Source of the DNA: Eledone cirrhosa
Taxonomy: Eukaryota
NCBI GenBank assembly: GCA_964016885.1
Contig: OZ024744.1
Location: 28,768,001-28,832,000, forward strand
DNA length: 64,000 nucleotides
Direction of reading: 5' to 3'
The translations under genes were made by a program, and so were the position numbers. Positions 1 to 64,000 of the stretch are shown here, in pieces. Position 1 is the first letter of the stretch; the number at the start of each line of letters is the position of its first letter. Below the pieces are notes generated by a model. That model was not told the origin of the DNA, ran no database searches, and saw only the letters and a program-made list of their open reading frames with translations.

Positions 1-1135
1 GGACGATAGACGAAATCCAAGCAGTTGATGTTAGAACTCGAAAAATACTAAACAACACCGGAAACTTCCACATCAACAGTGACATAGATCGCCTTTGCTT
101 GAAACGTAAGCAGGGAGGCAAAGGCCTAACATCAGTCGAGACAGCATTTGAATGTGGCATTATATCCCTCCGACAACATCTACGTAGGAGCCCGTCTCTC
201 AAGCAACTCTATCTGCATGAAACAGATAAGATCATGAGAGTTGGGAAGGAACTCCTCAAGAGATATTCCCTGTGTGATAATCAAAAACTCACACCCAGGG
301 AAGTCGCTCAGCAGTATCGCAGTGAATCCATGGATGAAAAACTGCATGCTTATCAACAAAAACATCATGCATGGATATGTTGCTAGGAAGCTCCAGAGTG
401 AGAGTAATATAGATAAGGAAAGTAGTCTATCTTGGGCTAACAACCGCTATATTGGCTCCCACTTTGAAGGATACGCTTTTGCAATCCAAGAACAGGAGAT
501 TAACACAAAATACCTGATTCACAAAAGAGATAGTGATGCGGGCAAAACACCTAGATGTGATGACAAGTGCCGACTCTGCAGAACTAACATCGACGATATC
601 ACCCATGTCATCAGCAGCTGTCGAAAGATGTCATCGCGGTACTATCTAGCTAGGAGGCATGATGTAGTGGCCCAAACACCGTACAATGCAACTGTAGAAA
701 AGATATCCCCGATAATAAACATATTAAAAGCTACAGCCATGTGGAAGACATCCATGTACATAATATGAAAGAGTACTGGTAGAATGTTCCAGTAAAAACC
801 CCAATAAAATGCAGACATAACAGACCAGATATTATGATATGGGACAGGGAAAAGAAAGCCCAGCAGATGCCAATATAATATCAAAGATTAGTGAAAAGGA
901 GAATATTTATGCAGGACTGATGAGAAATCTGCAGATACTCTACCCTGATTACACCTTCAGATTTATACCTGTGGTTATTGGGGCACTGGGGTATGTTAGT
1001 AACTGCCTCAATACAAATCTTGAAAAGCTAGGGTTCACAGGAACAGAAAGAACACAACTAGTTAGGAAATTACAAGTACAATCCATTAATGGAACAGTAA
1101 AACTATGTAAAACATTGCAAAAATGTTGCATCTAA
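1..1135 (+). mobile_element. Decayed 3' portion of an R4/Dong-like RLE-type non-LTR retrotransposon (post-RT region, CCHC knuckle, restriction-like endonuclease)
   Basis: Frameshifted ORFs give KRKQGGKGL, AIQEQEINT, CRLCRTNIDDITHVISSC, RRHDVVA, (HN)RPDIMIWD, FIPVVIGALG and LQVQSINGTVKLCK, in the motif order of R4/Dong-type ORFs. The element runs off the window start. Confidence 0.8.
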
Positions 1136-1375
1136 TAACTTCATATACACATGTACAGATGCAAACATATACACACGCACACATACAACTCAAAACATCC
1201 ACATCCACACATACAATAACATCCATATCTACACATGCAGACATACATACATATCTACCTAGTTGATGTTGTGTAAATTACAATGAGAGAGTCTTGTGTC
1301 TATGTTAGAAACCGACCCTCTCTCTATTAGGAAAAAAATTGTGAAATTATAAAACCAGAACATCATACATACATA

Positions 1376-1973
1376 CATGGTGGCTGCCAACTCGTTTTCG
1401 AGTACGGCCACTACTTTATATCCATGTAGGAGAACCCCTACTGATGCGCTAAATGAGTGTGACTTTTTAGTCCAGCCAGCGACTTGAAAACTCTGGTACA
1501 AACACTACGCTTGTGACAATTATTGACACATAGTGCTGGGCCCATGGTACCATGTGACGACAAGTGCAGAGAGATATCCAGCTATAAAGCAATGCCTGTG
1601 CCGTGAAGCTTTTATAGTGAGCAAAGGCACTGCACAAAGCCAGTCCCACTCTCTTAACCAAGATGATATTTACCAAAAAGAAGAACAAGTCAACATCATT
1701 GGATACAATCAGGGTTGCAGGTGTTATATCAGAGTTTTCCTTCTCTTAGAATTTTGCCTTGACAAAGGCTAAGGGGTCATCTCTCCCGATGATTTTGGAT
1801 GGCCATTGACTCTTAAGAGCTCCTTTGCCCTTTGACAGGTTTTGTTTTTAGTCCTGCAGGATGTCCAAAGTCACCCTCCTCACCAAGAAACCTTGGTGGG
1901 GTTGCCAGTTTAGTCGCCAAGGACCCGACCATGAGACAGGTTGTACTGGGATACATGTTACCAGTAGCACCAA
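1376..1973 (-). mobile_element. Non-autonomous bipartite RTE-derived retroelement (about 600 bp) with (ATGT)n tail
   Basis: Near-identical inverted copy of 11949-12545. The 3' part encodes a terminal C2H2 finger of the CxxCxxxFxSxAGLxSH type and is followed by a (TACA)n tail at 1365-1378. Confidence 0.7.
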
Positions 1974-2398
1974 TACATACGTACAAACACGTTTAAACTG
2001 AGGCTGTGTTAAAAGATTCTTGCCTAAGATGATACATAACCAATAGTAAATAATTCTTACTTATTTTTCCTATTTATGAATATTCCATAAAATCTTATTG
2101 TAGCTTTCTATAATATTTATATGAATTTTTCTTCCTTCCAAGCATTTACAGTAAATATATTTTGTCAGGTTTATTCTATGTATTATCAAATACATGCAAC
2201 CGCGGGCCCAATCAGAGACAGCACCCAAGAATTGAAGAAAACGATTATTATGTAGGTTTTGATTCTAATAATAATATGATATAATTATATTTGTTTCTAT
2301 TTCATGTCCTTTTATAGGATGGTAAGGTGTTGTTTGACCAACAAACCTGTGACAAAAGATGTTCCAGCCATTACAATTCTGTCCTTTATCCAGCTATT

Positions 2399-2716
2399 TA
2401 CAGTATACCGCCGGTTATTCGCGGCATTTTCCTTAGAACCTAACTAAAAATTATTTGTGGAAACCACCGCATATTCTCGGAAACGTAAATATATTCCACG
2501 ATTTTTTAATGCTTTTTTTCGTGGCAATATATATATATTTTCACAATTTTTAACGCTAAATTATTAATAACAATATACTGTATTTACCGGCCTATATTTT
2601 ACGTTATATTTTGAAGTTTATAGGCATTTTCGTGGACCACGTCAAATATTCGTGGTTTTTCACTCTTTGTCGGTGCTCTAGAAAAGTAACCCGCGAATAC
2701 CGGTGGACAACAGTAC
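2399..2716. mobile_element. MITE, Tigger/pogo-like
   Basis: Imperfect terminal inverted repeats TACAGTATACCGCCGGTTATTCGCGG and CCGCGAATACCGGTGGACAACAGTA with TA at both ends; no ORF. Confidence 0.6.
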
Positions 2717-3112
2717 TTCAGATAGCATTATCAAACATAAGCTTTTTATAAGATGGAAAAGTGTAGCCGGCAGATATATCATTAATGTTGTTCTAGCCAT
2801 GTCCCTCCCGTCTTTTTACCCAAACATTTGTTTATTCTTTAGTCAGGGAAGGAAGAGCATTGCCCATCATTCATTCCGGTGTTTCCAAGTTTTGTCGGTG
2901 GTAGAAAGTGAGTAATTCTCACACGAGAGACATGTCCCAAATGCTTGCAGTAGAATGGATAACACTAAAGAGACACAAGGGCCAAATGGTGGTTTTAAAC
3001 GAAGCGACAGATAAGGTCTGCTAAACATGCAGGAATATCCAAGGACTGCTGTATGTCACTACAATGTCTTTAAAACTCCTGGAATTACAGGTCAAAGAAG
3101 AAGTTATAATTA

Positions 3113-3180
3113 CATGGAAGCGCGTGGCCTAGTGGTAAGGGTGTTGGACTTATAACCATAACGTTGTGGACTCAATTCCT
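3113..3180 (+). mobile_element. tRNA-derived SINE head (truncated)
   Basis: GGAAGCGCGTGGCCTAGTGGTAAGGGTG (A box) and degenerate B box GGACTCAATTCC, truncated at (TA)n. Confidence 0.55.
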
Positions 3181-3321
3181 ATATATATATACATATATAC
3201 ATATCAGTCGAAGTATCTAAAAATTTAAATATACACAAAATATAATTTATATCATATGCTTTTCCTTATATTTTTGTACTGAATAATTGGAGTAGTAGAG
3301 TGGCTAATATAAAACGATTCA

Positions 3322-3420
3322 GGACCCCGACGGCTGGGCTCCGGCCGTTTCGGCAGCTAGATCCGAACTGGATTACCGGTCTTCGCCGGCGGGAATTTAG
3401 CTGAACTTATCAAAGAGTAC
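3322..3420 (-). ncRNA. Degenerate type I hammerhead ribozyme in a PLE-like pLTR family
   Basis: Minus strand: actct-TTGATAA (consensus CTGATGA)-cagcta...tagctg stem II-GAAA-cggccg gagcc cagccg-TC-ggggt. Stems I, II and III all pair; the core has two substitutions. Confidence 0.5.
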
Positions 3421-4049
3421 AGTCCATATATGGGCATACAGTCAAAGTAAAAGATAACATTTTTTAGCCCATAAAATGTTTTAGAAAATATACAATAATG
3501 AAAATATACAAAGTTCTACCTAATGATGCTAGAGAAGAGTTAACAATAAAGAAAATATTCTATTTCTACCTAAGAATGCTTGGGGTTTCCTCTATCTAAA
3601 TAAGTGGGAAAATATTAAAGTCAAGATCTATCCATCTGGGTCGTGAGGGGGCGTTCAAAGATAAAGCAAACACATAAATACTCTTTGACTTATATACACT
3701 GAAATTATATTTTCTCTCGTTGGGTTTCTTTCCCTCTTGAAATGAGGTTTAGCACAATAAGATTTCTACAGATTGGAAATAGTTGATAAAGATTAAATCT
3801 CTGTAATAGCGTGTGTGCGCGGCTGACTGGCTTGGCACTTTCAAGTCAATCAGTCTACTAACCCATTCCCCTTGCATTTTGGCCTGTCTAGCCCCTCGTT
3901 GCCAAGAATGTAATATATAAAATACACTGACCACTCCCGAGAAAAACTAGAAAACAACAAACTCTTAAGATAAGATTTTGGGGGGATTTTTTGTTTTTTG
4001 CTTTGACTGTATGCCCATATATGAACTGTACCCCTATTGAACACACTGC

Positions 4050-5600
4050 CCGGAGTATCACGGCCCCTCTCAACGTTAGGTACCTGGAGTATGCTATATT
4101 AGGCGGGCCCGTAGGGCCTGTCTGCCATGACCTACATTCGGTGGTTCCTGCTATGGCGGGAATCGGCCTCCAGATCAACTCGTCCAAATCAAAGGTGGTG
4201 TATATCAACCACGATGCTAAGAACTTTGCAGCCTCCGTCTCGGATGTGTGGTCTATTCTCCTCCAGGTACAGGTGACGCCTAAAGAGGATTTCCTCATCC
4301 TCGGGTCCCCGATCCACCCGCCGGTCATCCGCTCCAACATCAGGTCCAGGCTCCAGGAACTTAAAACACCCACGAGAAGACTGGGCATGATTGACGGCCA
4401 CCCAGCCCTCCTACTGTTGAGAAACTGCTTCGCCATTCCAAAGCTCCTCTATACCCTTCGCAGCGCTCCGTGCTACAGCCATGCCTATCTACTTCCTGAG
4501 CTCGACACTGAGCTAACCATGCCTATCTACTTGCTGTATTCGAGCAGCAACTGAGGAGATATGCAAAGACAGGTTTGACGACATTGGATGGTAACAGGCC
4601 ACCTTATCTTATTGAAATGTGTGCCTTGGCCTCCGGTCACTAGTCTCACTTGCTTTGCGGGTGTTTCTTTTGTTGGTAACCCCATGCCACGTCCTCGTCA
4701 GTAGGGTTGTCCTAAACACAATGGACCCCACTGTGATCGAGGAAAGTGAGGCCGCCTGCGAGACGTGGGACCGGCTGGGACTTAGCCCGGTAGACGTCCC
4801 TCCTCCTTCTCCCCCTGCTGACGTCAAGTCCCCCCAAAGCATTTGGGATGCCATGCAGTGTAGCCTGGCCTCAGACAGGCTCACACGCCAGTTCGACCAG
4901 CACCGCCTTCCCTGTTTTCGCGCGGCTTCCAAACCCCACAGTGGTACCTGGCTTCTTTCCTTACCCTCCTTCTCTATTGGCACGCAGCTGGGCAATCGGC
5001 GCATCGGCGTTTCCGTGAGGCTCAGCCTCCGGATCTGCGAGCCACACAAATGTCGTTGCAGATCCACCGTGGACTCTTTCAGCCCCCACCCGCTTTCCTG
5101 TCGCTACACTGACGGCCGCCTTCGAGCCATGCTGCTTTCAACGAGGTCATAAAGCATGGCTTGGACGCTGCAGGCTTCCCGTCCCAGCTCGAGCCTGTGG
5201 GGCTGGACCGAGGGGACGGCAAAAGGCCAGACGGCATGACCATCTTCCCATTCCGCGGTGGCAAACGCCTCGTCTGGGATGTCACTTGCAGTGACACTTT
5301 CCCCAGCCGCAAACTCATGCAGTCTGCGACTAACACAGGTTCTGCTGCACTTCGGGCTGAGGAGGGCACACTCTCCAAGTACTGGTTGCTCTCCGACAAG
5401 TTTACGGCCGTGCCCTTGGCAGTGGAGATTTCTGGTGTCCTCGGCCTTCGGGCTACCTCCCTACTTACGACCATAGGCGCTTAGCTGGTCAGCCGTAGTT
5501 GTGAGCCTCGCGAGATAGAATGGTTCTTCCAGCGCATCTCCCTTACCATCCTCCGAGGAAACGCCTTCTCCATTCTGTCCGCCGTGGCTGTGTGGCGGTC
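4050..5600 (+). mobile_element. Decayed 5'-truncated CRE-clade non-LTR retrotransposon (RT C-terminus, zinc finger, RLE)
   Basis: NVRYLEYAILGG (degenerate YLDD), GLQINSSKS, LLRNCFAIPKLLYTLRSAP, CRC..HPLSC, GKRPDGMTIFPFRGGKRLVWDVTC, PLAVEISG and WFFQRISLTILRGNA across frameshifted ORFs. Confidence 0.8.
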
Positions 5601-5780
5601 AGCACGTGGGACGCCATTTACTCACAATACAGAGAGATAGGGAGGGCGAGAGTGATGGAGGCAATGCCAGTGGGAAATTGGGCTATTCTGTGTTCGGACT
5701 TCGTGTACGTGAGAGATGGAGATGGCGAGAGAGATGGAGGCGATGACAGTGGGAGTTCGGCTCTTCAGTGTTCGAATACT

Positions 5781-5996
5781 GGTGATTCAGTTCGGATCTA
5801 GCTGTCGAAACGGCCGGAGCTCAGCCGTCTGGGACCTTAATCTGTTCATATATATATATATATATATAACGAAGGAATTGTGGTAAGGAACCAGATGGAC
5901 CATAACGCACCAAAGTACTCAATACTTAGGGTAGTAGAGTGGGTAATAGGAACAAGTATGACCCCGACGGCAGAGCTCAAGCCTTTCGACGGCTAT
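5781..5996. mobile_element. Two fragments of the hammerhead-bearing pLTR family, tail-to-tail across (TA)n
   Basis: 5781-5845 is the reverse complement of 3317-3378. 5868-5996 matches 18173-18270 (reverse), 32465-32600 and 34510-34549. Confidence 0.6.
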
Positions 5997-6102
5997 TTCT
6001 GGACTAAAAAAAGAAAGAAAAAAAAGAATATATATATATGTATATATATATATATACATATATGTATATGTATATATATATATTTATATATATATGTATA
6101 TG

Positions 6103-6545
6103 TGTAACGATGTGTATTAGTAGTGGTTGTTAGATGAAATAACAAGAATAGCTGATTAACTTTATATATGAAAAGGTTTACTTCACTTCAGTCAAAAATA
6201 ACAACAAATAAGTTACCACGAGTCGCAAAGGTTGATGTTATTTTGTTGTTGGTTCATGAGGCTGGTGTAGTCTGACTCCAGGAGAGAGAGTAATGGTCTG
6301 TGGTTGTCTGTAGATCTTGGCGGCCTGTAGGTAGCGGTGAATCTTTACATAGCTATACTATAGCGTGCTGCTCCGACCTCTCTGTGTGTTAGATGTGGGA
6401 TGATACAGGCTTTTTATACCTGTCGCTTTCTGTCTCCCACCTCGAAGGATCGCCCACGCATGAACCTGTCTACACCGAAAAGGATGGTGACCTAGAATTT
6501 GACATTTAGGTGTCACCCAGGGTTCAAGGCGTGGACAGATCTCGC
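6103..6545 (-). mobile_element. Possible solo-LTR fragment
   Basis: The minus strand ends in ...CGTTACA next to a microsatellite and has a TATA-like GGTATAAAAAG. The 5' TG end was not identified. Confidence 0.3.
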
Positions 6546-7027
6546 TAAATATGTACATATATATGTATATAAATAAATAAATATATATATACACAAGTAC
6601 AATAACAAAAAACACATATAAACACACACTTGTTAACAAAACAAAAAACACATGCACTCAAACACGAAGAGACACACCAAACATTAAACACACACGCAAA
6701 CGCATGCGCAAACAGTGACAGGGACAAGAAGTAATAAATGAACAAATAAGATTAAAATGGTGGAGGCATTACAATATAACGGGAAGAAACATAATAGTAC
6801 CACTGATGATGACGCAGATGTGTGACGAAAGAATTTTGATAGACTATATATATATATTTATATCTGTATTTTTAACCGTTGGTCATTTAATGATAAACAT
6901 TGATTGCCAAATAAATTAACTATGGAGATATACAAGATACAGAAGTGAAAACCAACCAAACAGTGAGTGTGTTCTGTTATATATTTCAGGCAATATTATA
7001 ACAATATGACCCTCCCCAAGTATAACA

Positions 7028-7030
<3 letters not shown>
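6546..7030 (+). mobile_element. Solo 3' UTR/pLTR of the Penelope-like family found at 24350-27095
   Basis: Colinear with 26620-27095 (ACGCAAACGCATGCG, ACCAACCAAACAGTGAGTGTGTTCTGTTAT). Confidence 0.75.
6796..6844 (+). ncRNA. Hammerhead-like motif in pLTR
   Basis: CTGATGA (6803-6809), short imperfect stem II, GAAA (6827-6830), gaattt, then tgatag. Pairing is imperfect. Confidence 0.4.
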
Positions 7031-8115
<1,085 letters not shown>

Positions 8116-8411
8116 GTGTGGGTGTGAGTGTGGGTGTGGGTGTGTTGATACAGAGATATACAGTTAATATTCCTCTGAATTTAATTTGGAAGAAATTACA
8201 TAAAACTATATCAGATTTTTTTTTCTCCTTTTGAATAAATTAGAAATTGCTGCAAAAATCAGGAAATTGCTAAAGAAATCGTAATTGAGAAAATAGAAGT
8301 GTTATATTGAAATTTGTGAAGTTAATGTTTTTAAAGGTAAAACTAAGTGACTATTTCCTACACCAATGAATAACTTTCTCTATACAAAATTATTAATATC
8401 ATTATTGTTAT

Positions 8412-8583
8412 CGGGCGGTAGATTGGCAAGATCGCTAGAGCACCGGAAAACATGCTTTTACGTTCTGAGTTCAAATCCTGCCGATGTTAGCTTTGTCTAT
8501 CATCCTTGCACAGCCAACAAACTAAAGTACCAGTAATACACTGCGGTCGATTTAATAAAATTTCCCCTCCACTAAAACTGCTG
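8412..8583 (+). mobile_element. tRNA-derived SINE (diverged copy)
   Basis: A box TGGCAAGATCGC, B box GAGTTCAAATCC; body matches 16750-16975. Confidence 0.7.
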
Positions 8584-8632
8584 AAAAAATGATTGTTGTT
8601 TTCGTCATCATTACTATCATTATCAATATTAT

Positions 8633-10651
8633 CACCACCATCATCACAACCAGCACCATCACCACAGCACCTCTACCACTATAATCACTACCACCACCTC
8701 GACCAACACTACCACTAACTCTACTACTACCACCACCACTACAACCACCACCACCAATACACCACCCCTACCACCACAGCCACCATCAACACCACCAACA
8801 CTACCACTACCACTACCATCACCACCAACTCCACCACCAACATCACCACTACCACCACCAACACCACCACCACCACCACAACAACCACCACCGCAACCAC
8901 CAGCACCACTATTACCGCCACCAACACCAACACCACCACCACTACCATTACCACCACTACCAGCAACACCACCACCACCACCACCACTACCAACACCACC
9001 ACCACCACCATCACCACCACCACCACTACCAACACCATCACCACCACCATCACCACCACCACTACCACTACCAACACCACCACCACCACCATCACCACCA
9101 CCACTACCAACACCATCACCACCACCATCACCACCACCACTACCACTACCACCACCACTACCACCACCACTACCACCACCACTACCAACAGCACTACCAC
9201 CAGCAACACCACCACCGCCACTACTACCACTACACCACCACCACAACCACTACCACCACTACCACCACTACCACCACTACCACCACCACCATCACCACCA
9301 ACACCACCACCACCACTACAACTACACCACCACCACTACCACCAACACCACCACCACTACCACCACTACCACCACCACAACTACCACCAACACCACCACC
9401 ACCATTACCACCACCACCAACACCACCCCCACGAACACCACTACACCAACACCAATACCACTACACTACCACCACTACCATCGCCATCTCCTCCACCAGA
9501 CCACCACCACCGCCACCACCACCACCGCCATCACCACCAATGCCACCACTACCACTACCACCGCCACCACCACCACCACCACCACCACTACCACTACAAA
9601 CTCCACCCCACCACCACCACTACCACTACAAACTCCACCCCACCACCACCACTGCCACCACCACTACCACCAACACCACCACCACTACCACCAACATCAC
9701 CATCACCATTACCACCACCGCTACCACCACCACACCACCAGCACCACCACTACCACCAACACTAGCACCACCACTGCCACCACTACTACTACCACCACCA
9801 CTACCACTATCACCACCACTACCACCACAACCCCACCACCAGCACCAGCACCACCACTACCACCTCCTCCCCACCACCACCACCACTACCAACACCACCA
9901 CCACCACCATCACCACCACCACTACCACTACCATCACCACTACCACCACCACTACCAACAGCACTACCACCAGCAACACCACCACCGCCACTACTACCAC
10001 TACAGCACCACCACTACCACCACTTCCACCACCATCACTACACCACCACCACAACCACTACCACCACTACCAGCACTACCACCACCACCATCACCACCAA
10101 CACCACCACTACAACTACACCACCACCACTACCACCAACACCACCACCACTACCACCACTACCACCACCACAACTACCACCAACACCACCAACACTATTA
10201 CCACCACCACCAACACCACCCTCACGAGCACCACTACACCAACACCAATACCACTACACTACCACCACTACCATCGCCATCTCCTCCACCAGACCACCAC
10301 CGCCGCCACCACCACCACCGCCATCACCACCAATGCCACCACTACCACTACCACCGCCACCACCACCACCACCACCACTACAAACTCCAACCCACCACCA
10401 CCACCACCACCACCCCACCACCAGCACCACTGCCACCACCACTACCACCAACACCACCACCACTACCACCAACATCACCATCACCATTACCACCACCGCT
10501 ACCACCACCACACCACCAGCACCACCACTACCACCAACACCAGCACCACCACTGCCACCACTACTACTACCACCACCACTACCACTATCACCACCACTAC
10601 CACCTCCTCCCCACCACCAGCACCACCACCACCACTATCACCATCACCATC

Positions 10652-10684
<33 letters not shown>

Positions 10685-11328
10685 ACCACCACCATCCCCA
10701 CCACCACCACGACGAGCACCACCACCACCAACACCACCACCACCACCACCTCCACAATCACCACCATCACCACCATCACCACCACAATCACCACCACCAT
10801 CACCACCAACACCACCACCACCGCCACCACTACCACCACCACCACCACCACACCACCACCATCACCAGCAACAACAACAACAACACCACCACAACCACCA
10901 CCACCACCACTGTCAAGACAACAACCACCACCACCACCACTACCAAAACCACCGCCGCCACCAGTATCACCACTACCACTACACCTTCACCACTACCACC
11001 ATAACACCACCACTACCACTACACCAACACCACCACCTCCTCCACCACCAGCACCACCACACCACCACCACCTCCAGAACCACCACCACCACCACCAAAA
11101 CCACCACCAACAACAACACCACCAACAACAATATCAACAAAAACAAAAACAACACCACCAACACCACCACCACCACAGCACCACCACCAACACCACCACC
11201 ACCACAGCACCACCATCACCAACAACAACACAACCACCACCACCACCAATGCCACCACTACCACTACCAGCGCCACCACCACCACCACCACCACCACCAC
11301 CACCACCACCACCATCACCACCACCACC
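8633..11328. repeat. 2.7-kb degenerate (CAC)n trinucleotide field with an internal duplication of about 0.78 kb
   Basis: CAC/CAT/CAA/TAC units; diagnostic variants recur at about 9181/9951 and 9540/10333. Confidence 0.95.
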
Positions 11329-11689
11329 GCGTGCTATTATGACGTCATAGTTTGTTAAGTAGATATTACCATTCTGTTATAATACATACATACACACTGA
11401 CACTCACATATACCTGCATACATGTGTGTGTATGTGTATAAGTGTATGTGTGCATGCGTGTGTTTGCGTATGCTTGTGTGTATATATGTGTGTATGTGTA
11501 TATAAATGTATATATGTATGCATTTATGCCTGTATGTAGCTATGCGTGTGTGTGTGCATGTATATATGTGTGTGTGCGTATGTACATACATAATATATAT
11601 ATATATGTGTGTGTGTATATATGTATGTCTATATATAGGTGTGCATGCATGTATGTGTGCAAACACATGGTGGTACATTAAAATTGTAC

Positions 11690-11935
11690 CCCACAGGTTA
11701 ACACCACCGGTCCTATGGAGAGCACATCTACAGCTGGCCTACAAAGTCATCTACGGAGTCATGGATGTGGATGGGATGACATTGAAGAATCAATAAGAGA
11801 CGGCAGTCGTCTGTGAAGACGCTACAATCCTCATGTATGTACGTATATATGTATGTACGTATATATGTATGTACGTATATATGTATATACGTATATATGT
11901 ATGTACGTATATATGTATGTATACGTATGTATAAT
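11690..11935 (+). mobile_element. 3' stub of an RTE-like element with (ATGT/ACGT)n tail
   Basis: Encodes STAGLQSHLRSHG (end of a C2H2 finger), then a short UTR and a tetranucleotide tail. Confidence 0.5.
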
Positions 11936-11948
11936 GTCAGGTCACCAG

Positions 11949-13040
11949 TTGGTGCTACTGGTATCATGTATCCCAGTACAACCTGTCTCATGGTCGGGTC
12001 GTTGGCGACTAAACTGGCAACCCCACCAAGGTTTCTTGGTGAGGAGGGTGACTTTGGACATCCTGCAGGACTAAAAACAAAACCTGTCAAGGGGCAAAGG
12101 AGCTCTTAAGAGTCAATGGCCATCCAAAATCACCGGGAGAGATGACCCCTTAGCCTTTGTCAATGCAGAATTCTAGGAGGGGGAAAACTCTGATATAACA
12201 CCTGCAACCCTGATGGTATCCAATGATGTTGACTTGTTCTTCTTTTTGGTAAATATCATCTTGGTTAAGAGAGTGGGACTGGCTTTGTGCGGTGCCTTTG
12301 CTCACTATAAAAGCTTCACGGCACAAGCATTGCTTTATATCTGGAGATCTCTCTGCACTTGTCGTCACATGGTACCATGGGCCCAGCACTATGTGTCAAT
12401 AATTGTCACAAGTGTAGTGTTTGTACCAGAGTTTTCAAGTCACTGGCTGGACTAAAAAGTCACACCCGTTCAACACATCGGTAGGAGTTCTCCTACATAA
12501 ATATAAAGTAGTGGCCGTACTCGAAAACGAGTTGGCAGCCACCATGTATACGTACATCCATATATACGTACAAAGGGCAAAGGCGCTCTTAAGAGTCAAT
12601 GGCCATACAAAATCACCGCGAGAGATTACCCCTTAGCCTTTGTCAAGGCAAAATTCTAAGAGAAGGAAAACTCTGATATAACACCTGCAACCCTGATTGT
12701 ATCCAATGATGTTGACTTGTTCTTCTTTTTGGTAAATATCATCTTGGTTAAGAGAGTGGGACTGGCTTTGTGCAGTGCCTTTGCTCACTATAAAAGCTTC
12801 ACAGCACAAGCATTGCTTTATATCTGGAGATCTCTCTGCACTTGTCGTCACATGGTACCATGGGCCCAGCACTATGTGTCAATAATTGTCACAAGTGTAG
12901 TGTTTGTACCAGAGTTTTCAAGTCGCTGGCTGGACTAAAAAGTCACACTCGTTCAGCGCATCGGTAGGGGTTCTCCTACATGGATATAAAGTAGTGGCCG
13001 TACTCGAAAACGAGTTGGCAGCCACCATGTATACGTATAG
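11949..13040 (+). mobile_element. Two tandem copies of the bipartite RTE-derived element (11949-12570 full, 12571-13040 5'-truncated)
   Basis: Direct repeat; KCSVCTRVFKSLAGLKSHTRSTHR* at 12410-12484; each copy ends GGCAGCCACC-ATGTATACGTA. Confidence 0.75.
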
Positions 13041-13261
13041 ATTCATACTATTTCCATAATTTCTGCCATTAGTGAAATATTTTCTCGAAAGTGTACAAGT
13101 GTATTTTGTATTCTCTACAAATTATTCTTCTGTATAACAATCCAGAAATTTATTACTGCTGATAATTGATCTACATTGTCTGATTGTTTGTTTGTTTGGT
13201 TGAGTGTTTGATAACTGATCTTATTTGTTTTTTGTGTTTGTTTCTCTGTTTGTTAATGCCG

Positions 13262-13478
13262 GAGCATAAAAAGCGCAGGGTTGTCTCACAAGATGTGTTG
13301 AAAGAGCCCGATGGCTTGCTGAGTACGTCTTCCCTTGTTATCGAGAACGACGACACCGACGGCAACAGAAGCAGGAACGATATCATACAACATCTATCGA
13401 CCCTGCACTTCAGACTGTGGAGGTTCTAAACAGCCACAGCGAATGTTAATGAATCATCTATAATCGATATGCAGCCTG
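13262..13478 (+). pseudogene. Exon-like segment, probably a pseudoexon
   Basis: Long T-rich tract upstream, acceptor reading CCG instead of CAG, protein-like reading EHKKRRVVSQDVLKEPDG..., and donor CTG|GTAAGT at 13479. The frame contains a stop. Confidence 0.3.
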
Positions 13479-13489
13479 GTAAGTTACAA

Positions 13490-13703
13490 TTGTTTCTACA
13501 TTTGGCCAGACAAATCAGCAATTTGAAGGGAAAATCGATTAAATCTACCCTAGTGCATTACTAGTAGTATATTTTATCGACCCCGTACATGTTAAAGGCA
13601 AAGCTAATCTCGGTAAGTTTTGAACTCAGAACGTAAAATGCTGTAACTATATACCACAAAGCATGCTGTCCGACACTCTACCAAACTGCCAATCCACCGC
13701 CTA
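13490..13703 (-). mobile_element. tRNA-derived SINE
   Basis: Reverse complement of the 16750-16975 family (TTTTATCGACCCC, TTTGAACTCAGAACG). Confidence 0.75.
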
Positions 13704-14169
13704 TAAAGTACGTTATAATAAACCCAGTTTGGTAAATTGTAAATAACACACTAAGATATAATTTTATTTCTCCAAAATATAAGTACACAACTTTTAAACA
13801 ACTTGTCTGTTTTACGCCGCCCCCAGACAAGAAGACTAGCAATATTAGCTGTATAAGCCAATGTATCTCTCCGGACTTATTTCTCAGGCATGATACCCTT
13901 CCTCTCAACGGAGGGAAACGCTAGTCGCAGAAGCGAGGAGAGATTGTAAAAAAAATATCTTGTTAATTATCCATCTTCTGTTCCTCTGCTGCCTTGTGAG
14001 TGGCTGTAATTTGATCATTGGCGGAAGTGACAACACGAAACATGGAATCATTTTCCCTCGTTCAATGAGAAAAGGAGTTAAACCCGCGACACTATGTATT
14101 ACTGTGGTTAAGACCAACAAGTTCCAGTTATGCCGAAAAATCAGCAAATATAATCTCTCCCTTACTCTT

Positions 14170-14226
<57 letters not shown>

Positions 14227-14585
14227 CACACACACATATATATATACTATATTTTTTGTCTGATCGCCATTAAGAAGAGTAGATCGATAATGGAGTCAGG
14301 TCCATAAGGGTTACCCTGAGCCAATCCACTACGAAACGCGCGTAGCAGGTTGATACACAATACAAAAACTAAATACATGCAAACGAAACTTCATCATTAT
14401 TATTTATATATAAATATGTGTGTGTGTGTGTGTGTGTTTTTTTGTTCATGCATATAAGGAATGAATGCTTAAACAAGAAAGTTGCTTACCAGAAAGTTTG
14501 ACTGAACTGTATCCTTTGAATCATATACCATTAATATCTAAACGGGGAAAATGGTATAAAGGTCCAGAAGAGATCACAGAGTATA

Positions 14586-14773
14586 ATAATTGCTTCTACT
14601 TTTGGCACAAGGCCAGCAATTATCCCAGTGTATTACTAGTACTTTATTTTATCGACCCCGTAAGGATGAAAGGCAAAGTTAACCTCGGCGGGATTTGAAC
14701 TCATACCGTAAAGAGCAGTAACTCTTTTCTGCAAAGCATGGCGTCCAACCCTCTACCGATACTGCCAATCCAC
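14586..14773 (-). mobile_element. tRNA-derived SINE
   Basis: TTTGGCACAAGGCCAGCAA...ATCGACCCCGTAAGGATGAAAGGCAAAG...GGATTTGAACTC. Confidence 0.8.
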
Positions 14774-14799
14774 GCAAGTATTGCACCAAGAAACATATA

Positions 14800-16050
14800 A
14801 ACGCCGGTGTGAAGGAGATTAGGAATCTATTTGCTATAACATATGTTTCTTTGTCGATTTAAAATTGTCTACATGTGCTGACTACAATATATATTGTTCA
14901 ATCATATGCAATACTTAATTATTTATCAAACTTCATCAGAAAGCCTATAGTAGTGGAAGTGACTATACTCTACGCAGTATAATTCAGCAATGGGATTTTC
15001 GTTTAAGAAAATGTATATAAGTCAAAATGACAATAAAAATAGAATAAAATACAGAAAGTTAGTGTGATAGTAGAGAGAAGAGAGAGTGGGGTAAAGAGTT
15101 TCTCATTATCAATCTGTGGGTTGTGATGTGGAACAATTATTTTTAGACCATCGGTATAGGTGAAGGTTTTGATGTTTACTATATATGGTCGAGAGTGTAG
15201 AGAAGGACAGAAAAGGAGAAGGTAGAGATTAAGAGTAGGGTAGAGTGGGTAGGCAGGAAAGGAATTAAGAGAATGAGATTGTTTTGAATATTACTGATTC
15301 TTTGGGTGTGAAAAGATCAAATGTCACAGGAAATGTACTTAATAGGATCTAGTAAAACCTGGGTATTAGGGATTGAATCTTGTTCTAGTCCAGTTTGTAT
15401 TTAGCGAAGGTGTTTAGAATATTCTGTTTGCAATTAAATATCTCATCATGCCAGGTATTTAGAAGGTCCCTTCTGGTCACTATTTCAATTACCTCCACTA
15501 GACATAATTCACAGGGGCTTCTTTCATTCCGGTATGGAGGGGCGAATTTTAGCACGGGCCGTTGTAGTGTGTATTCAATATTAGAGCGCTTTAGATCCCA
15601 AATTTTCTTTTTTCCAGGGCCGTATATCTAGCTAAACTGGGGGTTTTAAATGTGTGGGTGCACATTCCATCTTTTCATGAAAAGATTCGAAGTGGAACCC
15701 ACATATTTATATATTCTCAGTTTAGATTTGACCACACATTGGTAAATGATGTTTTTGTACAAACATTTACTCGTTAACGGACAATTGCTGGGATTTCTGC
15801 AGTTACAGTTTGTCCGTAGTGTGTGGTTTCTTCCCTGGTTCCAGTGTTGGGGGTGTTATTCCGGGTATTTTGTTGTTGCTCCAGATATATGCGCAAAGTG
15901 GAAGAGACGTTGGTATTTGTGGGTGTTGGTCTGCTAAGTGTTGGAGGCTGTGGATGTTGTTGAGGGTTGAGATTATGTCTGGCTTTTCGTTGGTTGTTGG
16001 TAATGCCATACTTGCGGAGGCGTTTGTTTTTCAATTTCATGATGAAATTG
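14800..16050 (-). mobile_element. Naiad-type Penelope-like element, decayed 3' part (GIY-YIG endonuclease plus pLTR)
   Basis: Minus strand, about 15470-15810, reads CNCRNPSNCPLTSKCLYKNIIYQC...YVGSTS...KRW...IWDLK...CELCLVE; a hammerhead lies downstream. Confidence 0.75.
14833..14944 (-). ncRNA. Type I hammerhead ribozyme with long stem II
   Basis: gcttt-CTGATGA-long insert-GAAA-catatg (palindromic stem III)-TT-atagc. Confidence 0.55.
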
Positions 16051-16137
16051 CCCCCCACCCACACCCACATATATATATATATATGTATATACTTTGTAAA
16101 TAACAATCAAAGAGTGTTTAAGAACATTTACGTGTAA

Positions 16138-16187
16138 TTACTAACGATCGTTTCATCCAAGCACAAGGCCGAATTTCATCGGAGTAT
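16138..16187 (-). ncRNA. Minimal type I hammerhead, CCGAUGA core variant
   Basis: tact-CCGATGA-aattc...ggat-GAAA-cgatcg (palindrome)-TT-agta. Confidence 0.6.
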
Positions 16188-16635
16188 AAATCAAAACTTA
16201 AAAGACAGATAAACTTGTCAAAGAACATTCTGGGGATATTAACATTGATATAAGAGAGCAAAGCAAGAAGCATATGAAAAGCACGATCATATAAATATAA
16301 ATAAGAATCAGAGCTAGAAGCATTAAAAAGAAGCTGGTATAAAGAAAAATGCTGTTATAAGGAATTTAAGCATAATGTGAGGCATATAATATAATAATAA
16401 ATTTACATACAGCATAAGCATTACAACAGTCTATAAAAGCTAGTGCATGGATAAATATAAATTCAAGAATGCAAAAATACATCTTCAAAGTATATTTTTA
16501 CTATATTTATAATGATAAGTTTAACTCCATCTTTCAGTCATAAGTATATAGATAATCTATTATACTTCAAATGTAATAATATCCGCTGGGTGTAGTCAAC
16601 AAAATAACCGTTAAAATGTTAAAGTGTTGTTATTA

Positions 16636-16975
16636 GAGGTTAACTTTGCCTTTCATCCTTACGGGGGTCGATAAAATAATGTACCAGTAATGTACTGAGT
16701 ATTTGCTGGCCTTGTGCCAAAAGAAGAAATAATTATTAATACTTAATCAATGGCGGTGGATTGGTAGTATCGGTAGAGAGTCGGATGCCATGCTTTGCAG
16801 CATAGAGTTACGGCCCTTTATGATCTGAGTTCAAATCCCGCTGAGGTTAACTTTGCCTTTTATCCTTACGGGGTCGATAAAATAAAGTACCAGTCCCGCA
16901 CTGAGATCGATTTAATCGACTTTCCCCTCCCCCAAAATTGCTGGCCTTGTGCCTATATAGGAAAACATCAATACT
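16636..16975 (+). mobile_element. Two tandem tRNA-derived SINEs (3' half at 16636-16740; full copy at 16750-16975)
   Basis: A box TGGTAGTATCGG, B box GAGTTCAAATCC, body GAGGTTAACTTTGCCTTT..TCCTTACGGGGTCGATAAAAT; the first copy ends GGCCTTGTGCCAAAAGAAGAAATAATTATT. Confidence 0.85.
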
Positions 16976-17643
16976 TAATCAAGCTAATCGAAATGATTAT
17001 TATTGAGAAAATGACTATCAAAGCAAGATCCAATATATAGTAGTTGCTATCATCAGAGAAAGGTACTACATATAAGAATGTGTGGTGGTCGTGAGGGGGG
17101 GGGGGGGATAAATACATATATGACAGCAGCTATCACGCGCTCGAGTATAGCTCTCGATTGAATTTTCAAACACGCTTCAACATAGATGTTGCCGACATGG
17201 CCTTTGGCAACAAGAATCCATACTAAATGCCATGTACTTTCATGTACCACTTCAGGCCTCCTGCTTATTGGCAGACGTTACCATATTCATGGAAGATTAT
17301 CAACCAATATGCACTAACGTAATCTGCATCAGCCCTTTGTACGTGACTCCTTTTGTGTATCTTTAATTCAGTTTTATTGAGCTCGCCTTGTTCTCCAATG
17401 GTTCCTAGCTGTTCTACGTTCAAGCCCTTTTTAACATTTCATAATTTCATATTCCTTTTTAACATTTCATAATTTCTTCGGATCATATCGAAGTGTAGTG
17501 TTTTTCTCCAACTAGTCTCACCATTTGCAACTTGTTCCCTATTCCCATCAGAGATGGCAGCTTTCATCAGAAATGTTTTCACACAGTTTTTAACCCTATC
17601 TTGGACTTATGAGGTGAACGGTTGACAACGCTCAACTCACCAT

Positions 17644-17709
<66 letters not shown>

Positions 17710-17713
<4 letters not shown>

Positions 17714-17870
17714 ATAATAATAAAATTGAAGACTAAAATCCAAAGAGGGCTCGATAAGGAAAATATATATCAAATATATAAGAACCGTAGAGCAAATATT
17801 TATTAAAATAACAGATTAAAGTTTAAGCAAAGAATCGCTGCTTTCACCCTTAACGGGATCTTCTGAAACT
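17710..17870. repeat. Dispersed repeat end abutting (TA)n; second copy at 40657-40820
   Basis: Colinear match (GAAGACTAAAAT..AGGGCTCGATAAGGA..TAGAGCAAATATTTATTAAAATAAC..AACGGGATCTTCTGAAACT). Confidence 0.75.
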
Positions 17871-18079
17871 AACAAAGTCAATCTGTAAACGCAGAACTGG
17901 ATATTTCAAAAAACGTTGCAACCGGAGGAAGACAGGAGGACGATACTTTGGTTCATGGTAACGTTCGCTGGCAAAGAACGGGAAAAAACGAATAATACGT
18001 CATTAATAGGAGCGGTGAAAAACAATTACGCGCAAAGACAAAACCACGTTTATGGTATAAACTTTAATCTGTTATTTTA

Positions 18080-18150
<71 letters not shown>

Positions 18151-18154
<4 letters not shown>

Positions 18155-18268
18155 AACCAGTAAGACCCCCATGGGGTCTTACTGGTTCCTATTACCCACT
18201 CTACTACCTCAAGTATTGAGTACTTTGGTGCGTTATGGTCCACCTGGTTCCTTACCACATTTCCTTCG

Positions 18269-18270
<2 letters not shown>
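18151..18270 (+). mobile_element. Short pLTR-family insertion in (TA)n with a 19-bp fold-back at its 5' end
   Basis: 18173-18270 is the reverse complement of 5868-5965; 18151-18169 is a perfect inverted copy of 18173-18191. Confidence 0.7.
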
Positions 18271-18338
<68 letters not shown>

Positions 18339-18699
18339 GTTAGTCAAAAATGTTATCCTGAGTTCAGTTTCTTTCGTCGCTATGATCACTGCAGCCCGTC
18401 TATCGGTCGCTGTCTTCAATTTGCAAAGCTGTCTAAACGTAATGTTATAATTCTAAGGTAATATACCCTATTGAGTGCTTAGATGCACACCGAGATTGCA
18501 TTCGTTAGCTTGACTGCAACCAGAGCTTCGATGATGCTGTACTAAATTTTGTATATATATATAGTTGTTATATAGTAAGGTGTATTTTGGTTGTCATACG
18601 GTCCAATAAACTTTTGTTAGCAATATTAAGTTCTCCACGCTTTTGTATATCTCCAATTCCATTTATGGGAACAGCTAGATGATGTAAAACGGAGTATTT

Positions 18700-19699
<1,000 letters not shown>

Positions 19700-19749
19700 T
19701 TGAAAAGGGAAGTAAGGTTCTATACAAAACAGTGGTTATAGAGAAAAGG

Positions 19750-20640
19750 TGAAGTTGGAAATAGCACGGGTAATATATTTTAGGGTCTGTTTTTCTTTTT
19801 TTCCTTTCTTTGATTCGTCAAAGTGAAATTATTGAAAAATGAGGAGGACAATTCTTTTAAAAAATAATTTTATAATGTATATAAAGTATATAAAGTATAT
19901 AAAGTATTACCGGTTGCGATGTATTAGTAAAATTCATCTTATCAAATGTTGAGTATTACAATTAAAAAGAATTAATAAAAATTAAAACCTAAAAATTAAA
20001 GATTTAAAGTTACGACGTAAGTTTTTTCATCTTCCTTGTTGAGAATGAGACTGGAAAATAAACTCTTGTGTAAAGAGAGAGGAGTGTAGTCATGATAGTA
20101 GCAGCAACAGCGTTGGTAGTTGTGTTTCTTCACAGAACAAAATTGTGTTTAGGAACAAAGGAAATATTCTGTAAATATGTATCTCAATTGTGTTAATTGA
20201 CTGGTCAAGAGTTCAGGTGGGGATGGCGAGGGGGGAATTGTAAACTAGAGACAAATTCTATGGCAACAGTAGGGTTGTAAAATAAATTCTATCATTGGAA
20301 TATGGTTTTAGGGAGTGTGTGTAAAGTGTGAGGGTGTATATATAAAAATACACACATGCGGGTGAGTGGGAATGGTGTGTGAGTGTATGTGTGTGTGTGT
20401 GTATGTGTGTGTGCGTGTGTGTGTGTGTGTGCGTGTGTGTGTGTGCCTGTGTGTGTGATAGGGAGAATCTAATGTAAGTGATTACATATTTAATTTTGGT
20501 TTAAATTGGTTTTAATAAATATTTTTTTTAATTTATTCTTTGTTGTTGAATGAAAGAATCGGGGCACTTGTAAAGGGGAAGATTTTAAAGTTGGGTAGGG
20601 TCATTCCTGCACAACCTGCAATGTGGCTACTTAAGGGGAT
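19750..20640 (-). mobile_element. Decayed Penelope-like 3' end
   Basis: Minus strand, about 20490-20640: PLSSHIAGCAG..NFKIFP...FKPKLN (GIY-YIG C-terminus). Degenerate hammerhead TTGATAA-gatg...catc-GCAA-ccgg-TA at about 19905-19950. Confidence 0.5.
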
Positions 20641-20644
20641 TTTT

Positions 20645-20910
20645 CTTGTTTACGTCTCGGTTTTGTTGGCGGTGGATGGTTAATCTTTTGTCAACAGCCA
20701 CCGCATGTGATTACATAGATCAGGATGGGGACCCTGTGTGTGACTGCGGCATCCAACCACAGACTATGTAGCACCTCCTGATATGCCTCATGATGGACCA
20801 TCCCTGCACAACATTGGATGTGGCAGAGTTTAATGAGAAAGGACAGCTCTGGCGGAACTACATCTAGCCAAGCTTTGTAACTGACACTCTTGTGGACACA
20901 AGAAGAAGAA
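20645..20910 (+). mobile_element. 3' stub of a non-LTR retrotransposon (clade uncertain)
   Basis: PVCDCGIQPQTM*HLLIC zinc-knuckle-like end followed by an (AAG)n tail at about 20900. Confidence 0.45.
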
Positions 20911-21570
20911 TCCAGAGTTGTGTGTCTAAGACAGGTAGTCTGTGGTTTGGGCAGTCTATTTTAATACTCTGGTGGATGGAGTTGGGTATTTATTTGCTGA
21001 ATGATTTCCATACCGTTTATTTCTAGTCCCTTGATGATTCCTTTAGCGGCATGTCTATACTACTATACAGATAACCTCTACATAATGGGGTAAATAGTTC
21101 TTGGCTACTCGTTCTTTGAGTGTCCTTTCCAACCATATAATAAAGAGATTGGCTAAATCACGAGTGATGCAGACCGATGTTAGCCCCTCAATATTGTTCT
21201 TATACTGACAATTTTCCTTGTCTGATCACGGTTTTCGGGGGTCTTTATGGCTCAGGTCCACGCGATCCATATTTATTGCCTTTGGAATAATGGCTGGTGG
21301 TCTGTTACATCATAACCTGGTGGGACAGAGACTGTAAAAGCTATTATTGTGTAGATGTTCTTTGTCACAAATAAGTCTGGGAGGATCCACTGGTCCCTGA
21401 TTGAAACTCACGGCATTCTACATCACTCACGTGGACCATAACCTCACAGTTTTCCACAGCAACATCAATGTCAGTAGATGGGTGTAGGGATAACACATGC
21501 ATACTACATATCACACAACTTATCAGGTCACAGATCAATAGTTCTGCTGATGAGGTCGGGTGTTCGTTAC
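20911..21570 (-). mobile_element. Decayed Penelope-like RT fragment related to the 24350-27095 element
   Basis: Minus strand gives VLSLHPSTDIDVAVENC and LPVLDTQL, paralleling DVVSLYPSI and LPVLDTEL. Confidence 0.55.
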
Positions 21571-22039
21571 TTAACTAGTAATAAAACTGAAGTAATATTC
21601 AATTAGTGTATATCATTTAATTGCAAACATGACCCTCCTGAATTATATCAATATCTCTGTCAATACCTGATTTCAATACCTGGAGTATATATCTGTATAT
21701 ATATAGAGAGAGAGATGGGGAAGGGAAAGAGTGACAATAAGAATTGCAGCATTGTATGAAACTTTACTTCGTAATACAATTATTTTTATATCAATCAGCT
21801 CGGGTTTGATCAAACGATCGCAACTCGACTCTAAATCAACACTTCTTCAGATATGAGAGTTTACATGGGTGGTCCCAGACAAACACACACACATATATAT
21901 ATAGGCCAGTTAAGGAAGAACAAATCGACAGTATATTTTTGTTCCCAACAGTATCTTTTCACAATTGATGAAATATTATATTAAAATATATTGGGTAAGA
22001 CATCGTTTTGTTTCGTTTGATTTGTCATCTTACTCTACA

Positions 22040-22960
22040 TATATAGGTTTGCTAATATTCTCTATATATTTTCCCGGTGACCGTTCCACTGAGTCTCCTC
22101 TCTGCACCAATCAAGCCTAAACGTACTTTTAAAACTTGTAATTAAAACATTAACTATTAAGTTGTACAGTTTTCCAAAGTAAATTTATAACGATTTAATT
22201 CAGTCAAGAATATCAAACTCTATATTACAAACACCCTAACATAATCCAGGATGAATATCTTATGGCCTCGATCCCCAGGGACCTTGGAATGAGGACAACA
22301 TACAATTTTTTATGGCATTATCGGAGATAGCTAAGAAAGAATGACATTACATCTGGTTCACATGAGAAGATAAATGTTGCACTAGATTAATTGAGGTAGA
22401 TGGAATTATCTCACAGATCAGTGTTCTCATCTTTAACAAAACTTCATCCTACACTTCTTCCCCATTTCTGGTCTCCCTTCGTTGTTCATACACTTCATCC
22501 TCTTATCCACTGCATCAGCCAGTACCCTAAATATTTAGTTATACCACTATATGTGTATCTGTTCTTCAGGACCAGTGAGAAACTGTACAATATTTGTCTC
22601 ATTATTCCAGACATCCCACATATGACTAATCACACTTTATTCCTTTCGGAAGTTTTAGATTTGTGGGATAAGTAAGCATATCATTGACAGAACAAACCGT
22701 AGAAATAGTTCTAGTTGATTCAAAAAACAACTTATTCTACCATTTCTTCAACTTGACAACAAACTCTTCCCAAGACACCCTTCTTGCTTTCCTATGATTT
22801 TCTTCCTTATTTTTTCCACTGAAGGATCCAAAAGAACCCTATACCGCTGAGTCAGACACAACAATATCTGGTAAATGGAAAGAACGTAACTTATATTTCA
22901 AACAGGCTCTCTATTAGCCTGTATTGTAAATGATTACAGGTGCTTCAGCATTAATATCAC
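22040..22960 (+). pseudogene. Degenerate copy of a three-microexon cassette (22077-22137, 22611-22671, 22820-22885)
   Basis: Paralogous to 35085-36015. Two acceptors are mutated (CG, AC) and two of the three segments are 61 nt, so they do not preserve frame. Confidence 0.5.
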
Positions 22961-23039
22961 ATAGACATATTCAGGTATATTTGTATAAATGGATGCGTAT
23001 ATATTGTGTATGGTGGAAATGATGAATACAATAGTGTGT

Positions 23040-24092
23040 ACTAGGTGAATTACCCGGCGTTGCCCGGGTTACTGCTGTTCTTATTCAGATTAGTAAACAA
23101 TAAATATGAAGATATGTTTTTCTTCTCTTAATTATTTCAAAATATCTATATTTTATTAAAAATATATCAAACTTGTAATGATATTAGAATTTAGAAATGA
23201 AAATCTGTTAATCTTGAAGCACCTTAGGGTAAATAATAATCATTGTGTAATTTTGTGTTTATGTCCAAATTAATAAATTGTTGCTACACACTCACATATA
23301 CACTCTCACATACATATACTAAGACACACACACAGAGACATACAATCACACAGACACACGCATAGCAGTCACCTCATTTTTTTACAGTCGCTACATTTGT
23401 ATAGATGTGTGTGTGTATTTAATAATGTACTTAATGAATATGCACGCACACACACCCACTCACAGATACATACATATTCATATACAAAATGTGACGTCGT
23501 TGTGTAGTTTTGTATTCTTTTAATCTAAATGAAAATAAAAATTGTCACACATACACTCGCACACATACACTCACACATACACTCACACATACACTCACAC
23601 ACATATACACTCCCACATACACTCACACACATACACTCTCACATACACTCTCACACATACTCACACAAACTCTCACATACACTCACATACATATACTAAG
23701 ACACACACACACAGACATTCATTCGCGCACACCTGACGGTCATCACATATGTATCTGTATGTGTAGATGTGTGTGTGTGTTTAATTCTCTGAGGCCTAAC
23801 GTATGTAAGAAACTCACTAACACACACTCACAGACACATACACACTTATACACAATGTGACGTCATCGCGGTCGTGATGGTGGTGGTGGTGGCGGTTTAC
23901 TATAGTTCACTATAGAAAGGTTATTTTGCTAAAATATTGTATTGTTTTAATCCAAATGAAAATACAAATTACATGTTAACACTCCTGGTGTCTAATACTT
24001 TGTAAAATTTGATTTGATTTGGTCCAGCCGTTTGAGAATGCATAGAAACAAACAGACAGACAGACAAAAATCTTATATATACAGAGATATAC
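23040..24092 (+). mobile_element. Non-autonomous Helitron/Helentron-like element (Lep1/DINE-1 style ends)
   Basis: 5' ACTAG...ACCCGGCGTTGCCCGGGT hairpin; 3' AAATTTGATTTGATTTGGTCCAGCCGTTT...(CAGA)n...TATATATAC; internal CA-rich repeats. Confidence 0.6.
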
Positions 24093-24312
24093 CTAGGTGA
24101 AGTCATTTTAGTTCTATGTGTGTGTTGATGTATACATATATGTACATTGGGTTTTGTATAACCTCATCAGGTGATTGTTTCTGTGTGTTTGTCCGTTGGT
24201 GCCTTTTTGAGTGTGTGTGAGTGTGAGGTTCTGTGTGTTCCCACTGTGTGCGTGTGTGTAAGAATACATTTTTAGTTACAACTATTGATATGATTATTGA
24301 AAATTTAGAAGA

Positions 24313-24349
<37 letters not shown>

Positions 24350-24350
<1 letters not shown>

Positions 24351-26597
24351 TTATACTTGGGGAGGGTCATGTTTGTGTAATAATATTGCCAGAATTAATA
24401 ATGACGAGACAGAGGCACAGTTCACCATAGCTAGAAATAATATTAGACAAATAGTAGACCGGTATACTAAGAAACAGAGCAGACCAGAGGTCCAACAATT
24501 TGGGAGGAAACCTGTAGAAGGCTTGGTTAGCCTCAAGCAGCGCACAAGGGATGGTGAGGTAGTATGTCTACCCACGGATAAGTCTGGTAGGATGTAAATA
24601 GACAGCATGCCAAACTACATCAAGGCTATGCAACCCCACATCACCAACACGAGCGAAATTGCACAGCAAAGACATGATGGGAGAGAGAAAATCCTCAACG
24701 CTCACATGATGATGTTGACGAACATCCTAAAGCCAAGCAGACGCACTGCCAACAACTTCCAGGCGTCCAACAATGGCATACCCCCTTTGTATCGCAGAGA
24801 CCACAAGACAGTCGACGACCCGACAACAGGACCACCAACAAGACCTGTATGCAGAGCAAATATAGCAAGCAACTACAGGATCTCCTACTTCCTCTAAATG
24901 GTTATACGCCCCATAATCAAGATGTCCCCAGATGTATGTGACAGTACAGAGGACCTCCTCAGAAGAATCAGTGAGTGCAACAAAAACAGGAACCTATCCA
25001 ACTGCATAATAGGCAGTATGGATGTGGTATCACTGTACCCATCCATTAACCTTGTGTGGAGCTGATCATTGAGAGTGAATTGGAGTTCTGCGACGTCGAC
25101 ACAGACGAACTGGGCCTCCTACTTAGACTTACCTACGACACTGACTACCTAGACAGCCATGACCTTATACGTTTCTGCCCCAGTAGACCCATAAGAGGTA
25201 GACCCCCCACCATAACCTCAATGGCAAAAAAGACTCCCATAGGAAGGTGGAGTGGGTGGACCAAAGCTATACGGACCCCCCAAAACAATGATCAGGTAAG
25301 AAAAATGGTCGCACATGCAATAGGGGCTAGTATCAAAACTACCTTAAAGGGCCACATATTCAAGTTCAACGAGAAGATCTACACCCAAAATGAGGGAGCA
25401 GCCATTGGCGTCAGCATAGCTGGTGACGTTGCCAACCTGTTTATGGTATGGTAGGAAAGGAGACTCAAAGATCTCCTTGATGAGAGCTCCATAGACCTCA
25501 TCATGTACTCTCGTCACGTAGACGAGATATAGTAATAAGGACATCCCCACAAGAGAGCACTAACAAGTTTGATTTAGAACGTAGCACAATGGAAAGCATC
25601 CAACAGATAGCTAATTCCATACACCAGAGTATAACTGTAACTATCGACTACCCTTCCAAACACACTAACAATAGACTACCTGTATTAGACACGGAACTCT
25701 TCATTAACACTATAGACGAGAGAGCCCAAATTCTCCACTCACACTATGCTAAACCCATGGCCTCCAAATACCTGATACTCAAAAATTCAGCAATATCCAG
25801 TAGTGCTAAGTTTAATATTCTGATCTCAGATTTGGTACGAGTGTTGAAGAACGTGTGACGCATGTGCGACCCAACAGAAATGGAAAGACACATCCAACAC
25901 TTCATCAACCGCATGCAGTTCTCTGGCTACAACCAAAGAGACAGAGTCAGAGTATACGAAGGAGCCACGGAGAAGTATAAGACCATCATAGAGCTGGACA
26001 TGAAAGGAATTTGCCTATTATACAGGAGCAAATCCTGGAATAGCTTAGATAGGACTAGACATAAGATAGGGAAAGCCACCTCATGGTACGACAACCAGAG
26101 ATACAAGAGTGTCATGTTTGTGGACGCCACCCCTGGAGGGAAATTAGCTAACCAGTGTAGAAAGGCCCTCAGAAAGACCCACTTAAAAATAAAGGTGGTA
26201 GAAAAGCCAGGAACCACCATAAAATCCCTGATCAGCAAAACCTACTCTTTTAAGAAAACCCACTGTACTAATAGGAAATGTATCATATGTAGAGTAAACC
26301 CCCGGATAAACTGTAAAACTAGAAACGTAGTCTATAGCATAAGATGTACAGAGGGTACTTGCAGAAACATGACAACAACATACATAGGCGAGACAGCTCG
26401 TAGCATAGGTGAAAGGATAGACCAACACTGGGGGGAACTAAAAGGACGTAAAAACGGTTCAGTACTATACGAACATGCTAGACAACAACACAATCAGAGA
26501 GGCCAGCGAAATAGAACTTAGAAGACCAAGGCTAAACAGTAAAAATGAATGGAATAATAACAACACCCAAACAAACAACACTAACCTAAGAGAAGTA

Positions 26598-26636
<39 letters not shown>

Positions 26637-27095
26637 ATACACAAGCACAATAACAACAAACACATATAAACACACACTAGTAAACTAAGATAGAATATAT
26701 TAACCAATACAGTCACCCAAACAAGAACACACATCAAACAAAACACTATACACACACGCAAACGCATGCGTAGAGAAGACAAAAAAATAAACAAATAAAT
26801 AAATAAATAAACAAACTAAATAAAGATGGCGTAAGCATACAATGCAACGGGAGGAAACATAATAGCAACACTGACGAAAGAACTTTGATAGACTATATAT
26901 ATGTGTTTGTGTCTATATTGTATCTGTATTTTTGACCGTTGGTCAGTCAATGGCAACATTGAGGACCGAATAAATTAAATTAACCGATATAAAAGACACA
27001 GAAGCGAAAACCAACCAAACAGTGAGTGTGTTCTGTTATTAATTCTGGCAATATTATTACACAAATATGAAACCCCCCCCCCCCCAGTATAACAA
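24350..27095 (+). mobile_element. Decayed Penelope-like element (RT, GIY-YIG, pLTR)
   Basis: PTDKSGR, PPTRPVC, GSMDVVSLYPSI, YTQNEGAAIG, YSRHVDEI (YVDD-like), LPVLDT, CIIC..CKTRNVVYSIRC..YIGETARSIGERIDQH; multiple stops and frameshifts. Confidence 0.85.
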
Positions 27096-27254
27096 TATTT
27101 GTTTCGACACACGATTTCATATCAAAAACCTCGCAAAACTAATTCATCGCCGTTATATATATATGTATATAATTATATATATATGTGTGTATGTGTGTGT
27201 ATGTATATATATACATGTGTGTGTGTGAGTATATATATATGTATGTATATATAT

Positions 27255-27341
<87 letters not shown>

Positions 27342-27355
27342 GTAGGGAGTTAACC

Positions 27356-28638
27356 TTAATATTATTAAGAACAATATACGTAATCTCTTTAACCAACATA
27401 ACCTAAAAATTGAATTTAATTACAGCATCAAACTAGCTAATTTCTTGTATGTATCTCTTAATCTTGACACTGGCCTATATTACACTTACCATAAAAACAA
27501 TGAGAACCTAAATTATGTTAATTTTAAATCTAACCACCCTACCAATATTACGAATGCCATAGTTAGTAATATTGGAAAAAGAATATCTAACCTATCTTCT
27601 AATAAAAACATCTTTGATGCTAACGCCAATTACTATAATAACGCTCTTTCTAAAGCCGGCTATCCTGATAAAATCAAATGTAATAAAGAAACAAATTCTA
27701 GAAGAACTTACAGTAGAATAATTAATCATGATCATTCCAATAACTTTAATAAAAGACCTAGATACAAAAACATAATCTGGTATAATGCTCCTTTCTCCAT
27801 CTCTATTAATAATAATATTCCTAAATTATTCTTTAGTGCCTTAAATAAATGCTTCCCTCCCTCACATATCTATAGTAAAATATTTAATAAACACACTATA
27901 ACATTTTCCTATTCGACATCCTCCAACATTTCCAACATTATCTCTAAACACAACAATAAAATACTAAATACTAAATCTCTTCCTTCCAACACTGAATATC
28001 ATAATAATAGTAATAGTGCTCCCGACGTCATTGTTAACTCTAGGCTAATTTCTGCAAACCCAAATACAACGTCAAACACAACTTCGCTAAATGTTCTTAA
28101 TCCCATTCTAAATCAAGAAACTATTATTCCTATCGCAAATAACTTCTCCAATCCAATTCCTTCTATAGATAACACTAGGTCACTCGTTAATAATCTCTCT
28201 AATCGCAATTGCAATTGCCCTGCTAAAAATAAATGTCCTCTCAACAACGATTGTCTTGATAAAAACTTAATTTACGAATGTAAAGTTATAACTGACACCA
28301 ATTCCTTCACCTATTTTGGCTCCACTTCCACCTCATTTAAAGCTCGTCTTTATAATCATCATTCGTCTTTTAAATATAAACTTAAAAGAAACAACACGGC
28401 TCTCTCAGAACTCATATGGTCATTGAAAGACAAAAATATTAAATATAACATCTCTTGGAAAAAGGTTTCCTCTGCTTCTCCATACTTGAACAGTTCTCTG
28501 TCCAAGACTTGCAATCTCTGTCTAAATGAAAAATTTACCATTATATCTAATTTAGATTCTATAATAAATAGACGCACTGATTTGTTTTCTATCTGCTTGC
28601 ATAAATTCCACAGAACTTTCCATAAAGTATACAACTAA
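27356..28638 (+). CDS. PLE RT thumb plus GIY-YIG endonuclease, 5'-truncated and uninterrupted
   Basis: [43 protein letters not shown]-x5-C-x5-[41 protein letters not shown]. Confidence 0.85.
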
Positions 28639-28678
28639 TATGATAAACTTTATCAATTCAGAATCCTTTTCTCAAAGG

Positions 28679-28766
<88 letters not shown>

Positions 28767-29537
28767 CTTCTTTAAAAATATACCCATCTTTCTACCTTAT
28801 TTCAAAGTTATTTATTATATTTAATATATTCTACATCACTCCTAATTTCTAACCCCTAATCTGTACCTTTTCTCACTGTGCCTAACATAGAAACAATTAT
28901 TACACAATACACCATATTCTTACTTCATTTCACCTTGAAAAGATCCTTCGTAAACATAAACATTTTTTGACGTTAGATTATTCATCCTCTATTCATTATT
29001 TTTTTCTCCCTTTCATCTAACTTATTCATGCTCATCTCACAATATATCCTTACTTACATTACTTCTGTTTTTTTAATAATACATATCAACATGTTCTTTC
29101 CATCGCACATATTATTAAACCCTTAAATATTATTCTTAATACATATTAACAATTTCTTTTCATCGCACATATTATTAAACCCTTCAATATACAAACCTTA
29201 ACTTTATATTATTTTTCTCTTCGTTAATTTTCAAATTCTTTTAATTTATACATTATCTTCCAACGGTTTTTTCAACCTCTCTATGTAAAACAATATATTT
29301 TTCTCAGTTATAAAAGCTATCTCTCTCTCTCTATCACCCATTTCTCCTCCTATCTCATCCTTCCTCACTATACTCCTCCCCCTCCACTTTTTACTCTCAT
29401 CTCCTCCTCTTTTTCATCCCCCCCCCCCCCTCAAAAATTGTTTTCCCCAATATCACACATCAATCTAAAACTACTTTTCATATGTTGATTTAAAACTGCA
29501 CTATCCACAAGTGTTTTTTAACCTTCATATCATGTCC

Positions 29538-29608
29538 TATTTTATCTGATGAAAACACAAATGTTATTGCATGATGATATTTGTTTTTGAAATGCGCATA
29601 ATAAAATA
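29538..29608 (+). ncRNA. Type I hammerhead ribozyme with intact core
   Basis: tattttat-CTGATGA-aaacacaaat...atttgttttt-GAAA-tgcgca (palindrome)-TA-ataaaata; 8-bp perfect stem I. Confidence 0.8.
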
Positions 29609-29750
29609 CATGGAACTCATTTAACCATCTTTTGATTTTATATATTATATATTATGTATACTCCAGTCCTACAAACTGTAGAGTGCTTCTTATCCGATAT
29701 CTGCATTGCTTTATTGTACTACAATAAAACTCACCTCCTATATATATATA

Positions 29751-31230
29751 CTTAAGGTAAACATTGATGCAATTCAATTCAAGCACTCAACGTACTTTTT
29801 CCACGTAGGAGTGACGGAGTATATATCGAATAAGAAAATGCGAAGTTGTTTCAGAAGTTAAAGTCCTTTAATGATAATGCTGTGATACATATTTCAATGA
29901 CGACAGTGACCACATGGTTCGGTGCGCCCAGTGCCGTGACATCATCAGACAGCTTGGGAAAAGTACGTTGAGTGCTTGAATTGAATTGCATCAATGTTTA
30001 CCTTAAGAATTTAGCTCCAAAACGTTGAGCGCTCTATGGTGTAACCGATATAGTGGAGAAGAGAGGAACCAGCCATCAGCTACACCCGGAAATTCCCTCT
30101 ATCATGGGGATTGATTACACACACTGGAAATCCCTGATACTGAACGGACATAAAATTATAAACTAACTTTCGACAGGATAAATACACGGAACTAAAAGCA
30201 ACGATAAACCTCTATTTTCCTGCAGCAAATTGCATTTGCATAGAGGCCTTGAACGGAAGCCCCCTCACTTCATCAGATAATGAATTTTTATATGCACTTT
30301 AAATGGACAAAATTGACATTCATCTTAACCACTTATACCCTCATTTCCATACAGTTTACCTTCCTCGTATATGTTTTTCATATATATCTCCTATCTCATT
30401 TTGCATCTATTTTTTGTATTTTTTGTGTATTTTATATTTTGTATTTTTTGTTTTGATTCATGTGATAGAGATATTAACTATGTATTTGCCTAACTACTAC
30501 CTTTCATACTGTAATTTACCATTCGTTCTACTCTACGGTACAATCGTTCAATATATGGATAATATATCTGTACTATTGATCCCTCCATTCAAAACTTCTT
30601 ACTATAATTTAAACATCTGCCTATTTATTAGTTATTATATGCACATATATTTTTTTACTTACTGCAATCAAGATTTTAACTTGCAATTCCTTAAATTTTT
30701 GATTTTTAATTTTTAGTTTTAATTTCTAATTCTCAATCATAATTTCCACACTGAAACCATAATACCTAGAAATAAGTATATGTTCTCTTAGCGGTTGATG
30801 GTCAATTCTACTGTCCATGCTTAATTTAGGGGTGGTATTGAGACCTATTGAAACTCATACTCTCCCATCCCCACTAGCTTTCGGCCAACTGCCACTGGCA
30901 GGGTGGCTAGCAGTAAACTATAACCGTGACATATTACAGACCTGGATGGGGTGATTGTTTGGTTGAGGGGAAGGGGGGGGGGCTTGCCTAGGCGAGTTTC
31001 GTAGAACTTTGGGGTAGTTGATGGTCAACTTCCTTCGGACTTGCGCCTGCGCAGACCGGTGCGGGTGAATTGGGACTCACAAGGAAACGGGCGAAGAATT
31101 CAAGAGCACACGCTTTGTCCGTTCCCATGTCGATTCATTTTGGATTGCCTCGGAAACATAACCTTATATGTAAGAAGCTGTCTGATGAAGCCACGGCACT
31201 GGGCGCTCTGAAACTACTTCGTTTTTATTA
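29751..31230 (+). mobile_element. Non-autonomous PLE-like element with inverted 5' pLTR
   Basis: 29751-29955 read on the minus strand matches the internally deleted 3' copy at 31175-31228; 53-bp inverted repeat at 29751-29803 and 29955-30007. Confidence 0.55.
29879..29953 (-). ncRNA. Type I hammerhead ribozyme
   Basis: gctgt-CTGATGA-long stem II-GAAA-tatgta-TC-acagc. Confidence 0.75.
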
Positions 31231-31247
31231 TATATATATATATATAT

Positions 31248-31603
31248 ATATAGTATATTTGGTAATATACCGTATGATTAATTAAACACATTTCGAAGAC
31301 CATTCGCTATCAGTTTTAAAGTAGTGAGAATGTCCCTTATTTTCGGCAAAGGTAGGGAGAGATGCTAACAGCTCTTGATTATTACTGGAATTCTATAAGA
31401 CTCCAGATTCTATAATTTTCGGCAAAAGCAGGGGAGTGGATGGTTTTGATAAACGCCAAACACCAAGAAACAGACTTCCAGCCTCTCTCCCTACCTTTGC
31501 CGAAAATAAGTAAGTAATATAGTCACTACTTTAAAGCTGATAGCGAATGGTTCTTCTAAATGTTTTTAATTAAACATACAGTATATTGCCAAATATATTA
31601 TAC
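31248..31603. mobile_element. MITE/fold-back element with inverted repeats of about 110 bp
   Basis: 31250-31361 is inverted at 31484-31602 (ACCATTCGCTATCAG, CTTATTTTCGGCAAAGGTAGGGAGAGA); TA-flanked. Confidence 0.7.
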
Positions 31604-31680
31604 ATACTTTCATGTATACATCGCATTTTCAGAGCACCAATACTAATATATATACATATATATATATACATACATATATA

Positions 31681-31739
<59 letters not shown>

Positions 31740-32295
31740 CGATTTGTACAATTTTTTGAAATTCTTGCAATAATTATACACATTCTGAATCCATCCGCTA
31801 AACTCGGGGTTACCTCCCTGCAGGGTAAACACGTGGGGTAATCACTCCAACACTACTACTGCTAGGAACGCTCTCGCCGGCTGAGAACAAAATACCTGTT
31901 GACGAAATGGTAGCCTTGTTCGATAGTTATACCAAAAGCTTACAATGGAAGCAGGCAGTATAATTGATTTAGATATCACACAAACCTCCCATTGGATTAT
32001 ACTATCAATTTCCAGGAGGTCCAGGTAAATTCTTTTGTTAACCTGTTTAGGCTGCTTCGTTTTTTGGGGGGCTCCGGTGGCTGATAGCTTCATGACTGCC
32101 GTTTTCAGTTTGTTTGGCCTCTATAACCTATGTTAATTGGTCTGGTCTTCTTTTAGTCCATTGGGCGCTTGCCGCATATCTCTAAAATTGCGTTTTGCTA
32201 TTTTAGACCACAGCCGAAATACGATCTCGCTGAAATGATATTTATATATATGTATATATATATATTATATATATATATATGTGTGTGTGTGTGTA

Positions 32296-32326
<31 letters not shown>

Positions 32327-32365
32327 TATATATATTATTATTATTATTATTATTATTACTATATA

Positions 32366-32462
<97 letters not shown>

Positions 32463-32463
<1 letters not shown>

Positions 32464-32619
32464 TAACAAAGAGGGTGTGGTAAGATACCAGGTGGACCAT
32501 GGCGCACTAGAATACTCGATATTTGTGTTAGTAAAGTGGGTAATATGAAAAGATTCAGGTTCCCGACGGCTAAACTCCAGACGTTTCGACAGCTAGATCC
32601 GTGGGTGTCCTGAATCTTT

Positions 32620-32622
<3 letters not shown>
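32463..32622 (-). mobile_element. pLTR-family fragment with half hammerhead and short inverted tail
   Basis: Matches 5868-5996 and 3292-3365; ATGAAAAGATTCAGG...CCTGAATCTTTCAT inverted repeat. Confidence 0.6.
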
Positions 32623-34504
<1,882 letters not shown>

Positions 34505-34721
34505 AAAAGTATGACCCCGACGGCAGAGCTCAAGCCGTTTCGACGGCTATCAGGCTAGAAATTTCTTTAGTATAAAATACGGTGAAAGCTTATAATTTCT
34601 AATTTCTATTTTCAAACTCGCGCACCGTTTCGAAAATATACTTACATGTTTACGTTTATAATTTGCTTGTTTATCATTCACTTGCTAAGTTCATAGCTTC
34701 TAATTTGAATGGAAGGAGATG

Positions 34722-34796
34722 GGATGTGTATTGGTGTAATGGTAGCACAGTGGTCGGGATAACCAAAGATGTGGGTTCGACTCCCATGTACGGCAA
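34722..34796 (+). pseudogene. tRNA-derived sequence (SINE head or tRNA pseudogene)
   Basis: A box TGGTGTAATGG, B box GGTTCGACTCC; D, anticodon and T stems pair, but the acceptor stem is imperfect and there is no U33. Confidence 0.55.
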
Positions 34797-35124
34797 CACT
34801 CATCTTTTTCCATTTCTCCGAGGGTTATAAACCCCACTATCAGGCTAGAAATTTCCATAGTCTAAAATACGGTGAAAGCTTATAATTTCTAATTTCTAAT
34901 TTCAAACTCGCGCACCGTTTCAAAAACATACTTACATGTTTAGGTTTATGTGTGTGTGTGTGTGTGTGTCGCAGTGACTCTGGGCGTTTGAACATTTTTT
35001 GTTTGATCCCTGGTCTATATATGTGTATATGAGAGATAATGAATCTAATAACTGTTTCCTGTATTTATAACGTTATTTGTACATATACATGTAGGTTTAC
35101 TATGATGTTGTTTATATTTTCAAG

Positions 35125-35940
35125 ATGACCCTCCCGCTCAGTCTCCTCACACTGCAACAAACAAGCAAAAACTTAGTTTTAAAAAGAGTAAGTTATAATT
35201 TAAACAAAGTTATTGAGTAATCAAATAAGGTTTTGAACAGTAAATTTATAACGATTTAATTCAGTCAAGATTTTCAAACTCTATATTACAAACACCCTAA
35301 CATAATCCAGGATAAATATTTTATTGACCTCGATGTCCAGGGACCTTGGAATGAGAATAAAAATAAAGATAAACTTTTGGGGGGCATTATCAGAGATAAG
35401 CTAAGAAAGAATGAAATAACATCTTGTTCAAATGAGATGAATGTTGCACTAGATTAATTGAGGTAGATGGAATTATCTCACAGATCAGTGTTCTCATCTT
35501 TAACAAAACTTCATCCTACACTTCTTCACCATTTCTGGTCTCCCTTCGTTGTTCATACACTTCATCCTCTTATCCACTGCATCAGCCAGTACCCTAAATA
35601 TTCAGTTATACCACTATATATGTATCTGTTCTTCATGACCAGTGGGAAACTGTACAATATTTGTCTCATTATTCCAGACATCCCACATATGACTAATCAC
35701 ACTTTACTCCTTTCAGAAGTTTTAGATTTGTGTATGTCATTGACAGAACAAACCGTAGAAATAGTTCTAGTTGATTTAAAAAAACTTATTCTACCATTTC
35801 TTCAACTTAACAACAAACTATTCCGAAGACAACCTTCTAGATTTCCTAATATTTACTTCCTTATTTTTTTCCAGTTGACACGAGAAAAGGACAAAATATC
35901 TCTGAGTCAGACACACCACCACGTGATACATCGAATGGAT
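35125..35940 (+). CDS. Three candidate phase-1 symmetric microexons (35125-35187, 35678-35731, 35875-35940) of an unidentified host gene
   Basis: Each has a pyrimidine tract plus AG and a GTAAGT or GTATGT donor; lengths 63, 54 and 66; stop-free in phase 1: DPPAQSPHTATNKQKLSFKK, IPHMTNHTLLLSEVLDL, DTRKGQNISESDTPPRDTSNG. Confidence 0.5.
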
Positions 35941-36014
35941 GTAAGTTATATTTCAAACACACTTTCTATTAGTCTGTATAGAAAACTATGACACATGTTT
36001 CAACATTAATATCA

Positions 36015-36118
36015 AGCCGAGGTTAACTTTGCCTTTCACCCTAACGGGGTCGATAAAATGAAGTACCAGTAATGTACAGGGTATTTGCTGGCCTTCTGCC
36101 AAAAGTAGAAACAATTAT
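36015..36118 (+). mobile_element. SINE 3' half
   Basis: GCCGAGGTTAACTTTGCCTTTCA...GGCCTTCTGCCAAAAGTAGAAACAATTAT. Confidence 0.8.
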
Positions 36119-36746
36119 CACGTGTGTATATATATTATTCTCCTAGATTTAATAATTAACTAATTAATTTAATTAGACAATTCTGTTGATTGGTTAATTA
36201 TTTGTGTTTGTTTTATAACATCTAGTTGAGAGCTTATCATGATGATTAGCGGAAATTAAAATATTTCCTTTCGCTAACATTTTGAATGACCCGCCTAAAA
36301 CCGGGGGTTATTTCCCTTGCCGGAATTAACACGTGATAGCTATAGATACGATAAGCAGCATGTAGCAGCAACATATAATTTATCACTCCGGTCATAGGCA
36401 GAATGAAATACCTGTTGATAAACTGAATCCTCCGTTCGATCACAAATACCATGAGCTTGCCATTCACGTTAGTCTGATATTTGATTTCGGATTCAAAGAA
36501 ACACTTTAAACGATTGTTCGTTTGATTTGTCCAGGTGTACTTTTCTCAACCTGATTAGTTCTATCATTACTTTGGTATATATTGTGTATTAGTTTCGCCT
36601 ACCACAATGTTCGATTTGTCAAGCTATTTAAACGTATGTTATTACTCTAAAGTCCTATCTTATCGAGTGCTTTGCTAACTCATCATTTCATATAAGTAGG
36701 CCGAATTTACTTGCAAACCGCCAGAGATTCGATTTTACTGATTTCC

Positions 36747-36808
<62 letters not shown>

Positions 36809-36867
36809 GTAAAATGTGAAGAGGAAGCACACGAGTTAGGATATATATATATATATATGTGTGTGTG

Positions 36868-37725
36868 TGAAAACAGGGAGAAAAAGACGATTATTAGGAA
36901 GAAAATAATTTTTTTTTTCCTTTTTATTTATTTCTCTCTTTTTTCTGGGTTAGAAATTGATTAAAACAAAATATTTTACATTGTGTGAAGTATTAAGGTA
37001 TTAGTTGATTTATTTATTAATTAACAATGGTATTTATTTATTTTTTTAATGCACTAAACTTCGGACTAAACTAAAACTGGAACAAACAATCAAACATTTA
37101 CAAATACCTATGTCTCTCTAAAGAGTAACCTCCCTCACACCCTACCTAATCCTTTTTCTTAAATAAATTAAATATCATCCAGCATGAATTACTTCTCCCT
37201 GCATATTAACTCTCTAAAAAGGGAAATAATATCAAACCCCAGTCCACCATTTGCCTCCATCATGGATCAACTAAGCACTCTTGCTATATTAACACATTTT
37301 GATCTGCTTATCTTCAAGAACTATGCCTGTAAAGAAGACTATTTTTTCTTTAATATTGCCTTATTATGCTACACATTACGCCTCTTTTTTTTTCTTTTCA
37401 CTTCATAAACCTTGTTTGTAAATAACATTATTCTTTCTGCACCATTTCTTTACCATGTCCAACACCACCATTCTACACCAATACATATTATTATCATTTG
37501 ATAATGCATAAAAATGGTGAAACCGATAATAGACAATTATTAAATAAATGCCATTGTTAATTAATAAATAAATTAATTAATAAATCAACAAATACCTTAA
37601 CACTTCATACAAATTAAAATATTTCGTTTTAATCATTTTCTAACCCAGAAAAAAAGAGAGAAATAAATAAAAAGGGAAAAAAAAAATGTTTTCTTCCTAA
37701 TAATCGTCTTTTTCTCCCTGTTTTC

Positions 37726-37726
<1 letters not shown>
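36868..37726. repeat. Inverted repeat of about 170 bp (36868-37035 and 37545-37726)
   Basis: TGAAAACAGGGAGAAAAAGACGATTATTAGGAAGAAAA... and its reverse complement, flanked by microsatellites; PLE-like inversion or MITE. Confidence 0.75.
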
Positions 37727-38066
<340 letters not shown>

Positions 38067-38117
38067 TAGTGAAAGATTGAAAAATAACATGGTCGGCTGT
38101 ACAAAAAGATTTTATTT

Positions 38118-38234
38118 CTAGTATTAACAATTGTTTCATTGATCACGTGAGTCTAAAGGCAGCTAATCACTCGAAGTTGCGTCACTCGACCGTAAAAACT
38201 ATTTTTACCTCTGATCAAATCATCGGAATACTGG
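38118..38234 (-). ncRNA. Type I hammerhead, CCGAUGA variant (inverted pLTR copy)
   Basis: ccagtatt-CCGATGA-tttgatca...tgatcaat-GAAA-caattg-TT-aatactag. Confidence 0.6.
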
Positions 38235-40193
38235 AGGTTTTACAAATGGCATTGGTATATATAGATACAACGTAGAATCAAAACAATAACATCAATAATA
38301 AAAGATAACAATAAAGAAGTAAAGAAGTTAGAGTGAAGATGTAAAATAAGTTAAAAAATAATAAGTACAGAATACGATTCCTGATAATAGTGCTGGTGGT
38401 GGTGGTGGTGGTGGTGGTGGTGGTGGTGGTGGTGGTGGTAGTGGTGGTGGTGGTGCGTAAGTGTATGTGTAAAGACGTGGTGAGGGTAGACTTAATACTA
38501 ACATGAAACGAAACATTGGATACATACATACATATTTTTAACGAACACGCAAGCTACTATAAGATAGCTTTACATAAGGCAGGCCATAAGGAGGGGCTCA
38601 AATACATACCAGATAGAGACAGCAAGAACAAACCTAATGACAGCTACACTATCCACACCTATAGAAATAAAAAACATAGAACTAAACATAGAAATAGACA
38701 ACGAGCACCAGAAATAACTGAACCGAATACCAATATAGAGACACCTAGGAACTATAGAAAATTCAGAGGTAGGAAATACTTATGGTTCAATCCAATATTC
38801 AACTCTTCTATAAAAACCAAACTACCTTCTACATTCTTTAAGCTAATTGACAAACACTTCCCTAAACTGCACAAATACCATAGAATATTTAACAGAAATA
38901 CTATCAAACTCTCTTACTCTACTGCAGCCAACATAGAATCACACAAACATAAAATCAACTATAAAAGAATCTATATGGAAAATAACCTACCAACATACAC
39001 CATAGCACCAAATACAAAACGCAAACACAAAACAACATCACAACCACACACACGCCAGGGCGCATCACAACAAAATATCAATAAGCCCAAATCTCAGCCC
39101 ATCCATAACAACATACAACACCGTAACGGAGAACCTGCACACAGGAAGACCTCCAACTGTAACTGCCACCTGCCGGTTAAGTGCCCACTACAAAATAGAT
39201 GCCTGGAATCAAGTATACTGTTCCTGTGTACTATCAATTCGGGTAACTTAGCATGGCACTACATAGGTTCTACGGCTGGTGAATTAAAAAAAAAGATGGT
39301 TCGTCCACAGACACTCTATGAAGAACAGTAGACTAGAGAACTCAACAACGCTGGCCAATAAAATCTGGCAGCTTAAGGACACCAACCAGGAATATGGGAA
39401 TAGCTGGTCGAAATTATCGGGAACAAGGGCCTACAATAATGGAATGCCCCACTGTGGACTTTGCAATATGGAGCTGTTCCATATTTTAAAGTATGATAAA
39501 ATGCTGCTTAACAGCAAAATAGAACGATCAATTTTCTGTAGGCACAAAGCAGCTACCAAGTTCGCAAATTTCAAACCAACATGATTCGATCAAGCAATCT
39601 CGGAATTCAAACAGAACCACCCGGATTTTAATGTACTGACTACATACCACCCCACTGTTATTAGCTGTCAACTGACCAACTGGTCACTAAATCAACATCA
39701 TAAATCTCCTAACCTTTCTTTCACTCTCTCTCCATAAAGCTACATCACCCCCATTGAGATAAGACAATCAGCTTGCCAGACATTTACAATACATATCATC
39801 ACATTGCCACCCCCACTCTCTGTCTCCTGTCCTGAATCTATTCCCCACTCACTTAATTTTTAATTTATCTTTTATCTGTCTTCTGTTACTATTTTTTATT
39901 TTCTACTCTAAACCTCTGAGATTTGACCACTACGTATGTATGTATGTATCCAATGTTTCGTTTCATGTTAGTATTATCTCTACCCTCACCACGTCTTTAC
40001 ACATACACTTACGCACCACCACCACCACCACCACCACCACCACTATTATCAGCAATTGTATTCTGTACTTATATTTTTTACTTATTTTACATCTTCACTC
40101 TAACTTCTTTACTTCTTTATTGTTATCTTTTATTATTGATGTTATTGTTTTGATTCTACGTTGTATCTATATATACCAATGCCATATGTAAAA

Positions 40194-40310
40194 CTAGCAT
40201 TCCGATGATTTGATCAGATGTAAACACTGTATTTAAGGTCGAATGACGCAATTTCGACTGATTAGTGGCCTTTAGACTCACCTGATCAATGAAACAATTG
40301 TTAATACTAG
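40194..40310 (+). ncRNA. Type I hammerhead, CCGAUGA variant with long stem II
   Basis: ctagcatt-CCGATGA-tttgatcag...ctgatcaat-GAAA-caattg (palindrome)-TT-aatactag. Confidence 0.6.
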
Positions 40311-40523
40311 AAATAAAACCTTTTTGTACAGCCGACCATGTTATTCTTCAATCTTTCACTATTATTACTCCAAGAATAACCTGCATTAGGAATTCTCGCG
40401 AACCCGCTACCTAACGATGGAAACCTCTTGTTGAGTCAAACAACGCCGTACATTAAAACTATCCACAATACTCACAACCTCTAACTGGATTACCTATAAC
40501 GATAACTTGTTATCTCATGTGTA

Positions 40524-40660
<137 letters not shown>

Positions 40661-40921
40661 ATAATAATAAATGTGAAGACTAAAATTCGAAGAGGGCTCG
40701 ATAAGGATAATATATATATATCAAATTATATAAAACCATAGAGCAAATATTTATTAAAATAACCGATTAAAGCTTAAGCAAACAATCGCTGCTTTCACCT
40801 TTAACGGGATCTTCTGAAACTTGTGTTTCAGAAGATCCCGTTATACATACGTATATAAAAAAGGAAAATGTTCGCTCTACATGGCTGAATACAATAAATG
40901 TAATCTGAGTTTTTCGAATAT

Positions 40922-41018
40922 TAATAATTGTTTCTACTTTTGGCACAAGGCCAGCAATTAACCCAGTACATTACTGGTACTTTATTTTATCGACCCCGTA
41001 AGGATGAAAGGCAAAGTT
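40922..41018 (-). mobile_element. SINE 3' half
   Basis: TTCTACTTTTGGCACAAGGCCAGCAATT...AAAGGCAAAGTT. Confidence 0.8.
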
Positions 41019-41559
41019 TATGCAAGCAAACCTCATTTTTATAGCAATCTCAGTAGAATGTGTTGGCATGTGAACATATTTGTATATGGGTGTGTGCGTG
41101 TATGTGTTTGTGTGTGTGTGTGTGTGATTGAAGACATCTGACCATTTTGGTAGATATCACCAATAATTAACTATTGTTTGCTTAAACTAACCTTAAGAAT
41201 AAGGAGTGCCCTCCCCCCACTCCCAGTGTGAATCAGTCTATAGGTACTTAGCTTGAATTTGTTTCTGCCTTTGTTACACTAGATATAGTTTTTAAAGAAT
41301 TCCATTTTCTTTAAATCCATCAACCAATGATCTCCACCCATCCCAATCACCACCCTCTCCTACCACCAGAAAAGGTATAAATACCACCATATTACTTTGA
41401 CAATCGGTTTCCTGATGATTTCTCCCGAATGAAACAGTTCTAGTCCTGCGTATATATATATGTGTGAAAAAAAATGTAAAGAATGACTTCACTTATAGTG
41501 TTAAATAATTTGATTTAATTTTATAATAGCATAATAGTATGAGTTGGTAGATCTAGTAA

Positions 41560-41771
41560 GTTCTTTGTTAGCTTCGGTGGGAAGAATTTTAAAGATTCCT
41601 GGTTAACCTTGTTGGAGAACTTTCTCGCATTCGTCGGTGGCAATTGTCAAACTGAGATCAGGTTGTGTTGTGATGTGTGACTATATATATATATAAGAGA
41701 GATTTGGATGTGTCTGAAGTGTGGTGTTAATGAATGTTGGTGAAGATTTGGAGGAATTAAAGCATACACAT

Positions 41772-41866
<95 letters not shown>

Positions 41867-42200
41867 TATACACACTCAGAAAATGGTGAGATTGACATCA
41901 AGATAAGGGTGTTTGTGAATGTGGTTGTAAACATCCCCTCCTGTTGATTTTATTTCATTAGCTGACCATTGATGAGTATATAATGGCAGGGTGTTTTTCA
42001 AATTCTTTCTTATAGCTAAACCAACTCTCTTAAATTTCTAAAGAATATCTTCTACAAATTTCTATATCAAAAATGAATTTAGGTGCGTGTCTGGTGGTGG
42101 TGGTGGGTTTTAATATGGTGTAACATACATGTCTTTTGATAAGAATGGGATGACAGTAAAAAAGGGAAAAGAAGGATAGTTTGGGAACATTTGTCAAAAA
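41560..42200 (-). mobile_element. Highly decayed Penelope-like RT fragment interrupted by (CA)n
   Basis: Minus strand remnants FVEDIL (YVDD-like), PYLDVNLTI and FDNCH. Confidence 0.35.
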
Positions 42201-42294
42201 TGTGTTGTAGATATTGGTTTAGGAGAGGAAGTGTCGGGGAGGGGACACATGCTAGCTCACATATTCACTTCCCTATATGTAAATATATTTGCAG

Positions 42295-42926
42295 TCCATA
42301 TATATTACATACATACACACATACACACACATATCTATACATATATATATATACATATATATACACATACATACCCACACACACATATATACACATACAT
42401 ATATATACACACACATATACACACACATATGCATACGCATATGTATACACACACACACACACACACACATATACACCTACATATATATGAAAAATATGAA
42501 AACATGGCGTGCTGCGTGGTTGCATTGGGTTACATATGAATAAATTTAGTCCTTCATCAGTGATCTTCCAGCCTTCATTGGTATTTCATCGCTTTAAAGA
42601 CCATATACCTCCGGTTGGCGCGAGCAACGGCTAAAGAAAGTCGTTGGGACACGTAAATAGGGGTAACGAGCGAGACAGTAAACAAAGATGGTAATGCAAC
42701 GAAAAGTGAGGAAGAAGAAGTCAAGTCCCTGAAATCGATGAACATAGGTTCTGTGAAATCGTGGACGAGAGAGAATAAAGACCATCCGACCTGGTCGAAG
42801 TGTGAGTAAGGAAAGAATCTCGCACAGGTCAAACGGGAGGAAGTAGGAGAGGGAGTAGCAGAGAGTGAGTGTGTGAAAGTGTGAGGAAGAGGCTAACAGA
42901 GAGAGTGACTGGCAGAGGGGGTAATA

Positions 42927-42980
<54 letters not shown>

Positions 42981-43083
42981 GACACAGCCATACACCCCCA
43001 CATACATGTACATACATATGCATACATATAAACAGACACACACACATATATATACATATATATATATACACACACATATATAT

Positions 43084-43134
<51 letters not shown>

Positions 43135-43320
43135 CACATATATATATATACACATGCACACACACATATATATATATATATCACATACGTACGTGCATAC
43201 ATATATATATATATATACACACACATGCACACATACATATAAACATGTACACACATATCTGTATACCTACAGACACATATATAAAAAACACATCTATACG
43301 TACATATGTATATACACATC
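42295..43320. repeat. Low-complexity TA/CA tracts (42295-42490, 42925-43320)
   Basis: Direct reading. Confidence 0.9.
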
Positions 43321-43580
43321 TACTCAGGTGTTTAAGTTCATATAAACATTGGTGTGGCGAAGGGGTAATTAATGAAATGTTATTGTACCTCTGAGGGTTT
43401 TTCTTCTCTTCAGCGATCGAATGTTTAAAAGTACGGGTGTCATCAACTATTTTACTTTTTCAATATGAGATTTTTTAAAAGAAAAGAGAGGGGGAGAATT
43501 CCGTTACTTGAAGATGGAATATCACTTTTTTGTGTTCAGTAGAGGTTTGTATTTTCTAATAAAGAATTCTTTATATTTTT

Positions 43581-43719
43581 GAACACTCCAAAAGTCATGC
43601 TTGCTGGAAACAACAAGAACCCTCCTATGCGTCCTGAATATCTGAGGATGCAGGTAGCGGCTTGATATTCATTTCAACAAACTTTCCAGTTAAATAACAT
43701 CAATGACTGAGACTCAAAG

Positions 43720-43770
<51 letters not shown>
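43581..43770 (+). mobile_element. Extreme 3' stub of an R4/Dong-like element with (TAA)n tail
   Basis: TLQKSCLLETTRTLLCVLNI* (compare the QKxxLLGTARILR terminus of R4/Dong ORFs), a short UTR, and (TAA)n at 43722-43770. Confidence 0.65.
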
Positions 43771-43771
<1 letters not shown>

Positions 43772-44013
43772 TTTTCTTTATTAACCACAAGGGTTCACAT
43801 AAAGTAGACATTAAGGACAGTACAGGACAATACAGGACGGTACAAATGGGCATTTCTGCGTGTAAAAAAACAGAGGTTGAAATAAAATAACAAAGAAAAA
43901 TTCCCCAATAGGGGGGAGACTTCCAAGGGACATTTGTGGAGAAAGCCCATTAAAAGACCACAGTGGCCCTGACCACCAGGGCAAGTGCCCTCTCCCAGTT
44001 TTCCACCTTTAAT

Positions 44014-47000
44014 TTACAGACACATACTCAGAGAAGGCCCATTCATTCGGGCCATACTTGCTTCTCTCACCCATCTTTCAACAAAATGCTGGGAAGAGAG
44101 CACTTCCCTCTCTACCCTGATTTTCCTTTTCAAATGAAATTTGAAAAAGTTAATCAGGGCATCACCGAAGAGGTAAGTGCTCGTCTTCAGCCCTTTCAAA
44201 CGTGTCCACCATACTATCTCTTTCACCATGGCTACCAGACATAAAAACTGCCTGCCCTTCCAGGCTAAAGGAAGGGGGCGGGGCAATCCTCACGATGGAC
44301 TCAGCTGATAGCTGGATAGGTCCTACACGTGACAGCAGGTGTTCGACATAAACCCACAAGTCAGCAATGCTCGGACACTGGACGAGTGCGTGCAGGACGG
44401 TTTCGTCGCCCTGCGCGCATCTCGGACATGCCCGGCTGACGGCACCTCCATGCCTGTAGAGTTTATCCCGAACTGGCAAAGCTCCTCGGTAGCACTGCCA
44501 GGCCAGGGATTTCTGGAACTTGTCCATAGGCCCCGGCCCGAAAGTCCTTCCGAAGAGATTGGCTAGTTGATTTTCGTCGACGCCTAGAGTTTCTCCAAGT
44601 ACGTCGTCGCTCTTCCCCTCCACTAATCCCCTATAGAACGCCAAGGTGGAGTTTCCACCGATCACATTGCCCGATTGGTCGAGGGCTGTGAGCGCCTGAA
44701 GACATTCCAGTCTCCAAGCGCTCCCTCTCGGTCTTCGCTTGACCCAGGACTGCAGCTCCGTCAAGGAGACGAGCTGGGGAAAAACATGTCTTGCAAACGA
44801 CGACCACACCTGATCACCGTGGAGGTAGAGGTGGAGATGTCGTAGCCTGAGCGCGTGTCTGCGCATCATCAGCCACGGCATGCCCAGCCCTCCACGTAGC
44901 GGGTGTTGACAGCAGATGGACCGCCTGACCATCGGAGCGCGTCCCTTCCACAAGAAGCGAAAGAGCAAACGCTCCAGCGCAGTCAGGCGGGGCTTAGGAC
45001 AAGGTACGACGGTCAGGCGGTAGTAGATGACGGATGCGATGTACGCATTCGCCACCTCCGCTCGACCTTTCAGGGATAGCTTCCTCTCGGCCCATTTCTG
45101 GGTGAGAGAAGCCACCCTGCTCGTCACCTCGTCCCAGTTTTTGTCCGTCTGGAGGTCTGGACCGAACCAGACCCCTAGCAATTTAACCGGTCCGTCCGTC
45201 CAGCGCCCGACGACGCTGTTGGACGGCATGGACCTGCCTCTCCAGGTGCCGAGCTGCAGGCCCACTGACTTTTCCTGGTTGATCATTGCTCCTGTCACCG
45301 CTTCGTATTCTCTTAGTGTAGTGCCGATCGCCTCGATGTGTTTGGCGTTCGACACCACTACGGTGACATCGTCGGCATATGCTGACACGGATCTTCCGCA
45401 TCCTAGTTCGCGCGGGAGCCCCCTCAACGTCTCCAGTTTGTGCAGTAATGGCTCGAGAGTCAATACGTACAATAGGGACGAGAGGGGACATCCTTGGCGG
45501 ACCGAGCGCATGATGTTGAACGGTTCCGAAAGGTGACCGTTCACTATCACTACAGAGCAGATGTCGCTGTGCATGGCAGCGATCCAGCCTCTGAAGACGG
45601 GCCCAAAGCCAGCCGCCCTCAGGACTGCCGTTAGGTAACGATGGTCGACCCTATCGAAGGCTTTCGACTGATCTAAATTGATCAAAGACCCACCTGTGCC
45701 AGGTTCCCTAGCTACCCTCTCTACGATGTATCGCATGAGGTGGAGGTTGTCGTGGATGGATCTGTCGAGAATGGCGCATGTCTGTGCCTCTCCCACCAGA
45801 CCACCAACGACAAGCGCCAACCTCTTTGCTAGCACCTTGGCCAAAATCTTGAACTCTGTGTTTAGCAGAGTTATGGGCCTAAAATTATCTATGTTATCCC
45901 CCTTGTTCGGATCCTTTCTCAGCAGCGCCACCGCTCCTCGGCTCACAGAGCTGGGAATTCTCCCGTTCTGTTGCCAGTTGCAGTAGACGTCCGCCAAGAG
46001 GCCTCCGAACAAGTTTGGCATTTGTACGTAAAGTTCATAGGGCAGACCATCCAAACCAGGCGATTTACCCCTTGTGCAACTAGTCATTGCATCCCGTACT
46101 TCAGCGGTTGTTATCGGCTTTTCGCAACACTCCGCCTCAGTGGCCGAAAGCCGCGGCAGTCCGTCGAGGTAGACACTAAAGTCCATCCCTCTACCCGGCC
46201 CGCCACTGCCCCCGAACAGTTGAGCGAAGTGTCGCTGAAAAGCTTCACACATTTGCCCGGGATCGAGTAGCATGCGCCCGTCGTGGTCCACCAAAGACCG
46301 GATCGTGGCTTTGTTGCCACGACGCGCCTCCGCCACTCGGGCCCATTGAACGGCTTTCGTCCCCTCGTGTCTGAGAGCGCGCACCCTATTCTGACAACGC
46401 AGCCTTCGTGCTTTGCATTGAAGAATTGTTCAAGGGCCAATTTCGCCGCAAGTACGTCGGTCGCGATGCCTTTGCTAAGCGCCTCATCTAATTTTCTAAC
46501 TAGTTCTCCCTCTGCTCTATTTTTCTCTATTGCTAAAGTCTTACTAAACCTAATGGACTCTATTCTAATTGCTCTTTTCAGAGCAAACCACCACTTGTTG
46601 TTGACGATGGCCCCCGTCAACGCCCGCTTAACTAGTTCGCTAATCCGGTCTCTGTAGGCCTTGCGCGCTGGTAAGGACGCGTTTAACTTCCAGTAGCCGG
46701 GTCCTCGTCTATGAAGCCTATCTAAGTCAAGCACACAGATCACGAATTTGTGGTCCGTGTAGCTGACTATCTTGAATTGTGGACAGCCTATGCTAGACCT
46801 ATCTATTTCCCTACAAAATACTCTATCTAGATATGATCTGGATGACCCTATGCGATTTGTCCAATTCCACATTGGTACATTCGGGAAATCCATTCGGTAC
46901 CTGTCAGACAGTTCAAAACGTCTGAGCAGGTTGGTGAGACTCTTGCACCCTCCTTCCCTATCCACTAATCCCACACAATCCCAGCGTGCATCTAAGATCC

Positions 47001-47430
47001 CGTTCCAGTCGCCCACTAACACTAAAGAGCGGGACGTTCCAAGAAAGGTCTCCAGACGCCGGAAGAAATCAGGCCGCCCTGCTCCTGTCGGGGCATAGAC
47101 GGCCACTAACCTGAAAGCTAGCCCGTCTCCGCTGGTGACGTCCAGCACCACCAACTTACCTTCTGGGTCCAGGAAGATGGCCCGTATGGGAAGATCCAAA
47201 CCTCTCCGAAAAAGCACAGCAACTCCTCCCCCCGATCCCGGACGGCTGGGAGATGCGTACACATCGTAGCCGCCGAAGATCGGTGCGAAAGCCTGTGCTT
47301 CGGAGATTCTGGTCTCGCTGATGGCCACTACATCTATGTTTAGTGACCTGAGGTCGTTGAGCAGGTGGCCCTGCTTCCATGAAGACCCCAAGCCACGCGC
47401 ATTTATGCTGCCTATTCTGAGTGAGGTCAT
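44014..47430 (-). CDS. ORF2: APE endonuclease, reverse transcriptase and C-terminal zinc finger (frameshifts near 46388 and 44240)
   Basis: SINARGL, AISET, VGDWN, SYLDRVF, TDHK; GPGYWKLN; SPGLDGLP, FRPITLLN, LDQSKAFDRVDH, VRQGCPLS, YADD; CPRC..ETVLHALVQC. Confidence 0.92.
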
Positions 47431-47464
47431 GTTGAAAAGGAGTGGAAAAGATGGGAAAGACCAC

Positions 47465-49454
47465 TTACCTTACTTCTCGTAGGGGAAGGACGGCTTTTCC
47501 ATCCTTTTCACTGCTTGTGGCCTCCTCAGGAAGGATGTCCTTATAAATCCTCCTGGAGAGTGCTTGTCGGAAGTCTCCGATGTCTTTGGGGAATTTTTGT
47601 TTTAGTGTCATGTACGTTTTCTGTGTGATGCGAGTGATTTGTATGTGTGGAGGTGGTGTGAATTTTGGGGTTGTTGTGTAGTCTTTTTCTGTGATGCTGG
47701 TGTTGTGTTGGATGTAGTGTAATAATTGCTTGTTCAAATTTAATGCTGTGTAGTGTGTATCGTTTTGGTTGTTTTGTTTTGTTTGCGTTTGTTGTGGGTT
47801 TGTTTCTGTTTCGCATTTTGGTGACTTTTGTGGTGTAGGTGATTGTGGTGCTGGGGATAATGATGGTGATGGTGTTGGTGTTTGGGTTGATGGGGTTGGT
47901 GATGCTGGTGTGGATGGTGGCATATTTGTCCTAACTTTTTTGTTTCTTAGTTTATTTGTTTCCCTCTGTATTTTGTTTTTGGAGGGGGAAGGAAGAGAAT
48001 TTTTTCTTTTTTGGTTTCTTTTTTTTTCCGGATATCGTTTCCCACTCCTCGTCGTCACAATCTGTCTCCAGTTGTGATAGGCCGGGGAGTGGAAAATCCT
48101 CCACAGCCGTTAGTTTTGGTTGTGGTGTGGTGGATGGTGTAGGCGCTGGTGCTAGTTCTGAAGCGTTGGGTGGTGTTGGTGTTGGTTTTGCTGGTGGTGG
48201 TAGTGGTGTTGGTTTTGCTACTGTTGCTGGGGTTGTTGCTGTTATAGTTGCTTCTGTTGTTGCTGCTACAGTTGTTGCTGCTATCTCTGCTACTGGTGGT
48301 GTTGATGGTTGTGTCACTGGGGTGGGTAGGAGAGGTGGCCTCAACCTTTTAGCCTGAGGGCAGAAAGCCCTTAGGTGCGTTCCTTCACCACAAACGACAC
48401 ACCTAGGTCTTCTGCCCTCGACAATTACCGTGAGGTGGCTGCCGTCAGTGAGGTCTATTACCTCTGGGATCTCCTCAATGCTTTTTTGGTCCGCTTGGAT
48501 CAGGAGCTCCATCCCAGATCCGGACCAGTTTTCCTGCTTTTCTTTTGCTACTGCTATTATTTTCGTGTTGGCTTCGATGCCGGCGAGGACAGCCGCTATT
48601 AGCCAGGGAATTTCGATGGCCGGTGGAACGTGGGTCACCCTGATCTTTACGAGTCTCTGGCCACAATAGCTTGGGACGAGTGTGAAGTCGTCACTTCTTA
48701 ATGGGGCCATGGAGTGTTCTCTAGCCTCCTCTGGTGTTTCAAAGAACACATCCACGGTTCCATACTTTTGCCCACGTCTGATGTGGGTTTTTCTTGCCCA
48801 CACATGTCCCAAAGCTTTTTGGATTTGGGACTCCGATGCCCGTTCCACTCGGCGCGATTTTACATTTATTGTTCTATACGACACGGTGCACAGGCGCCGA
48901 TGCTCCATTTTATTAGGTGGGGGGGGGGGGGTGAGGCTGACCCTGTACCCATCTTTCTTTACCATTTGTTTGGCATTTTCTAAATCTTCTTGAGTTACCG
49001 TGAACGCTTCGAATTGTTTTGCTACGATGGCGAAACTGAGGGTTGGTTTTATAATGTCATTGTTGTTGTTGTTGCTATCGTTAATATTAATTTTATTTTC
49101 AGTTGTGGTGGTGGTGACGTCTGTCGTCTTTGGTGGGGAAGAGTCCATTTTGCTTGATTTCATTTCGACGTCACGAGTTAATTTATTTTTTTCTTCTTTT
49201 GTTTCTGTTGTCGCGGTGGTGGTGGTGGTGGTGGTTGTCGCGGTGGTGGTGGTGGTGGTGGAGGGTTTAACACCTGCAGTCATTGGTAATGGCGGGAAAT
49301 GAATGTCTGCCTGAGACAAATTTAAAATATTGCTACTGCTTATATTTTTTTTTGTGTTGGCAAACGTAGTAACATTTACAATGGTGGTGTCGGTGTGAGG
49401 TGTTATTTTGTGAGGAAGGCTTTCAGCTGCTTCGTGCAGAGGGGAATTAGCCAT
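47465..49454 (-). CDS. ORF1: gag-like nucleic-acid-binding protein with a single CCHC knuckle (frameshift in an A-run near 48025)
   Basis: CVVCGEGTHLRAFC (CX2CX4HX4C) and Pro/Thr-rich linkers; the C-terminal part is contiguous in copy 2. Confidence 0.85.
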
Positions 49455-49690
49455 TTTTTTTCAAAGAAATTTTTGGATAATAATAAAAGTTAAAATTTTG
49501 GGCACAAGGCCCCAATCTTTTTGGGTGTCCTTTTCGGAAAACAATGTATGTGTGCTTATAAACAGTTTACAATAAAATTTTCCATAAATGGCAATTTTTA
49601 AACAAACGGAAATAACAAACCTTTGCGGAGCTCACGATAATACGATTTCCTACGTAGGTCGCCAATAATAATAATAATAATAATAATAAT

Positions 49691-52600
49691 TTCTTTATTA
49701 ACCACAAGGGTTTACATAAAGTAGACATTAAGGACAGTACAGGACAATACAGGGCGGTACAAATGGGCATTTCTGCGTGTAAAAAAACAGAGGATGTAAT
49801 AAAAATATCAACGACAAATTCCCCAATAGGGGGGAGACTTCCGAGGGACATTTGTGGAGAAAGCCCATTAAAAGGCCACAGTCACCCTGACCACCAGGCC
49901 AATTGTCCTCTTCCAGTTTTCCACCTTTAATTTACAGACACATACTCAGAATAGGCCCATTCACTCGGGCCATACCTGCTTCTCTCACCCATCTTTCAAC
50001 AAAATGCTGGGAAGAGAGCACTTCCCTCTCTACCCTGATTTTCCTTTTCAAATAAAATTTGAAAAAGTTAATCAGGGCATCACCGAAGAGGTAAGTGCTC
50101 GTCTTCAGCCCTTTCAAACGTGTCCACCATACTATCTCTTTCGCCATGGCCTCCAGACAGATAAAAACTGTGCCCTTCCCGGCTAAAGGAAGAGGGCGGG
50201 GCAATCCTCACATTGGACTCAGCTGATAGCCGGATCCGTCCTACACGTGACAGCAGGTGTTCGACATAAACCCACAAGTCAGCAATGCTCGGACACTGGA
50301 CGAGTGCGTGCAGGACGGTTTCGTCGCACTTCCCGCATCTCGGACATGCCCGGCTGACGGCACCTCCATGCCTGTAGAGTTTATCCCGAACTGGCAAAGC
50401 TACCCGGTAGCTCTGCCAGGCCAGGTATTTCTGGAAGTTGTCCATAGGCCCAGGCCCGAAAGTCCTTCCGAAGAGATTGGCTAGTTGATTTTCGTCGACG
50501 CCTAGAGTTTCCCCAAGTACGTCGTCGCTCTTCCCCGCCACTAATCCTCTATAGAACGCCGAGGTGGAGTTTCCACCTATCACATTGCCCGATTGGTCGA
50601 GGCCTGTGAGCGCCTGAAGACATTTCAGTCTCCAAGCGCTCCTTCTCGGTCTTCGCTTGACCCAGGACTGCAGCTCCGTCAAGGAGACAAGCTGGAGAAA
50701 GACGTGTCTAGCAAACGGCGACCACACCTGATCACCGTCGAGGAAGAGGTGGAGATGTCGTAGCCTGAGCGCGTGTCTGCGCATCATCAGCCACGGCATG
50801 CCCAGCCCTCCACGTAGCGGGTGTTGACAGCAGATGGACCGCCTGACCATCGGAGCGCGTCCCTTCCACAAAAATCGAAAGAGCAAACGCTCCAGCGCAG
50901 TCAGGCGGGGCTTAGGACAAGGTACAACGGTCAGGCGGTAGCAGATGACGGATGCGATGTACGCGTTAGCCACCTCCGCTCGACCTTTCAGGGATAGCTT
51001 CCTCTCCGCCCATTTCTGGGTGAGAGAAGCCACCCTGCTCGTCACCTCGTCCCAGTTTTTGTCCGTCTGGAGGTCCGGACCGAACCAGACCCCTAGCAAT
51101 TTAACCGGTCCGTCTGTCCAGCGCCCGACGGCGCTGTTGGACGGCATGGACCTGCCTCTCCAGGTGCCGAGCTGCAGGCCCACTGACTTTTCCTGGTTGA
51201 TCATTGCTCCTGTCACCGTTTCGTATTCTCTTAGTGTAGTGCCGATCGCCTCGATGTGTTTGGCGTTCGACACCACTACGGTGACATCGTCAGCATATGC
51301 TGACACGGATCTTCCGCATCCTAGTTCGCGCGGGACCCCCCTCAACGTCTCCAGTTTGTGCAGTAATCGCTCCAGAGTCAATACTTACAGGAGGGACGAG
51401 AGGGGACATCCTTGGCGGACCGAGCGCATGATGCTGAACAGGTCCGAAAGGTGACCATTCACTGTCACCACAGAGCAGATGTCGCTGTGCATGGCAGCGA
51501 TCCAGCCTCTGAAGACGGGCCCAAAGCCAGCCGCCTTCAGGTCTGCCGCTAGGTAACGATGGTCGACCCTATCGAAAGCTTTCGACTGATCTAAATTGAT
51601 CAAGGACCCACCCGTGCCAGGCTCCCTAGCTACCCTCTCTACGATGTATCGCATGAGGTGGAGGTTGTCGTGGATGGATCTGTCGGGAATAGCGTCTCTC
51701 CCACCAGACCACCAACGACAAGCGCCAACCTTTTTGCTAGCACCTTGGCCAAAATCTTGAACTCTGTGTTTAGCAGAGTTATGGGCCTAAAATTATCTAT
51801 GTTATCCCCCTTGTTCGGATCCTTTCTCAGCAGCGCCACAGCTCCTCGGCTCACAGAGCTGGGAATTCTCCCGTTCTGTTGCCATTTGCAGTAGACATCC
51901 GCCAAGAGGCCTCCGAACAAGTCTGGCATCTGTACGTAAAGTTCATAGGGCAGACCATCCAAACCAGGCGATTTACCCCTTGTACAGCTAGTCATTGCCT
52001 CCCGTACTTCAGCGGCTGTTGTCAGCTGTTCGTAACACTCCTCCTCAGTGGCCGAGAGCCGCGGCAGTCCGTCGAGGTAGACACTAAAGTCCATCCCTCG
52101 ATCGGGCCCGCCGCTGCCCCCGAACAACTGAAAGAAGTATTGCTGAAAAGCTTCACACATTTTCCCGGGATCGAGTAGCATGCGCCCGTCGTGGTCCACC
52201 AAAGACCGGATCGTGGCTTTGTTGCCACGACGCGCCTCCGCCACTTGGGCCCATTGAACGGCTTTCGTCCCCTCGTGTCTGAGAGCACGCACCCTAGCTC
52301 TGACAACGCAGCCTTCGTGCTTTGCATTGAAGAATTGATCAAGGGCCAATTTCGCCGCAAGTACGTCGGTCGCGATGCCTTTGCTCAGCGCCTCGTCTAA
52401 TTTTCTAACTAATTCTCCCACTGCTCTATTTTTCTCTGTTGCTAAAGCCTTACTAAACCTAATGGACTCTATTCTAATTGCTCTTTTCAGAGCAAACCAC
52501 CACTTGTTGGCGATGGCCCCCGTCAACGCCCGCTTAACTAGTTCACTAATCCGGTCTCTGTAGGCCTTGCGCGCTGGTAAGGACGCGTTTAGCTTCCAGT

Positions 52601-54760
52601 AGCTGGGTCCTCGTCTATGAAGCCTATCTAAGTCAAGCACACAGATCACGAATTTGTGGTCCGTCTATACTAGACCTATCTATTTCCCTACAAAATACTC
52701 TATCTAGATATGATCTGGATGACCCTATGCGATTTGTCCAAGTCCTCATTGGCACATTCGGGAAATCCAATCGGTAGCTGTCAGACAGTTCAAAACGCCT
52801 GAGCAGGTTGGTGAGGCTCTTGCACCCTCCTCCCCTATCCGCTAATCCCACACAGTCCCAGCGTGCATCTAAGATCCCGTTCCAGTCGCCCACTAACTCT
52901 AAAGAGCCTGATGTTCCAAGAAAGGTCTCCAGACGCCGGAAGAAATCGGGCCGCCCTGCTCCTGTCGGGGTATAGACGGCCACTAGCCTGAAAGCTTGCG
53001 TCGCCGCTGGTCCCGTCGAGCACCACCAACTTACCTTCTGAGTCCAGGAAGATGGCCCGTATGGCGAGATCCAAACCTCTCCGAAAAAGCACAGCAACTC
53101 CTCCCCCCGATCCCGGACGGCTGGGAGATGCATACACATCGTAGCCGCCGAAGATCGGTGCGAAGGCCAGTGTTTCGGAGAATCTGGTCTCGCTGATGGC
53201 CACTACATCTATGTTTAGTGACCTGAGGTCGTTGAGCAGGTGGCCCTGCTTCCATGACGACCCCAAGCCACGCTCATTTATGCTGCCTATTCTGAGTGAG
53301 GTCATGTTGAAATGGAGTGGAAAAGATGGGAAAGACCAATTACCTTACTTCTCGTAGAGGAAGGATGGTTTGTCCATCCTTTTCACTGCTTGTGGTCTCC
53401 TCCGGAAGGATGTCCTTATAAATACTCCTGGAGAATGTTTGTCGGATGTCTTTGGGGAATTTTTGTTTTAGTGTCATGTACGTTTTCTGTGTGATGCGAG
53501 TGATTTGTATGTGTGGAGGTGGTGTGAACTTTTGGGTTGTTGTGTAGTCTTTTTCTGTGATGCTGGTGTTGTGTTGGATGTAGTGTAATAATTGGTTGTT
53601 GTTCAAATTTAATGCTGTGTAGTGTGTTGTTTTGGTTGTTTTGTTTTGTTTGCGTTTGTTGTGGTTTGTTTCTGTTACGCTTTTTGGTGACTTTTGTGGT
53701 GTTGGTGATGGTGGTGTTGGGGTTAATGATGGTGATGGTGTTGGTGTTTGTGGTGATGGGGTTGGTAATGCTGGTGTGGATGGTGGCATATCTGTCCTAA
53801 CTTTTTTGTTTGATAATTTATTTGTTTCCCTCTGTATTTTGTTTTTGGAGGAGGAAGGAAGAGAATTTTTTCTTTTTTGGTTTCTTTTTTTCTTTTTTCC
53901 TGATACCGTTTCCCACTCCTCGTCGTCACAATCTGTCTCCAGTTGCGATAGGCCGGGGAGTGGAAAATCCTCCACAGGCGTTGGTTTTGGTTGTGGCGTG
54001 GTGGATGGTGTAGGCGCTGGTGCTAGTTCTGGCGCGTTGGGTGGTGGTGGTGTTGGTTTGGCTACTGTTGCTGGGGTTGTTGCTGTTATAGTTGCTTCTG
54101 TTGTTGCTGCTACAGTTGTTGCTGCCATTTCTGCTGCTGGTGGTGTTGATGGTTGAATCACTGGGGTGGGTAAGAGAGGTGGCCTCAACCTTTTAGCCTG
54201 AGGGCAGAAAGCCCTTAGGTGGGTTCCTTCACCACAAACGACACACCTAGGCCTTCTGCCCTCGACGATTACGGTGAGGTGGCTGCCTTCAGTGATGTCT
54301 ATTACCTCTGGGATCTCCTCAATGCTTTTATGGTCCGCTTGGATCAGGAGCTCCATCCCAGATCCGGACCAGTTCTCCTGCTTTTCTTTCGCTATTTCGA
54401 TTAGCTTGGTGTTGGCCTCGATGCCCGCGAGGACGGCAGCCATTAGCCAGGGATTTTCGATGGCCGGTGGAACGTGGGTCACGCTGATCTTCACAAGTCT
54501 CTGGCCACAATAGCTTGGGACGAGTGTGAAGTCGTCACTTCTTAATGGGGCCATGGAGTGTTCTCTGGCCTCCTGTGATGTTTCAAAGAACACGTCCACG
54601 GTTCCATATTTCTGCCCACGTCTGATGTGTGTTTTTTTTGCCCACACATGTCCCAAAGCTTTTTGGATTTGAGACTCGGATGCCCGTTCCACTCGGCGCG
54701 ATTTTATGTTAATTGTCCGATAAGACACAGTGCATAGGCGACGATGCTCCATTTTATTAG

Positions 54761-54791
<31 letters not shown>

Positions 54792-55506
54792 GGGGCTGAC
54801 CCTGTATCCATCTTTCTTTACTATTTTTTGGCCTCTTCTAATTCCTCCTGAGTTACCTGGATCGCTTCGCACGTTTTTGCTACTCTGGCAAAACTGAGGG
54901 TAGTTTTCTTAATTTCATTGTTGCTATTGTTGTTATCGTTATTTTTGTTATTGTTAATTTTAGTTTCAGTTGTGGTGGTGGTGGCGTCACTGGTGTTCGG
55001 TGTGGAAGAGTTCATTTTGGTTAAATTCATTTCGATATCACGAGTTAATTTATTTTTTTCTTTTGTATCTGTTGTCGCTGTGGTGCTGGGGGTGTTGTCG
55101 CTGTGGTGGTGGTGGCGGCTTTAACACCTGCAGTCTTTGGTAATGGCGGGAAATGAATGTCTGGCTGAGACAAATTAAAAATATTGCTACTGCTTATATT
55201 TTTAGTGTTGGCAAACGTAGTAATATTTACAATGTTGGTGTCGGTGTGAGGTGTTAGTTTGTGAGGAAGGTGTAACTCTGTGCCGGCCATGATTTTTCAA
55301 AGACATTTTTTTGGTTTGATAATTATAAAAAGTTTAAATTTTGGGCCCAAGGCACCAATATTTTTGAGTGTCCTTTTCAAAAATCAATGTATGTGCACTT
55401 ATATACAGTTAACAATAAAATTTCTCCATAAATGGCAATTTTAAACAACTGAAAATAACAAACCTTTGCGGAGCTCACGTTGATACGATTTACTACGTAG
55501 CTCGCC
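49691..55506 (-). mobile_element. Full-length Tx1-like element, subfamily A copy 2 (ORF1 about 55290-53340, ORF2 about 53305-49932, several frameshifts)
   Basis: Colinear with copy 1; same 5' junction TTATT|GGCGA; (AAT)n at 49664-49690 and 55507-55560. Confidence 0.92.
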
Positions 55507-55557
<51 letters not shown>

Positions 55558-55560
<3 letters not shown>

Positions 55561-55704
55561 GGCATGCTTGCTGGGAACAGCAAGAACCCTCCGATACGTC
55601 CTAAATATCTGAGGCTGCAGGTAGTGGCTTGATATTCATTTCAACAAACTTTCCAGTTAACTAACATCAATGACTGAGACTCAAAGAACAATAATAATAA
55701 TAAT
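55558..55704 (+). mobile_element. Second R4/Dong-like 3' stub, flanked by (TAA)n on both sides
   Basis: KACLLGTARTLRYVLNI*; colinear with 43592-43721. Confidence 0.7.
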
Positions 55705-56360
55705 GATTTCTTTATTAACCACAAGGGTTTACACAAGGTAGACATTAAGGACAATGCAGGACAATACAGGACGGTACAAATGGGCATTTCTGCGTGTAAA
55801 AAACAAAAACAGAGGTTGTAACAAAAAATAACAATGAAAAATTTCCCAATAGGGGGGGGAGACTTCGGAGGGACATTTGTGGAGAAAGCCCATTAAAAGG
55901 CCACAGTGACCCTGACCACAAAGGCAAGTGCCCTCTCCCAGTTTTCCACCTTTAATTTACAGACACATACTCAGAGTAGGCCCATTCACTCGGGCGATTC
56001 TTGCTTCTCTCACCCATCTTTCAACAAAATGCTGGGAAGAGAGCACTTCCCTCTCTACTCTGATTTTCCTTTTCAAATGAAATTTGAAAAAGTCAATCAG
56101 GGCGTCACCGAAGAGGTAAGTGCTCGTCTTCAGCCCTTTCAAACGTGTCCACCATACTATCTCTTTCGCCATGGCCACCAGACAGATAAAAACTGCCTGC
56201 CCTTCCCGGCTAAAGAAAGAGGGCGGGGCAATCCTCACGATGGACTAAGCTGATATCTGGATCCGTTCTACACGCGACAGCAGGTGTTCGACATAAACCC
56301 ACAAGTCAGCAATTCTCGGACACTGGACGAGTGCGTGCAGGACGGTTTTGTCGCCCTGCA
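55705..56360 (-). mobile_element. 5'-truncated Tx1-like subfamily A copy 3
   Basis: 3' UTR plus ORF2 C-terminus; the truncated end abuts (TAA)n at 56361-56376. Confidence 0.9.
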
Positions 56361-56371
56361 TAATAATAATA

Positions 56372-56472
56372 ATAATTGATTCTACTTCAGGCACAAGGCC
56401 AGCAATTACCCAGTTCATTACTGGTACTTTATTGTATCGACCCCGTAAGGATGAAAGGCAAAGTCAACCTCG
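56372..56472 (-). mobile_element. SINE 3' half inside the Tx1 array
   Basis: TTCTACTTCAGGCACAAGGCCAGCAATT...GGCAAAGTCAACCTCG. Confidence 0.8.
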
Positions 56473-56477
56473 AATGC

Positions 56478-59396
56478 TTTCTTTATTAACCACAAGGGTT
56501 TACATAAAGTAGACATTATGGACAGTACAGGACAATACAGGACGGTACAAATGGGTATTTCTGCGTGTAGAAAACAAAAACAGAGGATGTAACAAAAAAA
56601 AACAATGAAAAATTCCACAAACGGGGGAGACTTCCGAGGGACATTCGTGGAGAAAACCCATTAAAAAGCCACAGTGACCCTGACCACCAGGGCAAGTGCC
56701 CTCTCTCAGTTTTCCACCTTTAATTTACAGACACATACACAGAGTAGGCCCATTCACCTCTCTTTCCCATCTTTCAACAAAATGCTGGGAAGAGAGCACT
56801 TCCCTCTCTACCCTGATTTTCCTTTACAAATGAAATTTGAAAAAGTCAATCAGAGCATCACCGAAGAGGTAAGTGCTCGTTTTCAGCCCTTTCAAACGTG
56901 TCCACCATACTATATCTTTCGCCATGGCCACCAGACATATAAAAACTTCCTGCCCTTCCCGGCTACAGCCGGGCAAGCCCGTGTTTTGCGTTGAAGGATT
57001 GGTCGAGTACCAATCTCGCCGCAAGCACGTCGGTTGCGATATCTGTTCTAAACGCCTCTTCTAGCTTTCTGAATAGCTCTCCCTCTACTCTATTTTCCTC
57101 TATCACAAATCCTTTGCTAAACCTCATCGACTCTACTTTAATTGCCCTTTTAAGGGCGAACCACCACCTGTTGTTGACGACCGCTCCCGTCAACGCCCGC
57201 TTAACTAATACGCTAATCCGGTCTCTGTAGGCTTTGCGACGCGTTCAGCTTCCAGTAACCGGGTCCTTGTCTATGAAATCTGTCTATATCGGTCTCACAG
57301 ATCATAGATTTACGGTCTGTGTAGGCGACTATTTTAAATTGTGGACAACTTATCTGGTTCTCTGCAGAATACCCTATCGAGATACGATCTGGATGACCCG
57401 ATGCGGTTTGTCCATGTCCACATTGGCACATTCGGGTGAACCAGTCGATCGTATCAGACAGTTCAAAACGTCTGAGCAGGTTGGTGAGGCTCTTGCACCC
57501 TCCTCCTCTATCCACTAGCCCCACACAAGCCCAGCGTGCATCCAAGATACCGTTCCAGTCGCCCACTAACACTAAAGAGCGGGACGTTCCAAGAAAGGTC
57601 TCTAGACGTCTGAAGAAATCTAGCCGTCCTGTACCTGTCGGTCCTGTCCCTACTAGCCTGAAAGCGTTGCCTTCGGTGCCTCTTACGTCCAGCACCATCG
57701 ACTTACCTTCTGGGTCCAGGAAGATGGTCCGTATGGCGAGACCCAAGTCTTTCCGAAACAACATAGCCCCCCCCCCCTCCCGAACGTTTCGGAGATGCGT
57801 ACACCTCGTAACCGTCGAAGGTCGGTGCGAAAGCTTGCGTTTCGGAGATTCTCGTCTCGCTGAGGGCCACCACATCTATGTTTAGTGACCTGAGGTCGTT
57901 AAGCAAGTGACCCTGCTTCCAAACCGACCTCAAGCCACGCCCGTTTACACTTCCGATCCTGAATACGGCCTTGTTGGGTGAGAAACGGGGCTAGTGAGAA
58001 AGGATCACTTACCTTGATCGTATGGTGAAGGGACAGTAGAACCGTCCCTTTTGCTAGTCATGGGTGTTTCCAAGAGGATGTCAGTGTATATCCTCTTAGC
58101 AACCGAGCCTCTGAAGTCTCCAACTACGTTGGGGAATTTTTGTTTTAGAAGTTTGTACTGTTCTATTTTGATATCAATTAAGCTTATGTTTGTCAGTAGA
58201 GTTCTTGGAGTTGGTGGGGTGTAGTAGTTTTTTTCTGTGATGTCTGTGTGCTGCTTTATATATTGTATGAGTTCTTTTTTTTACCATGTTTATGGCTGTG
58301 TACTTTTAGGGGGAGGGTGATTTTGTTGTTGTTGGGTGTGTGTGTTTTATTGTGTTTGCGTTGTTGGTGGTTTTGGTGATGCTGGTGGTGGCGTGGTTGT
58401 TGTTGGCGGTGGTGCTTGGGGTGGTGATGGTGTTGGTGGTGGCGTCGCTGCAAGTCTCCTTGCAGCCTTTACCCCTCTTTGTGTGCCTTCGGGTTTTTTC
58501 TTTTTTCATTTTTTTTTGCAGACCGTTTGCCACTTCACTCCTGCCTCAAACTCCATGTCGGATTCCGTGGCGTCTGGGAGGTGTTTGTGCTCCACGGCTA
58601 TTGGTGGTGGTAGTGGAGCCCTCTCCGGCGATTTTGTTGCTGTTGCAGCTACTGCAAATGTAGCTACTGGTGTTGCCGCCACTGCTGCCGCTGCTTTAGT
58701 TGTCCGTGGCCTTGGTACGGGTGCTACGGACGTTGCCCTTCTACTCACCGTGGAAGGGGCTTCTGCGTTGTTGCCTGCCCTGCTCTTGGTAGCAGCGGAC
58801 CAGGTATTGGAAGGAGAGGGGCCTTTTTCTTCGCTGTCTTCTGGGGGCAAAAGGCCCTGAGGTGACCCTTTGACCCACAGAGATAACAATTTGGCCGTCT
58901 TCCTTCCACGCTTATAGGGAATTGGAGTCCTTCCTCGAGGTCTATGATATCGGGGATAGTGTCGATACACTCCTGGTCAGTATAAGCATTTGCATGCCTA
59001 TACCTGACCAGTTCTCTCTCCCTATTTTCTCTACTTGCAGCATGGTCGCCCCGTCCTCGATTCCAGCAAGGACAGACGCGGCCAGCCAAGGTATGGGCAC
59101 GTTGAGTGGAACCTGGGTCACTTTGACTCCCTCTCTCTGTGATGTCTGACAGCACTCTCTCACTTTATTGTGTTATCCATATTGAAAGAAATCTTTTTTT
59201 CGAATAATGTTTTTACACAATACTCAACCCATAAAGTGGTGCCGTATTATTTACGAGTGAACCCCTGTGTTAGGTGGGTCACTTCTTCTAAACTTTTGTC
59301 AAGTTTAAAACTTGAATAAAAGGTTTAGAACAGTTGAAAATGAGGTAAACTGTTGAAAAAAAGCTGGAGGCGATAATAAGCGTGGCTTCACCTTCA
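56478..59396 (-). mobile_element. Composite Tx1-like unit: subfamily A 3' end (56478-56965) joined to subfamily B 5' UTR, ORF1 and endonuclease (56980-59396); RT deleted
   Basis: The 3' part matches copies 1-3; ORF1 (CYLCGSKGHLRAFC, LPDATESDMEFEAG) and the endonuclease match copy 5. Confidence 0.8.
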
Positions 59397-59419
59397 AATA
59401 ATAATGCTTTCTTTTAATT

Positions 59420-59470
<51 letters not shown>

Positions 59471-62400
59471 TTGATTTCTTTATTGGCCACAAGGGCTGAC
59501 ATCAAGAAAAACATCACAGACGGAACAGGACGGTACGATGTGGGTTTTGTGCGTGTAAATATTTTTATTATTTATATAAGAAAAGAAAAAAGACATAAAA
59601 CATATATATATATATAAACAATAAAATGAAAATTGAAACAATGAAAAATTCCCCAATAGGGGGGAAACCTCCGAGGGTTACTCGTGGCGAAAACCACACA
59701 AAAGACCACGGCCACCCTGACTACCAGGGCAAGCGCCCTCTCTCAATTTTTCCATCTCTCAAACTACAGACGTATATTCAGAGTGATCCCGTTCACTCGG
59801 ACCATTCTCGCTACATTCACCCACCTTTCAACAAACTTGCTAGAAGACAGCACTTGCCTCTCCACCCTGATTTTCCTCTTCAAGTGAAACTTGAAAAAGT
59901 TAATCAGGGATTCGCCGAAGAGGAAAGTGTTTGTCTTTAATCCTTTTAACCTTGTCAACCACACAATCTCTTTCGCCATGGCCACCAGGCAGATGAAAAC
60001 CGTCTGCCCTGCCTCCTCAAAGGAAGACGGCGAAACCATCTGCACAATGGACTCAGTCGACAACCGGATCAGTCCAACACGTGACAGCAACTGTTCGACA
60101 TAGCTCCACAATTCAGCAATGCTCGGGCACTGAACGAGTGCGGGCACAACGGTTTCGTCGCTATGCGCGCATCTCGGACAGGCTCGGCTGACAGCACTTC
60201 CGTGCCTGTAGAGCTTATCTCGAACCGGCAGCGCTCCCCGGTAGCACTGCCAGGCCAGGGATTTTTGGAAGTTATCCATAGGCCCCGGGCTGAAAGTTCT
60301 CCGGAAGAGAGCAAGTAGTTGATCTTCTTCGACGCCCAGGATCTCTCCGAGAACGTCGTCGCTCTTCCCCTCCACTAGTCCTCTATAGAACGCCGAGGTG
60401 GATGTTCCACCGATACTGGTGCCCAACTGGGAGAGGGCAGTGGGCGCCTGGAGACATTTCAGTTTCCAAGCGCTATCCCTCGGTCTTTTTCTGATCCAGG
60501 ACTGCAGCTCCGTCAAGGAGACGAGCTGTGGGAAAATGTGCCTGGCGAACGGCGACCTCACCTGTTCACCATCAAGGAAGCACCAGAGATGTCGCAGCCT
60601 CAGCGCATGTTTGCGCATCATCAGCCATGGCATGCCCAGTCCTCCACGCAACGAGTGTTGACAGCAGATGGATCGTCTGACCATGGGAGCGCGTCCCTTC
60701 CACAAAAAGCGGAAGAGGAGGCGCTCCATTTTGGTGAGAGTTGGGCTGGATCAAGCGACGACGGTGAGGCGGTAGCAGATGACGGACGCGATGTACGCAT
60801 TCGCCACTTACGCCCGGACTTTCAGGGACAGCTTCCTCTCAGCCCATTTCTGGGTGAGGGAGGCCACCCTGCTCGTCACCTCGTTCCAGTTTTTCTCCAT
60901 CTGGAGGTCGGGTCCGAACCAGACCCCGAGCAATTTAACCGGTCCGTCCGTCCAACGCCCCACGACGCAGTCGGACGGCATGGACTTGCCTCTCCAGGTC
61001 CCTACCTGCAAGCCCACCGACTATTCCTAGTTTATCCTTGCTCCTGTCACCGTTTCGTATTCCTTGAGAGCGGTGCCGAGCATCTGGATGTGCCTGGTGC
61101 TCGACACCACCACGGTAACGCCGTCAGCATAAGCCGACTCGGATTTCCCGCATCCTAGTTCGCGTGGGACGCCCCTCATTGCCCCCAGTTTGTGCAGTAA
61201 CGGCTCGAGAGCCAATACGTACAAGAGGGACGAGAGGGGACAACTCTGGCGGACTGAGCGCATGATGTTGAACGGCTGCGACAGGTGAGCGTTCACCCTC
61301 ACAACTGAGCAGATGTCGCTGTACATTGCTGCGATACAACGCCTGAAAACGGGCCCGAAACCGGCTGCCTCGAGGGCCGCCGCCAGGTACCGATGGTCGA
61401 ACCTATCGAATGCTTTGGATTGATCCAAGTTGAACAGGGCCCCACCCTTGCCAGGTTCCTTAACCACCCTCTCTATGATGTATCGCATGAGGTGGAGGTT
61501 GTCGTATATGGATCTGTCCGGGATGGCGTATGTCTGCGCCTCTCCCACCAGACCCTTGACGACAAGCGCCAACCTCGTTGCTAACACCTTGGCCAAAATC
61601 TTGAACTCTGCGTTTAGCAAGATTATGGGCCTGAAGTTATCGATAACATCCTCCTTGTTCGGGTCTTTTCTCAGCAGCACCACCGCTCCCCGGCTCACAA
61701 AACTGGGAATGCTCCCGTTATGCTGCCAGTTGCAGTAGACGTCTGCCAAGAGGTCACCGAACAAGTCTGGAATAAATGCATAAAGCTCGTAGGGCAGACC
61801 ATCTAAACCTGGCGATTTACCTCTTGTGCAGTTAGCCATCGCTTCCCGTATTTCACCGGCTGTTATTGGCTTTTCGCAACACTGTGCTGCGGTCGTCGAG
61901 AGCCGAGGCAGTCCGTCGAGGTAAGCACTGAAGTCCATGCCCCGATCCGGGCCGTCACCGCTCCTGAACAGTTCAGCAAAGTGCTGCTGAAAAGCTTCAC
62001 ACATCCGCTCGGGTTCGAGCATCACGTACCCGTTTTGGTCAGACAAAGACCGAATTGTGGCTTTATTGCCACGTCGCGCCTCTGCCACCCGGGCCCATTG
62101 GAGGGCTTTTGTCCCCTCGTGTTTCAGAGCACGCGCTCTAGCTCTGACAACGCAGCCTTCGCGTTTTGCGTTGAAGAATTGGTCGAGTGCCAATCTCGAC
62201 GCAAGCACGTCGGTTGCGATGCCTGTCCTAAACGCTTCTTCTAGCTTTCTGACTAGCTCTCCCTCTACTCTATTTTCCTCTATCACTACTCCTTTGCTAA
62301 ACTTAATCGACTCTACTTTAATTGCCCTTTTCAGGGCGAACCACCACCTGTTGTTGACGCCGCTCCTGTCAACGACCGCTTAACTAATACGCTAATCCGG

Positions 62401-64000
62401 TCTCTGTAGGCCTTGCGCGCCGGGAAAGACGCGTTCAGCTTCCAGTAACCAGGCCCTTGTCTATGAAGTCTGTTTATGTCGATCTCACAGATCACAAATT
62501 TGTGGTCTGTGTAGTCGACTATTTTAAATTGTGGACAACCTATACTAGCCTTATCTAGTTCCCTGCAGAATACCCTATCTAGATACGATCTGGATGACCC
62601 GATGCGGTTTGTCCATGTCCACATTGGCACATTCGGGTGATCCAGTCAATACCTGTCAGACAGTTCAAAACGTCTGAGCAGGTTGGTGAGGCTCTTGCAC
62701 CCTCCTCCCCTATCCACTAGCCCAACACGATCCCAGCGTGCATCCAAGATACCGTTCCAGTCGCCCACTAACACTAAAGAGCGGGACGTTCCAAGAAACG
62801 TCTCTACACGTCTGAAGAAATCTAGCCGTCCTGTACCTGGCCGTCCTGTCCCTGTTGGGGCGTAGATGGCTACTAGCCTGAAAGCATTGTCTTGGCTGCC
62901 GGTCACGTCCAGCACCACCGACTTACCTTCTGGGTCCAGGAAGATGGCCTGTATCGCGAGATCCAAACCTCTCCGAAAAAGGACGGCAACCCCTCTCCCC
63001 GATCCTGGACGGCTGGGAGATGCGTATACATCGTAGCCGCCGAAGATCGGTGCGAAGGCCCGTGCCTCGGAGATTCTGGTTTCACTGATGGCCACCACAG
63101 GTCATTAAGCAGGTGACCCTGCTTCCAAGATGACCCCAGGCCACGTGCATTTATACTGCCTATTCTGAGTACAGCCATGTTGGATGAGAAACGGGGCAAA
63201 TGAGAAAGGGTCACTTACCTTGTTCGTGTGGTGAAGGGACTTTAGAACCGTCCCTTTCGCTGGTCATGGGTCTTTCCAAGAGGATGTCAGTGTATATCCT
63301 CTTGGTAACCGTCCCTCTGAAGTCTCCAACTGCGTTGGGGAATTTTTGTTTTAAAGGTTTGTATTGTTCTATTGAGATTTCGATGATGCTTATGTTTGTC
63401 GGGAGAGTTCTTGGTGTTGGTGGGGTGTAGTAGTTTTTTTCCGTGATGTCTGTGTGCTGCTTTATATATTGTATGAGTTCTTTTTTTGCCATGTTCATGG
63501 CTGTGTACCTTTTTAGGGGAGGGGTGATTTTGTTGCCGTTTTCTTCTTGTTGCTGTTTGGTGTGTGTGTCTTGTTGTGTTTGCGTTGTTGGTGTTTGTGG
63601 TGGTGTTGCTACAAGTTTCCCTGCTGCCTTTACCCCTCTTTGTATGCCTTCGCTTTTGGAGGGTGAATCTAAGGTTTTTTTCTTTTTTGTTTTTTTGTGG
63701 CAGACTGTTTGCCACGTCACTCCCGCCTCAAACTCCATGTCGGATTCTGTGGCGTCTGGGAGGGGTATGTGCTCCACGGCTGTTGGTGGTGGTAGTGGAG
63801 CCTTCTTCGGCAATGTTGTTGATGGTGTAGCTATTTCAAATGTAGCTATTGGTGTTGCCGCTACTGATGATGCTGCTTTATTTATCCGTGGCCTTGGTAC
63901 GGGTGCTACGGACGTTGCCCTCCTACTCACCGTGGAAGGGGCTTCTTCGTTTGTTGCCTGTCCTGCTCTTGGTAGCAGCGGACCAGGTATTGGAAGGAGA
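59471..64000 (-). mobile_element. Tx1-like element subfamily B copy 5 (ORF2 about 63178-59764, frameshifted; ORF1 C-half 63211 to window end)
   Basis: APE, RT (YADG variant) and CPRC..C motifs; distinct ORF1 and 3' UTR; (TAA)n tail at 59421-59470. Confidence 0.9.

Follow-up and report, generated by a model that had tools for sequence, protein, structure and literature searches.

A stack of Tx1-like LINEs, probably specific for (ATT)n microsatellites, in the genome of the octopod Eledone cirrhosa

Organisation of the array

The window, the whole stretch of 64,000 nucleotides of Eledone cirrhosa contig OZ024744.1 analysed here, contains copies of L1-type LINEs arranged head to tail on the minus strand from position 43576 to the window end (64000) and for at least 10 kb beyond. 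The spacers between the minus-strand copies consist of short (TTA)n only, and the stack measures more than 30 kb in total. The array LINEs have the domain order APE endonuclease, reverse transcriptase (RT), zf-RVT. Within the window, TAATAATAATAA occurs 55 times against 0.06 expected, and outside the array it is found at three places only (17712, 32335-32358, and 40659). With an intact ORF2 as tblastn query, matches in the window were confined to 44017-63181, so its other microsatellites hold no copy, as a first-pass annotation of this sequence had stated.

At one edge of the array lies a 145 bp, 5'-truncated 3' end fragment of a Dong-like LINE on the plus strand (43576..43720), 92.5% identical to positions 1480-1640 of a longer genomic copy. 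It shares its (TAA)n tail with the first minus-strand LINE, A1; the tract reads (TAA)16 on the plus strand and (TTA)16 on the minus strand (43722..43770, 16.3 units), and the two elements lie tail to tail. A1 (43771..49663, minus strand, 5,893 bp) is a full-length family-A LINE and the youngest unit; it encodes ORF1 (~49460-47952) and ORF2 (47469-44017), with two frameshifts. A (TTA)9 tract (49664..49690) separates the 5' end of A1 from the 3' end of A2 (49691..55506, minus strand, 5,816 bp), a full-length family-A LINE with several frameshifts that is 91.65% identical to A1 in self-comparison. Both full-length copies start at the junction ATTATT/GGCGA; the identical TTATT/GGCGA junction noted in the first pass was confirmed on reading. 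The 5' flank of A2 is a tract of 17.7 TTA units (55507..55559), which on the plus strand is the 5' flank of a second Dong-like 3' fragment (55558..55689, plus strand, 95.2% identical to positions 1495-1640 of the longer copy). The plus-strand fragments on either side of A2 and A1 might have been one duplicated piece, but the first runs further 5' (1480 against 1495 of the longer copy). The second fragment, cut at another point, is therefore an independent insertion.

U3 (55705..56359, minus strand) is a 655 bp, 5'-truncated family-A copy, 92.8% identical to A1 positions 5287-5951. Its tail is the (TTA)5 at 55690..55704 (5 units), and its 5' end adjoins a further (TTA)5 (56360..56376, 5.7 units) behind a SINE fragment, where the earlier annotation had placed its truncated third copy. 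The SINE (56377..56472, minus strand) is a 5'-truncated copy of a dispersed SINE, placed in the (ATT)n tail of an upstream A-type fragment; one ATT unit of that tail (56473-56475) is left.

Self-comparison delimits 59395..56473 as a single unit, which comprises an A-type 3' part, U4b (56476..56975, minus strand, ~0.5 kb; 88.6% to A1 versus 76.5% to U5), and a B-type 5' part, U4a (56976..59395, minus strand, ~2.4 kb; 84% to U5 versus 74% to A1). U4a is without its own 3' part and is joined to U4b without (TTA)n, while its 5' end adjoins a short (ATT)3 (59396-59405). Together with a 15-nt fragment resembling the A-type 3' terminus (59406-59420), read directly in the sequence, this (ATT)3 occupies 59396..59420 on the minus strand. 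It is followed by the tail of U5, 16.7 TTA units (59421..59470), and by U5 itself (59471..64000, minus strand), a family-B LINE of 5,991 bp in all, 80% identical in self-comparison. U5 reaches 1,461 bp past the window, and its 5' end there follows (TTA)9 and the 3' end of another copy. Every copy in the window, A1 included, carries frameshifts.

The first-pass annotation had described five units from two subfamilies in one orientation. The minus-strand stack stands and all the (TAA)n tracts then listed (43722, 49664, 55507, 55690, 56361, 59397, and 59421) are present, but the fourth unit is two fused elements, and the Dong-like plus-strand fragments had been missed.

Element proteins and classification

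ORF2 contains an Exo_endo_phos (APE) domain (E 1.4e-13), RVT_1, and zf-RVT (E 8e-8). Its best solved relative is human L1 ORF2p (E 1.9e-51, residues 21-868, covering endonuclease and RT), while R2 proteins match in the RT portion only (1e-20). Searched by itself, the endonuclease matches L1 endonuclease structures with E values from 1e-5 to 5e-4; neither a TRAS1 nor an R1 endonuclease is among the matches listed up to E 10. The array ORF2 thus carries the features by which the L1 superfamily is defined: an N-terminal APE-type endonuclease and an RT that resembles L1 ORF2p most, with a Cys-rich domain C-terminal to it. The Dong/R4 type is defined by a single ORF with a C-terminal restriction-like endonuclease and no APE; families A and B are without its PD..D..K motif. 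The translation of ORF1 reveals a CX2CX4HX4C knuckle. ORF2 is open across 1,152 codons in 6 of 34 copies, which points to recent activity.

Among named proteins, those of the octopod Argonauta hians come closest to ORF2 (59-66% identity). A word-indexed protein search returned 11 matches with one informative name, and a HMMER search returned 61,590 matches, of which the names looked up (Patella caerulea, Argonauta hians) read 'hypothetical protein'. A coral relative with 32% identity is automatically named 'Transposon TX1 149 kDa protein', and LINEs of this type in octopuses carry the class label L1-Tx1 (PMC13282606, PMC8967140). The Tx1 clade is an RT grouping that includes Tx1, Keno, Mutsu, Kibi, and Koshi, apart from L1 proper, and target-specific insertion is typical of it, though not universal. 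Domain architecture and these indirect labels suggest that the array families are Tx1-like.

Genome-wide 5' flanks

Copies of family A across the genome were located with a 5'-end query free of ATT and with a second query beginning with ATTATTATT. The 5' end was found at 40 places, all (40/40) at 100% identity, and 39 of them were also perfect with the ATTATTATT-led query. (ATT)n precedes GGCGACC in each of the 31 loci read, with 2-28 perfect units (median 11). Sampling by the 3' end instead gave 40 places, including 31 full-length family-A and three full-length variant-family copies (one further place was not counted), and all 34 full-length copies adjoin (ATT)n at the fixed 5' junction. The same is true of family-B 5' ends, 29/29 of which adjoin (ATT)n, the window's own excluded. 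Each copy has an (ATT)n tail of its own, and an AATAAA is found about 10 nt ahead of the tail. Full-length 5' ends lie at (ATT)n with a fixed junction genome-wide, so the target-specific insertion typical of the Tx1 clade is seen in every full-length sample (34/34, 40/40, and 29/29). As a control, ATTATTATT precedes 13 and ATTATT 100 of 87,000 positions in window positions 1-43500, giving a chance of adjoining (ATT)n of about 1 in 1,000 to 1 in 7,000. None of the junctions read showed a non-repeat target-site duplication.

Among 18 truncated copies whose 5' boundary lies inside the locus, ten adjoin at least two ATT units and two more lie 5-10 nt away; U3 and two copies just past the window are likewise truncated at (ATT)n. 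The repeat is missing from the 5' joint in the other six. At least three of these (L050, L149:560, and L157:1485) have the look of internal deletions or of junctions with a second copy; L149:200 is old and its edges are uncertain; and L066 and L078 are plain exceptions, truncated copies without (ATT)n. The massive enrichment for (ATT)n in the 5' flanks of full-length and truncated copies bears out what had been expected from the window. A LINE has been regarded as microsatellite-specific when the same sequence type occurs in >20% of its flanks, a definition taken from the available text of PMC4494074; here a single microsatellite is found in 100% of full-length and 10-12 of 18 truncated 5' flanks.

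A Tx1-like 3' end lies directly upstream of 12/30, at least 7/28, and 13/30 full-length copies in three samples. That about one third of full-length copies sit directly behind the tail of another copy is as expected if each insertion regenerates the target. This regeneration had been put forward as 'self-nesting' and is supported, although the copies stack tail to head and none is nested. The first nine tracts of at least eight TAA units on contig 1 are all (9/9) bounded by a retroelement end; the control for the (TAA)8 pattern was the same repeat in another register and is uninformative.

The SINE and tract length

Elsewhere in the genome the SINE is dispersed: its copies occupy ordinary sites, have target-site duplications, and end in a short ATTAT; longer tracts with no LINE were found in 4 of 30 SINE copies. 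All SINE-LINE 5' junctions, those of the window and of loci L110, L113, L168, L169, L175, and L180, have at least five units. The SINE is non-specific, and its short ATTAT tail is merely a seed for LINE entry. As the SINE normally ends in ATTAT, yet SINE-LINE tracts have at least five units, either insertion strongly favours long tracts or it adds units. At L092, L110, and L113, further copies lie downstream of the SINE-tail LINE.

A Dong-like partner on the opposite strand

The two plus-strand fragments belong to a LINE unrelated to families A and B and lie in the same repeat as the array. The translated sequence of the longer genomic copy shows the C-terminus of an RT together with CCHC and PD..D..K motifs, and among solved structures it comes closest to R2 proteins. 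By these protein motifs, the fragments are those of a Dong-like LINE with a restriction-like endonuclease. Genome-wide, 11 of 30 A tails run directly into the reversed 3' end of a Dong-like element, and orientation is opposite in all 29 loci that contain both a Tx1-like and a Dong-like LINE. The Dong-like LINE, with its (AAT)n tail, occupies the same tracts in the opposite orientation, and the Tx1-like and Dong-like LINEs may renew each other's landing site.

A broader picture, which we find possible but hold with more doubt than confidence, is that two unrelated LINE lineages split the strands of one repeat, the strand being set by pairing of an (AUU)n or (AAU)n tail with the nicked end. Each insertion would then be a new site for both, and most long (TAA)n tracts would be retroelement-made, growing into interstitial safe-harbour stacks tens of kb long.

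Proposed mechanism and alternatives

We propose, with a probability of roughly 80%, that the array is a stack of independently inserted L1/Tx1-type LINEs of at least two families (A and B), likely specific for (ATT)n/(AAT)n through target-primed reverse transcription. The APE-type endonuclease would nick the (AAT)n strand; the 3' end freed in this way would anneal to the (AUU)n RNA tail and prime cDNA synthesis, a pairing that would fix orientation. The new copy would split the old tract and add a new tail, leaving two targets where there was one, by which arrays would lengthen.

Segmental tandem duplication, or unequal crossing-over involving one element and its tail, might also produce the shared orientation and repeat-bounded spacing of the units, and a later deletion between neighbours is indeed seen at the U4a/U4b joint and at one joint past the window. 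Neighbouring units are, however, not each other's closest relatives: A1 is 98.9-99% identical to dispersed copies versus 91.65% to its neighbour A2, the best match to A2 elsewhere in the genome is 95.2-95.7%, and A2, U3, and U5 have closer relatives elsewhere (95-96%). The units moreover come from two families and are truncated differently, and the two Dong-like fragments are not truncated at the same point. As A1 is nearer to dispersed copies than to A2, the array grew by separate insertions; duplication is very improbable. Equally improbable is an ordinary non-specific LINE that ends in (TTA)n and is clustered by chance or regional preference. The I element ends in TAA repeats, and simple-repeat tails other than poly(A) are described as common in LINEs in the available text of PMC3747384. 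Such a LINE would nevertheless place its 5' ends at (ATT)n at the chance rate of about 1.5 per 10,000, against all full-length 5' ends in the three samples above, and the junctions read are devoid of non-repeat target-site duplications.

Part or all of the aiming could be done by pairing of the RNA tail with the nicked DNA. Loosely specific nicks in AT-rich DNA, extended only where the 3' end pairs with the (AUU)n tail, would give the same (ATT)n junctions and fixed orientation through tail-primer complementarity alone. In all families seen, the repeat of the tail is also that of the target; the unrelated Dong-like element, whose tail is the complementary (AAT)n, uses the complementary strand; and the 5' joints of several truncated copies start with T or TT, in continuation of the repeat, and may reflect microhomology. 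None of the present results counts against aiming by the RNA rather than the endonuclease, and two truncated copies outside (ATT)n (L066 and L078) are too few to reveal a relaxed nick spectrum. The available text of PMC4494074 ascribes target choice of target-specific Tx1 and R1 elements mainly to the endonuclease, and we hold aiming by the RNA alone to be rather unlikely. We regard it as clearly less probable again that the upstream (ATT)n was made or lengthened during insertion, for example by a target-site duplication of a few units with slippage, from a seed as short as ATTATT. The difference between the usual ATTAT end of the SINE and the SINE-LINE junctions speaks for such lengthening, as does a median upstream tract of 11-12.5 units, about as long as whole tails. 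Most upstream tracts, however, are ordinary tails of other elements with exact 3' ends, some SINE copies have long tracts with no LINE, and long tracts simply offer more sites.

Comparison with known systems

Microsatellite-specific LINEs of the Tx1 clade have been described in vertebrates: Kibi in (TC)n, Koshi in (TTC)n, and crocodilian Tx1 families in (TTCC)n/(TTTC)n (available text of PMC4494074 and PMC3812793). The array families resemble them in their APE-type endonuclease, L1-like ORF2, and flanking by one microsatellite, far in excess of the >20% threshold. They differ in their target, (ATT)n, and in their host, an octopod mollusc, and their own tail is the target repeat. As none of the three motifs of these known families is their target, the array families are by target neither Kibi nor Koshi. 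Dong, of the R4 clade (Bombyx Dong, DongAg, DongBg), is (TAA)n-specific according to the available text of PMC3812793. It shares the target microsatellite, and the Dong-like fragments of the array behave as reported for Dong. In contrast, families A and B have an N-terminal APE and no C-terminal restriction-like endonuclease, and they occupy the opposite strand of the repeat, ending in (ATT)n instead of (AAT)n.

Head-to-tail stacks in which copies insert again and again into a simple repeat or into the end of an element are known from TRAS and SART at silkworm telomeres and from HeT-A and TART at Drosophila telomeres. Of these, TRAS and SART share (TTAGG)n, one on each strand and in opposite orientations. 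All of these belong to the R1 or Jockey clade and lie at chromosome ends, whereas the stacks described here are interstitial, occupy a trinucleotide repeat, and involve partners with unrelated endonuclease classes.

L1-Tx1 and Dong-R4 LINE families are annotated in octopus genomes (PMC13282606, PMC8967140), and 13 L1-Tx1 and five Dong-R4 recently active families are tabulated for Octopus vulgaris (PMC13282606, Table 1). These are the same two classes as in the array, both recently active. The available text of these reports gives classes and counts only and does not take up target preference; the word 'microsatellite' is absent from that of PMC8967140 and occurs once, in a figure legend, in that of PMC13282606. 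No (TAA)n/(ATT)n-specific Tx1-type element was found in the literature searched, and the available text of PMC4494074 and PMC3812793 names (ATT)n as a target for no Tx1 family.

Implications

Microsatellite-specific Tx1 families and (TAA)n-specific Dong being already known, it is likely the (ATT)n target of a Tx1-type family that is new. As its relatives do the same with other repeats, the principle is known and the repeat is new, and the general picture of target-specific LINEs is unchanged. If our reading is correct, an AT-only trinucleotide is added to the microsatellites used by Tx1-type LINEs. The two lineages form a natural pair for the study of LINE aiming: they differ in endonuclease class, share a duplex target, and keep strictly to opposite strands. 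In some copies ORF2 is still open, which leaves the question of endonuclease versus RNA tail open to bench work. For the E. cirrhosa genome, the same reading, if true, would explain the source of many long (TAA)n tracts and the one-way stacked build of its LINE-rich blocks.

Organisation of the array

Tandem Repeats Finder, together with a scan for patterns, recovered every (TAA)n tract listed in the first-pass annotation. The 12-mer TAATAATAATAA is present 55 times in the window against 0.06 expected, with only three short places beyond the array. As claimed, the other microsatellites of the window, including its (TA)n, (CA)n and (CAC)n tracts, hold no copy: tblastn matches to an intact ORF2 are confined to 44017-63181. 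A degenerate 2.7-kb (CAC)n array (8633-11328, ~908 units) has only weak matches, all in the low-complexity portion of ORF1, and a 483-bp unit forms two tandem copies, 95% alike, at 12088-13037.

Units were mapped by comparing the region with A1, a full-length family-A copy, and junctions were then read directly in the sequence. The minus strand is the coding strand of the array, and all Tx1-like copies lie on it. In 5' to 3' order, U5, a family-B copy (beyond 64000 to 59471, ~80% identical to A1), is directly followed by (TTA)16.7, a 15-nt A-type end fragment with (ATT)3, and "unit 4" (59395-56476). A single ATT unit then precedes a SINE fragment (56377-56472), after which come (TTA)5, the 5'-truncated A copy U3 (655 bp), a further (TTA)5, a 130-bp plus-strand fragment of a foreign, Dong-like element (55558-55689) and (TTA)17.7. 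Full-length A2 (5,816 bp), (TTA)9, A1 (5,893 bp) and (TTA)16 complete the series up to another plus-strand Dong-like fragment (43576-43720), beyond which lies unique DNA. A1 and A2 do share the identical 5' junction ATTATT/GGCGA.

The earlier count of five units needs correction, as "unit 4" proves to be two elements. Its 5' 2.4 kb belongs to family B (84% identity to U5, 74% to A1) and its last 0.5 kb to family A (88.6% to A1, 76.5% to U5). The joint between them contains no (TTA)n and is most simply explained by a deletion spanning the junction of two neighbouring copies. In the next 10 kb past the window the array continues: U5 is preceded by (TTA)9 and then another copy's 3' end, two further truncated copies adjoin (TTA)10 and (TTA)4, and at least 1.64 kb of Dong-like element on the plus strand is followed by two more Tx1-like copies. 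The term self-nesting does not apply, since no copy is nested; copies occupy each other's tails.

The SINE beside U3 is dispersed in the genome with target-site duplications (loci L188-L217). Of 30 copies read, about half share one inner start point, just after ATT or CATT, a pattern suggesting a short, ~100-nt subfamily. The final 25 nt of the SINE are similar to the 3' ends of the LINEs (CCTTGTG..A.AGAAA.CA followed by ATT).

Coding capacity and classification

The window copies are frameshifted, and ORF2 is open across 1,152 codons in 6/34 genomic copies. The intact ORF2 of one of these six encodes an APE-type endonuclease, a reverse transcriptase (RT) and a zf-RVT domain. Among solved proteins it matches human L1 ORF2p best, over endonuclease and RT (E 1.9e-51); R2 proteins match over the RT only (E 1e-20). 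The isolated endonuclease matches L1 endonucleases, with no R1 or TRAS1 endonuclease among its matches, and ORF1 carries a CX2CX4HX4C knuckle. Judged by sequence, the families belong to the L1 superfamily, and assignment to Tx1 would fit, on indirect grounds. One coral relative is automatically named after Tx1, the octopod Argonauta hians supplies the nearest named proteins (59-66% identity), and octopus LINEs of the same kind are classed as L1-Tx1 in PMC13282606 and PMC8967140.

In the limpet Patella caerulea, eleven near-identical ORF2 relatives (30% identity, protein cluster P0023) have consecutive locus tags on one contig, so tandem stacking of a related LINE may also occur in a second mollusc. 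In runs labelled with three other organisms, contigs contain 46-85% of sampled words of the A1 3' 2 kb, so related species or samples may carry near-identical copies.

5' flanks across the genome

In the 3.0-Gb genome, a 120-nt query without ATT, taken from the A1 5' end, is matched at 100% identity by 40 places among 1,861 candidates; 39 of these 40 also match perfectly an earlier query starting ATTATTATT. (ATT)n precedes GGCGACC in all 31 loci read (2-28 perfect units, median 11). A further 40 places were chosen by 3' end and their upstream DNA then read, so that the 5' flank cannot be biased. Here (ATT)n adjoins 34/34 full-length copies (31 family A, three variant family); among the truncated copies two adjoin it and three do not (L066, L078 and L106 (~two units)), and one place was unscored. 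Family B starts with one or two G, then TTGGTGAAGCC, and (ATT)n adjoins 29/29 of its 5' ends, the window's own copy left out. By chance, ATTATTATT precedes 13 of 87,000 positions in the rest of the window. The expected enrichment of 5' flanks is thus borne out genome-wide for full-length copies.

The variant family (L092, L102, L114), whose 5' start GAATGCCATGG also follows a tail in L066, adjoins (ATT)n in 3/3 copies. From ~position 2150 onward its identity to family A is 95-97%, but its 5' 2.1 kb (5' UTR and ORF1) is unrelated, and it looks like a family whose front module was swapped.

Truncated copies were surveyed in 158 de-duplicated loci, with 90 copies having a 3' end and 23 an inner 5' boundary in the locus. 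Five of the 23 were excluded as non-truncations (three variant family, one inner duplication, one SINE in the 5' UTR). Ten of the remaining 18 adjoin (ATT)n of at least two units, two lie 5-10 nt away, and six lack it, at least three of these being inner deletions or joints with a neighbour copy. The survey is biased towards arrays, because many truncated copies were found beside sampled ones, but the enrichment (10/18, with two near, against ~0.1% by chance) is clear despite this. The repeat upstream of truncated copies cannot be the element's own 5' sequence. At L076, where a short end piece of a different family precedes a truncated A copy of 174 bp, the same 28-nt imperfect AT-rich stretch lies on both flanks; it may be a long target-site duplication or the coincidental presence of a repeated family.

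Independent insertion and stacking

A1 is 98.9-99% identical to dispersed copies, against 91.65% to A2. The closest relatives elsewhere reach 95.2-95.7% for A2, ~95% for U3 and ~96% for U5, and the two parts of "unit 4" are the oldest units (~91%). Origin of the array by segmental tandem duplication, which the first-pass annotation named as a refuting outcome if copy divergence showed it, is rejected, since A1, A2, U3 and U5 are closer to copies elsewhere. The units were inserted separately, at different times, and some joints were trimmed by later deletion. Stacking is general beyond the window: in three samples, 12/30, at least 7/28 and 13/30 full-length copies have a Tx1-like 3' end immediately upstream, and the tail upstream of four more family-B copies is that of the SINE.

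The two Dong-like fragments in the window represent the 3' end of a longer plus-strand element with at least 607 candidate copies in the genome, and are separate insertions, as they are cut at different points. The end of its ORF comprises an RT C-terminus, a CCHC motif and a PD..D..K motif; R2 proteins are its best solved relatives, and its tail is (AAT)n. The element, a candidate for the R4 clade, fits the description in PMC3812793 of Dong, the known (TAA)n-specific R4-clade element. Eleven of 30 A tails lead directly into the Dong-like 3' end, reversed, and four into a different family with an (AAT)n tail. After roughly half of 29 Dong-like tails come reversed elements that have an (ATT)n tail. 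The two kinds are oppositely oriented in 29/29 loci containing both, and none of the loci surveyed for orientation has Tx1-like copies on both strands.

The first nine (TAA)n tracts of at least eight units on contig 1, a positional sample, all have a retroelement end (two Tx1-like, five Dong-like tails, two tails of the other (AAT)n family). That family, with 3' end AAGCAAGATAAATGCAACTG, lies next to (TAA)n with variable cut points, as does a further repeat containing GGGAAGAAGACGCACGAGGTG (L070, L072, L081, L086; L249:1309 and 8125). The repeat is used by more than two lineages.

Proposed mechanism of insertion

The analysis shows that the 5' junction is fixed, that the repeat lies on both sides, that copies have a single orientation relative to the repeat strand, that they inserted independently and that they and the Dong-like elements stack mutually; the LINE junctions read show no ordinary target-site duplications. 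We propose that the (AAT)n strand is nicked, and that the 3' end of the nicked strand would pair with the (AUU)n RNA tail and prime cDNA synthesis. Insertion would split the tract and add a new tail. G is the first base of the 5' starts, as would suit capped transcripts with a fixed start site. Truncated joints often have T or TT first, prolonging the repeat, and so may show microhomology.

Aiming may depend on the endonuclease reading (TTA)n, or instead on pairing of the RNA tail with the target. Repeat units may also be added at insertion: the SINE usually ends in ATTAT only, yet SINE-LINE tracts have at least five units. In all families AATAAA lies ~10 nt before the (ATT)n tail (43771-43790, 49691-49710 and 59471-59490 in the window). 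If used, it would place transcript cleavage and polyadenylation within the repeat or immediately behind it, in which case priming must begin within the RNA tail, away from its very end.

Tx1 families specific for (TC)n, (TTC)n and (TTCC)n/(TTTC)n are known (PMC4494074, PMC3812793), the latter paper also giving (TAA)n as the target of Dong. Among the papers searched, none describes a Tx1-type family with specificity for (ATT)n/(TAA)n, which falls short of proving absence. Targeting of (ATT)n by these LINEs is well supported, tidy and testable, and in principle unsurprising.

Follow-up and report, generated by a model that had tools for sequence, protein, structure and literature searches.

A conserved 5' splice-site motif at the ORF1 stop of a LINE lineage in Eledone cirrhosa: a possible U1 site between ORF1 and ORF2

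LINE copies in the window

The window analyzed here (64,000 nucleotides of Eledone cirrhosa DNA; contig OZ024744.1, positions 28,768,001 to 28,832,000) contains LINE copies on the minus strand, arranged head to tail within (ATT)n tails (Table 1); across the families, such arrays were seen in (ATT)n or (TATC)n. They display the features of the L1/Tx1 group, namely an ORF1, an ORF2 with an AP endonuclease, a reverse transcriptase and a C-terminal zinc domain (Pfam matches PF03372, PF00078 and PF13966), an AATAAA signal and a simple-repeat tail. Homologues were retrieved at 39-44% without names, the Tx1 label being that of an earlier reading of this DNA (the sequence-only reading). With the microsatellite-targeting Tx1 elements Kibi and Koshi, as described in the available text (PMC4494074), the elements studied here share an ORF2 of the AP endonuclease-reverse transcriptase type, an ORF1 bearing a weak CCHC knuckle, ends in simple repeats and arrays inside them, but they differ in using (ATT)n and (TATC)n as repeats. 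The genome holds more than 20,000 endonuclease candidates of the lineage.

Copy 1 has frameshifts in both ORF1 and ORF2, and another family A copy (L351) possesses an open ORF2 of 1139 aa. Regarding the two units previously grouped as "subfamily B", the one with its donor at 63218 is family B, while the one at 58012 belongs to a separate subfamily with a C-type ORF2 start whose ATG is lost. Chimeras joining a C-type ORF1 to an A-type end were also found (L054, L155 and L156).

Table 1. Features of the LINE copies, in window coordinates (slash, exon-intron border).
Feature	Position	Strand	Remarks
(ATT)n tail	43722..43770	-	
Copy 1, full-length family A LINE	43772..49663	-	5' UTR, ORF1, spacer, ORF2, 3' UTR
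AATAAA poly(A) signal, copy 1	43777..43782	-	
U-rich tract	43856..43900	-	ends in proposed acceptor CAG (43858-43856)
Small C-run/G-run hairpin, 3' UTR	43902..43916	-	related motif in 3' ends of other families read
Copy 1 ORF2	44014..47430	-	AP endonuclease, reverse transcriptase, zf-RVT; frameshifted
Second perfect donor motif	47154..47162	-	endonuclease D-P-E-G-K
Remainder of ORF1-ORF2 spacer	47431..47462	-	pyrimidine-rich
ORF1-end 5' splice-site motif	47463..47471	-	AAG/GTAAGT, G+1 at 47468; kept in eight families
Copy 1 ORF1	47465..49454	-	Arg-stop end, TAA 47467-47465; frameshift near 47955-48110
Copy 2, family A	49691..55533	-	donor AAG/GTAATT at 53343; acceptor-like AG at 49773
Two 5'-truncated family A 3' ends	55684..56968	-	AG at 55790 and 56561
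Donor of internally deleted B/C-type unit	58007..58015	-	ORF1 end Gly-Lys-TGA, other frame
Family B 3' end	59496..59557	-	CAC, not CAG, at proposed acceptor; other CAG 11 nt before AATAAA
Donor of family B unit	63213..63221	-	ORF1 end Gly-Lys-TGA

A donor motif at the ORF1 stop

The sequence-only reading had placed a splice donor at the end of ORF1, as AAG/GTAAGT at 47468, 58012 and 63218 and as AAG/GTAATT at 53343, and these positions are correct. Its proposal that the site is conserved across subfamilies is borne out as well, since each of the eight sampled families carries AG/GTAAGT (CAG/GTAATT in one of them) where ORF1 stops, and does so in two reading frames, ORF1 ending in Arg-TAA in A, D, F and H and in Gly-Lys-stop in B, C, G and G2. 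Given the topology obtained for ORF2, ((A,D),(B,C),(G,(F,H))), these endings imply at least two frame changes during which the donor letters were retained, a count that is soft because the families are related, are represented by one copy each and may recombine at their ORF1 ends. The donor G precedes the ORF2 ATG by 38 nt in copy 1 and by 28-53 nt across families.

ORF2 identity ranges from 63 to 88% among seven compared families. In an alignment of six families, seven of the nine donor positions were invariant against none of 63 ungapped flanking columns, a contrast in which one copy stood for each of these related families and which is partly built in because the donor was located by five of its own letters, the match to the ORF1 stop being checked afterwards. 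With invariant four-fold sites of ORF2 as baseline (41/168, or 0.24), hand arithmetic gives a chance of about 5e-5 for such invariance (0.24^7), or about 0.004 without the three stop letters (0.24^4). The exact AG/GTAAGT was present in 24 of 30 copies located via a non-A ORF2 start, and by family in 19/30 copies of F, 25/27 of H, 15/20 of G, 29/30 of G2/G3 and just 4/8 of D. In G2, F and H, the ORF1-end donor is the sole site scoring at least 8/9. Copy 1 itself has two perfect donors; among 1000 second-order Markov simulations of this copy, 47 contained one and none contained two, and the donor is beyond chance in copy 1. No such donor was found at the ORF1 stop of 27 distant LINEs, and literature searches, with most subscription papers outside their coverage, returned no report of such an ORF1-end donor in a LINE.

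The other perfect donor, overlooked in the earlier reading, lies inside the endonuclease (47159, 53034, 57706 and 62926) and is present in families A-D and absent from G, G2, F and H. No copy spliced via this donor was seen among the first 100 of 168 matches, and two odd copies considered as its splice products proved to be decayed old copies. An Octopus sinensis gene model (XP_036360308.1) contains a fragment of the endonuclease of this lineage ending exactly at the second donor. This one predicted gene model, which concerns the second donor and not the ORF1-end donor, suggests that such donors can join host exons.

The proposed acceptor and the search for spliced copies

The sequence-only reading had further paired the donor with an acceptor in the 3' UTR, TACACGCAG at 43856, 49773, 55790 and 56561, making ORF2 an intron. 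These positions are accurate, as is the intron length (47468-43856+1 = 3613 nt), and among the AG-free pyrimidine-rich sites of copy 1 the acceptor ranks first (15/20 pyrimidines). The 19-codon extension that splicing would add to ORF1 is, as had been noted, open in all four A ends with its stop 14 nt before AATAAA (read by hand); this is not beyond chance, since the four ends are 88-95% identical copies and any frame of 19 codons has a chance of about 0.4 of being open (hand arithmetic). The fold of the A 3' UTR is no more stable than those of its shuffles (z -0.3).

Across families, the two halves of the proposal part. The U-rich tract is common to them, and the acceptor AG is confined to the sister families A and D (the latter with two ends carrying the same AG), so that the expected conservation of the acceptor fails; B, F and G2, all of them abundant, have the donor without this AG. 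The B end had been flagged as reading TACACGCAC (59549-59557) with no acceptor AG; the observation is right, and the lack is a trait of the family rather than of one damaged copy, the AG being present in 0/27 B-type ends. No AG stands between the hairpin and AATAAA in 16 of 17 F ends or in the one G2 end read. An apparent acceptor in the F copy L255 was set aside as a private change, missing in 17 other F ends. H ends have GAG alone (6/6), with a TAG adjoining the poly(A) signal in 4/6. Other YAGs occur in the U-rich 3' UTR, 11 nt before AATAAA in B/C, in 4/6 ends of G and in 6/6 ends of G3; used as an acceptor, the alternative CAG of B would open a frame without a stop before the tail (read by hand).

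The genome was also searched for copies lacking exactly the predicted intron, and none was found in A, H or B: no precisely spliced copy among about 2,700 A copies (2647 unspliced; 47/54 non-G donors and 22/22 AAG acceptors inspected, none spliced), no gap-0 junction among 17 matches, and no intron-lacking copy at 14 H and 25 B places. The suggested route to ORF1-only daughter elements is thus unsupported, even if the absence of spliced copies is weak evidence, because an ORF2-less RNA without the 3' hairpin need not be retroposed. A few copies (L098, L155, L156 and L158) have lost nearly all of ORF2, each at one place only, and in this they resemble HAL1 (half-L1), an ORF1-only LINE derivative (PMC5753468). 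Internal deletions were rejected as splice products, since 0/41 junction rows were GT..AG and most had short microhomology; the losses of ORF2 are imprecise deletions of this kind. Two loose-pattern matches were unrelated sequence, and three B donor matches joined to foreign sequence corresponded to a 59-bp satellite. ORF1 protein searches for annotated spliced C-termini returned no homologue.

Contigs of runs X1, X4, X5 and X6 (kind unrecorded, possibly DNA) showed no donor-acceptor joint on copy 1 among 15 listed of 594, and those of X4, X5 and X6 (possibly DNA) showed none among 7 listed on L155, a natural deleted copy with donor and acceptor about 460 nt apart; one 1412-nt X4 contig runs through the donor unspliced. 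These results are neutral, because rare forms are lost in contigs and the source of the runs may be DNA. As a whole, the donor half of the ORF2-as-intron proposal stands (eight families, two frames) and the acceptor half fails, its AG being limited to A and D. ORF2 as a built-in, fixed intron is not supported, and some A transcripts may be spliced to the 3' UTR AG.

Readings of the donor and comparison with known elements

By analogy with the Arabidopsis element EVD, we tentatively favor, as possible and not far from an even chance, a reading in which selection maintains the ORF1-end donor as a U1 snRNP site between ORF1 and ORF2 and not as the end of a fixed intron. U1 would bind this donor and block 3'-end formation at AATAAA or ATTAAA in the A-rich end of ORF1, or at cryptic sites within ORF2, preventing early cutting and polyadenylation of the growing RNA, such that ORF2 would be transcribed and a full-length RNA made. 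Shorter, ORF2-free RNAs would come from the absence of U1 or from splicing to any downstream acceptor, whether within ORF2, at a host exon or, for A and D, at the 3' UTR AG. AATAAA or ATTAAA occurs at most 500 nt upstream of the donor in 7/8 families. Such upstream hexamers may merely reflect the A-rich strand. From the donor up to the final 300 nt of the element, none was found in the A and H copies scanned, so in these families a site needing protection is not obvious downstream.

In the available part of the EVD report, production of the short RNA depends on a 5' splice site located where GAG ends, and splice-site mutants led its authors to a model in which this site represses premature termination (PMC5580714). 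The likeness with the shGAG of EVD and other plant Ty1/Copia elements is a 5' splice site ending the structural ORF, where U1 binding is proposed to repress premature termination and to allow full-length RNA, with more structural than catalytic protein (PMC5580714). EVD differs as an LTR element that encodes a single polyprotein and has a short intron, which has been demonstrated, as well as a coupled terminator (PMC5580714), whereas the LINEs described here, known from DNA alone, have two ORFs and no acceptor common to families. Drosophila copia, as cited in the same text, makes a spliced gag RNA by removing an intron of about 3 kb (PMC5580714); its donor after the structural ORF and long intron over the enzyme ORF match the geometry of the sequence-only reading. 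However, the acceptor of copia, an LTR element, is fixed and in use; here, a conserved donor ends the structural ORF (8/8 families) and the acceptor behind the enzyme ORF is a family-limited candidate. Human L1 SpIREs (PMC5860796) and SpORF2 (PMC2896524) likewise have functional splice and poly(A) sites inside a two-ORF LINE. As far as the available text of both papers goes, splicing there occurs within the 5' UTR or between 5' UTR and ORF1 and keeps ORF2, and the spliced forms, described as dead ends, account for 140 copies in the genome (PMC5860796, PMC2896524). In the present LINEs, the donor coincides with the ORF1 stop and recurs from family to family, and we found no spliced copy derived from it.

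Other readings have to be weighed against a U1 site. A designed switch, in which the donor would be spliced to the 3' UTR AG to remove all of ORF2 and yield an ORF1-only RNA extended by 19 codons, draws on two real motifs, on the rank of the acceptor in copy 1, on the same AG in D, on YAGs elsewhere in the U-rich 3' UTR of several other families, and on the dispensable retroposition of a hairpin-less RNA; we consider it distinctly unlikely in view of the B, F, G2 and H ends, of the stopless frame behind the alternative acceptor of B and of the empty searches for junctions and spliced copies. Alternatively, the partner may be a nearby acceptor in early ORF2, whose use would take out the ORF2 ATG together with the spacer and the ORF1 stop. 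Splicing to 47417, which ranks in the top eight acceptor-like sites of copy 1, would remove 52 nt in A and fuse ORF1 and ORF2 in frame, as also in D (read by hand), and EVD too uses a short intron; at ORF2 codon 138, a YAG common to six families (11-12/15 pyrimidines) would give an ORF1-plus-tail RNA. Yet use of the first AG would not keep the frame in B, C, F and G, the spacers keep no fixed frame at 28-53 nt, H would need a 42-nt intron, 19 YAG sites common along ORF2 are mostly explained by codons, and no genomic copy lacks either the short or the codon-138 intron, which makes this reading improbable.

It is also unlikely that the motif is a donor look-alike serving translation, the stop context and pyrimidine tract promoting ORF2 re-initiation. 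Such a signal would fit the overlap with the ORF1 stop in every family, the pyrimidine tract behind the motif, the C-A-A/G-C-ATG start context 28-53 nt downstream of the motif, and the H elements, whose ORF1 and ORF2 are in frame with a single TAA between them. Nevertheless, the stop changes frame while the nine letters stay, the D variant retains the same core, and the invariant letters are those pairing with U1. Finally, the motif could have no function and reflect common ancestry with chance, C-terminal codon constraint or repeated recombination at the ORF1/ORF2 border, given the no more than moderate divergence between families (four-fold identity 50-90%) and the existence of the chimeras described above; the unconserved flanking columns, the different residues encoded between families and the rarity of a perfect donor in these elements leave this explanation little probability.

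LINEs require ORF1 protein in large excess over ORF2 protein, which they are known to achieve by translating ORF2 inefficiently from a single RNA; splice sites of human L1 have been described as harmful to the element. It is conceivable, though on balance doubtful, that throughout this lineage a U1 site on the ORF1 stop switches between ORF1-only and full-length RNA via the host splicing and 3'-end machinery, a strategy of Copia LTR elements that would have been reached independently, with every family drawing on the acceptor or poly(A) site available to it (in A and D, the 3' UTR AG). That a large lineage has retained a donor on its ORF1 stop despite changes of frame points instead to control by RNA processing, and the nine-letter motif is easily targeted in a test. 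It would also mean that thousands of strong donors are scattered over the genome, through which element sequence could be joined to host exons.

The LINE array and its families

Besides family A, represented by copies 1 and 2 of the window, the 3.0-Gb genome holds the related families B, C, D, F, G, G2/G3 and H, which were reached by walking outward from A. ORF2 carries AP endonuclease, RT and zf-RVT domains, and the 3' ends are alike in their small hairpin, their U-rich tract and the motif that leads into AATAAA; the tail repeat is (TATC)n in H and F and (ATT)n in A, B, C, D and G. Families G2 and H are young; in both, the best 150 matches include many with an open ORF2 of 1150 aa, and in an intact H copy (L342) ORF1 and ORF2 are in frame, separated by a single TAA.

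Rearranged copies also occur. In chimeras (L054, L155, L156) a C-type ORF1 turns A-type ~40 nt before the donor at the ORF1 stop, and the ORF2 is A-type as well. Imprecise deletions have removed 3.2-3.4 kb of ORF2 from single copies (L098, L155, L156, L158) and left the ORF1 end and the 3' end in place, a build like that of the known ORF1-only derivatives HAL1 (PMC5753468), ORF2 being mostly gone. Repeat-targeting Tx1 elements have been described from fish (PMC4494074).

Positions of elements, putative splice sites and repeats (in the window unless a locus Lnnn or contig is named; G000:C28 is contig OZ024744.1)
Feature	Position	Strand	Remarks
Head-to-tail LINE array	window end	-	two near-full A copies, two truncated A 3' ends, two B/C-type units
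ORF1-stop donor, copy 1	47463..47471	-	AAG/GTAAGT type
3' UTR AG, copy 1	43856	-	would close a 3613-nt intron
Second perfect donor, inside endonuclease	47154-47162; also 53034, 57706, 62926	-	all four units
Candidate short intron	47417-47468	-	52 nt, donor to first AG in ORF2
Intact H copy	L342:1646-6886		ORF1 593 aa, ORF2 1145 aa
G2 array (L497)	G000:C1:423365119-423418069		head-to-tail, 5.84-kb period, at least 8 units, many with open ORF2
Donor-like motifs 30-60 nt from 5' end	H, L342 ~1450-1540; G2, L497 5' UTR; A, ~49610-49640	- (A)	
59-bp tandem satellite (L377, L378)	G000:C28, 106.68 Mb and 112.51 Mb		kilobases long
Repeats and open frames	8633-11328, 12088-13037, 25859-28635, 38507-39328		2.7-kb (CAC)n array; 483-bp tandem duplication; open frames resembling, by look alone, pieces of other retroelements

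A conserved donor on the ORF1 stop

In every family sampled the donor motif sits on the ORF1 stop, and it is conserved in the lineage. Every motif named in the sequence-only reading was found in its place in the window, and the donor that it proposed is borne out across families. The motif was exact in 24 of 30 copies located by a non-A ORF2 start, in 19/30 copies of F, 25/27 of H (30 loci, the locating motif missing in 3), 15/20 of G and 29/30 of G2/G3, with a CAG/GTAATT variant in 4 of 8 D-type copies; where B, F, G, G2 and H copies miss it, usually one letter has changed, at no fixed position. The seven families compared share 63-88% identity in ORF2 and 50-90% at four-fold sites. Among six representatives, one copy per family, aligned by anchoring on part of the motif itself and with ORF1 ends that recombine, seven of nine donor positions are invariant versus none of 63 ungapped flanking columns, the baseline being 41 of 168 four-fold ORF2 sites.

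Moreover, ORF1 ends in Arg-TAA in A, D, F and H and in Gly-Lys-stop in B, C, G and G2, so that the same donor letters are read in two frames, which together with the ORF2 tree requires at least two frame changes. This is the sole strong donor across ~6 kb of F and H (4.9 kb for G2). Nor is it a by-product of the stop codon, since distant L1/Tx1-like elements from metagenomes had no strong donor near the ORF2 start (0/44, from the 44 of 80 loci that reached it) or on the ORF1 stop (0/27 with a visible ORF1).

A second perfect donor, 309 nt downstream, was observed in families A-D only. Of 1000 elements simulated, 47 contained one perfect donor and none contained two, as scored against the general donor consensus. 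Only one named protein comes close, an Octopus sinensis gene model (XP_036360308.1, tectonic-3-like) with a 61-residue piece that is 66% identical, which makes a cephalopod host probable; in this model the LINE-related piece stops at F-L-D-P-E, exactly at the second donor, and host sequence comes next; by this one prediction, donors of this kind may join host exons. The donor-like motifs near the 5' ends of H, G2 and A, followed in H by an acceptor-like AG ~70 nt beyond, are possibly promoter-proximal U1 sites or part of a 5' UTR intron.

The proposed 3' UTR acceptor and the search for spliced copies

The earlier reading joined the ORF1-stop donor to the AG closing the U-rich tract, making ORF2 an intron; this is half borne out, in that the donor is conserved and the acceptor is not. 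Its AG is present in A and the sister family D, absent from every one of the 27 ends of B type (26 of 30 loci, a sample biased toward best matches to the window's B end), as had been remarked for one of them, and missing from B/C-type ends reached via ORF2. Between hairpin and AATAAA, no AG occurs in 16 of 17 complete F ends or in the single G2 end read, and the AGs of B/C, G, G3 and H lie elsewhere, at unrelated 3' positions. F, G2 and H retain the donor, and a donor kept with an acceptor limited to A and D does not fit a designed ORF2 intron. The predicted 19-codon extension of ORF1 is real and unremarkable.

Precisely spliced genomic copies, which that reading had proposed as a check, were not found in searches of A, H and B. 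By genome pattern search, the A ORF1 end is followed by G at 2647 places and by another letter at 54; 47 of the latter were read. In 45 of these the unspliced site carries a point change or a small deletion, two are unrelated sequence, and the seven others continue with T, making the predicted junction impossible there. At 98 places exon 2 follows an AG with a letter other than C before it; all 22 with AAG were read, none of them following ORF1, as were 25 of the remaining 76. A pattern allowing a gap between ORF1 and exon 2 matched 17 times, never with a gap of 0, and no spliced copy was seen at 14 places in H or 25 in B. Internal deletions are common, with ends that are not GT..AG. The absence of spliced copies is weak evidence, since an ORF2-less RNA needs RT in trans and would lose the 3' hairpin; human SpIREs, which are spliced L1 copies, retain ORF2 (PMC5860796).

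Possible roles of the donor

An intron spanning all of ORF2 from this donor to the 3' UTR AG seems improbable, and is unlikely as a feature of the lineage, though family A could be an exception. A short intron from the donor into the ORF2 start is hardly more probable: the 52-nt version fuses ORF1 and ORF2 in frame in A, with a similar one in D, but the first AG is out of frame in B, C, F and G. We likewise doubt that the donor letters are a translation signal, and consider inheritance of the motif without function a minor possibility. In D spacers (L219, L220, L222), a branch-like motif, pyrimidines and TAG form an acceptor-like run six nt before the ORF2 ATG, which could, with an upstream donor, give an ORF2-only RNA.

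LINE splicing is already known from human L1 (PMC5860796; PMC2896524). The closest case is the Arabidopsis Copia element EVD: its 5' splice site at the GAG end gives rise to a short RNA by splicing and, according to the authors' model, represses premature termination in favor of full-length RNA (PMC5580714). The literature listings searched gave no account of a conserved donor on the ORF1 stop of a LINE.

Conservation of a donor that has no fixed partner is the pattern expected of a U1 binding site, and we infer its function accordingly by analogy, tentatively favoring a U1 site that may keep transcription running into ORF2 over the end of a fixed intron. Seven of eight families have AATAAA or ATTAAA within 500 nt upstream of the donor, and B, C, G, G2 and F have it at +840 to +1160; in A and H none was found in ORF2 short of the last 300 nt, which weakens the case for U1 protection. 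U1 would sit on the ORF1 stop, perhaps aided by the pyrimidine tract behind the donor, and the bound transcript would carry on into ORF2 to yield full-length RNA, while ORF2-free RNA would result when 3' ends form early or when the donor is spliced to whichever acceptor is at hand.
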